A program made the position numbers and the translations under genes. A model generated the notes under the pieces. The model did no database searches, was not told the DNA's origin, and saw only the letters and a program-made list of their open reading frames with translations. Below are positions 1-64,000 of a DNA stretch of 64,000 nucleotides, in pieces. Location of the stretch: positions 18,786,001 to 18,850,000 of the forward strand of contig NW_026262604.1 of the NCBI RefSeq assembly GCF_021869535.1, written 5' to 3'. How positions within the stretch are numbered: position 1 is the stretch's first letter; every line of letters begins with the position of its first letter. Source of the DNA: Mytilus californianus (lineage: Eukaryota).

Positions 1-939
1 TGGTGCGTTCGAAATGCTTTGCGGAGTTTCCTCCACCAGGAGCTCTTTTATTGAAATCATTAAAAGCCAGGGATGAATAAATACTTTGAAACCTCAGAAA
101 TTTATTTATTTTATACAATATTATTATCATTCTCCTGTGTAATATGCTAAAAGGGATATCGTATATCTACTGTCTGTTTGCATGGTTCATTGTTGCAACG
201 GCTTTGCTGTAGGACATTCTTATTTTGCATGTTGTGTGTATATCATTTTCGAAATGCCCATATCATTAATATCTAGAATTAAATCATTTGTTGATAGAAA
301 ATCGCTTTAGAACTAATATCATTTGCCTTAAATTTTGGCATTTGGGGTTAGCGGTTTGATTAATTTTTTGTTGTGTTTTGAAATTGTTTGTCTTTTAGCC
401 GTATTTCTCTTTCCATGGTGTTTCTTTTTTGCATCGACTTAGTCTTTGATCTCCCTCTTTTAAACTAGGAGACATTAAAGTACTTAGAAAAAGATGAATT
501 AGAACAGTAAGTATTTAAATTTCGCAACCCGTTATGCTGTAGGCTGGTAATTGTTTCCAATTGTAGTAATTTATTATAGGTTTAAAGCTCTTCCTACATT
601 GCGTGCAAAAATTAACTCCAGAGGGCTTAATTCTAATGTCCGAAAAAAATTCCTTAATAGGTTTTCAACCGAAATGGCATTCCAATATTTCTCAATAAAA
701 TTCAACATTTATGACAGCACGTGCTTTTCATGACAATTTCACAACAATGCATACGAAAACAAACGAAACATTTGCAATAACTCGTAATTTCATGGTTGTA
801 GAATACAAATTTAATTATGAGAATTAAATGCTATTTTTTGTATTGAATCCGCGCTTCGGTCAACGCTTTTACACCCCAATAAAATTACAAAAGAAAACAT
901 TTAATTCTATATTGAAGTCATGTGAAATATATATGTCTA

Positions 940-1290
940 CAGAATAGGGAAATCACAAAAATACTGAACTCCGAGGAAAATTCAAAAAGGAAAGTCCCTA
1001 ATCAAATGGCAAAATCAAAAGCTCAAACACATCAAACGAATGGATATCAACCGTCATATTCCTGACTTGGTACAGGCATTTTCTTATGTAGAAAATGGTG
1101 GATTTAACCTGGTTTTATAGCTAGCTAAACCTCTCACTTGTATGACAGTCGCATCATATTCCATTATATTGACAACGATGCGTGAACTAAACAAACAGAC
1201 ACAATAGGTAAAACTGTCAAAAATAGGGGTACAGCAGTCAACATTGTGTTATCATCTTAATCACTATAAAAACAAACAAATGTAACAAAG
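940..1290. repeat. Dispersed repeat (probably Penelope-like-element derived), with an opposite-orientation partial copy at ~36095-36230
   Basis: aaatactgaactccgaggaaaattcaaaaaggaaagtccct...cacatcaaacgaatgg...tcatattcctgacttg recurs as the reverse complement at ~36095-36230 and degenerately at ~6595-6690. Boundaries approximate. Confidence 0.55.
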
Positions 1291-1817
1291 AAGCACAAAA
1301 AGGAAATCACCAGAGGCCTTATATTCAGAAATAGTAACTACAAGTCTTTTATATTCCAAATACAAAAGGTTTTTTTTTTCTAAATGCAAATTTTAACATA
1401 TGGGGTCAAACGAATACAAACCACAGTTCAATCACACAATAACTACAAAAACCAAGAAATTACCCCAGGCCAACTTTGCCTGCGGGAGTTGTCACCTTAG
1501 TTTCTCATACAAACGCACTTTAATCTATAATATGAACTTTGGAAATATTAGTTTACCTGCTAATCAACGAAAAAGAAGTTTTGATTTGTATGTTCTAAAA
1601 GGCTTTATGAGAATTGAACATCGGTATACTACTGTTGTTTCTACTTGAATATACAAATCTTAGAAAAATAGAGGGAATCGAGACTATTGACGTTCACAGT
1701 AAAAGCATCTCCTTTTTTGCATAAACCAAACGCTGTGTGAATCCGGTTTCAAATCAGACTAATATACCCTTAAATATTGTATAAAACATGAATATAACAA
1801 TTTACATTTTGTTTTTC

Positions 1818-1853
1818 TTCCGAAGCGCTTTTCTGGATTAATCTTCATCAGGA
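1818..1853 (-). ncRNA. Minimal type I hammerhead-ribozyme-like motif (degenerate)
   Basis: Minus strand reads TCC-CTGATGA-AGATTAATCCA-GAAA-AGCGCT-TC-GGA. Core, palindromic stem III and a short stem I are present; stem II is weak. Confidence 0.4.
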
Positions 1854-2497
1854 TAGCTCAAACAACACATAACGAAAGCCACTGATTTGTAAATATTTGA
1901 AAACACGAAGAGCTAATATATGACCACACGGGACCCAAAAGAATAGCTAAAATCATCTAAGGTCAACTGTTCATGAGGGAATTGAAACTTTAGTTTCTGA
2001 TAACGACGCATTTTATTCTGATAAGGAAATGCACCAATGAGCTTTCAATTTGGAAATTTTAATCTACCTGCTTTGCAATCGTGAATTGTTTCTCTAAAAC
2101 ATATTATATGGATATTGACATTCATTCTGTCTTTACTTTAATTCATTTTGATTATTGTAAAAAAGACCACGATATGTTTGTACTACGTTTTCGATAGCCT
2201 TGTGAGATAGTATATAATATGAGATATAAGCCAATTTATATATCGCTACCTTTTGTGAATGGGAACAATTATTACAATGAACCTATTGAATTTTTTAATT
2301 CCATTTCAACTGCACTTTGCATATTAGTTCTGATCCATATGAATAGGTATATGTTAATTTTTCTATTTAGTCATCGCAAGTAAATTTTTGTTGATACAGG
2401 AATTTCAGCTCTGAAACGAAAATATTCTATGTAGCAAGTTGTGGATGAAAAATACAATTTAACAGTTATCGAACCTACTGCTTATTCGAAAGTTGCC

Positions 2498-5400
2498 ATG
2501 GCAGATCCTGTATACGAATGCTGTAATTTTGAAACCAAAATGAAAATTGAAAATTTTGCAAAAAGAGAAGTAGGAGATAAAGTTCAATGGTCGATGCTTG
2601 GATGTAGTAACAAGTCACCAGTGAAATTTGTTTCTTCAGAGGTTTGTATGTTATTTGTAGTTTTACACCGTGTTCAATTATATGGTTAGGATAAGTATCA
2701 CCCGATTAAACATTACGTTCTGGATATGTATAATATATTTGCTAATGGGCGCTAAGCAAACAGCAACAAACAATCAACCAATAAAATATAAACATATTTA
2801 TTAGCAATATTTTACTCTTATCAACTCATTCTGGCAATAATGTAGAACGGAGAGTTATATGTAACTCGTTGTGAGTTAACTTGTTTTCCACACAAAAATC
2901 AGCTCGATTGAATATATTTACTTTTACAGATAATTTAATAGGAATTTGTTGAACAGTACAGAACGCGCTTTGTTATAATCTGGTCATTGTTTCAAATCGC
3001 TCATCATGATAACACAGAAGGTTAAATGCAAAAATCCGAACAATTTGCGTGGAAGGTCTTCAACTTAAAAACATGTTAGCACACTCCTATATCAATAAAA
3101 ACTGTCGAATTGCTTGAATTGATATCTAATTAAACAATCATGTAAAATATATGCATATCAAAACCAAAAGGAGGCTTTCATTCCAGATGATTAATACTAT
3201 TTTTCAATTTCAGCCTTATGAGACAAACAAATAAAAACAATGCGTGATTCGATAACATAATTGTTTGAAATAAAGAATTTAAAACAAGTATACACATTTA
3301 GCAAGCGAGGCGAAAGATACCAAAGGGACATTCAAACTCATAAGTCGAAAATAAACTGACAACGCAATGGCAAAAAACTAAAAGGACCAAAAGACAAACA
3401 ACAGTATATAAACACAACATAGAAAATTAAAAACATCTTCTGTATAGAACTTACAGATATTTTGACTACAACTGATCATGTTAAAATGAGAAATTGAAAA
3501 AATGGTACCTATTGCAATATTTACATACCCTTTAGGAAGAGTAAAGGAATCTCAAATTCTATCATTTAATCCAAAAATGGAAAAAGTACCAAACACCATC
3601 ATTTTAGATCTTGGCATTAATATTCAGATATAGCTTGAAAATCAAGCTTTATATACAAATGATAATGTGGGTAAACTATATTTCTGATGAGATCATGGTT
3701 CATTTTTTTTTTCACAAATACATTAATACTATGTGACATCTTTGTACTACCAAAGGAGGAGATTATCACAAGGGACAGAAAATCACCACAAGTAAAAAGA
3801 AATGCAAACAAACACCATGTCAAATGAAAAAAAAAAAAAACGACCAGATAAAATCACGAACCCAACTAGAAACAAACGGTGAGGTGATATGCTCCGGAAG
3901 GATAGAAGATCCTGCTCTACTTCTGGCACTCTCGTGCAGTGCATGACAAGTCAAACCGTGTCTGTTTAAATAAAAAGTCCTGAATTCACAAAAAGAGATA
4001 GGGACTATGGTTACGATAAGTATAACCATGATAATATATGTGAAAAGAGGAGGAAGCTTCAGGTACACAGCGGAACATTAAAAACAATAGGTTATTTGGT
4101 GGTATTCGTCTTGCTCAATCTTTATTTTTCTATGTTAATTTTGTGAACTGTTGTTTGATTCTTCGTCGTTTTTCCTTTTTTGGCCATTGCGTTGTCAGTT
4201 TGTCTTCGACTTATGTTTTTGAACTTCCCTTAGGTATCTTTCGCATAATGACTGGGAGATATATACTCCATATGCTTGCCATACTGGAATAGTGCTACAT
4301 TAAAACTAAATGTCACCCTCTTTTGTTGTAAAATCGTTTCACAACCTCATTGATGGTTTCCCCTCACTACAATGGTCATAGATTCAGTTAACATGGTCAT
4401 CAGACTGGATTATTCATTGAAAACATGTAATCATTATGCGAAAAAAGAAGTCAAAAGATAAACACAGCTTCTTAACAGACATTTTTGTATTTATAGAGAA
4501 GATAAAATTGAAAATGGAAACGGGGAATGTGTCAAAGAGACAACAACCCGACCAAAAAGCAGAAAACAGCCCAAGGCCACTAATGGGTCTTCAACACAGC
4601 GAGAAAATCCTGCACCCGGAGGCTGGCTTCTGCTGGCCTAATACGATATATTCTGGGTCAGTAATTCCATATATATCGTATTGGGTCACTAGCACACTAT
4701 GTAACTTAAAATATTTTATTTTCAATTCGTGTTAAAATGCTTTTTCGTCATATATTTAGTCCTTTGTGCGATTATGCCGTTTTAGTAAAAACTAGGTTAA
4801 GTTTCTAAATGACAATAGATAGAACACATTTGTTATATATTTATTGTTCATTTAAGCTACTTTTTTGTTATTGGATTTAGTTAGTCGTTAGTCCATTGTA
4901 ATTCCAATTACAAAAGAGTAATTCAATTAATAAGACAAACAATACAATTTTATGGTAGGTTAGTGTTACTTAAAGAAATTGTGAAGATAAATATACATAA
5001 CGATAGTTATTTATCAACGGAGTGGTTATTTGTACGGAAATTGTTGTACACTACCAGTAAGACTTGTCGTTCTAAAAGAGAGGCGAAAGATACCAAAAGA
5101 ACATTCAAACTCATAAGTTTAAAATAAACTGACAACACCATATGCATGGCAAAAAAAGAAATAAAAATCCTAAAGACAAACAACAGTACACACAACACAA
5201 CATAGAAAACTAAATACTGACCAACACGATAACTATGAAACAAGTGTAAAAATTTACTAAGAAAATCATTATTAATTATCAGTTGATCCAGGAAATCATG
5301 ATAGGAAATACAAGCACTGAAAAATAGTATCAACTGGGAGATGTATACTCCATATGCAGGCGTTGATGGAATATTGTTCCATTAAAATGGAAAGTTCACA

Positions 5401-8400
5401 ATTAGGATGCTGAAATCATCTCTTTTATGTTAAAATTTGCTTCTCAACTGATCCTCATTGTCATGTTATAGAAAAAAAAACGAAACGAGAGCAGAATCGA
5501 TTGTGTAAAAAAATATTTTATGAATATATCATAAGTCATACGAATATTATACTGTTTGGAAGGTTGTTTTCTAGAAATGCCCAGGGAATCCAAAGTATAT
5601 AGATTTCACTTATTACTGTTTTGATGAACATTAGATCTTTTTAGTGATCACAATATAGTACTTTTTATATAGAGATGAATTATTTAAATGATAATACCCA
5701 TTTAATACAAGGCTGTTTTGTCTAACCTCATAATGCATATGAACTTTTTTTTTACCGTAAGTATCCACTGTAATTTTCAGATATAATGGTCCTGAACATT
5801 TTAATTTATTTCAGTGTTGTAAATGTGGATGTAATGTCTTTTATCCGATATGGGCTACATTTTGGTTGTTGTACCATGTTATATGGATGTTAGTTGACTT
5901 TTCGATAAAAGAAACAGAAAAGAAGAAATCATATTTCATTTATCTAACACACTGGGGATATTTGCTGCTTATAATATATAACTTTATAGACTGCGTTGTA
6001 ACTTGGATCGCGCACTGTAAAAAGAAGGAAAGTTTGCAACGTGAAGGCAAGTGACATATTTAAAGAGATTAATCGGGTGTATGACAAAAACTTCTTGTGT
6101 TTTGTGTTAATCATTAACAAAAATAATTTTGAATATAAAACTAAACATTTAAAATAAGGAAAGACGCAAACTAAGTAAACATAAGTAAAAACAAAAACAA
6201 GGACACAAAACATTAAATCATAAACAATCCGAATAACACAATATTACCCCCTTTTCCGACAAATATAATACGTATACAAACTAAAAGACAAAAATCTGAA
6301 AAACTAATTCTCATTATTAAATGTTACAACTTTTCACACATTTTCAAATCCCTCCCAAACTTCTTCGAGTGGAATAGCGATATGGTTACACCCAAAGAGA
6401 TTATGATATCCTAATTTTTCATTATCTATATACAAAAAAATCTAATATTTCAACTTCCTGAGCATACAAAATATCACAAACAGGTACTTTTACAGACTTT
6501 CGATTCTGTAAATTTTGTAAAAAGAAGTCACACGTGACCCAATAACATTTCCACCTCGACAACATTTTATAAGTGGAAGGTGATCTCAGGAAAAAGTGTT
6601 AACAAAAATACCGAATTCCATTTCAAATTCAAAAAGGGGAAGTCCATAAAATCTGACAAAATCAAACGGTAGACTTTATCAAACAACAAAAGAAACTGTG
6701 ATACATCCCCTGACTACATACGTGAGTACAATAAAAACTCTATGATAGCTCCAGTTTTATTAGCAAATTAATGCAATACCATATGAATATTTCTAGACTG
6801 TTTTCCGGGCTATTTATTTCCTATATTATTATGCATATTTAAACTACCCACCTTCCAATGGCATATAAACTATTAAGCGAACAGTAAAACTGTTGTTTTT
6901 TTCGCATTTGTAATTTCAATCCACTGATGTGAGAGCCCGAAGTAATGAGAACAATCTCAAATATTTATCAGACTATAGTTTTGATTGGACTTTTTGCATT
7001 AGAGTATTTGTGTATTTAAAAAAGGTAGCAGCTTGTTATATCAAACACCCAAACATTGCATACCAGTATATTAAATGTATGTGAATCGATTAATTGGCGG
7101 TCCTATATTAGTAACAAGGCTTCCAGATGTGCTTTGAATTTTTTCGATTTGGCTCACCTTGAGGTTTACGAAGTTCAAGGCTATATAGTACCAACACCTC
7201 GCATCCTTGAACCAAGTGTTGGACATTAAATATCATTCGTTCGGTAATTACGAGGATACGTTTGACCGAGTTGGAGAATATATGAAATCTTTTCGTACAG
7301 ACCCCTTATCTCAGAAAATAAAAGTAGACTAATATGAAACTTAATCTGAAAATACTGGTTTTCCTAAAACAGGGTATACAACACAAAGAAATATATAAAA
7401 AACAACAAATACAAAACAGGAAAATAACACAAAGAAACAGCAAATCCCTTTATAACAGAAACAGGAATGTTAATCATTTCCTGCTCAACAAGTGGAAATC
7501 AGCCACTGCTGCTGTAGGTTTGTTCCCCGATGGTTTTACAAGCCCACAGTTGTCAGCCATTGCTGCTGTAGGTTTGCTCCCCGACGGTATTACAAGCCTA
7601 CAGCAGCAGTGGCTGATTCTGTAGGTTTGCTCCCCGATGGTATTACAAGCCCACAGTTGTCAGCCACTGCTGATGAAGGTTTGCCCCCCGATGGTATTAC
7701 AAGCCCACAGTTGTCAGCCACTGCTGCTGTAGGTTTGCTCCCCGATGGTATTACAAGCCCACAGTTGTCAGCCACTGCTGCTGTAGGTTTGCTCCCCGAT
7801 GGTATTACAAGCCCACAGTTGTCAGCCACTGCTGGTGTAGGTTTGCTCCCCGATGATATTACAAGCCCACAGTTGTCAGCATTTCTGTTTTGAAATGAAA
7901 TATCATGACATGGTCATTACGTTTTTCTTATAATCAACTGTTCCTTAAACTTTGAATTTTTCGAAATACTAAGGATTTTTTTCCCGAGGAATAGATTATC
8001 CTAGCTGTACTTTTCGGAATTTAGGGGCCTCAATGGTCTTTAACTTCATACTTTATTAGGTTTAACTTTTTTGGGATTCGAGCATCACTGATGAGTCTTT
8101 TGAAGCCGAAACGCGCGTCTAACGTTCAAAATTTAAGGGGTGGTATCTAGGAGGGTTTTTTTTGGCAATTTTTAAATCTTGTCACGTAAAATTACATCAG
8201 CATTTTATATATCGTTGTAGATATTAAGATGCCATGGTATTTGAAGTTGTCTTGGGTATTATTTAATACAAGTCATACAGCTGCATTGTGTATCACACCT
8301 GGATATTATTTAGCAACAGCTCTTTCTGATGAGATGCAAGTATGTAAGTATCTATGAGAGTAGCTTACCTGTGTGATTCTATGAAATTTAATATTATTTG

Positions 8401-9451
8401 TCAACTCTTTATCTATGTTTTGACTCCATGTTTTAATGATTCCGTTCAAAATAGAAGCAGATAGATTGAAGAATTTTTTAGCATTCTTTATTAAACAAAC
8501 GTTAGAATAAATAATGTTATGCTATTTTTAAATGAACTACGTATGTCCAAATATTACAATAAATAAATATATTATTATTTCGATCGCACTGATATTCACC
8601 CATGTTAGTATATGCCATGTTTTGGTAATATTTAAGGGGGTACCCAACATTTTGACTAAAATAGATTTTGCTGGTTTAATTTTCATAAAATTTTTACAAA
8701 ATAATTACTTTGACCTGTTGACAAAAATATCAAAATTTCAAAATAATTTGAACCACATAATTTACAGGAATAATTTCATTTGGTATATAGCAGTTTGACA
8801 AACACTAATTTTTATCATTGAGAAGCTTGATTTCACTCTACTAATACATGTAGTATGTGATTAAAACGTTCAGCTGATTTTTGTAGAGTTAACTCCTTTA
8901 TGTGTTCTGTACCCCATTTTTTTTCTTTTTCAGCTTTAAGTCCATCAGGTATCGAGTTTCATGCAATAAATTCGGGGTACGTCGTTTTGAATATGTTTGT
9001 GTGTGCAAAAGAAATTCGTCTACCACATGTGACGTATTCAATGATATTTGGATCTATATATGAAATGTTTTCATTGATTTACCAACTTGGAATTGATAAT
9101 GATCCTATATATCCACCATTGGATTGGAAAGACACAGTAAAGACTTCAGTTCTTGTAACCTTAGGCATTGTCGTGGGAATTCCATTAATAAATGGATTGT
9201 GTATTTTCGGATTGTACAAACTTCGCATCTGTTGTCGGAATCTCTGTAAAAAGTGCTGCGAAAGCAACAATTGTTTTCATGAATCCAGAATGTGTTGTGA
9301 TGGACCCAGAGCGTGTTGTCATGGAGCCAAAGTGTGTTGTATGGGATCCAAAGTTGCAGACATTTCCAACACGGAGAGAAATGGCGGAAGCATTGTGACA
9401 AACACAACTAGAACTAACATAACGATGGTTTCAGCAGTCGAAGATGTTTAG
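2498..9451 (+). CDS. rost: Protein rolling stone-like multi-pass membrane protein, paralog 1; exons 2498-2641, 5815-6046, 8221-8343, 8934-9451 (338 aa)
   Basis: Exon phases join in frame (144+232+123+518=1017 nt). ATG context is gttgccATGG. Motifs KFVSSE|CC, YFIYLTHWGY, MPWYLKLSWVLFN, IEFHAINSGYVVLN, HVTYSMIFG and IYPPLDW are typical of rolling-stone-like proteins. Intron 2 uses a GC donor (AAG|GCAAGT). Confidence 0.85.
3303..3430. repeat. Dispersed repeat (gaggcgaaagataccaaagggacattcaaactcataagtcgaaaataaactgacaac...)
   Basis: Similar copies at ~5075-5235 and ~51645-51870, and reversed at ~4085-4235. Confidence 0.7.
7500..7880. repeat. 54-bp minisatellite, about 7 units, in intron 2 of paralog 1
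   Basis: Unit gccactgctgctgtaggtttgctccccgatggtattacaagcccacagttgtca is visible directly. Confidence 0.9.
7930..8160 (+). mobile_element. Solo pLTR-like repeat of a Penelope-like element with a hammerhead motif (8083-8124)
   Basis: aatactaaggatttt...CATCA-CTGATGA-GTCTTTTGAAGCC-GAAA-CGCGCG-TC. Homologous to 17450-17660, 32850-33056 and 33430-33655. Confidence 0.65.
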
Positions 9452-9814
9452 GGATGTTCGCTCCTCTTGTTTTTGAATTTTTGCCAAATATTTGAAATCT
9501 TCTGGTTTTATCCATGTAGGGCCATTGAAAAATTTGCTAGCTAGCCCCTACTTTTCTTTTCATATTTTTATTACAAAAATCTTATAAAATTCTTGTTATT
9601 TTTTCAGTTTTTGAAAGAAAAAAGGTACCAATGTTAAATTTATGAAAAATCTGGAGAGGATCATTTCTCGCCAAATTTTCAATGGCTTATATCTAGAAAG
9701 CAAGCTCACGTACCCTTCATTTTTTCTGCTTTTTTAGGTCCTTTATTTATATACTATCAATTGATAACAGTGTTTTAAAAAGTTTGTTATTTTGAAACAA
9801 AGTAGCGAACGTCC
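9452..9814. mobile_element. Kolobok-like MITE (GG...CC ends, TTAA target) inserted at the stop codon of paralog 1
   Basis: Terminal inverted repeats GGATGTTCGCT...AGCGAACGTCC. Right flank TTAA (9815-9818); left flank TTAG overlaps the stop codon. Related copies at 21755-22112 and 30511-30859. Confidence 0.65.
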
Positions 9815-10257
9815 TTAAACTAAGTTCTCTTTGACATTTTACATGAAAATGGCATGATTAATACGTTTTTCATGACATGAGAATTTATTATATCCCGAAG
9901 GACAAAATCTAAAATTAGGTTACTTTTCTATGCGTTTAATAGAAAAACAGATATCATTATTCTTAATCGATTATACCTTATTTATCAACTTTTGATATTA
10001 TTTTTCGGAAAGTTATTTTTTTCCGATTCGATGTGATATTGAATTTAAGGTCGAGGTACAGTAGATGGTCTATATCACAGAAAATTTTGCATATAACTTG
10101 TGCGTTGAATTATAACTGAAAATCGATAAATTAGTGTATTTATTCCTTGTATTTTCTGAAATATTTCTGATTGAATTCTTTAAAAAAGGTGAAATATATG
10201 GACTTGAAATTGAAGATTTGACGACATAAAGTCAAAGTTAAGAACGTTTTTTGCCAG

Positions 10258-10538
10258 TTATATTTAACATTGCCATAAAAGCAGGAGGTTTGGCTACCCA
10301 TAACACCAGGTTCAACCCACCATTTTCTTAAAATGTCCTGTATCAAGTCAGGAAAATGGCCATTGTTATATTATAGTTCGTTTCTGTGTGTGATACTTTT
10401 TAATGTTGTGTTTCTGTTGTATCGTAGTTCTCCTCTTATATTTGATGTGTTTCCCTCAGTTTTAGTTTGTAACCCGGATTTGTTTTTTCTCAATCAATTT
10501 ATGAATTTCGAACAGCGGTGTACTCATGTTGCCTTTAA
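10258..10538. repeat. Dispersed ~280-360 bp repeat (PLE-associated)
   Basis: ttaacattgccataaaagc...tcaggaaaatggcc...gtaacccggatttg...gaacagcggt...gttgccttta. Copies at 27144-27433, 35640-35998, and reversed at 33061-33420 and 33655-33745. Confidence 0.8.
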
Positions 10539-10723
10539 TTATGTGCTTTCTATACAAATGATTACCTATTATGAAAGAATTCAATCAGTAATATTTAAGA
10601 AAGTAAGACAGATAGATGGATAATGTTTTCGATTTTCAGGTATGGTTTAGGAAGCCAAACTTGTATGCCTAATTTTACCAAAATCTATGACATAGCACAA
10701 GAACTATGAATTACTTTGCAATG

Positions 10724-13700
10724 TTAAGAAATATTAAGTTGCAAGAAAGCAACTTACAGTAAATCATTTCTAAAAATTAATAACATGCCACCTAAGTGGA
10801 AGTAGTAAAATAGATATTCCCGAACCGTGTAAATGGATTGTTGGCCATATTGGCCAATTGATAACTCGTAAAAAGGCAGGAGTAACATATCAAAAGTACA
10901 ATTCTAATATGACGTGCTTCTTTAGCTTTGTAAACAAACCCATGATCGAAATCCAATTAAATTTGTTTGAACATGCGTATATTGACTACTGCAGAAAAAT
11001 GAAATTTATCAAATTGGCATGCATTTAATATATTTCATTAATTTCAAACACTTTTAAACTATTAAATGATGCACATTTTGTTACTAATACTTTTAAAATG
11101 ACAACAATGTGTTACAATTCGCAATTTACATATTTGACCTAGATACAGCAACGTTCATGTTGGCCGTTCAAAACCCCTCCCTCTGAAAAAACACATTGCA
11201 TATATCGTCTGCTTGTTTACAAACAAAATGGAATACGCACGGACAATACCGTTGCAAATTGGGCTAAAAGTAGACCACAGAGGACAACTTTATAAGATTG
11301 TAGACCACCACAGACAAGAACATTCTGTTGTTCAATATGTAATTCAGTCTTTGTCATCTGGACAGACCAAGAGAGTATTTAGGCATGAAATTTGCGATGC
11401 CTCTGTCACTTCAATGTTTAATCGCCTCACAGAAGAAACCATATTCCAGTTTGAGCATGAGAGTTCACAATCAGATGACGAACTATCATCCATAACTTTC
11501 ACTCAAGGTGTACCTGAACCAGTGGTAGAATCAGAACCAGTGTTAGAACCAGAACAATTGTTAGAACCAGAACCACCTCTAAAGAAACCAAGGTTCAAAG
11601 AAATAATGCCAAGCAGAGAGCACATAGATATGCTGGCTCAGGCCAGAGTGGAAGAGACAACTAAGCAACAAACTGATTGGGGAGTGCGCCTTTTCAGAGG
11701 TAAAAAAAAATTACTTGTACACAACAATATACTATCATCGTATTATGGGTTTTCTTGCTATTGAAAAAGCATGCATATAACAATTTCATTCGAAGTACGA
11801 AAGATATGATCTGACGATAAATAAAGTACAGGTTATTAATACTGTAGTACTGAAATGACAAAATTGTTTCATATATAATAAAATGGATTGAACCTAGCAG
11901 GGAATCGAACCCTATTCTCCTATTAAAAAAATAGGCGTAATTATCAATATACCACCAAGGTTTCCAATCCATTTACAAATGCAACAAGATGGTCATTCAG
12001 TTTAAATTTTAATTGTCATTAAAAAAACAAATCATGAACTAAAAATGTATCCATGATCATTGCATGTCGTGTGTATATGTACTACAATAAGACTATTCAG
12101 GAAGCTCAAATTTTAGATGAATATTGTGAATTTCAAGACAATGATCCAATGACGTAAAAAATATGTTTATCTTAAACCTCTGACTACACCACGCATTAAT
12201 AAGACCTTTATTTTTTAATTTGTTAGCTTACATTTTTTCAACCTGAAAATATTTGTATATATTAGTATTTTAGTATTTAAGTTCACAAAGTTTGAAAGTC
12301 CCTTTTACACGTGTATGTATCAATCTAATATCTAGTAAAAAATAAGCATGAAATTTAAAAAAATTTTTATGAAAGTGTTGAAAAAAATTTGGTCTGCGAA
12401 TCGGTTAACTGATAAAATAAAATAAAGAATAATGGCCTCAAAACATCATTCCTTTCCAAATTTGCATATTACAAATTTTAAAGTGAATATTCACATTAAC
12501 TTTAATAGTAAAATAATTTTAAAATTATAATTTCAGGATGGTTGACAGAAAGACAGAAAACCAATACAATGACAAGTTTGAGGAACTTGAAAGATCCATA
12601 TTAAACGACAGATTAAGCTTGCAAACAAAGAAAGGGACAGATTATTCCAAATCTGCATTAGTTGGAATACGTGCAGCAATATCCCGTCATCTCACAAGTC
12701 CACCATTTAACCGTAATGTTAATTTAATGAAAGATAATGCCTTTATGACATCTAATCATGTAATAACGGGAATGATTAAAACCCTCAAGAGAGACGACAA
12801 AGATGTTACGGTGCACAAAAACCCTGTAGCTGAAGGAGACGTACAGCGTTTGTGTTCCAGTGGGGTTTTTAACACAGATTCACCAGTAACACTACAAAAT
12901 AAAGTTTTCTGGGACTTGATGTTAAATTTTGGTAGACGAGGACAGGAGGGGCTAAACAGCTTGAAAAAGTCATCTTTTGGAAAGTTCAAAGATGACAAGG
13001 GTCATACTTACTACAAAATGACATATAACGAGGCCAATAAAACTCACCATGGAGTTGATTCCCATGAAAACCGTCAAGAGCTCCGTATTTATGAAAAATC
13101 AGAAGATATAAACTGTCCAGTGGCAAGTTTGGATTTTTATTTATCTAAATTGAGTCCTAAATGTAATGCATTGTTTCAGCAGCAATTGCTTTATCCAAAA
13201 CCAAATTGCTGGTATGCTAATCAAGCAATGGGGAAAAACAAATTGAGTTAAATGATGCCAAGGATTTCAAATGAAGCGGGCCTTTCCTACAGATACAACA
13301 ATCATTGTATTAAAGATACCGTTGGTACTGGACTGAAACGCGCCGGGGTCGATGATTTAACTATCATGTTAGTAACGGGTCATAGAAACATTGAATCGTT
13401 AGAAAGTTACGTTGCTGGACCATCAGATGCACAAAGGCGTGCCCTTTCATCAACTTTACAGGGTGTAGCTACCGCAAGTAATGCCAATTGCAATGAATCC
13501 GTGTCAAAGGGCCCCTCCTGCCAAGTCGCGAATGTCAGCACTACTTTGTCAAGGAATCCTCTATCAGATATGAACATATTCACCAATGCTACAATTTCCG
13601 GCGGCACATGTACGATTAATTTAGTAAATAAAGACTTACCTGATTCCTCGTGTGCGTCCACCGCCATTGACAACTGACTTGTAAATGTGTGTTACAGAAA

Positions 13701-14115
13701 TTGACCTCCAAAGTAGAAGACGTTCAATTATAACTTTTCTGTTATATAGTGACACGAATATTGTTCTTGTTAATAAATTTGTTAATTTCTGTTTCAATTT
13801 TGAATTTTAGATTTACAACTTTGCGAAATTAAACTGGTTCGAACTATTTTGATAAAAACTGACAGGGAGGTTCATGGAAGAGCCTACACAAACGCTCTTC
13901 ACTTATACACATCGAACATAGAAATTACAGTAATTGTCCTAATCAGAATCGAAATAATTGATGCAAGCTATACTTTATTGTAGTTGTAACATGGGTAGGC
14001 ATTATATTCGTGTTATTTTAACCCTCGCTATCGCTCGAGCAAAAATAATCACGAATATAATGCCTACCCATGTTAAAACTAAAATAAAGTATAGCTTGCA
14101 TAAATTATTTCTTAA
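10724..14115 (+). mobile_element. Crypton-type tyrosine-recombinase DNA transposon, decayed
   Basis: Two-exon ORF (11228-11699, 12537-13677) with TKQQTDWGVRLF, DYSKSALVGIRAAISRHL, TLQNKVFW, NFGRRGQEGL, CPVASLDFYL, NHCIKDT and VTGHRNIESLESY. Frameshift near 12555 and in-frame TAA at 13249-13251. Ends TTAAGAAATA (10724) and TATTTCTTAA (14115); left boundary is tentative. Confidence 0.8.
13951..14111. repeat. Long imperfect palindrome/hairpin (~68-bp arms) at the right end of the Crypton
   Basis: gaaataattgatgcaagctatactttattgtagttgtaacatgggtaggcattatattcgtgttattt is the near reverse complement of aaataatcacgaatataatgcctacccatgttaaaactaaaataaagtatagcttgcataaattatttc. Confidence 0.92.
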
Positions 14116-16609
14116 ACAATAAAAGTCCAATGTTTTTCGACGAATGAATGAAATAGTTAATGGGAATATTGGTATAGAAAATGATTAGAAATAGATATAA
14201 ATAGTAGGAGTTGTTTGGTATAACTTTTGAAATGGAAAAAGTGTGTGTAAATATATGTGTACGAGTTTTATATCATTTTTTTCTATAACATATTTTTGTT
14301 AAGTTCGTACAAGAAGTATTTTTTGAAATAATATACGTGTATCTACAATGTTATGCAATAAGTATTCGTCACCTGCAATTTGTCAGGATTCTTACGGCAT
14401 TTATTGTGTTATTTTGATAAACCATATTTTGAAAGACACGCCATTTGCAGAACTGTCTGATTTTGTAATATTAATTTAAATCAATTAATTGTTGGGTTTC
14501 AGATGTTTCATTTTATCCTGATATGAACAAGTAAGATATTTTTTTTTTCAATTTAATACCCTTGTGCAAGGATTACAACTTTTTACATTATTGTATTACA
14601 AAAAATCAAGAATTAGTTAACATTGAGAGGAATATATACAGATAAAAGGTTTCTTTAGAAATCTTACAATAAAATATCTTCTATAAGCAATTTTATACAT
14701 CTTTAAAATAATTTTGATATTTACAAAAGTATCTTATATAAGTATTTAAGGTAGATGAAGGTCTAACTTAAATTCAATGGAAAATTTTAATATTTTTCCA
14801 AAACAAAGTTGGGAATAGATTATACAAGGAAACAATTTTGTGTGTTGAAATGATAATTTAACGATAGGATTTTAAAATGAAATATGAGAAAAATAGTTCT
14901 TATAACATGCGTTGAAAAAAGAAATAGAATATAATGGGGTCATACGACTTGCTTTCTTGATTAAAAAAATAGGGAAAATTTTTAACACATTAATTAAGTA
15001 AGACTGTTTTTAGTTATCTCCCCTAATATGACAAGGAGGGGAAGAAATTTAATCAAACAAAACAAATATTCTGTTTTTCTAAAACCAATCGTAATAACAA
15101 GATGAACACATATGCTTTTCTAGATTGAGATGAAAAATCTTAGAAACTAACTACATTCCTTTCATATGACAAACGTCTCCCTTTATTCTTGACCCATTCG
15201 TTATTTTTGTTTATACAATTTACACTGTATTTTGTTCATTTAAATGCACTGACCGTTTGTAAACCGTGACTTTCTAGTCTGTGTCCTGTCCAGTATTAAT
15301 ATATTCCGTAGGCATACTGATTATTTACCGAGGGAACCAATCTAACTTTATACAGTCGCTCGCTGTATACAATCTTGTTTTGGACGTTGATATTCGATAG
15401 TAGTGAAAGAATTCTTCTAGGTCCGCTTCAAATTAATAATTTGGTCCAAATTGTTTCATTGTGCACAGTTTTATCAGTTGCATTATAAACCAGAATTATC
15501 AAACATAATGAACATGATCTCTAAAACATAAAACTTATTTGCGCTGACTCAAGATAATAATGCTCGACAGAGTCTCGTATTCTACTTGTCGCAATTCTAT
15601 AATTTGAGACAATGTATTGTTATTCTTTATTTAATGACATATTTATTGTAAAAAAACATAACCTGAACAAGAAAGAGATTCTAATCTTCTGAAAATTCAA
15701 CCATTAATACCATGTTTAAAATTGCCGTTGAAAGTTTCTAATCCATGTGCGCAGTCCTACAATTTATCTTTTAAATAATTATCGATTGCACACTGTGCAT
15801 TAGAATTAAAATTTTCAAGTATTATCAAAAAATCTGTCAATAAACTAATAAGAAATCTTTCATCCGAAAATAACATGTTATAATGTTGATGCCTCCGAAG
15901 AGCTTTTTGTGATATTCCTACACCAGGAACTCTCAAACCCAGAAATCTGAAAGCTAACGCATGATAAGAATTAATCTAAGTACAGGGAGACAGCTATTCG
16001 ACAAAAAAGACCCCCACCCCCAAAAAAAAACCAGCTAAATTTATCCAAGTTTAACAGGGAGTTTGAACCGTAGTTTTTAATAATTCATAAATGTATCAAC
16101 GGCGAATTTAAGAAAGTCATGTTATACTAATGTCGATACTTTAACACTGACTACTGATATGATGATACCCTTTGGGATTTATTTCACCAGCAGCGAACCG
16201 GGTGATGCGAATTTATAATTACAATGTAATAATATTGATATTTAATAATATAATTATTAAATACTATATTGTATTTTGAATTGCATTGTAACCAATTTGC
16301 AAATCATTTAAAGAAATTCACTATCTATTGTAATTTTAAAAACAAAAAAAAATGAATATGCACATTGAATCTATTCATAAAAAGTAAACCATGTCAATTG
16401 TATTATTTCTAATTATTTTGTTTACTGATCCAAAAACAGTTGTTTTAGTTTTGTTTAACATTAGAACTTTGATATTGGAACATAAATCACAAAATAGATA
16501 TCCGTGTGGCAAGTAGTGGAAGAAAAAAAAAACCTAGAAACACTGATTTCCTTTAGGAGTTTGCAATATTTTGAATGCAAACATTTAAAAAAAATATTTT
16601 AATAAAAAT

Positions 16610-19600
16610 ATGGAAAGTGTAGGACGTGGAACTGAAAAGAGGAAATTTAAATGTGCAGATTTTTGCTTTAATCACCATATACCAGAGACATTTGTAATTA
16701 CACAGGTATGTTTTATAAATTATATTGACAAACTCATTGATCTTTATCTACGGTGTATATGCATTATGATAAAAATAAATTTCAAATATTCATACAAGAT
16801 TGATTTAGTAATGATTTCTTAACACGTTTACATTGTATATAGCTTTGAGAAGCTTGATTTCTCTCTACTATGTGATTAAACTTTCAGCTACTTTTTAAAG
16901 AGTTAACTCCCTTAGGTGTTCTGTACCCTCTTAACACATTCACATTGTATATAGTAAATGTTTTGAAGAGTTACAAAAAGATGTTTCCTCCAGTTTTCTT
17001 TGTTTTATAGAATCATTTGAGGACTCACATTTAAAAACGTTGCATTTACATTTCAGACTTGTACATGTAGATGTGGCGGTGGTTTTTGGTATACAGCGTG
17101 GACTACATTATGCATGCTGTGGCATATTTCCTGGTTTATATATAGTTACATAAGACAACCTACCGATTTCTTTATTTATCTGACTAATTGGGGATACTCA
17201 CTGCTTTTGTTATCTAACATCATAGACTGCTTTGCAACCTGCTATTTTCACCTTTTTGGGAAAGAAAAGTTAATACAAAATAATGGTGAGTGATAGTATT
17301 GATGCAACCGTACCTCGTGTTATCTCTGTGTTAAACGCAGGAATTCGGAAAGGTTCGGAGAGCCACTAGATCTGGCTTCAAAAGTTGGTCATTTATGAAG
17401 TTAATCATGTTTTTGAAAAGAACTTTTAAGTTGATTTTTGGAAATGGAGGTTCCAGGATTTTCAACATGGGGAAGGGGATCACCTTAGCTGTATTTGGCA
17501 AAACCTTTCGGAATGTTTGGTCCTCATTGGTCTTCAACTTCGTACTTTATTTGTCATCTTTAATTTTTTTGATTCGAGCCTAATTTATGAGTCTTTTGTA
17601 GACGAAACGCGCGTCTGGCGTACACAGTTTTAATCCTTGTATCTAAAATGAGTTTATTTAGCAATTTGATTCCATGTTAGCGAACTGCGTTTTTTTAAAG
17701 TCTCCAAGCCAACAGTTTTCATTTACTCTGCATGGTCAATTTGTTTCCGATCTATCTTAAATGTCTGAAGAACAAATAGTAAGTATAATCAAAGAAGGTC
17801 TGGATGGGGTTTACAGAAAAGAGAATAATGGACAAACTGTGCAGTATAAAGGGCTCACAAAATAAAGAATAGAGAAAGTAGGCCCAAAAAATAAAGCATA
17901 GAGAATAATTGGGCGTTAAAATATAAAGAATAGAGAATTACAGTCAAAATCTATAAAGAATAGAGAAAAATGGCCTAAAAAATTATATAATAGGGAAATG
18001 AAGACCCCCCTCCATCCACAACCATATCAAACGTAACAGCTACAGCGGAATACATGCAGCTTTGAAATCAGTTATAGACATATCACAAATTAAATTTAGT
18101 TTTTAAGATTTAATAAAATTGAGAATGGAAATGGGGAATGTGTCAAAGAGACAACAACCCGTCCATAGAGCAGACAACAGCCGAAGGCCACCAATGGGTC
18201 TTCAATGCAGCGAGAAACTCCCGCACCCGGAGGCGTCCTTCAGCTGGCCCCTGAACAAATATGTATACTAGTTCAGTGATAATGGACGTCATACTAAACT
18301 CCAAATTATACACAAGAAACTAAAATTAAAAATGATACAAGACTAACAAAGGCGCCAGAGGCTCCTGATTTGGGACAGGCGCAAACATGCGGCGGGTTTA
18401 AACATGTTTTTTGAGATCTCAACCCCCCCCCCCCCCCCTATACCTCTAGCTAATGTAGAAAAAAACAAACGCACAACAGTACGCACAGTAAAACTCAGTT
18501 TAAGAGAAGTCCGAGTCCGATGTCAGAATAGGAAACCAAAGAAAATAAACAAAATGACAATAATACATAAATAACAACAGACTACTAGCAGTTACTGACA
18601 TGTCAGCTCCAGACCTCAATTAAACTGATTTAAAGATTATGTCTTCATCACATGAATATCAGGCACAATCCCTCCTGTTAGGGGTTTAGTATTATACCAT
18701 CATAAAATATATGAGAAGAACATAACCCGTGTCATGCCAACAACTGGTTTTAGAATAAATATGTTTAATTCCGATGCAAAGACCCTATAAGTGAATCAAT
18801 ATTAAAGCCAAAATATGCAATCTTTAATGACCTGACAACAGTATCGTAACTATATCCCTTCTTAATAAGTCTGTTTAAAGGTTTTGTTAGCTTTTGAGGT
18901 GAATACTGACATTTTTGTGCTTTTAAAAGAATATTACCATAAAAGATTGGATGTGAAATACCCGAACGTATAAGATGTCTGCATGTTGAGTTATATTTAC
19001 GAATGATGTCCTTATACCGATGATAAAATTTAGTAAATGTTTTGACTAGTTTATGATATCGAAAACCCTGGTGTAATAATTTTTCAGTAATACATAAATT
19101 TCTCTCGCTAAAATCTAATACGTTGTTACATACACGAGCGAATCGTACAAGTTGAGATATATAAACACCATTAAAATTTACATTCCATGTAGATAACAAA
19201 ATTAACAATAATTAGCAGTATCGTCATTACCTGAGCATATTTCAAATCCTGGTGTTGGCCTTATTACTGTCACAGAGAGCATATAGACTTAACTGTTTAG
19301 AAATGAAATCATAGAAGCGCCAGCGTATATGTTTATTACTTGAGTTTATAAGATATATACCTTAGATTACGCCGTATTCTTATTAAATTAAATGGTTATA
19401 TAATGCATGGTTTTACCGCCAAAATGAAAAGTGGTATGATTTCCAGAGACGAATATCCACCAGAGTCTGAATGCCGTGAATTTTAACAATTAAAGGTCAC
19501 CTTACGACCTCAAACAAAAACCCATACCGTGTAGTCGGTTGTAAAAGGCCCCGAAGTGATAAAATGTGAATGATTCAAACAAGAAAACCAACGGCCTGAT

Positions 19601-21691
19601 TTACGACAAGAAAATTAAACCAACAGCACTGTACCGTTCATTTTTTTCTTTCTAACATTTTTACTTTCAAAATTCAATGAATGATTGATTGTACCTATAT
19701 GTATAGTTTCATAAGTGCTGATCCAATTTCTGTTGATAGATAATGAGCCTAAATGTGATATTGTGTACTTTTTGCTGTGCAGAAATTAACATTTGTGTAT
19801 AAATAATCAAGACTTGTTATTGTAGAACGGAAAATGCCATGGTATTTATACCTTTCATGGGGTTTCTTTGAAACAAGCAATCCTGTTGCTTTATGTATAA
19901 GTATTGGATACCATGCAGCTAAAGTGGGATTTGGTGTAATGGAATACTGTAAGTACATATGAGGTTCTGGATGGAGTTTACATAATAAAGAATAATAGGC
20001 AAAAAATGCAGACTAATAGGCAAAAAATGCAGAATAATGGACCAAAAAAAAAAAAGAAAAGAATACAGAAATGAAGTGCCCCTATCCAAACCCTCACATA
20101 TGGCGTTCGATATTCCAAAGATGTATTGAAATTTAATTGCTAGTTTGGAATCACTAGATAACAACATGATAGCATGGACAGTTAACTCTAACCAAATGTT
20201 AATGTGTTGCCCATGAGACGTTGCCTATAACATACATTTATCATTTACGGATAACTAGTCATATTATATGTTATTTAGGTCTCAGACAGGGTATATACAT
20301 GCAGCTTCTTTCATTGGTACAAGTGGATTATCCACAAGATTCTATGTAAGAATCAGTTTCTCTTATGATCATCAAATAATTTTTCATTTTTGATAAACGA
20401 AAATTCCCTTCGAGTGCCTTCCTTATTCCGGATTTCTACGTCATACAAATATAAAGAAATCACTTTCTTTAACACTAGTTTTGCACATTTTGATTCATAC
20501 AGAGAGCTGATATAGATTGTCACCTTTTAACTTAATCAACATCAGCAACCACAAATTGATTATTTTTTTTTAAAATGGGTCCAGAAAATGATAAATTGCT
20601 AAAGAATTAGAGAAATTATGTGTATATGATATATACACTGAAATTCTGATACCTGAATTACATATATATTACGGATTACCCCCGCCTTACTGTATTTTCC
20701 AGTACCAAGTACTTGTTGAACATTCACCATGCAGTATAAATATTTAGTACATGTTTCTTTATATTATATCTTTTACTTAAATAAATTTTTCTATAATATT
20801 TTTGCAATAAAGTATTTACCTTTTATATGCACTGGTTGTATGTTAGTGATTTTTTATGTATTTTGACCACAAGAAATATTGATATGCAACCTGATAATTA
20901 ATTCATTGTGTGACGCATAATAAATGTTTGGGGCCTCGTTCGCCGTCTGGACTAAGTAGTTCTCTTCTGTATCTGTAGGCTATAGTCGTGAGTTTGAACC
21001 CCCTACGTGGCAGGTGCGTTTGACTCTAATGTTAATTGACTAGGATTTTCAATTTTCTTGCCGAAGGTCGGTGGTTCTCACACACATATGCATTTATGAT
21101 CAAATATCATGAACATATCATACACAAAATAAAAACATTTGAAAAGGTACATTTTGAATTTAGCTTATATAACATACTAGTACTAGTATATGTTACTAAT
21201 TTTATTTTTTTTCAGCTTCCACTCTATCAAGCATCGAGTTTCACATTGGGAATTCTGTCTATGTCATTCTGAATATGATTATATGTGCCAAGGAAGTACG
21301 TTTTCACCACGTGGTTTATTCCATGGTTTTTGGTATAATTTATGGGATATTTTCATTGATTTATCAACGTGTCTTTGAAAACGACCTTATATATCCGCCA
21401 TTAGATTGGGAAAAGTCGACAACATTCTACCTATTTGCAGCAATAATAATTATTGGAATCCCTTATGTATATATTGTATTTATTTTCGCACTGTTTTGGG
21501 TGCGTTTACATTGCCGTCAATTATATGACATGCGTTTTCAATGGTGGCCATTATGTGTCGAGCGTCTTCATTGCTGTCGATTAAGTAACAAAGTGGCGGA
21601 TGACTTCAATGTAGACAACACATGTACAGTTAGAAGAATAAACCACAATAGGACAAATGTGACGAGTGTAATGACAGTCGAAGATATTTAA
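16610..21691 (+). CDS. rost: Protein rolling stone-like multi-pass membrane protein, paralog 2; exons 16610-16705, 17057-17285, 19826-19948, 21216-21691 (307 aa)
   Basis: Canonical GT-AG introns with the same phases as paralog 1 (96+229+123+476=924 nt). Motifs FCFNHHIPETFVITQ, FFIYLTNWGY, MPWYLYLSW, IEFHIGNSVYVILN and LIYPPLDW. Exon 3 is 123 nt in both paralogs. Confidence 0.87.
17450..17660 (+). mobile_element. pLTR-like repeat with a mutated hammerhead core
   Basis: TTTATGA-GTCTTTTGTAGAC-GAAA-CGCGCG-TC-TGGCG at ~17585-17620. Homologous to 7930-8160. Confidence 0.6.
18115..19190 (-). mobile_element. 5'-truncated Penelope-like element: RT C-terminus plus 3' repeat
   Basis: ORF 18765-19208 encodes NGVYISQLVRFARVC...LLHQGFRYHKLVKTFTKFY (RT thumb region). 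It is followed by the repeat ending ...ttccccatttccattctcaattt, which recurs at ~4505, ~47450, ~48500 and ~49375. Confidence 0.75.
20932..21075 (+). mobile_element. tRNA-derived SINE-like remnant
   Basis: GC-richer segment with a B-box-like GTGAGTTTGAACCCC followed by ...gccgaaggtcggtggttctc. Confidence 0.45.
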
Positions 21692-21754
21692 CCGAATATA
21701 AAGAATGAAAAATTTTGTTGCAGAATTACCAGAAATGAGTGTATTATTGGTTAA

Positions 21755-22112
21755 CGATGTTCGCTCCTCTGTTTTAAAATAACAAGCTTTTTAAAAGACT
21801 GATATAAATTGATAGTATATGAATAATGGTACTTTAAAAGCAGAAAAAAATAATAAATGTCCCTGTCCTTGTTTTTGAGTTAAAAGCAATTAAAATTTGG
21901 CGGGAAATGATTTTTAACATTTTTCAAAAACTATGAAAACATATTAAGGATTTTATTCGGTTTAAAAAAAAATAGCTTTTGAAATTATACGTAATAAAAT
22001 TATGAAAAGAAAATTGGGGTTAGCGGGAAAAATGTTTTATGACCTTAAATGGATAAAACTAGAGAATTTGGAATATCTGACAAAAGATCAACAACAAGAA
22101 TGGCAAACATAC
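21755..22112. mobile_element. Kolobok-like MITE in the 3' UTR of paralog 2, opposite orientation to the 9452 copy
   Basis: TTAA flanks at 21751-21754 and 22113-22116. Left end CGATGTTCGCTCCTCTGTTTTAAAATAACAAG; body matches the reverse complement of 9452-9814. Confidence 0.6.
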
Positions 22113-22830
22113 TTAATGGGATATTTTTGTACATGCTGAAAGTGAAAACGTTTTCTGTCAGTGTAACACAGTATATATGCAATTAATTCTTGAGGACCAT
22201 TGTTAACACTATCCTCCGATACTAATGTTTTCATTATATTATCATATTATTTACCTTATCGTACAATTAGCAGTCACTTACTTCTTTTTAAAGCCTCTTG
22301 CGAGAGTTATGGAACCTATTTAGTTTGTTCTTATGTCGTTGTATTACACCAGTTTCTCAGGTTATGGGAAGGATTTGGCGCAAGCAAACATGTTTCACTC
22401 CGCCATATTATGTATGTCCCTGTCCAAAGTCAGTCACCCGTAATTCAGTGGTTGTCGTTTGTTGCTGTATATCATGTAAACGCAGGTCTGGGCAACCACA
22501 TCGTTACTCTCGTGATTTTGAAATAGATCCACAAAGTTGTCGGTATCAGATGAATTAAAAATTCTGACAGGCAAAACTTAGCACACGGAACCATAATTTA
22601 TTTGCAGGTATATAAAATATAAAAATATCTATGTAGTTTTATTTACCAGCTAGTTTCATGATTTTGTTTTTGTATCATTAAAGTATATCATTTATTGTTG
22701 CTAGTTGCTTTTATTCTTAAACATTTAATGGTTTCGCTTATTGCCACTTTATTGATGTCAGTTGAATATTTCGAAGTTGAGATTATATGCTTTTCCACAT
22801 TTCATAAACTTGAAAGAAAAATAATTGAGT

Positions 22831-22992
22831 GTAAAGTATTACTGTATATATATGTACGTGACTTGTACATGTAAAGTATTACTGTATATATATGTACGTG
22901 ACTTGTACATGTAAAGTATTACTGTATATATATGTACGTGACTTGTACATGTAAAGTATTACTGTATATATATGTACGTGACTTGTACATGT
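22831..22992. repeat. Perfect 40-bp tandem repeat, 4 copies
   Basis: gtaaagtattactgtatatatatgtacgtgacttgtacat x4. Confidence 0.95.
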
Positions 22993-25290
22993 GTAAACTA
23001 TATACTTCTATAAAACATTTTCATATTTTTAATTCAGATGTCTCTGGTTCATGTTTTATAATCATAAAATATTGCATTTTATTCTTGTTGGATGTATTTT
23101 TCTTCTAATAGATATCAAAAATCCATTGTCGACAGAAGACTGGAGTTATCATCCATCTAAAAAATAATATTCTTTTTATTTGCTTGACTTGACTGACCAA
23201 ACGGGAATCATTTGCGGAACAAAAATAGCCCGCCATTCTAGATCATGCGTGTCACCCTAAATTTTTTGTGGATGCAGACTATAGGTTTTTTTTTCATTTC
23301 TTTCTTCTGTCAATCGATCTGTTAGCCGTCTTTATTCGACTTATTATTTGAAAGCCTCTATCTTTTTTCTCAATTCAACTTCCTTTTATAGAAAAGAAAC
23401 AGTTCGTGGTTATCTTTATTGAAGGCATATGAATAGCTAAGAGTAATCATTTTTCTCTTTCAATAAAACCTGGCCACCTCGATATAGTCAAGAGTGCTGA
23501 AATTGGATTTTGATCAGCAACAATGAAACATTAAGTCTACAACAATAAACAGTCGTCTATAAATATATATACACTATTGAAAACTCTAAATCCCCGCAAT
23601 TCTAAACTAGTCTGAATAATTCAAACTATAAAAAAATAAATCATCGGAATTGCAAAATTTGTAAATATAAAAAAACAATAAGATATGACAAAAGAAATCA
23701 ACTGACAACTTTCCATTCATGAAGCGAGGATGATTTTATTATTTTTAACACGCTTCATTTTAGATTCGTTAAGTGTCCTGATAACGGTACATAAAAACAG
23801 AAATCTTGTACTTCTGTGGTGTAAATCACCTGTTATAAATCAATAAAGTTAGAAACGTTTAACAATTACAAAATGTACCAATGTTAACTGAACTGCTTTT
23901 AAATATTAATCTAATTGAGATTTACTATTTCATCATTATAAAATTGACCCAAAAAAAGACCATACAAATGTATTCCTGAAATCGAGAAAAGACGGAACTC
24001 AATGAGTTAAAAACGGTTCGCGAAACTGATATGTGTTTGATATTGGCATGTTAAATTCATATATTTATTATATTTCCGTTCATAAATTTTGGCAACATTA
24101 GTTTACCAATTTTCAAATATCATAAATGGTTAAGGAGACACAAGTCAAGATAACAAACAAAAACTGAGTGAATCGTATGAAATCCAAAAGGAAAAAGACC
24201 GGCTGGAATGACGAATTAAGTGTCTTCTGCGATGCTGGTATCACCCGCCATAACGATTGGAGAGAAAAACATTTCAGTATTATTCAATTTTGAGGTCTTA
24301 AGGTAATTTTTTTCTTTTATTTATTTTGTTTGCCATGTTCTCTGTTTGTTATCTTTTTTTTTATTCTGTAAACCCCATCTAGTGTCTCATAAAGCAGTAG
24401 AAATCTATATGTGTAAGGGCATGTTGAGTAAGTAGAACACGAACGATGAATCATGCAGTAGATCGAGACTATTGGGAACTAATAAATCAAGTAGGTGAAC
24501 GAATGCAAAGTGGTTTCCCAGCTGGTGGCACCGGTTTAGTATGAATTACTTTCCCTATCAAAATATGGATATGCTTGTCCCTTCTTCCGTTATTATATTG
24601 ATTATTGTTTTATCGCTGTTCTTAATTGATATATAAAATAGATAAATAAATAAATAACTTATATATTTTCAAACACGTAGAAGAATTAGCAACATTTTCT
24701 GTTAATCGTCTAATTGTTTTATTATTTTTAAATATAATTATCCCTTCAAAATTTTCCGATTCTTCACCCTCACTTTATGACAATTCTTCTTAACGCAGGA
24801 TATACACAATGAAGTTAAACACCAAGTCAAGATAGAAACGTATTACTACTACAGCATACTACGCTTTAGGATGGATTTTATCTCATTTCTTTATTTAACT
24901 ACAATTTATCATACTAGTCTTATATTTTTTTGTATTTACCATAAAACATTTTACCACGATTAAATGGTATAAACAAAATGTCTTCGTTTACTGCATAAGT
25001 TGTCAATTGAAGGTAACTGGATATCTACATGTTTACGTAGATTTCCGCCATTGTTTTCTAAATTTACATTAAACAAAAACTTATGATACTATATTTTTTG
25101 AATGCCTACATAAACACACTTTTCCACAGGTAGATCTGCCTCATATTACAAAACGTAAAAAGATACAAACTTGTCTACCCTCCCTTTTTGTTTATAACCA
25201 TAAATCTTTTGTTAAAAGGTGGACAACATTCCTTTTCTTGTATTAATGAAAAGGAAGTATTTTGTTTCAGAAAAAGTGGAAACTGGGAAC

Positions 25291-28200
25291 ATGAAATACC
25301 AATGGATATACTTATTTCTAAAATGCATGCATTTTATCTGTATAAATACAGGTAATTATTTATTTTTTTCTAGAAAATGTGGATAAATACAGATAAACAC
25401 ATCAATATACTATGTTAGCTTTCCTTCTTTTTGATGACGATGACGATCTAAAGATGAATGATCTATGATTCGAATCAATGGGTTTGTTTTGGTTTTTGTA
25501 CTTTTTACTCTAATTTGTGCTTATTGTACTGTTAGTTTAGTTTAAAGTACGAAATATTCTATGAATTACGACCACCAATATGAGAAATACTATTTTATTT
25601 GTGAAATCCTGTATCATTGTATTTCCAGATGCAAAGTCCTTGGGAAGATTTATAAAACATTATGAAGAGTTAGAATACAGTACTAAAGACTTGCATTGTT
25701 TGGATTTACTTTCCAAGCGATCCCCCACCAATGAACCGTTCCAGTTTGCTTTCAATGCATTTCAACGGTATGTATTGTCATTGTTCATTTTAAAGTTAAT
25801 CCAAATAAAAATATAAAGATATACTCAATATCGACTGAGTTAACATATAACTATCGTTATCTCTTCTGAAATAACATAAGATAGGAAAATAGAAAGCAAG
25901 GTAATAAAGATTAATCACGAATTATTATCATATGACGAATTTAATATTTTTTTAATCCATCAGATAAGTTTTCTTTATCGGTGGCAAATTAGAAAAAAAT
26001 AAAACGATAAAGTTAACAGTAACTATGGAAAGATCACTGAATATATTATCGATCATGGCCATTAATATGGTTAAATAGGACAACAGGTGTAATAAATACG
26101 GTTTTGAAAATTTTTATCTAAATACTAAATGCATAGATAGGTTTCAACGGCTATAATTTTTGTCCTTTTTGGTTTATAAGACCTCATATGTTTAATAAGT
26201 GTTGGATTGCTAAATATTTTGGCATCTAACATCACTGAAGAGGCATTTATTGGCGAAATGCGGATCCGGTGCAGAAAAAAAAAACCATCGATACTGTTAA
26301 TGGTTTTCAAATAGTCGGCTTTGGGCCTTCCTGGTGAAGGTAGATGCAAAAAAGCACTTCGGACGCCTGAAATCTATAAAGTGTGGTTTTCATTTTTTTC
26401 AGAGATTTTATCGTCGTTTTGGAGCCAGATGAGTCTGTATTTAGTAAAGATGCAGCATTAGAGATTACTGGTCCTTCAGATACATCACATATATATGTTG
26501 GACATGTGAAAGGTATAAAAGAAATGTGTAAAAATATGAGAACAGAAAGAAAAAGATATGATTGATTGATGTTAGATGTTTGCAAACAGTTTGAACAGCT
26601 TTATTGTGCTCATGTTATATCAAGGGTCTGATTTGCTTACAAAATGTTTTCCTGTGTGATAAATGGAGGTATCTTGTCTGTCCGTCCTTCCACCTGTCCG
26701 TCTATCTCCCCATTTGCCTTTTAAAGCAAACTAATATGTGTTTAACAGATACTGATGAAACTTAAAACAGTTAAAGAACTACCCGATGATGTACATAACG
26801 GAATATGAATCCGACCCAAAATAACTCGGACAATCCAATGCACTAGCTTCAATATTTGATGTGTATTATGAGGCCGGATGGGGTTTGGTTATCATAAGGA
26901 CTTCACTTATCTCGATTGTTAATTATAAATATATTTGATAGTTTTTAACATCTGTTAACTACTGTTGTCTGTTATTTAGAAACAGCAACAACACAAACAA
27001 CAAACAAACAAACAAACAACAACAACAACAACAATACAAACAACAGCAATAACAATAATGTTTCTACTTAAGAAGCTGCTGATAATGAGGATCATTGCTA
27101 TTATTAAAAAATAGATCGAACTAGATAACGCTTTGTCGGTATTTTTAACATTGCCATATAAGCGCAGGTTTGGTTAGCCACAAAACCAGGTCTTCCCATA
27201 ATGTTTTCTTAAAATGTCTTGTAGCAAGTCAGGAATATGAAAGTGGTTATGACATAGTCCGTTGCTTTGTATGTTGGCGTTTGTGTTTGTAGCAGTTCAG
27301 TGTTTTTGTTGTTCCGTTTTGGATCCTATTATAATCGAGGTGTTTCCCTCAGTTTTGGTTGTGTGACCCGGATTTGTTTCAGTTAAATCGATTGATGACT
27401 ATTGTACAGCAGGATACTACTTTTGCCTTTATTTGAATTTGTCTGAGCGATCTTTTGGCCATTTCTATTATTTACCAAATAATTTGTTTTATTTTAGGAT
27501 ATAAAGGCAGTCGAGTATATGGATACATTTTGGAAGGATATTTCAATGGATCGATCAAAATTCCACAGGAAACGACATATTACATAGAACCAGCCAAAAG
27601 ATTTATTGGTATATTTAAAGAGGATCCCAAAGCACATTCTGTTATTTATAAACAGGAGGATATTGTTTCAGATATGCAAAGGTACATACACATATTTTGA
27701 CCATTTGAAATATGAATTAAATAGGGCATGTTAGGTATAAGTCATTTAGACAGATGCCACCCAACGAAATGAAACCAAAAGACAATCAGAGGTCAACATT
27801 ACATTGACGGAAGTGAATTTTAACAAACATAACCAAATATATGTCATCAACAATAAATTCATCTATGAACAAAATCAGTAAGTGATAAGAAAGAAAACCG
27901 CGCGTCTTTTGATTTGCAGCTCTTCTATTAATTTCTGACATCGGTAAATCGGACTTCTAATTCTTTTCGTATTCTCCTTTTTTTGATTCTGATAAGCGAA
28001 ATAATACAAGAATCGTTAAAAGGAAATGCACAACTTAAAACCTAATTGATTAACCGATTACAGACAAGCCTTCTTTTTCGTTGTAGAAAGATTCAATAAT
28101 TTACAACTAGCCGGAATTAAAGTAGTGGTTTGAAGATAAGACTATACATTTCCAGATTCAGATCCCTTACCTAATTACGACCTGAACATGCCGAACTTCA

Positions 28201-31200
28201 TCTTGGGTGACGACGCATTTGGGTTGAGAATCTTTTTAATGAAGCCATATTCTAGAGTGCTTTGACAAAGTAGTAGAGTCGTGGTTCGATCGAAGTAGAC
28301 TTGTATTGAGATAGTTATGCGATCGGGAAGGTCGTGTTAAGTTCTTTCCAGACGTAGCAAGAGCGTGACAAGATCGTAACTAGAACGTCATACTGTCGTA
28401 GCGGAATCGTAGCAGGATCTTATCAAAATCATACCAAGGTCGTGAAATGAACGTGAAAACTATGAAACATTGAATGGTCAAGTCGACAATATCACGATCT
28501 GACCGCGATCCTTTTTTGTAAATCGTAATGGGATCTTCGTTGACTTGGTCTAGTGTGACGGGGGCTTTATGTAGATTACATATAAAATCAAGACTTTATG
28601 AGGATACAATTTTGTTATATCAAATAACGTAATAGAATATTAGATTAAAATACACAAAGAAAAATATTGCATAATTACATTGTGTTAGCGTAATATGATC
28701 TTCTACAAACTATTGTGTTATATTTGTTTTCTTAAATAAACGATCAAAACTATTAACATGAGGGTATGGAAGGGGTTACAGAATAGAGAATGATGACCAA
28801 AAAATAATGAATAGAGAAAAGTAGGATGTAAATGTATAAAGAATAATTTTGTGGGAAAATAAAAGAATTAAGTAACAATATAATAATACAGATATCAACG
28901 ATGTACAGAATAAGGAAATCATGCATTGATTTAAAGATTAACGTAATAATGAAATCATTTTGTCATTAACATTTGACCGAATAAGAATACGTTTCACAGA
29001 TAACAAAACACCCCCAAACTTTAAAGAAAACAGAAACTAATGATTCCTCTTCTGGACCCTTTTACATGTCACTCAAAAGATTTATTCTACTATTCACCTA
29101 ACTTTTACAATACTAATACTCTGGATACTAAAAAAAAGGTTGCTTCGTAAAAAAAGGCGAATGACAAATTAAATTTCGCCGGAGTGACTTACAAATACTA
29201 GTAGCAATATTCTGTTAATTTTAAAAATGCTTAACAAGTGTATAATGATTAATTATAGGCAGAAATATCATTTAATTTCGGATGACATTCTCTCGTTCTT
29301 TCCTGAATTTTTTTTTACCAACGATATTGTCCGTATGGACTGCGCTGTTTTTTTGTGTTCAAATTTGAGAGTGTAGAGTTTTGTTCGAAGATCTGTTACA
29401 TAATAAACGGAATCGTTCGATCATTCAACCGAAGGCAATCATGTCGTTAAGACGCATCATAGTGATTTAGATTTTTATGCAGGTTTCAAAAAGAATCAGA
29501 CATTGAAGTAGCCTCTTCTTGGAACAATAAAGCGAATCAGTGGATGCAGAACGTTGTTAGGTCCGGTTTTACAAACACAGACGAAATGGTAATATTAATT
29601 AAAAAAAACCTTTCGGAACCAACAAGTTTATTTTAAATAGAAAATCTTACTTTAAGTAACACTGTATTGGTTATTGTGCCGTCTGTGTCACGATTGTGCT
29701 CTTAAGCCCAACTTGGTTCGAAACTAATACATAATATGACGGCATTACACCAATGACAGAAATAAGAACATCTTTCAAAGCAACGCATCCCTTACTTGCA
29801 AGTACGTTGTCGTTGTAGTGAAGCTTTCATTTGTGGGTATTAATTGTACATTTTCGTGATTGGAAATGGACATGGAATCTAATGATGAATGATTATATAC
29901 TCAAAACGAATCGATTACAATTTCGAAATAGAATCTTTCCGGCTAATGTATCTGTCTCAAATATTCATGTTTTTCTATGAGGATTTAAATCTAATGTCCA
30001 ATGGTCCAGCAAGTCAAAATAACGCAGTCAGAGTATTCTCGGACTAATTTTAGTAGTTATCATTTGTCCACGATTAAATACAAAATTAAACAAATTGTTA
30101 GCTACATGTGTAAACTTAATGATTTCTGTGACACACATCAACATAAGATTTCAAATTTATTTAAAACATATTTTGAAACTACAAGAAATAGTACTTTTTA
30201 TTATATATTTGATTATATTTGTATTTTGCAGTCTTATTATAACAGAGAAAGGAAAAATCCAGAGCTAAACCACAGCAATGGCATTCACAACAGACACAAA
30301 AGGGAAACATTAGTTAACAAAAATACGTGTTTTCTCTACTTACAAGCAGACCCAATGTTATTCAATCAAATAAATTCAGCTTATAACGTATGTATTATCT
30401 TTTTGAGGCCTTCGGAATTCTTATACATTTTGTTCTGTTTACGTTTACTCAGGATGGATAAAACACATGCACCGCCTGAGTAAGACAAGTGTATTCTGTA
30501 TTTTATTTAAGAATATTTGATCCATTTGTAAATTTTTACCAGATACTCGGAATACTCTGGTTTTATCCATGAAGTGTCAAAAGAAATTGCACGCTAACCC
30601 CTACTTTTCGTTTTATTATTTTATAACCATATAGTTGTAAAAGTCATGTTTGAAAATCTTATAAATTCTCTGTTTTTATTTCGTAGTCTTTGTTAAATGT
30701 ATGAAAAACTAGAAAATCGTTTCCCGCCAAGCTTCCAATGGTTTATGTCTCTAAACAGTGCATTTTTTTCTGCGTTTTCAGTTCCTTTACCTATGTACTA
30801 TCAATGTATAACAGTCTTTTACAAAATCATATTATTTTGAAACAGAGTAGCGAAAATCCTTCATTGCAAAATCATTCGTAACTCCCGCGAATCATAATTA
30901 AATTAATAATAAATAATAAGTAGATTAAAGTTAAATTTGTATTGACTAAATCTCTTACTTGCATATCCCGTATCCCGTTGAATGTGTTACAATGTTTAAA
31001 CTAAGGAAAAAGTTATCAAAATTAAATAAACAAGACATTTAAAAGAAAATATAGCTATTACCTGTCGTTCTTGTTTATATTATAACAAAGCCCTTTATTG
31101 ACATGAAATAAAAAAAAAAAAAAAAAATAACAAAAAACAAGAAAAAAACAAAAAAATCATACAAACCAACCAAAACATAATTAAAAACATCATTAGTATA

Positions 31201-34200
31201 TTAAATGTTTATCATTTTCAAAATGAAAGGTTAAACATAAAATTCAGAATAGAAATTACAAATATCTTATAGTACTTCCTTAGATGTTTCTCTTTTACTG
31301 TTTAAAATTGAGAATGGAAATGGGGAATGTGTACATACACAAAAGGAATAGGATAACGATATAATCTGTTCATGGAATTATAAAAGATATTGAATATCAT
31401 TTTTTTTAATTTTAGAATGAAGTATTAGCCATGAATGACATTATTGGACTGTTTAATACTCATGTTGATGCCATCAATACTATCTATGCTAATACGGTGT
31501 TTAGAACTTATGATAACAGTATAAGTTACAGTGGAGTAAGATTTAAAATACAAAAGATTAAGGTGAGTGCTATGATATAAACTTTACTGTTGTGTAAAGT
31601 AAAGGACGTATTTTAAGAGATGGTGACGTGGAAGAAAAGTTTGTTGGTGTTGTGGGGTTTGGACTAAATTTGGTACCGAACGTTTTCTTAATTACTTATA
31701 TTCATAACTTCCATTTCTATGAAGCATCGTTCCATCAGCGCCTGCACATGGAGTATATATACCAAGTTGATACGATTTTCGGAGCTTGTGTCTTATCATG
31801 ATCGTTGCTAACCAGGAAGACATTTAACCAAGGGTTCAAAATAATCAAGTTGAGGTCATCCCTTCAAACGTTTTACGGACGCCATTACGAGATTGTTGAC
31901 CGTTATGGAATATCTGTGTAAGAGATTATCATGGATAAGTTGCAATTGTTGTAACTTCTATCCAGTCCTCTTTTCTCGAATTTGACATCACTGAATATTA
32001 CATAACCAATATGATGGAGAAGTAATTATTTACCCTTCTAGAGCATCTGAGTTCATCAATTTTATTATTTTTACAAAATATTTGTTGAATTTGAAGGTAG
32101 ACGTTTTCAACAAATTGTCGGCATTCCTATTGGAACGATACTTACGCCTCTCCTTGCCATCCTCATCTTATTTTCATATGATTCAGAGCTCTTTCGATGA
32201 GTCTTCTGTAGACAAAACGCGCGTCTGACGCATATAAAAAATTTCAATCCTGGTATCTATGATGAGTTTATTATCAGTCATTTTTCAAGTTAAATACAAG
32301 AAAATCAAAGAAGCTAAATCATTTAATTTCACATTCAGAAATATTGATAATGTTCTTTCCATTAATAATCGAAACTGTTCTGATTGGGTTCCATTAATAT
32401 ATATTACAGAATTAAAAATCAAAGAAACAACAGTCACGGCTTTCCCGCCTCATTTTTAGATTTATGTCTCGGACTTGACTTCGAATTTGACATAAGCGGT
32501 CAACTCAGTAGCAGAATCTATGACACACGAGACGATTTTAATTTTAAAATTACAAATTTGTTTCCACCTTAGCAGCAATAGACCAACTTCACCTGTATAT
32601 GGGATGTACATTTCCAAATTCATTCGGTATTCAGAGCTACTCAGACTTTATAAAACGTCATTGGTATCTGACTAATAAGTTGATGGACCAGGGTTTTGTC
32701 ACAGAACGTCTTGTCCATTTTCTTAATATAGTTTCGGAAGATAACAACGAACTTGTTGATATATATTCCGTATCAACTTCACAATTTAGACATGATGGTC
32801 TTGAAGTATAGATTTTTTGTACTGACGTGTATCATCTATATGAATCTATATGAATTATTCTAAATACTAAGGATTTTCTTATCCCAGGAAGATAACCTTA
32901 GCAATATTTGGCACAACTTTTTGGAATTTTGGGTCATCAATGCTCTTCATCTTTGTTTGTCTTTGTTTGCTATTTTGACCTGAGCGTCACTGGTGAGTCT
33001 TGTGTAGACGAAACATGCGTCTGGCGTATTAAATTATAAGCCTGGTACCTTTAATAGCTATTAAATAAAGGCAACAGTAGTATACCGCTGTTCGAAATTC
33101 ATAAATCGATTGAGAAAAAACAAATCCGGGTTACAAACTAAAACTGAGGGAAACACATCAAATATAAGAGGAGAACAACGACACAACAGACACACAACAT
33201 TCAAATGTAACACACACAGAAACGAACTATAATATAACAATGGCCATTTTCCTGACTTAGTACAGGACATTGTAAGGAAAAAATGGTGGGTTGAACCTGG
33301 TTTTGTGGCTAGCCAAACCTCCCGCTTTTATGGCAATGTTAAATATAACATTGAAATGACAACATTACATGACAGGACTACAATACAAATAAATGGGAGA
33401 ACATATAGGACAGAGAAACATACAAATAAAAGCTAACAAAAGGTACCAGGTTTAAAATTTGATACGCAAGACGCGCGTTTCGTCCACACAAGACTAACCA
33501 GTGACGCTCAGATAAAAAAGTATGAAAGCCAACACAAGTACAAAGTTGAAGAGCATTGAGGACCAAAAGTTCCAAAAAGTTGTGCCAAATACGGCTAAGG
33601 TTATATGTCTGGGATAAGAAAATCCTTAGTATTAAGAATAATTCATACTTTTGTAAATAAAGGCAACAGTAGTATACCGCTGTTCGAAACTCATAAATCG
33701 ATAGAGATAAAAACAAATCCGGGTTACAAACTAAAACTGAGGGAAATGGTAAACAGTAAATTTATAAAAATGACTATATAAAAGATATACATGATAACAC
33801 CGAAGTGGTGACTAACTACAGAATAAAAACGGATACATAAATCAACATAAACCAGCACATAAAAATTCACAGCCAAGTTAGCCAAAGCGATCAACGCTAA
33901 AAAATGGTGATGTCACATTTGAATTTCTGAAATTTCCCCAAAATAGGATAGAATAAGGATAGAATTCAAGATTGGTTATAATACTCATATAACATTTATT
34001 AATAACAATGAAATTTACAATACTATTTAATATAAAATGTGGTAGTAATAAGATAATTAATAGTATTATCTAGCTATTTCGGTGTTTCTTCTAAATCAAA
34101 CTGTAAACCAAATATATCGTATAAATTTAGTTGACCCAAACTAAAATCTAATTAACGAACAGGGTGATTAATAATCTTTACCATGACACACGAATACAAC

Positions 34201-37200
34201 AGAAAAAAATAAGATTTACAACTACAAACGATAAGACATTTGACAAAATCTGATGAGAATAACAAATATAACATCAAAACTAAATACATGAGTTTTGGAT
34301 AGAAAGGTACCGTGACACGTCTTATAGCAATGCGAATTCACACTCAGCAAAACAGTCACAATCGGGAATAAGTCACGTTCGGTAATTAAAAGATCAGACG
34401 ATGTAATGTCAAACCACAATCTAACACGTGGTAAAAATGTCCTTAGTTAGTTTGGACAAAGACACATCGTATGGATCGACCAATTCGTGATGGTGTCCGT
34501 AAAATTTACGGAGTGTCATTTTTAATTTGTCCTCCTCATAACTTTGTTGGAGCAGTTTCTGCGTTAGGAGCACACTCCTGTATATGAAGTCCGTATAGCG
34601 TGAACATGCACGAGCATAACGTATCAACTGAGATATGTAAACACCATACGAAGGGGCAGATGGTATGTTACTGCTGAGAAATGGGAAATTGATAATTGGG
34701 AAGTTGAAATCATCCCGTTTATCATAGATTTTCGTTTGAAGTCGTCCATCTGTGTCAATATTGAGGAAAAGATCAAGGTATGAAGCAGTCCTTCTAGTAT
34801 CAGTAGTATCCTTAATTTCAAGTTCACTGGGATATATGAGATGCAAGTATTGGCTGAAATATGGGTTATTCAATGATATGACATCATCAATATATCGGAA
34901 AGTAAAATTAAAGAATTTCGCAAGGTGCTTTTTCTTTTTGTCTTTTAGAAGGTTCTGAATGAATTCTGCTTCATACGAGTACAAAAACAAATCGGCCAGT
35001 AGGGGTGCACAATTAGTACCCATTGGAATACCGACTGTCTGTTGAAATATAAATCATCCAAACTCAACAAATATATTGTCGATCAAAAAGTCCAACATTT
35101 TGATAATATCATCTTCAGTATATTTTCTGGTAGATTCGGTGTGGTTCTTCACAAAATATGAATTATTGTAACCCAAAACAAGCAATTTGTATCCACGATT
35201 CCCATTTTTATCGAAAAAGCTCCGTTCACGAGATGGTGAAGTCGATCTTTCAACTGAGCATGGGGAATAGTAGTGTAAAGCGTAAAAAAATCAAAAGTCT
35301 CTATGTTGCTGCAAAATTGCAAAGATTGTGATCGAAGATTAAGCAGTAGATCTTTCGAATTTTTGAGAATCCACATCTGGTTAACACCACTGGTAGAATA
35401 TATCTCATCACAATATTTTTGAAGCCCATCTTTAACTGTAGAAAGAATAGTAGTCAGTAGTTTAGAAAGATGTTTAGTCGAACATTTTGATGACCCAGCT
35501 ATGTATCGTTCTTTATATGGAGTTTTGTGAAGTTTTGGTATCCAGTATAATGATGGTAAATTTTCTTTGTTTTCTTTGATGTTGATACCAAAAGAAAGAC
35601 GGACAGATTTGTGATTTTGTATTAGCTTGTCGTATTGTTTATTTGTGTGTTTTTCTGTCCTGTATGTTCTTCCGTTTATTTGTATTGTAATCCTGTCATG
35701 TACTGTTGCCATTTTAGTGATATATTTAACATTGCCATAAAAGCGGGAGGTTTGGCTTGCCACAAAACCAGGTTCAACCCACCATTTTTTCTTTCAATGT
35801 CCTGTACCAAGTCAGGAAAATGGCTATTGTTATCTTATAGTTCGTTTCTGTGTGTGTTGCATTTTAGTGTTTCTGTTGTGTCGTTGTTCTCCTCTTATAG
35901 TTGATGTGTTTCCCTCAGTTTTAGTTTGTAACCCGGATTTGTTTTTTCTCAATCGATTTATGAATTTCGAACAGCGGTATACTACTGTTGCCTTTATCTA
36001 TATTACGTGTAATAGTGTTCTTTTTCTTTTTCTTTTTTAATGTTAATAACCTTTACTTTTTCGTCCATTTTTGGTTAATCCTTTTGACGTGGCTGTAACA
36101 AGTCAGGAATATGACAGTTATTTTCCATTCGTTTGATGTGTTTGAGCTTTTGATTTTGTCATTTTATAAGGGACTTTCCGTTTTGAATTTTCATTGGAGT
36201 TCGTTTTTTTAGTTAATTTACTTTAAGTAATAGCGTTGTCAGGTCCTTTTCAAATTACATGTGTTCAATGTATTTTTGGTCTATCCCGCTCCTTTCTTTA
36301 CGTCTATACCTTTCAAATCAAGAGTAAAAATTGATCATGCAATTGCAATAAAACAATTTCACTATTCCAATAGATGTACATATATACGTATAGATAAACC
36401 TATGCACTATCAGTACATTATACCAACATCTTCTTCTGATGTGATTTTAAAGCACTGTTTACACTAAAGTCGAAATCTTCTTTACAGTACAAAGGCGATG
36501 CTAATAACTTTTTTCAATTTAAAAAGACAACGACTGAAAATTCGATAAATAAAATTACTCAATTCAGAACATGGGAAAGATTCGGCTTTGTGTGTCATTA
36601 ACTTATTTTCCGACTATGTCTTATATACAGCTGGAATTAGCAATTTTGTGCGAATATCATTGCTTTCTAACCTAGATAATGACAGACACAACGGAGAAGT
36701 GTTCAACCAGCCAAGCATCTAAGTTTTGCGATCACAATACAGATGTCGTCAACTTTCTTAACCTTCATTCGCAGTCTAATTATTCTGATTTCTGTCTGGC
36801 ATATACCTTCACATACAGAGATTTTTCAAATGACAGCTTAGGTTTCGCATGGATGGGATACTCCGGTCGTAAGTTATTAGCTACTACTTCTTAAATTTTT
36901 TTGAAAATTATTTATAAGTTTATAATGTAGATAGGAATGTCCATTGTGTTTTTAACATGTCTTTTGTAGGGTAGTTATCATGTTTCATTTTAAACATACG
37001 TTAATTTTCCTTTGTTGTTTTTTTATACACAAGTATTTCATAGAAATATAAAGCATAATTGGTTTTTATTGTTATAGTTTCTGATCCGCAAACGTAAAGA
37101 ATTCTAACTTATACCAGACATATCATTCACATCATCAAATTCTAAAAAAAATTCCTAATATCTTAAAAGAACAAATAAAAACTCAACAACTCTATCACTA

Positions 37201-40200
37201 GTGATATACAGGCTGTCAATTTTGGATTTACGAGAGATTTTAACATCCGGATATAACAGTTTCCCATATGAATATATAGGACGTCCTACTATGCACATAA
37301 TTGACATACTAAGTACAATTATCTGCTTGCTCAGAAGTTTAGAACAAGATTGATTAGAATTCGCACCTGAATTTGCTCTTAATCTTGAATGCTGCAAGGA
37401 AACAACGAACACGTGATTGTTTCCCTTAATTAAAGGACCTAAATCTAAAACCTTTACTGCCGGAGCGGTTTTCATTCTTGGGTTTGCCGTCACCAGGAAT
37501 GCATTTAAAAACCAGGATTATAAAATATTTGTGAACTTCATTAAAAATTTCCGCACAAATCAGTTTTGGTTGATGCATTGCAATCATATTTTGCAGAACC
37601 CGCTGGAGGCATATGTGACAAATATAAATCATTCACAGAAAATGGATTATCAGTGATGAAATCACTTAATACCGGTGTTGTTACTCTTCTGAATAACAAC
37701 AATAGTCTAACACAACGGATGTCACAATTATCATTTGCTCATCAAGTAGGACACAGCTTCGGGTCACCAGTAAGTTTGAGATATTTTGAAAAGGGACATT
37801 GTTATGCTACGTATTTAGCTAATGATACGGTGTAGTTTTTTTTTGCGTTTTTTTACCTCCAGTGATAAAACTTATACACGTCTTCCTTTTTGCGTAACAT
37901 CGTACTGAGTATGCATGAAAAAAAATGCTTATAAAGATGAAGAAGAGGAATAAAAGCCCTGTTCACTGATTTTTTTTTGATTTTTTCTATGCATTGTGTG
38001 CGATATTGTCCTATGTACATTTACCCCATATCGTTTTATTTCTTATGAAGGTTGAGCATTGTAAAATCAATTAATCCATCATTCCAAATCTCGAGTGCAT
38101 GCATATATAGTATATTACTCCCAATTGATACAATAGGTTAGCAAGTATGTTCACCTGTTTCTGCGATAAAGGGTTGTTTCGCATACAAAAGCTATTTAAA
38201 AAGATTCAAAGTGGTAGCGACAAGTCATTGCTTACGAATATGCTACGAACGACACTAAGATTAGTTTGAGGCTGGTTTCTCCCTTGCAACACACGGGTAT
38301 CTGAGACACAATTTTTCGGTCAGAGCCAAATAGATAGTACAGGTAATCAGTCTCGACTAGTTTAATCTTGATATAAATCCTGTGAAATTCTATATGCCTT
38401 GGTAAACCAAGCTAATTTTTGTTCAGACTGAATATAATGAAATAAGCTTTGTAATGGCATTACATTATAAAAGATGATAGATTGGTCTCGAATTATAATT
38501 CAAAAGTATTTTTCTTAAATATTCGATTTTGATAGAGAAAAAACTGCGTCTACGGATATCGTCATGTTTCAACTTATTCAAGGTATACATGTATCAAACT
38601 TCCGTTTTGTTGTATGATTCATTTATTTTTTTTTAAACTTGATGATATTTAATTTGATAGCATGATAGTGGAAACCTTTGTACTCCGTATGATAACAGTG
38701 CAGTAGATGCAGAACAAAGGAATTACATTATGAACGAGGAATTTATCAACGGAAATATGCAACACAATGACGAATTCTCTCCATGCAGCAAAGATAATAT
38801 GACGAAAATGTTAGATAAAGTTTTTACAGACAGATTTGGCACAATAAACTGTTTCAAAAGTATGTTTCTTTAAATTAATTTTAGTCTGGAAGGGTCGGGT
38901 TGAAGTTAACAAGGTCTGAAAAGTCTGATCAATAAATTATCAGTCATGTTTAGCTTTTCAGTCAATTTTAAGACTTATCCACTGTGGTAAATTAGTACTG
39001 TTCAGACAATTCGCTTGCAGTCAATTCAGTACTCTTCAGTAGCATTTTAGACAATTCAGTATTCTGTTGATAATTCATGTAAAAAGCAGCTACTTAACAA
39101 TCTGAAAACAGACTGAATAGATCTTAATCTAATCATCTATTGTTCAGTCTTTTAAAAGTTGTTCGGAACGAAATGAACGTTTCAGACCAAAATTGGTTTA
39201 CTAGTTACATTTACATCAGTTTGAAAATAAATGTCATATGTTCAATTTTTTAATCACATTCCAGAAGACAGTGTTACAATAATATTAAGAAGGATGCAGA
39301 CTCATGTTTTTAGAAACATGTAGAAAACACACACGCTTTGTCGGATTCCTATATTGATAGATAGATAGTAGGGATGTCAACTCGAAAAGAGTTAATAATC
39401 GAGTCATTGTTTGATTTACAGAGCACTGACGTGGATAAAATCTACAAAAATAACCCTCAATTATACACATTTTATCCCTGTTGGGCGTTATACCCTAGAT
39501 AAATTATCATCTAGGAATAGAACATAGTCTAGTTTCACAATGACTTATAGATAATAAATAAGTTCTCATTAACTAAATTTATTAATTAGATAAACAAAAA
39601 AATAATCAATAATTTAATTAAAAAATGTTGAATATAATTGATTACAAAGTAAAACCTGATCAAACAATAGTTAAAATTTTTTGGTCGTAAAGAAAAACAC
39701 ATTTTCAAAGGTGTGATGAATAGAAATCACTGATGCGATCTAAAAAAAATTGAATATGATGGAAAGAAGAAGATATTGTTTAAACTGGAAACCGATTAGT
39801 GAAGTATCATGTTGGTATTCGAAACTCTGTACTGCCGAGCGATACCCGAATAATCGAGTACTTTTTGACATCTTTAATAAATAGGTATAAGATTACTAAA
39901 TCCATTGGATGTTGGATGTGTACGGATTGATAATTTAGTCTTGGATGCATGATTTTTTTTATTAGTTGTTAGTGGCTTTGAACTAACTATCAGTAACTGC
40001 AAGTACTCTCAGATATGTACTTAGTGTCTTTTTGATGTTTGGATGTACAAGTACCAGGCCACGTCCACTTGTATTTGTAGTATTTTGTATTTTTATCCAT
40101 CTGATGAGTTAAGCCTCTTTCAACTGATTTTTATAGTTCGTTCTTATGTTGTACTGTTACACCACTGTCCCAGGTTAGGGGGAGGGTTGGGATCCCGCTA

Positions 40201-43200
40201 ACATGTTTAACCCCGCCACATTCTGTATGTATGTGCCTGTCCCAAGTCAACAGCCTGTAATTCAGTGGTTGTCGTTTGTTTATGTGTTACATATTTGTTT
40301 TTCGTTCATTTTTTGTACATAAATTAGGCCGTTAGTTTTCTCGTTTGAATTGTTTTACATTGTCATTTCGGGGCCTTTTATAGCTGACTGTGCGGTATGG
40401 GCTTTGCTCATTGTTGAAGGCCGTACGGTGACCTATAGTTGTTAAATTCTGTGTCATTTGGTCTCTTGTGGAGAGTTGTCTCATTGGCAATCATACCAAA
40501 TCTTCTTTTTTATATGACGTCTTGTACATAACAACCATCCGTATTTAATAAATAGAATAGAGTAAATTAACACCCGGCCTCGTATACATAAGCCAATCAA
40601 AATATTGTATTTTTACGTGAAGTATAATAATGTAAAATATTATTTGTATCATTTGTCTGCCTCTTGTTACAGTGTAAACTGTCTAGAGTGTTAATAAAAG
40701 TTCAAGTTCTAAGATATTGTAAAATAACTTTTGTCACTTTTTGTATTAACGATATACTTTTTCGGGGATGAAAACTATTATTTCATAAGCTCGTATAATG
40801 TTTGATTCCATTCCACTATTGAATACCGTCAAACAATATCAAGACGAAGTACAAAAATGTATTTTTCATAAATAAATTTGCTTGTTGTTGTATTGTTTTT
40901 GATGATGAGTGATGGCTGTTTTAACGTACAGCGGACTTTTTTTCATTGTTTTTATGTTTTTGTTTTTTGTTTTGGTTCCATGGTTATATCACCCAATATA
41001 TTCGTTTCGGACTGAGACAGAGACATATTAAGATAGTTCAAAAGAAAAAAAATGAATGATCCTTTTCCCGACAAGTGGCTCACGTACAAGCCTTTCTATG
41101 TAAACATTGTAGACATCTAAGTACCATTTAGCTACATTAAAATTAAACTTGAACATTCATTTTCAATATGACATTCTGTAGACAACACAATTACCATAAA
41201 AAATTACCATTTTCATGGAAAAAATATATAGTACCGAAATTGAAAGTCTGTCATTCAGAAAGCTCATATCTGGCCTATCATAGTATGTTGACGAAGTACA
41301 AGATTGGGTCAGAATGCCGGGCTAGCACATACCACCCGTTTGCTGTATATTTAAGATACCAAAGACCGCTAATAAAGTTCGATAACTGGTGTCAGACTAA
41401 ATGACCAAGTTAAATAACTAATGCAAGACGAATAATTAGCCAGTTAGAGCTGCGGGATGTAATTAACACATCGCCCGAAACAGAGATACATCATACAATT
41501 ATCTTTGAAGTCGACTGCGTTTCCATTCTTTTTAGATATACAATTCCTTGGTAGGACTCACCAAATCAATGAAAAATTAGTAAAGCGAACGAAAAATCAA
41601 ACACATAAATGAGAAACAGGATAATCGAAAAGTTTTTATTCAAAAAGACTATGGTATTTTTTACCCATGTTATTAACTCGACCATTTTGTAAACTAGAAT
41701 ATACGTTCGAACACGAGCAAACATGCCCGAAGGATTCAAATCAACAAAAAGTAGAAAAAAAACACTGTGTGAGTCAACAGTTTTTACGTCTCCTGTTAAG
41801 CATGGATTGTAAATTCACTCTTTTTTGTAGTCCGTCACAAGGCAGCTGTTGCAATCCAGAAACTTGTGCACTATTTACAAATGGCCAGCTTTGTAGACCA
41901 GCAACAGACTGTGCTGCTGAATCAAACTGTACATATCCTTTATAACGTAACATAAAGTTGGGTACTTGTATGAACTAAAGTTGGATTAAAATTTTGTATA
42001 ACACAATCATGAATTGTAAAAAAGCAGTACACGATCGGTCTAGTTCTATGCTTACATCTGCAAGTATTTAGACAAATTAGCAAATAATGTGTAGGACTGC
42101 TTTTCTAAATTAAAAAGAAATACGTGGTTTTTTGTACACTTTTTTACTGTTTAAACAAATACCCAATATTTATTTTTGTTCGTTTCAATTTTTGATTTTG
42201 TCATGTAAAGGGAAATAATTCCTTTAGTGAAAAATTTATAAAAGGAATGGTAATGAAATTTTCATTTTTTTACTTGTAGCAAGCAAACGAATTCGTTGAC
42301 ACCATTTTTTCTTTTTCTTTTCCTTAAGCATTCTATAAAACCTATCTTCACATATTATGTTCCAAAATTCTATCTCACAGTTTTCTTTTTATTAACAAAG
42401 TAGTTTTTCCTAGGTTATCTTAGCACAATTTGTCAATGTTGCTCAACTTGTAGCTTGATATGTAGCACGGTGGCCGTTACTTTTTATTATATTCTTGAAA
42501 ATAAAAATATGATAAAATTAACATTTTGACAGAGTAAAAGAAAAATTTATCTGAAGAAATATATAGTGATGTTCACCTTAATGGTTCAATGTGCACATAT
42601 CTGATTAAAATTCATTAGAAACACCAAGCTAAATGCGTTTGATTATGAAGTGTAATTTAAGGGCATACGATACAGTTTTGATCCCATAATGAAAAAATGA
42701 TGAAAATTTGCAAATAGGCTATTTTTTACCTGATTAAATCAAATATGTAATAACAAATATACCTGCATGTGCTACTTTTTGAGTAAAATGAGTTCGAAAT
42801 TTCAGATATTTGCTCAAAAATAGGATTTGTGGACGTATTTTTCCTTCCGACAGAAATGCATAACTTTTTTGTTTTAAAAGATAAACACAAGTTGTTTTTT
42901 GTTAAATTATTTGTAATTTCTGTTTTATATAAATATCCTATAAATTTATGAAATTTTTTGTTTAGAAATAACTCAAATTTATCAAATGTTCATGAATGTA
43001 GAAAAAAACGTCATTTTTGCTGTATATTTATCAAATTTAAAAAAAATTGCATTATTGACTTTTTCATGAAAATTGGTACAAATAATCTTCATACATAATC
43101 TACCCGAATGTCATTTTAAAAAAGAGGGGTCCGTGAACTCGTTTTCAAGTTAAATCAGTTTGAATGATAAAAATCAGTCGAAAAATACATCTTTTCCCGA

Positions 43201-46200
43201 TATGTTACAGTTTGACGTCGCCAAAATAACATTTTATGTTAGCAACGTCATTACCTTCCCTGAAACTGTATCGTATGCCCTTAAGATAACAGTTTCTGAA
43301 GAAGTCAGATACGTAGTGAGAAACTTTAAAAGGGGGTTTCACGAGTGTTACAGTGGATAAATTGGTTCATTACTAACTTGCTTCAATCTTCTTTTAACTA
43401 ACAATTTTATTTCAAATTCAACTTTTCGAATACTTGTGCCACTATCTTATCTGATAAAGACGAAACGGACATTAAACCCAATTGGTTTGTTTCTAAACAA
43501 GATTCAAGATTTTCAAGATTTTATTCATAACCATAGACACATACATGTGTACAAGAGGACAATATAATTACAAACTACATATTATATGATACATAGCGAG
43601 ACAGGACAGACAAAAACAAATACATATAAAGTATGTTATAAAAGACAACAGAATGTCTTTTGTTTGTTCATCATACTTTACATTTTTATCAAGTGTTCTT
43701 GATTAAAGAGTGATATTGACAGTACTAGTATTTGAACCTTTTTGCAGCCATGTATTGTTTAGTGAAGTATTACTCAATCCAGTAGTGTGTTTTTGACTGG
43801 AGTATTTTTGTTTATCTTAAGTCACCTTTCATCAACTTCTCCCACCACCAGTAAATTTCTAGTCTTTCTGGAGGGTCAAATTTGCCACTGAACTTACGAT
43901 AGGGTTCAATTCAAACAGTTTTTTCTCGTCTATGTTCAACCAGTTAGAAGCTAGTTTGATTAAATAACAATTGAAATTACCATTCTCATGTTTATATCTT
44001 AATGGATGATTATTGAATATTATGAATTATTCCCATGGCCAATGCAGCGTTCTAACTGACTGAGATTCAATGTTTTCATAAAGCAAACAGGAACACAGTT
44101 ATAGTTTATAGGTAGAAATTTAAATTTTAACCATCAAGGGTTTTAATAATTGACAATCATCCATTTTCCAAAACTAAATATTAGAATTAACAACCCCCCC
44201 CCGTTAACTACAATTGCCTTCCACCATCTATACACTAGACTTAACAGACATAAAATGGACAAATGAACTTGCGTTTGACATTTATAATTTTTTTAATAAT
44301 GAGAGGAACCAAACAAAAGTTATGGTTATAAATTTTAATATAAGAACAGTGACAAAAAAATGAACTACTATTCAAGATACTCGATGTACAAGGTGTTTAC
44401 TTTTATATACAAGTAGATAGTTTGCATTATGATTGATATAAGAGGGTGGTAAAGGGTTATTTTCGTGCAACGTGATCGCCGTTTTTTATTTCACGGTCAA
44501 CGTGTTTTTACTTTTTTATTTGACGTTCAGTCGTGCAAGACAGGTGCCTCGTTCAACGTGTTCTGCTTATTTAATTTTACGTGCATCGTGATTTTCAAAT
44601 GCTTATTTTGCGTCCTCTGTATTTTTCAAATAAAATTCAAACACTTGGCAGGGATCGTCAAGAAAAACATGGATTCAATTCAAAGCGGAAAGTCCTTTGA
44701 TGTTGTTCCTTATCGATTTTGGAGATTCCAAGATATATGTACTGGTTTGGCCTAACACATTGTTCATTAAGTATTAAGTAACTACATCACACATCACACA
44801 TGACATTTTATTGTCTAAACAAATTTGTAACGGGCCATACATATTTATTTTTGTCGTATTCTTTCGATTTGATTCAGTTTGCGATAAGTTAAAAATCGTT
44901 GTACCATATGTTACTATAGTCCTCTGGTATGAATATGTTGATGGATTGCTGTATTGCCATATATGTCTCTAGTTCATGACTGTAATGTTAGAAAACATAA
45001 AAAAATAAAAGGACTAATGAGACCTGCATGGTATGAATTACTAGGGAAAGCTGTAGGATTAGGGATATATTACAATCAACTTGTGCTTCTGTTCGTCAAT
45101 CCAACAAATATTTTCGTTAGATTTTTCTAAGAAACAACTTTACATCGCACTTCATATTAAGTTCAAATCTGATATGTTTTTAACTTGTGAACACTTTTCG
45201 GATCTCCTAGATACATGCTTCCTCATTGCCGATTCTTTGGTAAAATGAAAAGAATGACTTTAAATAGGATCGACATCTTAACAGTGATGAGCTTTAACGT
45301 GTTTGCACTTTCCATCATCTGTCAGTTCAAACTTCCTATTTCTGATACTTTTAACCACGAGTCGTGGTAGCTGGTGGCATGGATAACATGACAACGTGTT
45401 TATTTTTGTTAATAAAGACGATGAAATAGATCAGGAATACACTTTCGTGTCTGCGGGATATTTGCATTTCAAAAGTTAAGAAGATCGTTATATACTTTTT
45501 TAAAAGCCGTAAACCATTCATATTATAAATGTGTATACTAAATCGGGAATATCAAGTAAAACAGAGAGTTTATATATACAAGAAGACAGTGACTCAGTCA
45601 CAAAAGGTTCACATCAAAGTCTTTATTTTTCGTGCAACGTTCGTTCATGACAGAAATTATTTCACATTCAACATGAAATGTCTTATTTCACGTTTTTTCC
45701 GTGCAAGCACCCCCTTTACCACCCTCATATAAATAAATGACACAAGTTTATTGAACTTTATTATTGAATATGATTATCTAAAAAAGAATATCCTACTTTT
45801 TTCATATCTAGTATACTGTAAAGAAAGTCGACAAAACATACATTGGGTTCATACAGCTTTATTAAATTTTTTCCTTAACTGTTTTCAATGGATTCGCAAA
45901 CTGTCCACAGTCTGCTGCTAAGCCTGACTACGTCACGTATTGTAATGACTTTTCCAAAGTCTGTGTAAATGGGGTAAGTACATTGTATACGTATTTATGT
46001 TAAACTGTCTCATGAATAAGCCTTGCAAGGTTGACTCCTCCCCGCCGATACATCTCAGACATTTTGTAAAATAACGTCCTTTTTGTATTATCTATGTGTG
46101 ATTCATGTAGGTTTCGATTCCCAACATCACTGAAGAAACAATAATTGTCGAAATCCGGATATGGTGAGCAAATTTTTGCACCACATGTTTGCGGTATACC

Positions 46201-49200
46201 ATCTTTCCCGCAAGTATATTGTTTTCTGTTTGGTATTAAATTAATAATTAAGGTCCATTTGTTACATCTTGTGATCCGTTTATTTGGCAATCGCCAATGG
46301 CAGTCAGCAGGGTTTGAGAACATCCGTTTTTCGACCTGCTAGTCAAATGCGTTTTGTTAAAATATACTTTTTCACTCTTTTGGTCTTTTGGAAAATGTTG
46401 TTTGCGCTGTATTTAGACCCCTCTACCAAGAAATTTGTTTTGCATGCACACGTATAAAAATAGCGGTTTTTATCCAATGCAATCATAGGTTTGAACGTTA
46501 TTTTCAATTTAGACTTGTTTGATTTATGTTTTATATATACCTGAATTTTGGTAGAAAAGTTCCAAAAAATTCATTTTCCAAAACCCCTAAAAAAATTTGG
46601 AGATAAATGCAATTTATTTTCTTTCGTCACAATTTCAATGGAAGTGTTTGTTCTAATATAAAAATGAGAGGATGTGGCATGAACGATTGCCAATGAGACG
46701 AAAACTATTCACCAATTTGAAAGTTAAATGAATCGGTAGTAAGCAATAAAAGACCAAACATACGTCCTTCAACAACATCAACAATGCGAAAACCCTATAC
46801 CATTTCTTAATCTTTTAAAAGTCAATGCATTTGTATACAACAATATCGGATTTTTTCTTCTTAGTAAGTTTCTGATTGACTTTTCAAATTGCAATGTTCA
46901 GCATTCCCCACAATATTCCTATAAAACAACTTGTTATCTTTTTAAAACTGTTTCTCAAACATATTCAACCCCTTACAGATAGACCATTTCATTGAACTCT
47001 GGTGGATAGTTCTCTCATTGTCAATAATACCATTTCTCCTTATTTCATATTTAATTCAATTTACAGTTATGTACCGGATCAGTTTGTTCAAAGATAGACT
47101 ATGCAGCACAAAACAAAGTAACCTGGATAGAGTGTTTTGTAGAATCACACGGTGATTCGGTTGCTGACAAAGAAAAGCAATGTTTGCTGGGTTGCAGTAA
47201 GAAATAATCAGACCTTATAGTTATATATCAAGTTAGAATTGCACTTGCATATATTTAATAAAGAGCACAAAAAAGGCTTATTGACCAACGCTTTTGCAAT
47301 CGATTTCTCAAATGCCGTTTTGAACATAATGACGTGCATGCTTGTCCAGAAATGAAAATACCATATTAATAAATATGAAGCATCGATTAAAAATTTACAT
47401 TTTTCCCTGGATTATTATGTGTGGTTAAAGTTTATATAGTAATGAGAAAAGAAATGGGGACTGTGTCAAAGAGACAACATCCCAACCAAAGAGCAGAAAA
47501 CAGCCCAAAGCCATCAATGGGTGTTCAACGCAGAAAGAAAATCCGGCCGCGCACCTGGAGGATGGCTTCAGCTGGCCAATACAGAAAAATGTATACTAGT
47601 TCAGCGAAATGGACGCTACACTTAACTCTGAATCATATAAATGAACCAAAATTTAAAACACACAAAAGATTAACAAATGCTAGAGGTTCCTGACTTTGGA
47701 CAGGCGCACACATGCGGCGGATTTATTATTTGAAATATATATATAATGTTTGAACAGGATATCTAGTCTTTCTTTTATAGTTACCATTGTAATCACATTT
47801 TTCCAATTGTCAACTGCGACGTGTATGAGTGGAGATTCACTTGTTGTCGTGTTTCGAGTTGCGAGTTACACAAGTCGAGTTGCGAGTTGCGAAAGTCAAG
47901 TTGCGAGTTACGAAGGTCGAGTTGCGAGTTACGTTTGGTCGAGTTGCGAGTTACGAAAGTGGAGTTGCGAGTTACGAAAGTCGAGTTACGAGTTACGAAA
48001 GTCGAGTTGCGAGTAACAAAAGTCGAGTTGCGAGTTACAAAATTAGATTTGCGTGAAAATGGGGAAAACTATTTCAATTTTTTGGTGTACATCTTTAACA
48101 TTTTTGAATGATGATTAATTGTTTACAGTATTGTTGATGCTTTTTGTTTTTTTGACTTCATCTGAGTCTCATGTAAAAAAAATGGATTGCTTACATAATC
48201 ACTACGCAAAATATGGTTATTTTCTGAAGAAACAGATAGCCTTTTGGAATACAGCGGATGGCTTGTAGTTAAATTATTATCAAATTTCATAGCTAGCACC
48301 GTCATATTAAACTAAAAGGGAGATAGCAAATAAACTATAATAGTACATATATGTAAAAAAAAACCTTCTAGCTGCAGATTTCGTTAAGAGTGGGCTCTTT
48401 GGGGCAGTTACAGAGGCAATATTTGTTAGGGACCCCAAAATTTATTCTTTGGCAGTGACACTCAAAATTGTGGACGTTTAAGTTATATATGTCTACATTG
48501 GCTAGAGGTGAAGGGGGAAGGTTGAGCGCTCATAAAACATGTTTAACCCCACCGCATTTTTGCGTCTGTACTAAGTCAGGAGGCTCTAGCCTTTGTTGGT
48601 TTTGTATAGTTTTTAACTTTGGTTCTTCTATATGTTTCGGAGCATAGAATGGCATCCATTTTCTTTATCTAGTGTACATTGTGTGTCGGGGATGCCGCTG
48701 GGTGTGGGATTTCTCGATGTGTTAAAGACCCATTGGTGGCCTTGGGTTGACTTGTATATTTTGGTTGGGTTGTTGTCTCTTTGACAAATTCCCCGTTTCC
48801 ATTCTTTATTCTATACATGTAGCTGTCAAAGATACTTTTGTAAAAGAGACAAAAGACGCTGTTTTGGAATATGTAACTTCTTTCTAAAAAATGGGTTAAT
48901 CATACCCAAATCAATAAAGTTAATTTAGGCATAACATGCTGACAAATATAACTCTTTTACCTTTTTTTTTACACGAAACTCATTGTGCAGTAGGTGGGAA
49001 ATTGATTAAATAAAGTTTGAATTGTCTGTATAAAACGTCAAAACATTTTTACATCAATATGAAAAAAGTGCAGTTTTAAAGAGTTGTTAGTTATTTGAAA
49101 AGTACAACTTGATGCCATACTTACCCGGGTAAAACTTTTTTCAGGTGCTCTCGTGACAGGCTATGCATGATATTAAGATAAAAAGGAAGCATATTTTTTT

Positions 49201-52200
49201 TTAGAAAAATGTCGATACCCAGCTGATATCTGAAACTACAACATTTTTATCAAGGCTGCATGCAGGTAAAAAAATAAACCTGTGAGAGACAGAATTCCGT
49301 GCTCATACCGTAAAAAAACACGCCATAACTATGCCAGGAAGTTAACATAATGCCATAGAAAGACATCTATAGCATAAAATTGAGAATGAAAATTGGGAAT
49401 GTGTCAAAGAGACAACAACCCGACCATAGAACAGACAACAGCAGAAGGTCACCAACAGGTCTTCAATGCAGCGAGAAATTCCCGCACCCGGAGGCGTCCT
49501 TCAGCTGGCCCCTAAACAAATATATATACTAGTTCAGTGATAATGAACGCCATACTAAACTCCAAATTGTACACAAGAAACTAAAATTAAAAATAATACA
49601 AGACTGACAAAGGCTAGAGGCTCCTGACTTGGGACAGGCGCAAAAATGCGGCGGGGTTAAACATGTTTATGAGATCTCAACCCTCCCCCATTACCTCTAG
49701 CCAATGTAGAAAAGTAAACGCATAACAATACGCACATTAAAATTCAGTTCAAGAGAAGTCCGAGTCTGATGTCAGAAGATGTAACCAAAGAAAATAAACA
49801 AAATGACAATAATACATAAATAACAACAGACTACTAGCAGTTAACTGACATGCCAGCTCCAGACTTCAATTAAACTGATTGAAAGATTATGTCTTCATCA
49901 TATATTATTTTTGCGTTGTAGAAACTATTTTGTATATATGCAATCTCCGCTAGGGGTTGAATCAAAAAGTTAACAAAGTTCAAAATTATTTAATTTATCA
50001 CATAAAGCACATACATGTAGCATATCACATTTCTGACTAATTCATGAGAGATTTTCCTAAGTTAAATGTGCAATTGTGCCTATATCACACTAAACCTTTG
50101 CGAAAGACGAAGAGTTAGCACTTGGTATGCTAATGAATATCCTTTATTCAAGAGTCACTGATAAGATGTATAGACGAAACGCGCGTCTGGCTTGGAAAAT
50201 ATTATGAGCCTTATCCTTTGATAAGTATTTACTTTAGGCCTAACACAGTGCCATATTCTGTTCGATGTCAATAATTTGCAAACTAGTATATTTCCTTTGT
50301 CTACATGAAAGAAATTTAAGCGTGCGTAACTTTGCAACATATAGACTCTTATAAATAATTATCACATAACTCTTTCAAATCCTGCAATCAAAATACCGGG
50401 GCCCTTCCTCATGCAGTGTATAACTAAGTTAGGGTACATGTATGCTTTGTTTATTTAATGCGAAGTTAACCGGAAAAATCTGTTTCAAAAATCAGACGAC
50501 AAGACCGTTTATATATATACGACCGTTTATATATATATATAATTCTTTAAAAAAATGAGAAACATAATATTTTTGTAACTTGCAACTCGAGTTTCGTAAC
50601 TCGCAACTCGACTTTCGTTACTCGCAACTGTCCCTTCGTAACTCGCAACTCGACTTTCTTAACTCGCAACTCGACTTTTTTAACTCGCAACTCGGCCTTT
50701 TCAACTAGCAACTTGCAACTCGACGATAAGAAACCCTCGTATGAGCGTGAGCTGTGTGAACGGAAGTGAATCTACTTTGTAAACAGAATAGTGGTACATG
50801 ATATATAATTTTATGTAGTCGCTGCTCTAAATTATATATTTGCCTCATTTTGTAGAGAAAAATAACACCGATGTATGTCACAGTTCCGAAAGCGACCATA
50901 ACCCTGGACCATTCCTCCCGTTATTACAGGAAATAAAGAATGCAACTCTTAGAGAAAACGTGAAGCTATCCGCAGGTATGTGTACATGTATTTTTATAAA
51001 ATATGTCTTACAATCGCAGTTTAAACACATGTTATTTCTAATTGATAGGTTATGGAACTCTTTTTTGATTTTTTAAAAATGGCGAGAAAAGGCTTACTCG
51101 GACTTTTATCATGTATTTAGCAGTGGCATTATTTGGGTATCAAATCGTAAGAAAAAGAAATCTAGAATCTGTTAAAATTTTGGTAATGAACTTTTATGAG
51201 CTATTGAAGTCTTCTATGAAAAGAATAGCGGGTGATATGGGGCAAAATATGTTACCCTATATCGTAGGAAAAAACCCAAGGAGTCCAAACATCTGACAAA
51301 AATTCATAAACCTGACCCGGTTACATTCTTAAGAGCAGAATATAGGTATGTAAAATGAACATTATAAGAAAACGGTATGTTTGTAGATATTAATGATCAA
51401 TAAATTTTGAACCCTTTCAACAGATGATCGATTTTATAGTCGTTTTGTATGTAAATATTCCCTGCACTATTGGTTAAATTTTGGGGTTGTTTTTCTGACT
51501 TATTTGGTCCAGGAAAACAAATAACTCATTATATAGTACAGTAACTTAGCATTTAATTTTGATATAGTCTTTTATGTATGGTTTTGTGGAATGCTATTTT
51601 TTGTGTTCTATTTACTTTGATTCATTGTTCTATTTGCCTTCTATCAAAAGAGGGGCGAAAGATACCAGAGGGACATTCAAACTCATATGTCGAAAATAAA
51701 CAGACAATGCCATGGCTAAAAAAGAAAAATCCAACAGACAAACAATAGTACACAAAACACAACATAGAAAACTAAAGCCTGAGCAACACGAACCCCATCA
51801 AAACTGAAGGTGATCTCAGGTGCTTCCGAAGGGTAAGCAGATCCTGCTCCACACGTGGAACCCGTTGTGTCAACTTATGGTATATGATTCATCCTTTGAG
51901 ATATCCATACTTTGTATGTTGATCCAGTAGCTTTTACATTTTATTATTAGGATCACCTTGTAACAATTATAGAGGTTACTGTGACACATTTCAACGTTGC
52001 CAGGACGTAGTTGAAAAGACAAACAACTCTGCAGAATCAATCACGGATACAAAATGTTGGAACCTTGTAAGTACTTAACCCGAATAAATCAGTCGTTAGG
52101 CCACACCAATTTGATTAATAGTTCTTTGGATTTTCCCGCTCCTGTTTTGGAGAAATTGACTTTTCAATAAAAAAAAATAATTACCGCTTCCGCAAATGTT

Positions 52201-54970
52201 TGGGCCGCATGCCGCTCCAAATTTAGTTTCTCTTTGAATTTTTTTTTCACATAGACGTTTTTATTGCTCCGATCGATTCAAATGCACGTGTGGTAAATCA
52301 AATTGCAAATAAAAGGTAAAAAATCGGGATGCCAACATGCAGTTGTGTCAGCTCATTGCCGTGGAGAGGTAGTTACTGAACACACAGTTATCCGAAATGC
52401 ATCTCGTTTTATCTATGAAGACCTGTTCTAGGAGACAAATATTAAAAATTTGTCTGTATTCAGATGACCATGCACGATTATATTAATGTTCGTTAGAACC
52501 ATCGTCATCCCCAATCATTGTTTCAACAGACATAGACCTGAATCTGAATAAGTACGTTGCAAAGCCATGATATGGCATCAATGGCAACGGAAAAAAGGCG
52601 ATGGAAAATTAGTCCCACGATGTGAGAGCAACCGAAGTTTTACAGCTATCAATTGTCTTGGCACACACGAGATTGTTTGGTAGTCTATTCCAATAAAACA
52701 TTGTTCTTACAAAGAATGACTGTTTATATTGACTCTATGTTGTTCAGATTTGCTACGTGGAATTTTGAAACACCGGCTGCTAATATGTACAAATTTATCT
52801 ACAATGCTTTTTATTTTATAGACGTATCTATCTTTGATGAAAATAATATTGAATTCCCATGAATTTTAGAAAAAATCACAGATTTATCTTATTTTGATGA
52901 AACCCCATGGCCATATGTCCTTGTTAGTCTATTGGTATGCAAGCAGAACTCTTTTGTAAGGGAAAATTTAACAGTTCCAACGTTCGAGACCAAAGAGGTG
53001 GTATTGTGATTGGCATGCTCATAATAATTAGGGATGTGTAATTGGTTCAACCACTTCTAGTCAAGCTAAAGAGTTTAAAATGCATTGCAGCCTTTAGGAG
53101 CAAAATGAAAGAGTATTTTGCTGTCAGAATAATGCATGTGAATGTGGTGACAGGTATACGTATTTTAAGGGAATATTTTCATACATTGAGATCTACATGC
53201 ATAACAATATAACTATCTTACTCATGATGTTGTTGAAATATTCACCTCATTCATTATGTTGATCATTAGTAGGTATGGATAAATAGTTCCAAGTGGACAT
53301 CAAGCAGCCAATAAACAATCATTACCATATATTGATATTTTTGGAGCTTTTGTCCGAAGAACTACAAATCAAATTTGTGTGGCCAATACATTCCGCTGCT
53401 CTACGATGGCTGAATGCATAGACAATGAAAAATCGTTGTCAATCATTCATTCGGAATAAACTCGGAATTTACTTATCTCGATAAAATGGAACTGACTGCC
53501 GATTGGTCAACTCTCCCATAGGGCACCAATCCAAATTCAGTATTCGCGAAGAGTTTTTATCATGTTTGGACTTCAGGCCTTCGCAAAAAGGAGAGATCGA
53601 TTACGGGGAGGGATTGAAATATTCGGGTTATTAAATTCTATTTCTATTGAGAGTAACATGCTGAATCGAAATGTGTTTGATGTCTTATTATTAGTATTTG
53701 AATATAATTTGTACATACAAAGAGCACAGTTTTAAAGTAGTTTTTGGCAAAAAATAAAAAAAGAAAAACACCTGATTTACCCTAACTGACAACATGCTTT
53801 GTATAGACGATGATATAATTGGTTGTTATCTTACAATACAACATCTTACACAACGTCATACACTTTTTATATCGTCTAGATATAAACGGTTAGTGTAAAG
53901 GATGCTCCTGGGTGCATGAATCACACTGATCAGCGCGCGATCTTCGTGAAATCTCATATTAAAGCTTTGTTACGTCATAAAATTTGACCTAAATTTATCA
54001 GGATTTCTTTAACCTCCACGGTGGTCTCGTGGTAGCGTGTTTGCATCGAGTGCGGGAGATCGTGGTTTCGAACCCCGGCCAGTTCAAATCATAGACTTTA
54101 AAAATGGTATTAGCTGCTCCTCCGCAATAAGGAGTAGTCGCCTCGGAGTCAGAATAAATTGTGTCCGGGTAGGGTGGCATGTCTTTTTGCGAACTGTTAA
54201 CTTGTGAAATAGCGCAATAAAAATCCGGCTCGACCAGGTAAACTTTTCATGGGGTAGAAAATTCTTACTATTTCGAAAAATAAGTTTGGTAAAAAGTTAA
54301 TTTATAAATGTGATAAATGTGACCATATCAATTCAATGATATTTCATGTCATCACAAATGCTGGCTTCTTGGGACGGCGAAAACCTCGGGGATGAAACTT
54401 TCGACAGCAGTTACATCGACCCAGAAGATGTAAAATAATCATCAAAATAACGAGCTATAAATTTTGTACGCCATCCGGCCGCGCATTTCTTCTGATTTAC
54501 AAGTTTTTGTCGCGGTTTAAGCAATGAGTACTTAACATATTTAGAGTGTAGTTATTATGTGATTGACACTGCATTATGAGACGACAGTTTGATATTTGAG
54601 GGCAGTAGTATTTTGATAATATATAACACGACATTACTATTGGCAAACATAAAACATCCTTTCAACGGAAGCTTGATTTCATCTGCAAGTCATTACTTTG
54701 TTAGGCCTTTTAATTCTTTTATGTCGAGCGACATTGACGAGTTCTTTGCAGATAGCTCAAGAAGCGGTTCACCTATCCACTAAAGATAAACAAATATGTA
54801 ATGGCATATCTATGACAGTTAATGTTAACTATACATATTAGAATCAAAGGTTTAAATATTTACTTTTCTAATATAGTTTTCATTCCTTTACCTTTTATCA
54901 GTTTTCTTAATATTTTTTTTTTCAGAAACATTGGTTGATTGTTCTGCTAATAGCTAAAGGACTGATTTAG
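25291..54970 (+). CDS. ADAM10: ADAM10/Kuzbanian-like disintegrin-metalloprotease paralog, predicted catalytically inactive (possibly a young pseudogene). Exons 25291-25351, 25629-25767, 26403-26512, 27498-27681, 29483-29588, 30232-30387, 31416-31562, 36676-36868, 37597-37769, 38661-38859, (41698 or 41831)-41932, 45889-45973, 47067-47196, 50856-50975, 51951-52066, 54926-54970
   Basis: Signal-peptide-like exon [20 protein letters not shown]. Prodomain motifs [27 protein letters not shown] and [10 protein letters not shown]. Furin site RHKR, then [53 protein letters not shown] Met-turn, [36 protein letters not shown] and KHWLIVLL. Splice phases match at every junction except 38859->41831. Confidence 0.85.
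26231..26272 (+). ncRNA. Degenerate minimal hammerhead motif within a dispersed repeat (~26140-26380)
   Basis: ATCA-CTGAAGA-GGCATTTATTGGC-GAAA-TGCGGA-TC-CGGT. Same family as 46125-46166. Confidence 0.45.
28085..28566 (+). mobile_element. PIF/Harbinger remnant: transposase fragment plus right end
   Basis: 28149-28256 translates [36 protein letters not shown] (DDE_Tnp_4-like motif). Ends ...tagtgtgacgggggct followed by TTA, a Harbinger-type target. Confidence 0.7.
30511..30859. mobile_element. Degenerate Kolobok-like MITE in ADAM intron 6
   Basis: Homologous to 9452-9814; right end agtagcgaaaatcc; TTAA on the left flank. Confidence 0.55.
31685..33058 (+). mobile_element. Degraded Penelope-like RT fragments plus a hammerhead-bearing pLTR
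   Basis: [10 protein letters not shown]-, [16 protein letters not shown]- and [12 protein letters not shown]-like fragments with frameshifts. Mutated hammerhead cores at ~32195 and 32985-33025. Confidence 0.7.
33430..35635 (-). mobile_element. 5'-truncated Penelope-like retroelement with C-terminal RT and a 3' pLTR carrying a hammerhead motif
   Basis: [72 protein letters not shown]. One frameshift (~35224) and one TGA (35054-35056). RT ends at 34421 with no downstream GIY-YIG in frame. pLTR at 33430-33655. Confidence 0.85.
39885..40515. mobile_element. Dispersed repeat, probably the 3' region of another Penelope-like family
   Basis: Ends ...gagagttgtctcattggcaatcatacc..tcttcttttt. Partial related copies at ~19430-19620, ~22400-22480, ~46660-46800 and ~46980-47040. 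Confidence 0.55.
42661..43280. mobile_element. Non-autonomous Kolobok-like DNA transposon (620 bp)
   Basis: Perfect 18-bp TIRs GGGCATACGATACAGTTT / AAACTGTATCGTATGCCC with TTAA on both flanks. Confidence 0.85.
44441..45727. mobile_element. TA-flanked non-autonomous DNA transposon (~1.29 kb)
   Basis: TIRs GAGGGTGGTAAAGGG / CCCTTTACCACCCTC, TA on both flanks, and repeated subterminal ttttcgtgcaa motifs. Confidence 0.7.
46125..46166 (+). ncRNA. Minimal type I hammerhead ribozyme, near-intact
   Basis: CATCA-CTGAAGA-AACAATAATTGTC-GAAA-TCCGGA-TA-TGGTG. Stem I pairs CATCA/TGGTG and stem III is palindromic; only the 10.1-11.1 pair is mismatched. Confidence 0.6.
47826..50739. mobile_element. Foldback-like element with inverted arrays of 21-bp units; a PLE 3' repeat is nested at ~49375-49900
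   Basis: Left array (cgagttgcgagttacgaaagt)n at ~47855-48045; right array (aactcgcaactcgactttcgt)n at ~50577-50722. TA flanks at 47824-47825 and 50740-50741; right end reads TA-CGAGGG on the minus strand. Confidence 0.7.
54012..54230 (+). mobile_element. tRNA-derived SINE
   Basis: A-box-like GGTGGTCTCGTGG, B-box-like GGTTTCGAACC, then a body (gactttaaaaatggtattagctgctcctcc...ctcggagtcagaat) shared with decayed copies at ~53040-53260 and ~59850-60160. Confidence 0.65.
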
Positions 54971-55055
54971 TTTCAAGTGTTTTTTGTACTTAGGCGATGA
55001 CTTACAACTTATCTTTCTAACGTCTTTTTGCTTTCCGTGTTGCATTTTTGGCTTT

Positions 55056-58000
55056 TGTTATGCGGGAAAGAGGGGGCAGGACAGACTAAGGCCGTTGCCT
55101 CCCCTTTCCCGTTGAAGGTTTAAGTGTCGTCACTCTGCTGTTTACATATCTGTGTTCACTATTTTAACTACGACAATTTGGGGGACTGTCGTTCGCGTTC
55201 TTTCGAGGCCTCCTGGTGAATAAAACAAAGATGTCTATATATGTTTATTTCGAGTCCAACCATAAGAGTAATTTAATCAAAATACATTAATATGAAATAA
55301 AAGAGTTTGATTCTTAAAATGAACTTGAATTAACAATTATCAAAATACTTCATTAATTAATTAAAATAGTTTATTATGATATTTATGGTAACGTTAATAA
55401 AGAAAGATTTCTGTTATAAAATAGTTACATTAAAAGATTAATAAGGTTACGTTATATTTTTCATTAAACAAATTTATAAGTTTACGAACCTGGTGAATAA
55501 AACAAAGATGTCTATATATGTTTATTTCGAGTCCAACCATAAGAGTAATGTTTGATTCCTTAGGGTTTCCTATTTTAAACCCTAAGAACACGTGCTGGTT
55601 GGACTTGTTTTATTCACCAATCAAAATGACTTTTAGAATACTTATTTTTATAAGAACAGTTTCTATTGGTTAGATCTCTTTTACCTTATTCACATTTTTA
55701 CATAATTTGGGGTTACTATTTTTAATTACTAAATACCTTGTTTTTATGACCATTAGGGAAATCCGATTATTTTGGTTAGATAGAATTCTATGTGAACAAT
55801 AGAAAAGAATTAATATATTTGCTAAAGGAAATACTTCTAAGAGTTTAAGCTGTCAAACCTTATTTATATCGCTAAGTGTCAAATAGGAAGAATTTCACAT
55901 CAGATACTTATATATCAAAAAGTTACATAACATTATAGACTTTCTAATTATATCTTTTTATACAAAAAGCTTTATACAAGAATTATTTATTTTCTACAAT
56001 TACATGTAAGATTAACTTAGTTTTATATGAAATATTAAAATTTATTTCTTTAAATATTTTACCTCAATTTACCATCATTATATATCCCTGTTGTTCGAAG
56101 AAATTGCTCCGCAATTTTACATTCGAATTTATTTCTTTTTAAACTTGTTTTTATTTTAAAAACGATTTTATTTAAGATACTTTCTTGACTGGATTTGACT
56201 ATATGGCTTAGTGTTTTATGATCCGTTGATATTGTATTATATCGGTTAGACAAGTTGTTATGACTAAGATGACTTATTGCGTTTTAGATATTCTTATTCT
56301 GTTCTTGGGTTGTTTTTTTTTATTAATAAAACAATTTTGTCTTGAATGTTTTACATTTACAGATCTTTTTATTCTTTATTGTAAGAGCGTTGGTGGTTTT
56401 TTTTTATTATCATTATTATTTTCGTTTCTCTATTTCTTATATGTGGTACGCCCACTTTTCTTGGAGGTCTACTCGAACTCCAAACATACCCGAGTCATTT
56501 CCTCTCTCTGGAGTATGCTCATATTTTTTTGGGTACTTTGCTCCGACTCCAGAACTACTGCAGATCAGACCCTCATTTTTATATTATACTACTTTAGTCG
56601 AATTTGTTGTTTGTTTTACAATGGATAGTTTTCTAAAACATTTGATTACAGTTAAGATTTTACATTTATGGATCAAGATTTGCCTATGCAAGCATACATT
56701 ATGTTTGCTTTAATCAAGGTTTTACATGATGACTAGCTAGGTCAACATATTTAGCACTAATTTAATTAGTATACGCGAACTACTAATTCTTATGATTAAA
56801 CTAACATTAAATTCTTACATACGGGAACCTTAAAACACATGTTTACTCAACACTTTATCGTAATCGCTATAGAACCATTCAAACTTAAACAATCAACCAA
56901 CATTTATTTATTTTTACACGTGCATTTCTCTTTAAATTACTACTAGTAATTATTTATTTCTCTATATTTGTTCCTTCTATGACACGTTGCCTAACCTCGG
57001 CATTTTCTTCTGTTTTTAGGTCATTAAACAACCAACCTCTTCTTACAGATTTTATTTTTTTATGTACTTTTCTCTTTTGAAGGTTAAAGTTTAAGGCATT
57101 ATTTTACGATTCTCATATAAACAAGGGCATTTCTTTCTACTCTTTGAAGTTAAATGAATTTGAACCGCCTGAACGTTAACTTCTAAGATATATTACATTT
57201 CAATATAGTTACTCTAAGTTACTTTTTGTATTTTTCTATTCAGAAAACTATAAATATTTTACTAATCATCTCATATTTCTTTATTATTTTTTTTTACATC
57301 AATCAGCATCATTTTAGTATCTTATTTGCCATTTATAGTCTTCCAAATTAAATGTTATCTTTTTATCAGCATTTTTAATAAAGATATTTAGGTACTTAAA
57401 TATAATAATTCATATATAATCGTTTATCTCAATTTAGACATTTTTTTTTTCAAGTTTAGCTTTATCAATGACTCCATATTTAATTTAACCTTAATTCTTA
57501 CATTGATTTTTTTTTTTTACTTACTTTAACTTATACTTTCTATCTTATCTTTTTTTCTTTTGAACTATTCGTTATTTAATCGGTTTTAGCTTTAACTTAA
57601 ACTTATTTGCTATTTTCTCTATTTTAACTTTAACTTAAACTTATTTGCTATTCGATTTATTTTTAACATTAACTTTAACTTACTTGCTATCTAAGAAACA
57701 TTTTTTTTTTTAACCATAGAACATATATACAATATATACACAAATTGTGAAACAATATAGTTAATTTAAAAGTCCACTGTTTAAAATAAAACTACGTCCA
57801 AAATTTAGTTCCGTCATGGGCCACATTTCTCCGTTCTCCGTTTTGCGTATTCCTTTCTCCATTCTCCTTTCTCCATTCTCCTTTCTCCGTACTCCTTTCT
57901 CTGTTCTCCTTTCTCCATACTCCTTTCTTTATCCGTTCTGTGTTCTCCTTTCTCCGTTCTCTTTTCTTTGTTCTTCTTTCTCCTTTAGAATATGTATCAC

Positions 58001-59124
58001 GCAATTCTTTTTCTTTTCGAATTTCAAGAACACTAGTCTTCGGGAAACTACTCGCTTTACAGGTACCGTGGATCTTTCCACTTGCCTCCACCATTTCTGT
58101 TATGCGGGAAAGAGGGGGCAGGACAGACTAAGGCAGTTGCCTCCCCTCTCCCGCTGAAGGTAAAAGTGTCGTCACTCTGCTGTTTACATATCTGTGTTCA
58201 CTATTTTAACTACGACAATTTGGGGGACTGTCGTTCGCGTTCTTTCGAGGCCTCCTGGTGAATAAAACAAAGATGTCTATATATGTTTATTTCGAGTCCA
58301 ACCATAAGAGTAATTTAATCAAAATACATTAATATGAAATAAAAGAGTTTGATTCTTAAAATGAACTTGAATTAACAATTATCAAAATACTTCATTAATT
58401 AATTAAAATAGTTTATTATGATATTTATGGTAACGTTAATAAAGAAAGATTTCTGTTATAAAATAGTTACATTAAAAGATTAATAAGGTTACGTTATATT
58501 TTTCATTAAACAAATTTATAAGTTTACGAACCTGGTGAATAAAACAAAGATGTCTATATATGTTTATTTCGAGTCCAACCATAAGAGTAATGTTTGATTC
58601 CTTAGGGTTTCCTATTTTAAACCCTAAGAACACGTGCTGGTTGGACTTGTTTTATTCACCAATCAAAATGACTTTTAGAATACTTATTTTTATAAGAACA
58701 GTTTCTATTGGTTAGATCTCTTTTACCTTATTCACATTTTTACATAATTTGGGGTTACTATTTTTAATTACTAAATACCTTGTTTTTATGACCATTAGGG
58801 AAATCCGATTATTTTGGTTAGATAGAATTCTATGTGAACAATAGAAAAGAATTAATATATTTGCTAAAGGAAATACTTCTAAGAGTTTAAGCTGTCAAAC
58901 CTTATTTATATCGCTAAGTGTCAAATAGGAAGAATTTCACATCAAATACTTATATATCAAAAAGTTACATAACATTATAGACTTTCTAATTATATCTTTT
59001 TATACAAAAAGCTTTATACAAGAATTATTTATTTTCTACAATTACATGTAAGATTAACTTAGTTTTATATGAAATATTAAAATTTATGTCTTTAAATATT
59101 TTACCTCAATTTACCATCATTATA
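55056..59124 (-). mobile_element. Young non-autonomous LTR retrotransposon (two 1027-bp LTRs, 2015-bp non-coding interior)
   Basis: Direct repeats 55056-56082 and 58098-59124. 4-bp TSD CTTT (55052-55055, 59125-59128). On the minus strand TGGTGGAGGC (PBS-like, tRNA-Ala) starts 4 nt after the LTR. No gag/pol ORF seen. Confidence 0.8.
57826..57995. repeat. 7-bp tandem array (ttctcc[g/t/a]) inside the LTR element interior
   Basis: Directly visible. It explains ORFs 57792-58094 and 57816-58157. Confidence 0.8.
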
Positions 59125-59849
59125 CTTTCCTAATGTTTAGTATTCGGTTTTTGCAGTAACTGTTGTTAAAATCAAAGTTAATTATATGCATGTACGACAT
59201 TAAAACAATTTACCTAACATTGTTGTTTATAATAATTATAGCATACTATATATTTTCGACATTTAAGAGAATAGTTATGAGATTTTGCCAAGTCAGAATT
59301 TCAACAAAATTTCACGCACTTCATTTTGTTTGTGTTGGAAAAAGTAGCAAGCATATTCGTTAACATCAGGGCCTGCAGTAAAATCAACATACTTAGTATA
59401 GATGATGTGATCTTTCATTGTTTTGGTAACTTTGCTGATCGTTTCTATCTACATATAATGAAACGGTATGACTTTTCACATCCGAACTAGTTGTAAAAAG
59501 TATAAAAATCAAATGTATTGGGTCGATGGTTTTATTGTACGTCGTCCGACTAGTCTTATTCTAGAAAAAGAAACATGTCAATACACACGAATAGCTAGAT
59601 ATAACTTAACTGACCTCCTTTCATTATTTAACCACAATTTAAATAATAATTAGCTATTTAAAAGTTATCAGTTAAAAACAGTTAGTTAACACTTACATCG
59701 CCTAACTTAAACACTCAAGTGACTTTGAAAATGCACCATGGCTACAACAGATTTTGGGTTTAATCATTCAATTTAAATGTTTACTAGTTTAACCAATATG
59801 CAATTTGTTTTCTGTCTGGATGGTGTGGTGGGTGTTATCGTCCCCTGTA

Positions 59850-60160
59850 AGTTGGGTCATGGATTCAATCGACGGTTGATTTGAACCTTGATTTGTAAAT
59901 TGATATATGCTGCTCCTGCATGAAGTACGCACCATTTAGGAGTGATATCACTGCATGTGGCTCGGAGTCAGAATTATGTGTGTGTGAAGGTGACATGTGT
60001 CTGCAGACCGCTTCTTTAAGAGCTAGCACGTTTAAATTCCGACTGGATGTTTGTATTTTATACAAAGAAGAATATATTCATTTCTCGTTAACAGATTTTC
60101 CTGAAATGGATGTAATTATTAATTGCTGCTGAATTATCGTTAAACGGCAACCAAGTCAAT
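59850..60160 (+). mobile_element. Decayed SINE body
   Basis: gcaccatttaggagtg...tggctcggagtcagaattatgtgtg...gacatgtgtc...gagctagcac, similar to 54012-54230. Confidence 0.5.
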
Positions 60161-63100
60161 CACACGAATCCTACAGGTGCACAATAAGGTGTCCTCGAAT
60201 ATAAAGCTTGGTAAAGTGGAGATGTTGTACTAGTATTCGTTTATGACCCAAATACTGGGGTATAGAACCATGCTAAACTGTGGACTTTTCCAAATCGGCA
60301 GTTAAGAATACTATGCTAAAAAGGATTTCCTTTTGGCTGTGCGGGATGTATATACATGTACATGTATACAAAGCCAAGTCTATTCTGAACGGAGACTTGA
60401 AATCCGGTGCCTTGAATACGACACGCTCTCTGTACGCTTAGAACCCTTGCAACTTATCTCTGAGGGATCCAAATGTGGCATGTTGCAAGGCAAAACTATT
60501 TAGTCTCTACCAGCATATTCGCATTTTCGGGTAGCAACACCTTCCCTTTTATTTTTTTGTTAATTTGTCACAGTCCGGAATATGAATGTAAAATTTGTCA
60601 CTGGACGTTAAGGAAAATACAAAGTCCAATCAAACAATATCGATCATGTCAAGAAAATGCGGTGAACATGAAATAACAACTATCGGAACATGATGAGGCT
60701 CTGCTAGTTTTTGACAATCCAATCCCTCCCATTTTTACATTCTAATTGTTCAATTTTTCACTTCCTTAGTATAAACGCCATATGACGTTAAACAAACAAC
60801 AATCAATCAATCAAAATTCACATCATCATATCTTTATAGTCATCACACTATATATAGCATGAAATAAAACATTAAATATAATTTTAAATGCACCTGTCAT
60901 CAGTTCTATTGAATGTTCAAAAAGGAATAAACCTTATTCAACTGAATGTATGATAATGGGTTGATATAATTTGTCATTTTATCAGTTAAATCTATTTATC
61001 CTGGAACCAGGCGACTATCTTGCATAAACATATACAAATATTCCACTCTTTTTTGTACTGGTACAAATAATTTTTTTAATTTGACATTGATAAAATAAAG
61101 TCTCATGTAATGATTCTTCCATGATGAACAAACGCAAGCGTCAAGATAAGAACAATTTAGAATAAAATATTAGTTACATAGTGTGCTAGTGACCTAATTC
61201 GAAAACGAATTTATCTTACCGAATATCTTAACATGTGGTATTTAGACTAGTGACCTATCAAAGTGATCAAGTCTTCAATTATGTTTAACTTAGTATTAAG
61301 AACCTAATTCCATTGGTCTATACAAAAGCAAATGCCAACAATAACAACTTGTTAGCTTTAAATGTGTTTTATGAATTTATTTCAATCGTTCATCAACAAT
61401 TTCTTCGTCTGTTGAAACTTTTCAGATTTTCCCTCAACACCGTGCTGTTTTTTCATAAAGGGACGTATCACCACTACTAACCATGTATTGAAATAAGCCC
61501 CGCCAACTAACCCCATATAAAATATACACGGTCTCCACGCGGTTGCTTTTAACCAATCATATTTCTAGAAATGTAAAGGAGTTAAGATAATGTATATTGT
61601 CGGAAAATATGAAATGTGTTTGTACTCTCTACGAAAAAGGATACAAACTCGGCGAATCCCGCTTTTCCTCCTGTTAATTCTAAAGCTCGTACGTAAAAAT
61701 TAAAAAAATTAAAAAAAAAAATTCAGACAATGTACATTTTATATTTATTGTATATTCACATGATTTTTTATTTTCATTTCAGAGGGGGAAAAAATCGTAG
61801 TAAGATTTTCTAATACTTAGTAATGCTGCTTGTTTCTCGATGTAAAGTGAAATGGATTCTGCCCTCAATTTTTTGGCCACCTCGATATATGATATGTCTT
61901 CTATTGACATTTTAAGATATTTCCATTTTCTTTTAATTAATTGAGGTTATTTCAATTTTGTTGTGGTTCCATGTAGTTGTGTTATTGACTGCTCCGTAGC
62001 TATAGTCTACTGACATGCAGAACAGCTGATCTTTATATTTAAAAAAATGTCCATATACATATCATGTACGTTGTAATGTGTTACTGTGATCAGATGGAAA
62101 ACAAGTATCACGAGCCACGAAGATTAAAAGGTTCATATGAAACATTGAAGTCAAAACTACTTTTTTTTTTTTTTAACTTGTCCGCACCATGCACTTCCAG
62201 TAAATTCGATATCCTAAATACTTTCCTGTTTTGATGTCCAAAGTAAAATAAGATGCCAGATAAATTCAGCCCACACCTTAAATAAAACAGAAAACAATAA
62301 GTTCAGAAAAAATTCTGAAAAAAAAATTAAACTATTTAATTTCACTCCATACATGCACCGGAAACTGGAGTAGTAATATGAGCTTTCCGAATTCAAACTA
62401 ATAACAACATATAAAAAAATGTTGCGTATGTATTAGTGTGTACAGTAGTTTTCTGTTATCTTATAAAACTTTAAGTTTCTTTAAGTTTCTTTATTTTCTA
62501 ATTGTTTAAAAAAAAGGCCACCAATCAACAATTTGAAGCGCCGTTATTCGCGTGTAATAAGTAGTGTGACTTGCCAACTCTGTAGTATTTTTATAAGGGG
62601 AAGTAATCGTAATATAAACAAATCAACGCAAAGGTAAGAATTTACGAGAGTACATGTATTTTTAAGTGTATACAAACAGCAATTTACAAATACAAATTTG
62701 TCAGGAATTCCTGTAGTTGTAGTTTTCATTCTCATAATATACATAAAGAAAATAAGTTTTGACTCTTACCGAGCTATCCAGATAGTTGTATAGTCTGTAT
62801 ATATCATAAAATATTTTCTTTTATCGTCAGATCTATTTTTAGATAACGTTTTTACAAACGAGTAAAACAAATATATGAATGAAATAAGTGAGGCAAACGA
62901 ATAATTTTATCACAATTAATTTTGGGGATTTAACTTCATAAATACAAGTAGAGATCAGTAGAGTGAAATAGTGACCTTCAATGCCAACGACATCCGTGTA
63001 CAGTTAAAGCCGCGTGAAGTGTTTCAAATCATTTGCGTGAGATCGTATACATTCAAGTCTATAGAGTATTTTCATATTACCGTCTTTCGATTCCAGAGTA

Positions 63101-64000
63101 TATAATTTTTCGACAGATGCCTATTCTGCGGTAAAACATTCTGGTACTCGGTCAAGTAAGAGCAGCTGGATGAAGTAAAATCGAACCTAAAATCAGTGCA
63201 ATTTCGGGGAAAAAAAACGGTTTTGCGATGATTTTGTCGTTTAAAAAAACATAAACATGGTTTATAAGGTTTAAACTTGAAGCATATATGAATAAAATCA
63301 CCTTCAAACATTACGCTCACTACCGTCTTTTCAGGCTTTTTAGTGCAACAAGAGGCATTCGTACTTTTAGAGTTTTCATAACTTCATGTTTTAAGACAGT
63401 AACTAACAGTAACTAGATAAAATGGGAGTTCCAGTATATCGTCGCTGGGCTTCCAAAATGTCGCATATGACTTTTTTTGGCTAAAACTACTTTTTGACAC
63501 AAATCGTCTTGGCGGAAGGAAATCTCTGAATGGCTGATATTCCAAAATAGCTTACAGTTAGACCAATCAAAACATTTGAAATTAGACATGTTACAAAATT
63601 GCCAATCTCAATTGTTTGTAAAGTTTGCTTCCAAAATGTTGTTTTAAACTTGAAAATTGTTGTATAATTGCTTTGGGAATCAAATACTTGTACATTTCCT
63701 TATTTCTGTGAAAATAAATTTAGTTTTTGTATAATCCAGAAATGTCAAAGTTTTTATTTCACTGCTTTTACAAAAATATTCAAGTTCACATACGACATTT
63801 TGGAAGCCTGCATTTCGACCAAATTTTAAAAGCCTGTTTGTGAGATATTTTTTTTGAAAAATTAGTAATTTACTACATTTTGGAAGCCAAACGACGATAT
63901 GGGACAAAATAGGATCAACTGGAATCCGGTTGTATTTACGCTTCGCTTAATGTGTAGTAGTCAGCCGGGTACCAGATTAAAATTATGATGTCCAACCTTA

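What the first reader, a model, noticed from the sequence alone, without database searches (positions are those of the whole stretch)
37740..38663. ADAM10-like protein with the catalytic Glu replaced by Gln ([10 protein letters not shown]|H): candidate pseudoprotease
Seen: codons CAT CAA GTA GGA CAC AGC TTC GGG TCA CCA | CAT, so all three zinc-ligand His are kept but HExxH reads HQxxH. Established: the Glu of HExxHxxGxxH is the general base of metzincins, and E-to-Q/A substitutions abolish ADAM proteolysis while leaving the fold intact. Inference: the surrounding exons are open and keep ADAM10-type motifs and cysteines, which fits a zinc-binding, non-catalytic decoy, substrate trap or adhesion protein rather than random decay. 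Known inactive ADAMs are mostly of the testis/neural type; a dead ADAM10/Kuzbanian-type paralog in a mollusc would be unusual.
Basis: partly seen in the sequence, partly recalled or inferred. Interest (0 to 1): 0.75.

Follow-up and report, generated by a model that had tools for sequence, protein, structure and literature searches.

The report
Catalytically dead ADAM10 duplicate in mussels
The California mussel carries a second, fast-evolving copy of the ADAM10 protease gene whose catalytic glutamate became glutamine before Mytilus species split; it also lost its membrane anchor, so it looks like a secreted inactive protease, though this species' copy shows further erosion and no expression was seen.

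Summary
Window 37740-37769 plus 38661-38663 encodes [10 protein letters not shown]|H across a GT-AG intron. A second M. californianus individual also carries CAA.

The locus is RefSeq XP_052085168.1 (Mytilus californianus, "ADAM10-like", 508 aa). It is not a one-off lesion. M. galloprovincialis and M. edulis hold syntenic copies with the same CAA codon, while the canonical Mytilus ADAM10 has GAA.

All three HQ copies also share:
- loss of the prodomain cysteine-switch Cys;
- an 8-residue stalk deletion;
- a TAG stop at the same codon of the transmembrane exon.

The ancestral product was therefore most likely a secreted, catalytically dead ADAM10 ectodomain.

dN/dS is about 0.30-0.34 (bootstrap CI 0.23-0.44), against 0.17 for the canonical gene. 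That excludes long neutral decay but shows relaxed constraint.

The copy in this window is further eroded:
- exon 11, the first half of the disintegrin domain, is absent;
- its amino-acid substitution rate is twice that of its orthologs (p=0.002);
- it carries 12 private changes at near-invariant sites;
- about 10 million RNA reads gave no coverage of exons 8-10.

It is either a shortened pseudoprotease or a very young pseudogene. Interest is moderate.

The parts
25246..25351 (+). exon 1 (start codon, signal peptide)
   Evidence: exact mapping of RefSeq protein P0155; GT donor
25629..25767 (+). exon 2 (prodomain)
   Evidence: AG/GT sites
26403..26512 (+). exon 3 (prodomain)
27498..27681 (+). 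exon 4 (prodomain)
29483..29588 (+). exon 5 (prodomain; the cysteine-switch Cys is replaced or deleted here: ..EVAS--SWNNK.. against canonical ..ASCGNGNRQ..)
   Evidence: this Cys is 99% conserved in HE proteins and is Ser in all three HQ copies
30232..30387 (+). exon 6 (furin site NRHKRE, start of the catalytic domain)
31416..31562 (+). exon 7 (catalytic domain)
36676..36868 (+). exon 8 (catalytic domain)
37597..37769 (+). exon 9, ending in [12 protein letters not shown]; the CAA codon is at 37743-37745
38661..38859 (+). exon 10 (third zinc His, HDSG, Met-turn YIM). The RefSeq model reads on to TAA at 38871-38873
38860..41830 (+). fused intron 10/11. The canonical exon 11 (148 nt, CGNxIVExGEECDCG...) is absent. 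A high-copy repeat lies at about 39750-40550
   Evidence: tblastn and blastn find no exon 11; 41599-41829 is homologous to intron 11 of M. edulis; repeat depth
41698..41830 (+). possible exonised piece of intron 11. It is open in the frame of exon 12 for 69 codons, with a phase-compatible AG at 41696-41697
   Evidence: only 6 codons are open in L001 and L002; empirical chance 1.3%; gives a 747-aa ORF. Its use in RNA is untested
41831..41932 (+). exon 12 (second half of the disintegrin domain, SPSQGSCC...)
41933..45888 (+). U12-type intron with ATATCCTTT at the 5' end, a TTCCTTAAC branch site and a terminal AA
   Evidence: AT-AA in both HQ copies examined (the window and L001; L002 was not examined), AT-AC in the canonical paralog
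45889..45973 (+). exon 13 (Cys-rich)
47067..47196 (+). exon 14 (Cys-rich)
50856..50975 (+). exon 15 (Cys-rich)
51951..52066 (+). exon 16 (ADAM10 Cys-rich PF21299, stalk with the 8-residue deletion)
   Evidence: E=4.7e-9
54926..54970 (+). exon 17 remnant, [14 protein letters not shown] then TAG. The stop lies inside what is the transmembrane helix of canonical ADAM10
   Evidence: same acceptor and same TAG codon position in M. galloprovincialis and M. edulis

Best explanation
The window holds the Mytilus californianus copy of a mussel-specific duplicate of ADAM10. In the common ancestor of M. californianus and the M. edulis group, this duplicate changed in four ways. (1) The general-base Glu of HExxH became Gln by one GAA-to-CAA change. 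(2) The prodomain cysteine-switch Cys was lost. (3) The stalk was shortened by 8 residues. (4) A TAG stop arose in the transmembrane exon. The signal peptide, the furin site, the three zinc-binding His, the Met-turn and most cysteines were kept.

Inferred product: a secreted, furin-processed protein that binds zinc but cannot hydrolyse, that is, a soluble pseudoprotease. It would act by binding, for example by competing with membrane ADAM10 for partners, substrates or foreign ligands, much as the engineered E384A mutant acts as a dominant negative.

Shown: the shared lesions, the phylogeny, purifying selection and a confidently predicted fold. Inferred: secretion, zinc binding, lack of activity and decoy action.

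The californianus copy is further shortened because exon 11 is lost. It would then encode mainly prodomain plus dead catalytic domain, or a 747-aa protein if an intronic acceptor at 41698 is used.
For: Identity: P0155 (XP_052085168.1) maps 100% onto ten window exons. Pfam Reprolysin_2 scores E=1.7e-26. The AlphaFold model has pLDDT 86.6 and matches the human ADAM10 ectodomain at 36-38% identity and rmsd 2.4-2.5 A, and also zymogen ADAM17.

Shared ancestry: HQ copies in M. galloprovincialis (P0001) and M. edulis (P0151) all use CAA, while the canonical copies use GAA. The M. edulis copy lies next to a Rost gene, as in the window. The HQ clade has 100% support and is sister to the canonical Mytilus clade. 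The TAG stop, the conserved acceptor and the loss of the Cys switch are shared by all three.

Selection: dN/dS is 0.30-0.34 with CI 0.23-0.44, and no bootstrap replicate reached 1 for the whole gene (Biopython NG86 and ML agree). All 15 retained exons have intact splice sites and no stop in 2013 nt. Under neutrality, 0.04 substitutions per site would already leave only a 1.4% chance of no stop.

E384A ADAM10 is catalytically inactive and dominant-negative in vivo (PMC2647556).
Against: No expression was seen: zero depth on exons 8-10 in about 10 million RNA reads of one M. californianus data set, of which only about 6% was read.

Exon 11 is missing, so a direct exon 10 to exon 12 splice shifts the frame. 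The RefSeq model simply runs into intron 10.

The M. californianus lineage has twice as many private amino-acid changes as its orthologs (59 against 30, p=0.002). These include invariant Gly residues (G369D, G457R) and the S1' wall.

M. edulis has independently lost exon 13, so the C-terminal domains may be decaying in two species.

dN/dS is twice that of the canonical gene. Cleft residues are not conserved, which fits a substrate trap poorly.
Confidence: 0.55

Rival explanations
1. The copy in this window is now a non-functional relic. The dead paralog was functional for most of its history, but in M. californianus it has recently become a pseudogene, through loss of exon 11 and transcriptional silence, and has not yet had time to collect stops.
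For: Exon 11 is absent and replaced by repeat-bearing intron. There was no RNA coverage. The amino-acid rate is doubled and there are 12 private changes at sites conserved in at least 93% of ADAM10 proteins. Of the exon differences listed between individuals or sister species, 6 are nonsynonymous and 3 synonymous (the list is incomplete). M. edulis lost another exon independently.
Against: There is no stop or frameshift in 2013 nt of retained exons, and all splice sites are intact, including the U12 signals. A neutral phase must therefore be shorter than about 0.03 substitutions per site. Exons downstream of the gap still give omega of 0.32-0.46. The 69-codon open frame upstream of exon 12 is unexpected for plain intron (1.3%).
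Confidence: 0.35
2. The protein is still a working protease. Gln, or a neighbouring residue, supports residual hydrolysis, or the site has shifted to another chemistry.
For: All three zinc ligands, the Met-turn and the furin site are retained. The predicted fold is intact.
Against: The Glu is invariant in 90 of 90 HE ADAM10 proteins. E384A abolishes ADAM10 activity (PMC2647556). The simultaneous loss of the cysteine switch suggests that latency control is no longer needed. No compensating acidic residue is evident in the motif.
Confidence: 0.03
3. The CAA is a sequencing or assembly error, or a rare private allele of the reference animal.
For: None found.
Against: An independent DNA run carries the same sequence. 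Orthologs in two other species' assemblies have the same codon.
Confidence: 0.01

Closest known systems
Canonical ADAM10 / Kuzbanian (here the Mytilus ADAM10-like genes XP_052097566.1 and relatives)
   Same: The exon-intron plan is the same 17-18 exons with the same phases, including the U12 intron. The signal peptide, prodomain, furin site, Reprolysin_2 catalytic fold, three zinc His, Met-turn, disintegrin and ADAM10 Cys-rich domain are shared. It is the sister clade in the tree.
   Different: HQxxH replaces HExxH. There is no cysteine-switch Cys, an 8-residue stalk deletion and a stop inside the transmembrane helix, so no membrane anchor or cytoplasmic tail. Protein evolution is about 2-4 times faster. 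The U12 intron is AT-AA instead of AT-AC. In this genome exon 11 is missing.
Engineered catalytically inactive ADAM10 E384A (dominant-negative)
   Same: It is a single substitution of the same general-base Glu with the zinc ligands kept, and it acts by competition, not catalysis (PMC2647556).
   Different: E384A is membrane-anchored and otherwise wild type. The mussel protein is naturally evolved, predicted to be soluble and diverged around the cleft.
Naturally non-proteolytic vertebrate ADAMs (ADAM2, 7, 11, 18, 22, 23, 29, 32); from my own knowledge, not tested here
   Same: They are members of the ADAM family retained without a working active site and used as binding or adhesion proteins.
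   Different: They belong to other ADAM subfamilies, are membrane proteins and mostly lack the zinc motif altogether. The mussel gene is an ADAM10-subfamily duplicate that keeps the zinc ligands and has lost the anchor.
Other HQ-bearing ADAM10-like proteins in public data (P0279 and P0280, intronless genes in ENA eukaryotic assemblies; P0132, JGI; P0039 and P0075, Logan)
   Same: They show the same E-to-Q change in an ADAM10-type motif.
   Different: They are of independent origin, with long separate branches in the tree. P0279 and P0280 are single-exon, retrocopy-like genes. Their organisms are unknown.

Membership tests
ADAM10/Kuzbanian subfamily of M12B metalloproteases | Reprolysin-type catalytic domain closest to ADAM10 | tested here: met
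   Pfam PF13574 E=1.7e-26. PDB phmmer: ADAM10 4.5e-10 against ADAM17 0.56. Foldseek: 6be6 and 8esv at 36-38% identity, rmsd 2.4-2.5 A.
ADAM10/Kuzbanian subfamily of M12B metalloproteases | HExxHxxGxxH with the catalytic Glu | tested here: not met
   The motif reads [11 protein letters not shown]. The Glu is 100% conserved in 90 HE proteins.
ADAM10/Kuzbanian subfamily of M12B metalloproteases | Three zinc-ligand His and the Met-turn | tested here: met
   H429, H433, H439 and I461-M462 fall in invariant columns of alignment A1.
ADAM10/Kuzbanian subfamily of M12B metalloproteases | Prodomain with cysteine-switch Cys and a furin site | tested here: not met
   The furin site RHKR is kept, but the Cys (99% conserved) is Ser in all three HQ copies. 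That this Cys is the switch rests on my recollection of human ADAM10 C173.
ADAM10/Kuzbanian subfamily of M12B metalloproteases | Complete disintegrin domain | tested here: not met
   Exon 11 (CGN..EECDCG.., 7 Cys) is absent from the window. It is present in M. galloprovincialis and M. edulis.
ADAM10/Kuzbanian subfamily of M12B metalloproteases | ADAM10-specific Cys-rich domain (PF21299) | tested here: met
   E=4.7e-9 on 51923-52075.
ADAM10/Kuzbanian subfamily of M12B metalloproteases | Transmembrane helix and cytoplasmic tail | tested here: not met
   A TAG stop follows [14 protein letters not shown], at the same codon in three species.
ADAM10/Kuzbanian subfamily of M12B metalloproteases | Placement inside the ADAM10 clade, with shared gene structure | tested here: met
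   It is sister to canonical Mytilus ADAM10 with 97-100% SH-aLRT. Exon boundaries and phases are identical.
Pseudoenzyme (retained catalytically dead paralog) | Loss of an essential catalytic residue | tested here: met
   E-to-Q.
Pseudoenzyme (retained catalytically dead paralog) | Purifying selection after the loss | tested here: met
   omega is 0.30-0.34, CI 0.23-0.44, below 1 in every domain.
Pseudoenzyme (retained catalytically dead paralog) | Expressed as RNA and protein | tested here: inconclusive
   Zero depth on exons 8-10 in about 10 million reads, about 6% of one RNA data set. Other tissues were not examined.
Pseudoenzyme (retained catalytically dead paralog) | Demonstrated lack of activity with retained binding | not testable with these tools
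   This needs the recombinant protein.
Ordinary (unitary or duplicated) pseudogene | Stops or frameshifts in the coding exons | tested here: inconclusive
   There are none in the 15 retained exons. Loss of exon 11 shifts the frame unless the 41698 acceptor or the intron-10 stop is used.
Ordinary (unitary or duplicated) pseudogene | dN/dS near 1 | tested here: not met
   The M. californianus branch is faster, roughly 0.44 by my rough partition of the values, but still below 1.

The most novel reading that the evidence does not exclude
Mytilus keeps a secreted, zinc-bound but inactive ADAM10 ectodomain as an extracellular decoy. The decoy would either damp shedding by membrane ADAM10 (a natural soluble dominant negative) or soak up foreign ligands that target ADAM10. 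The unusually deep divergence of the locus between M. galloprovincialis and M. edulis (dS 0.27 against 0.057 for the canonical gene; 83% against 94% locus identity) would then reflect long-lived alleles or presence/absence haplotypes under balancing or arms-race selection. In M. californianus, the loss of exon 11 would be repaired by exonisation of 133 nt of intron 11.
Probability: 0.12. Interest if true: 0.75.

Novelty: new variant of a known kind. Interest (0 to 1): 0.45.

Why it matters
Non-proteolytic ADAMs are well known, but they belong to other subfamilies and are membrane proteins. I know of no natural counterpart of the laboratory E384A mutant in the ADAM10/Kuzbanian lineage, and the ADAM10+Mytilus search of the held paper library returned nothing on Mytilus ADAM10 paralogs.

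This gene would be such a counterpart: soluble, conserved across at least three mussel species, and evolving fast. That offers a natural experiment on what an ADAM10 ectodomain does without catalysis, and a candidate extracellular regulator or decoy in bivalve development or immunity.

It also shows how gene predictors truncate such genes. All three RefSeq models break at the missing exon or at the U12 intron, so the shared stop in the transmembrane exon and the dead site are not visible in current annotation.

If the M. californianus copy proves silent, the finding reduces to a well-dated example of stepwise decay of a duplicate.

Tried and rejected
1. I looked for exon 11 with tblastn (word size 2, E up to 1000) and blastn (word size 7) in 38860-41830 and across the whole window, and found nothing credible. 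A weak protein similarity of the ORF 41625-41829 to exon 11 (E=0.55) turned out to be chance, because that DNA is homologous to intron 11 of M. edulis.

2. The RNA 'holders' X15 and X16 (share 0.17-0.18) are probably explained by the high-copy repeat at 37750-38150 in intron 9, so I did not count them as expression.

4. A word search with P0001 and with P0155 found no further HQ orthologs (M. coruscus, M. trossulus) of 280-1025 aa. Absence of transcript-derived HQ proteins is uninformative, because the canonical Mytilus cluster also has only NCBI members.

5. Two scripts timed out, one on Biopython bootstrapping and one on a large MAFFT run. I replaced them with my own NG86 code and a faster alignment.

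6. A literature search on ADAM7 and HQ gave nothing usable. Searches for ADAM10+Mytilus and for pseudoprotease/ADAM/catalytic glutamate found nothing on Mytilus ADAM10 paralogs.

7. I considered a GPI-anchor reading of the short hydrophobic C-terminus. There is no tool for it, and the tail is short and contains Lys, so I leave it as a low-probability idea.

8. The full spliced 747-aa model could not be handed to the search or fold tools because it has no reference. The 508-aa RefSeq protein was folded instead.
Full report
OBSERVATION

The window reads CAT CAA GTA GGA CAC AGC TTC GGG TCA CCA at 37740-37769. A gtaagt donor follows, and after an AG acceptor the sequence continues CAT GAT AGT GGA from 38661. 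The 30-mer is unique in the window. The two exons translate to ...[14 protein letters not shown] | [10 protein letters not shown]...

phmmer against PDB aligns the first exon to human ADAM10 (E=4.5e-10; FAHEVGHNFGSP), whereas ADAM17 scores only 0.56. Pfam finds Reprolysin_2 on three exons and the ADAM10-specific Cys-rich domain further downstream.

An independent M. californianus DNA run (X4) has one contig over 36550-37963. All 15 of its differences are listed and none lies in the CAA codon.

WHAT THE LOCUS IS

A search of 1.84 billion representatives with the 58-residue exon gave 150 ADAM10-like hits. Of these, 141 carry HE and 6 carry HQ. The best hit (P0001, Mytilus galloprovincialis) reads [11 protein letters not shown]. 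Word searches added P0151 (M. edulis, HQIGHNFGSPH) and P0155 (M. californianus XP_052085168.1, 508 aa).

P0155 maps at 100% identity onto ten window exons, from 25246 to 38870. The window is therefore this RefSeq locus in the California mussel. That model ends by reading from exon 10 into the intron (SMFL, then a stop).

Using the canonical Mytilus ADAM10 as a guide, I found six further in-frame exons: 41831-41932, 45889-45973, 47067-47196, 50856-50975, 51951-52066 and 54926-54970. All have GT-AG sites except one U12-type AT-AA intron. The exon plan and phases match the 18-exon canonical gene.

SHARED, ANCESTRAL CHANGES

All three HQ genes use CAA where the canonical genes of the same species use GAA. 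The M. edulis copy lies beside a Rost gene, as in the window.

In a maximum-likelihood tree the three HQ genes form a clade with 100% support. That clade is sister to the canonical Mytilus clade (97%), with another mytilid-like sequence outside both. The duplication therefore arose within Mytilidae and predates the split of M. californianus from the M. edulis group.

The HQ clade also shares the following:
- loss of a Cys that is 99% conserved in the prodomain, which I take to be the cysteine switch (from memory of human C173);
- T-to-S just before the first His;
- an 8-residue stalk deletion;
- a TAG stop at the same codon of exon 17, behind a conserved acceptor, so the proteins end ...KHW(W/L)IVLL(L/I)AKGL(V/I/F) in the middle of what is the transmembrane helix of ADAM10.

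The signal peptide, furin site (RHKR), three zinc His, Met-turn and most cysteines are kept. An AlphaFold model of P0155 is confident (pLDDT 86.6, pTM 0.86). It superposes on zymogen ADAM17 and on the human ADAM10 catalytic domain at 36-38% identity and rmsd 2.4-2.5 A.

SELECTION

Codon alignments of the HQ trio and the canonical trio gave these values (Biopython NG86 and ML agree).

| Gene | Species pair | dN | dS | omega | Bootstrap CI |
|---|---|---|---|---|---|
| HQ | M. californianus - M. galloprovincialis | 0.158 | 0.467 | 0.34 | 0.26-0.43 |
| HQ | M. californianus - M. edulis | 0.155 | 0.452 | 0.34 | 0.27-0.44 |
| HQ | M. galloprovincialis - M. edulis | 0.081 | 0.269 | 0.30 | 0.23-0.40 |
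| Canonical | M. californianus - M. edulis | 0.066 | 0.39 | 0.17 | 0.13-0.22 |

Omega is below 1 in the prodomain (0.37-0.40), the catalytic domain (0.26-0.31) and the disintegrin/Cys-rich exons (0.32-0.46).

The 2013 nt of retained exons contain no stop. Since 5.3% of single substitutions would create a stop, a neutral phase of 0.04 substitutions per site would leave only a 1.4% chance of this. The gene was selected as a protein for most of its history, under roughly twofold relaxed constraint.

EROSION IN THIS GENOME

Exon 11 is 148 nt and encodes CGNxIVExGEECDCG... with seven cysteines. It is present in M. galloprovincialis and M. edulis but cannot be found between exons 10 and 12 of the window, or anywhere else in it. 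The DNA just upstream of exon 12 is homologous to intron 11 of M. edulis. Contigs of the second individual are collinear with the window on both sides of a high-copy repeat at about 39750-40550.

Splicing exon 10 directly to exon 12 shifts the frame and stops after 60 foreign residues.

In M. californianus alone, the last 69 codons of intron 11 are open in the frame of exon 12, against 6 codons in the two other species. A phase-compatible AG at 41696-41697 would restore a 747-aa ORF. The empirical chance of such an open stretch in this gene's introns is 1.3%. This is suggestive of exonisation, but it is untested.

Tajima's relative-rate test shows 59 private amino-acid changes in the M. californianus copy against 30 in M. 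galloprovincialis (p=0.002), and 54 against 27 in M. edulis. Twelve of these private changes hit columns that are at least 93% conserved across ADAM10 proteins. They include G369D, G457R (next to the Met-turn) and SAT to EFI on the S1' side.

M. edulis has independently lost exon 13 through a deletion of about 1.7 kb.

EXPRESSION

The one RNA data set with raw reads (X21) was about 6% read, or about 10 million reads. It gave zero depth on exons 8, 9 and 10, and about two reads near exon 12. Only repeats were covered. That bounds expression in that sample to a few TPM at most and says nothing about other tissues.

The small 'RNA' shares are probably due to the intronic repeat at 37750-38150.

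INTERPRETATION

Best reading (0.55): an ancient, mussel-specific, secreted and catalytically dead ADAM10 paralog, retained by selection. It acts by binding rather than cleavage. The engineered E384A mutant shows that such a protein can be dominant-negative (PMC2647556). The copy in this window is shortened.

Main rival (0.35): in M. californianus the gene has very recently died.

Residual catalysis (0.03) and artefact (0.01) are unlikely.

The diverged cleft argues against a faithful substrate trap. Retention of the furin site and the prodomain fold suggests that processing, or the prodomain itself, still matters.

COMPARISON AND NOVELTY

It works like a non-proteolytic ADAM or a natural E384A. 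It is not a full member of the ADAM10 family by the defining features tested: there is no catalytic Glu, no Cys switch, no transmembrane helix or tail, and here an incomplete disintegrin domain.

E-to-Q ADAM10-like proteins also occur elsewhere (P0279 and P0280 are intronless genes, and P0132), so the substitution itself recurs.

Searches of the held paper library for ADAM10+Mytilus and for pseudoprotease/ADAM/catalytic glutamate returned nothing on Mytilus ADAM10 paralogs. The gene is annotated only as 'ADAM10-like'.

I class it as a new variant of a known kind, of moderate interest.

EARLIER NOTES OF THIS SCAN

The AT-AA U12 intron (s1-279587) is confirmed here, and both HQ copies examined (this window and M. 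galloprovincialis) have AT-AA while the canonical gene has AT-AC. Notes on a transposon that captured four ADAM10 exons elsewhere in this genome (s1-302488, s1-302839) were not tested.

Noticed in passing
window 41933-45888: U12-type intron with 5' ATATCCTTT, a TTCCTTAAC branch site and terminal AA. The M. galloprovincialis HQ copy also ends in AA, although its 5' site is weakened to ATATCT. The canonical ADAM10 paralogs have AT-AC at the same intron.
   Followed up: partly
window 41625-41830: A 69-codon stop-free stretch of former intron 11 lies in the frame of exon 12. It is found only in M. californianus, and a phase-compatible AG lies at 41696-41697. This may be exonisation compensating for the lost exon 11.
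   Followed up: partly
L001 against L002 (HQ loci of M. galloprovincialis and M. edulis): The two loci are only about 83% identical over about 18 kb including introns, rising to 90-94% in the 3' third. The canonical loci are about 94% identical, and mostly 96-99%. dS is 0.27 against 0.057. This points to deep haplotypes, paralogy or a recombinant history at the HQ locus.
   Followed up: partly
L002 26869-26994: The M. edulis HQ copy lacks exon 13 (85 nt) through a deletion of about 1.7 kb relative to M. galloprovincialis. Joining exon 12 to exon 14 would shift the frame.
   Followed up: yes
window 5761-9448 and 17021-21688 (+): Two tandem Rost (protein rolling stone, PF21534) gene copies lie upstream of the ADAM10-like gene. 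A Rost gene also lies upstream of the M. edulis HQ copy.
   Followed up: partly
window 12523-13674 (+): Adjacent ORFs with DUF3504 (E=1.1e-10) and a weak, sub-threshold tyrosine-recombinase (Phage_integrase) match (E=9e-5, 22.7 bits against a cutoff of 27.1) lie between the two Rost copies. They look like a Crypton-type or related mobile element.
   Followed up: no
window 34424-35793 (-): Two long ORFs (210 and 214 aa) with reverse-transcriptase-like motifs lie inside intron 7. They gave no Pfam hit at E<=0.001.
   Followed up: no
window 39750-40550, also about 22194-22555 and 48459-48644: An extremely high-copy repeat, with summed contig depth of 1e5 to 4e6 in DNA runs and also covered by RNA reads, sits where exon 11 would be expected.
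   Followed up: no
window about 55000-56150 and about 58040-59130: Near-identical ORF series recur about 3 kb apart, for example 55168-55287 and 58210-58329. This indicates a direct repeat of about 1 kb whose copies lie about 3 kb apart, downstream of the gene.
   Followed up: no
L006 and L007 (ENA assemblies ERZ25069870 and ERZ25069866): Intronless ADAM10-like genes of 611 and 660 aa with HQIGHSLGA(K/L)H lie on 2-3 Mb eukaryotic contigs of unknown organism. This is an independent case of E-to-Q, and the genes look like retrocopies.
   Followed up: partly
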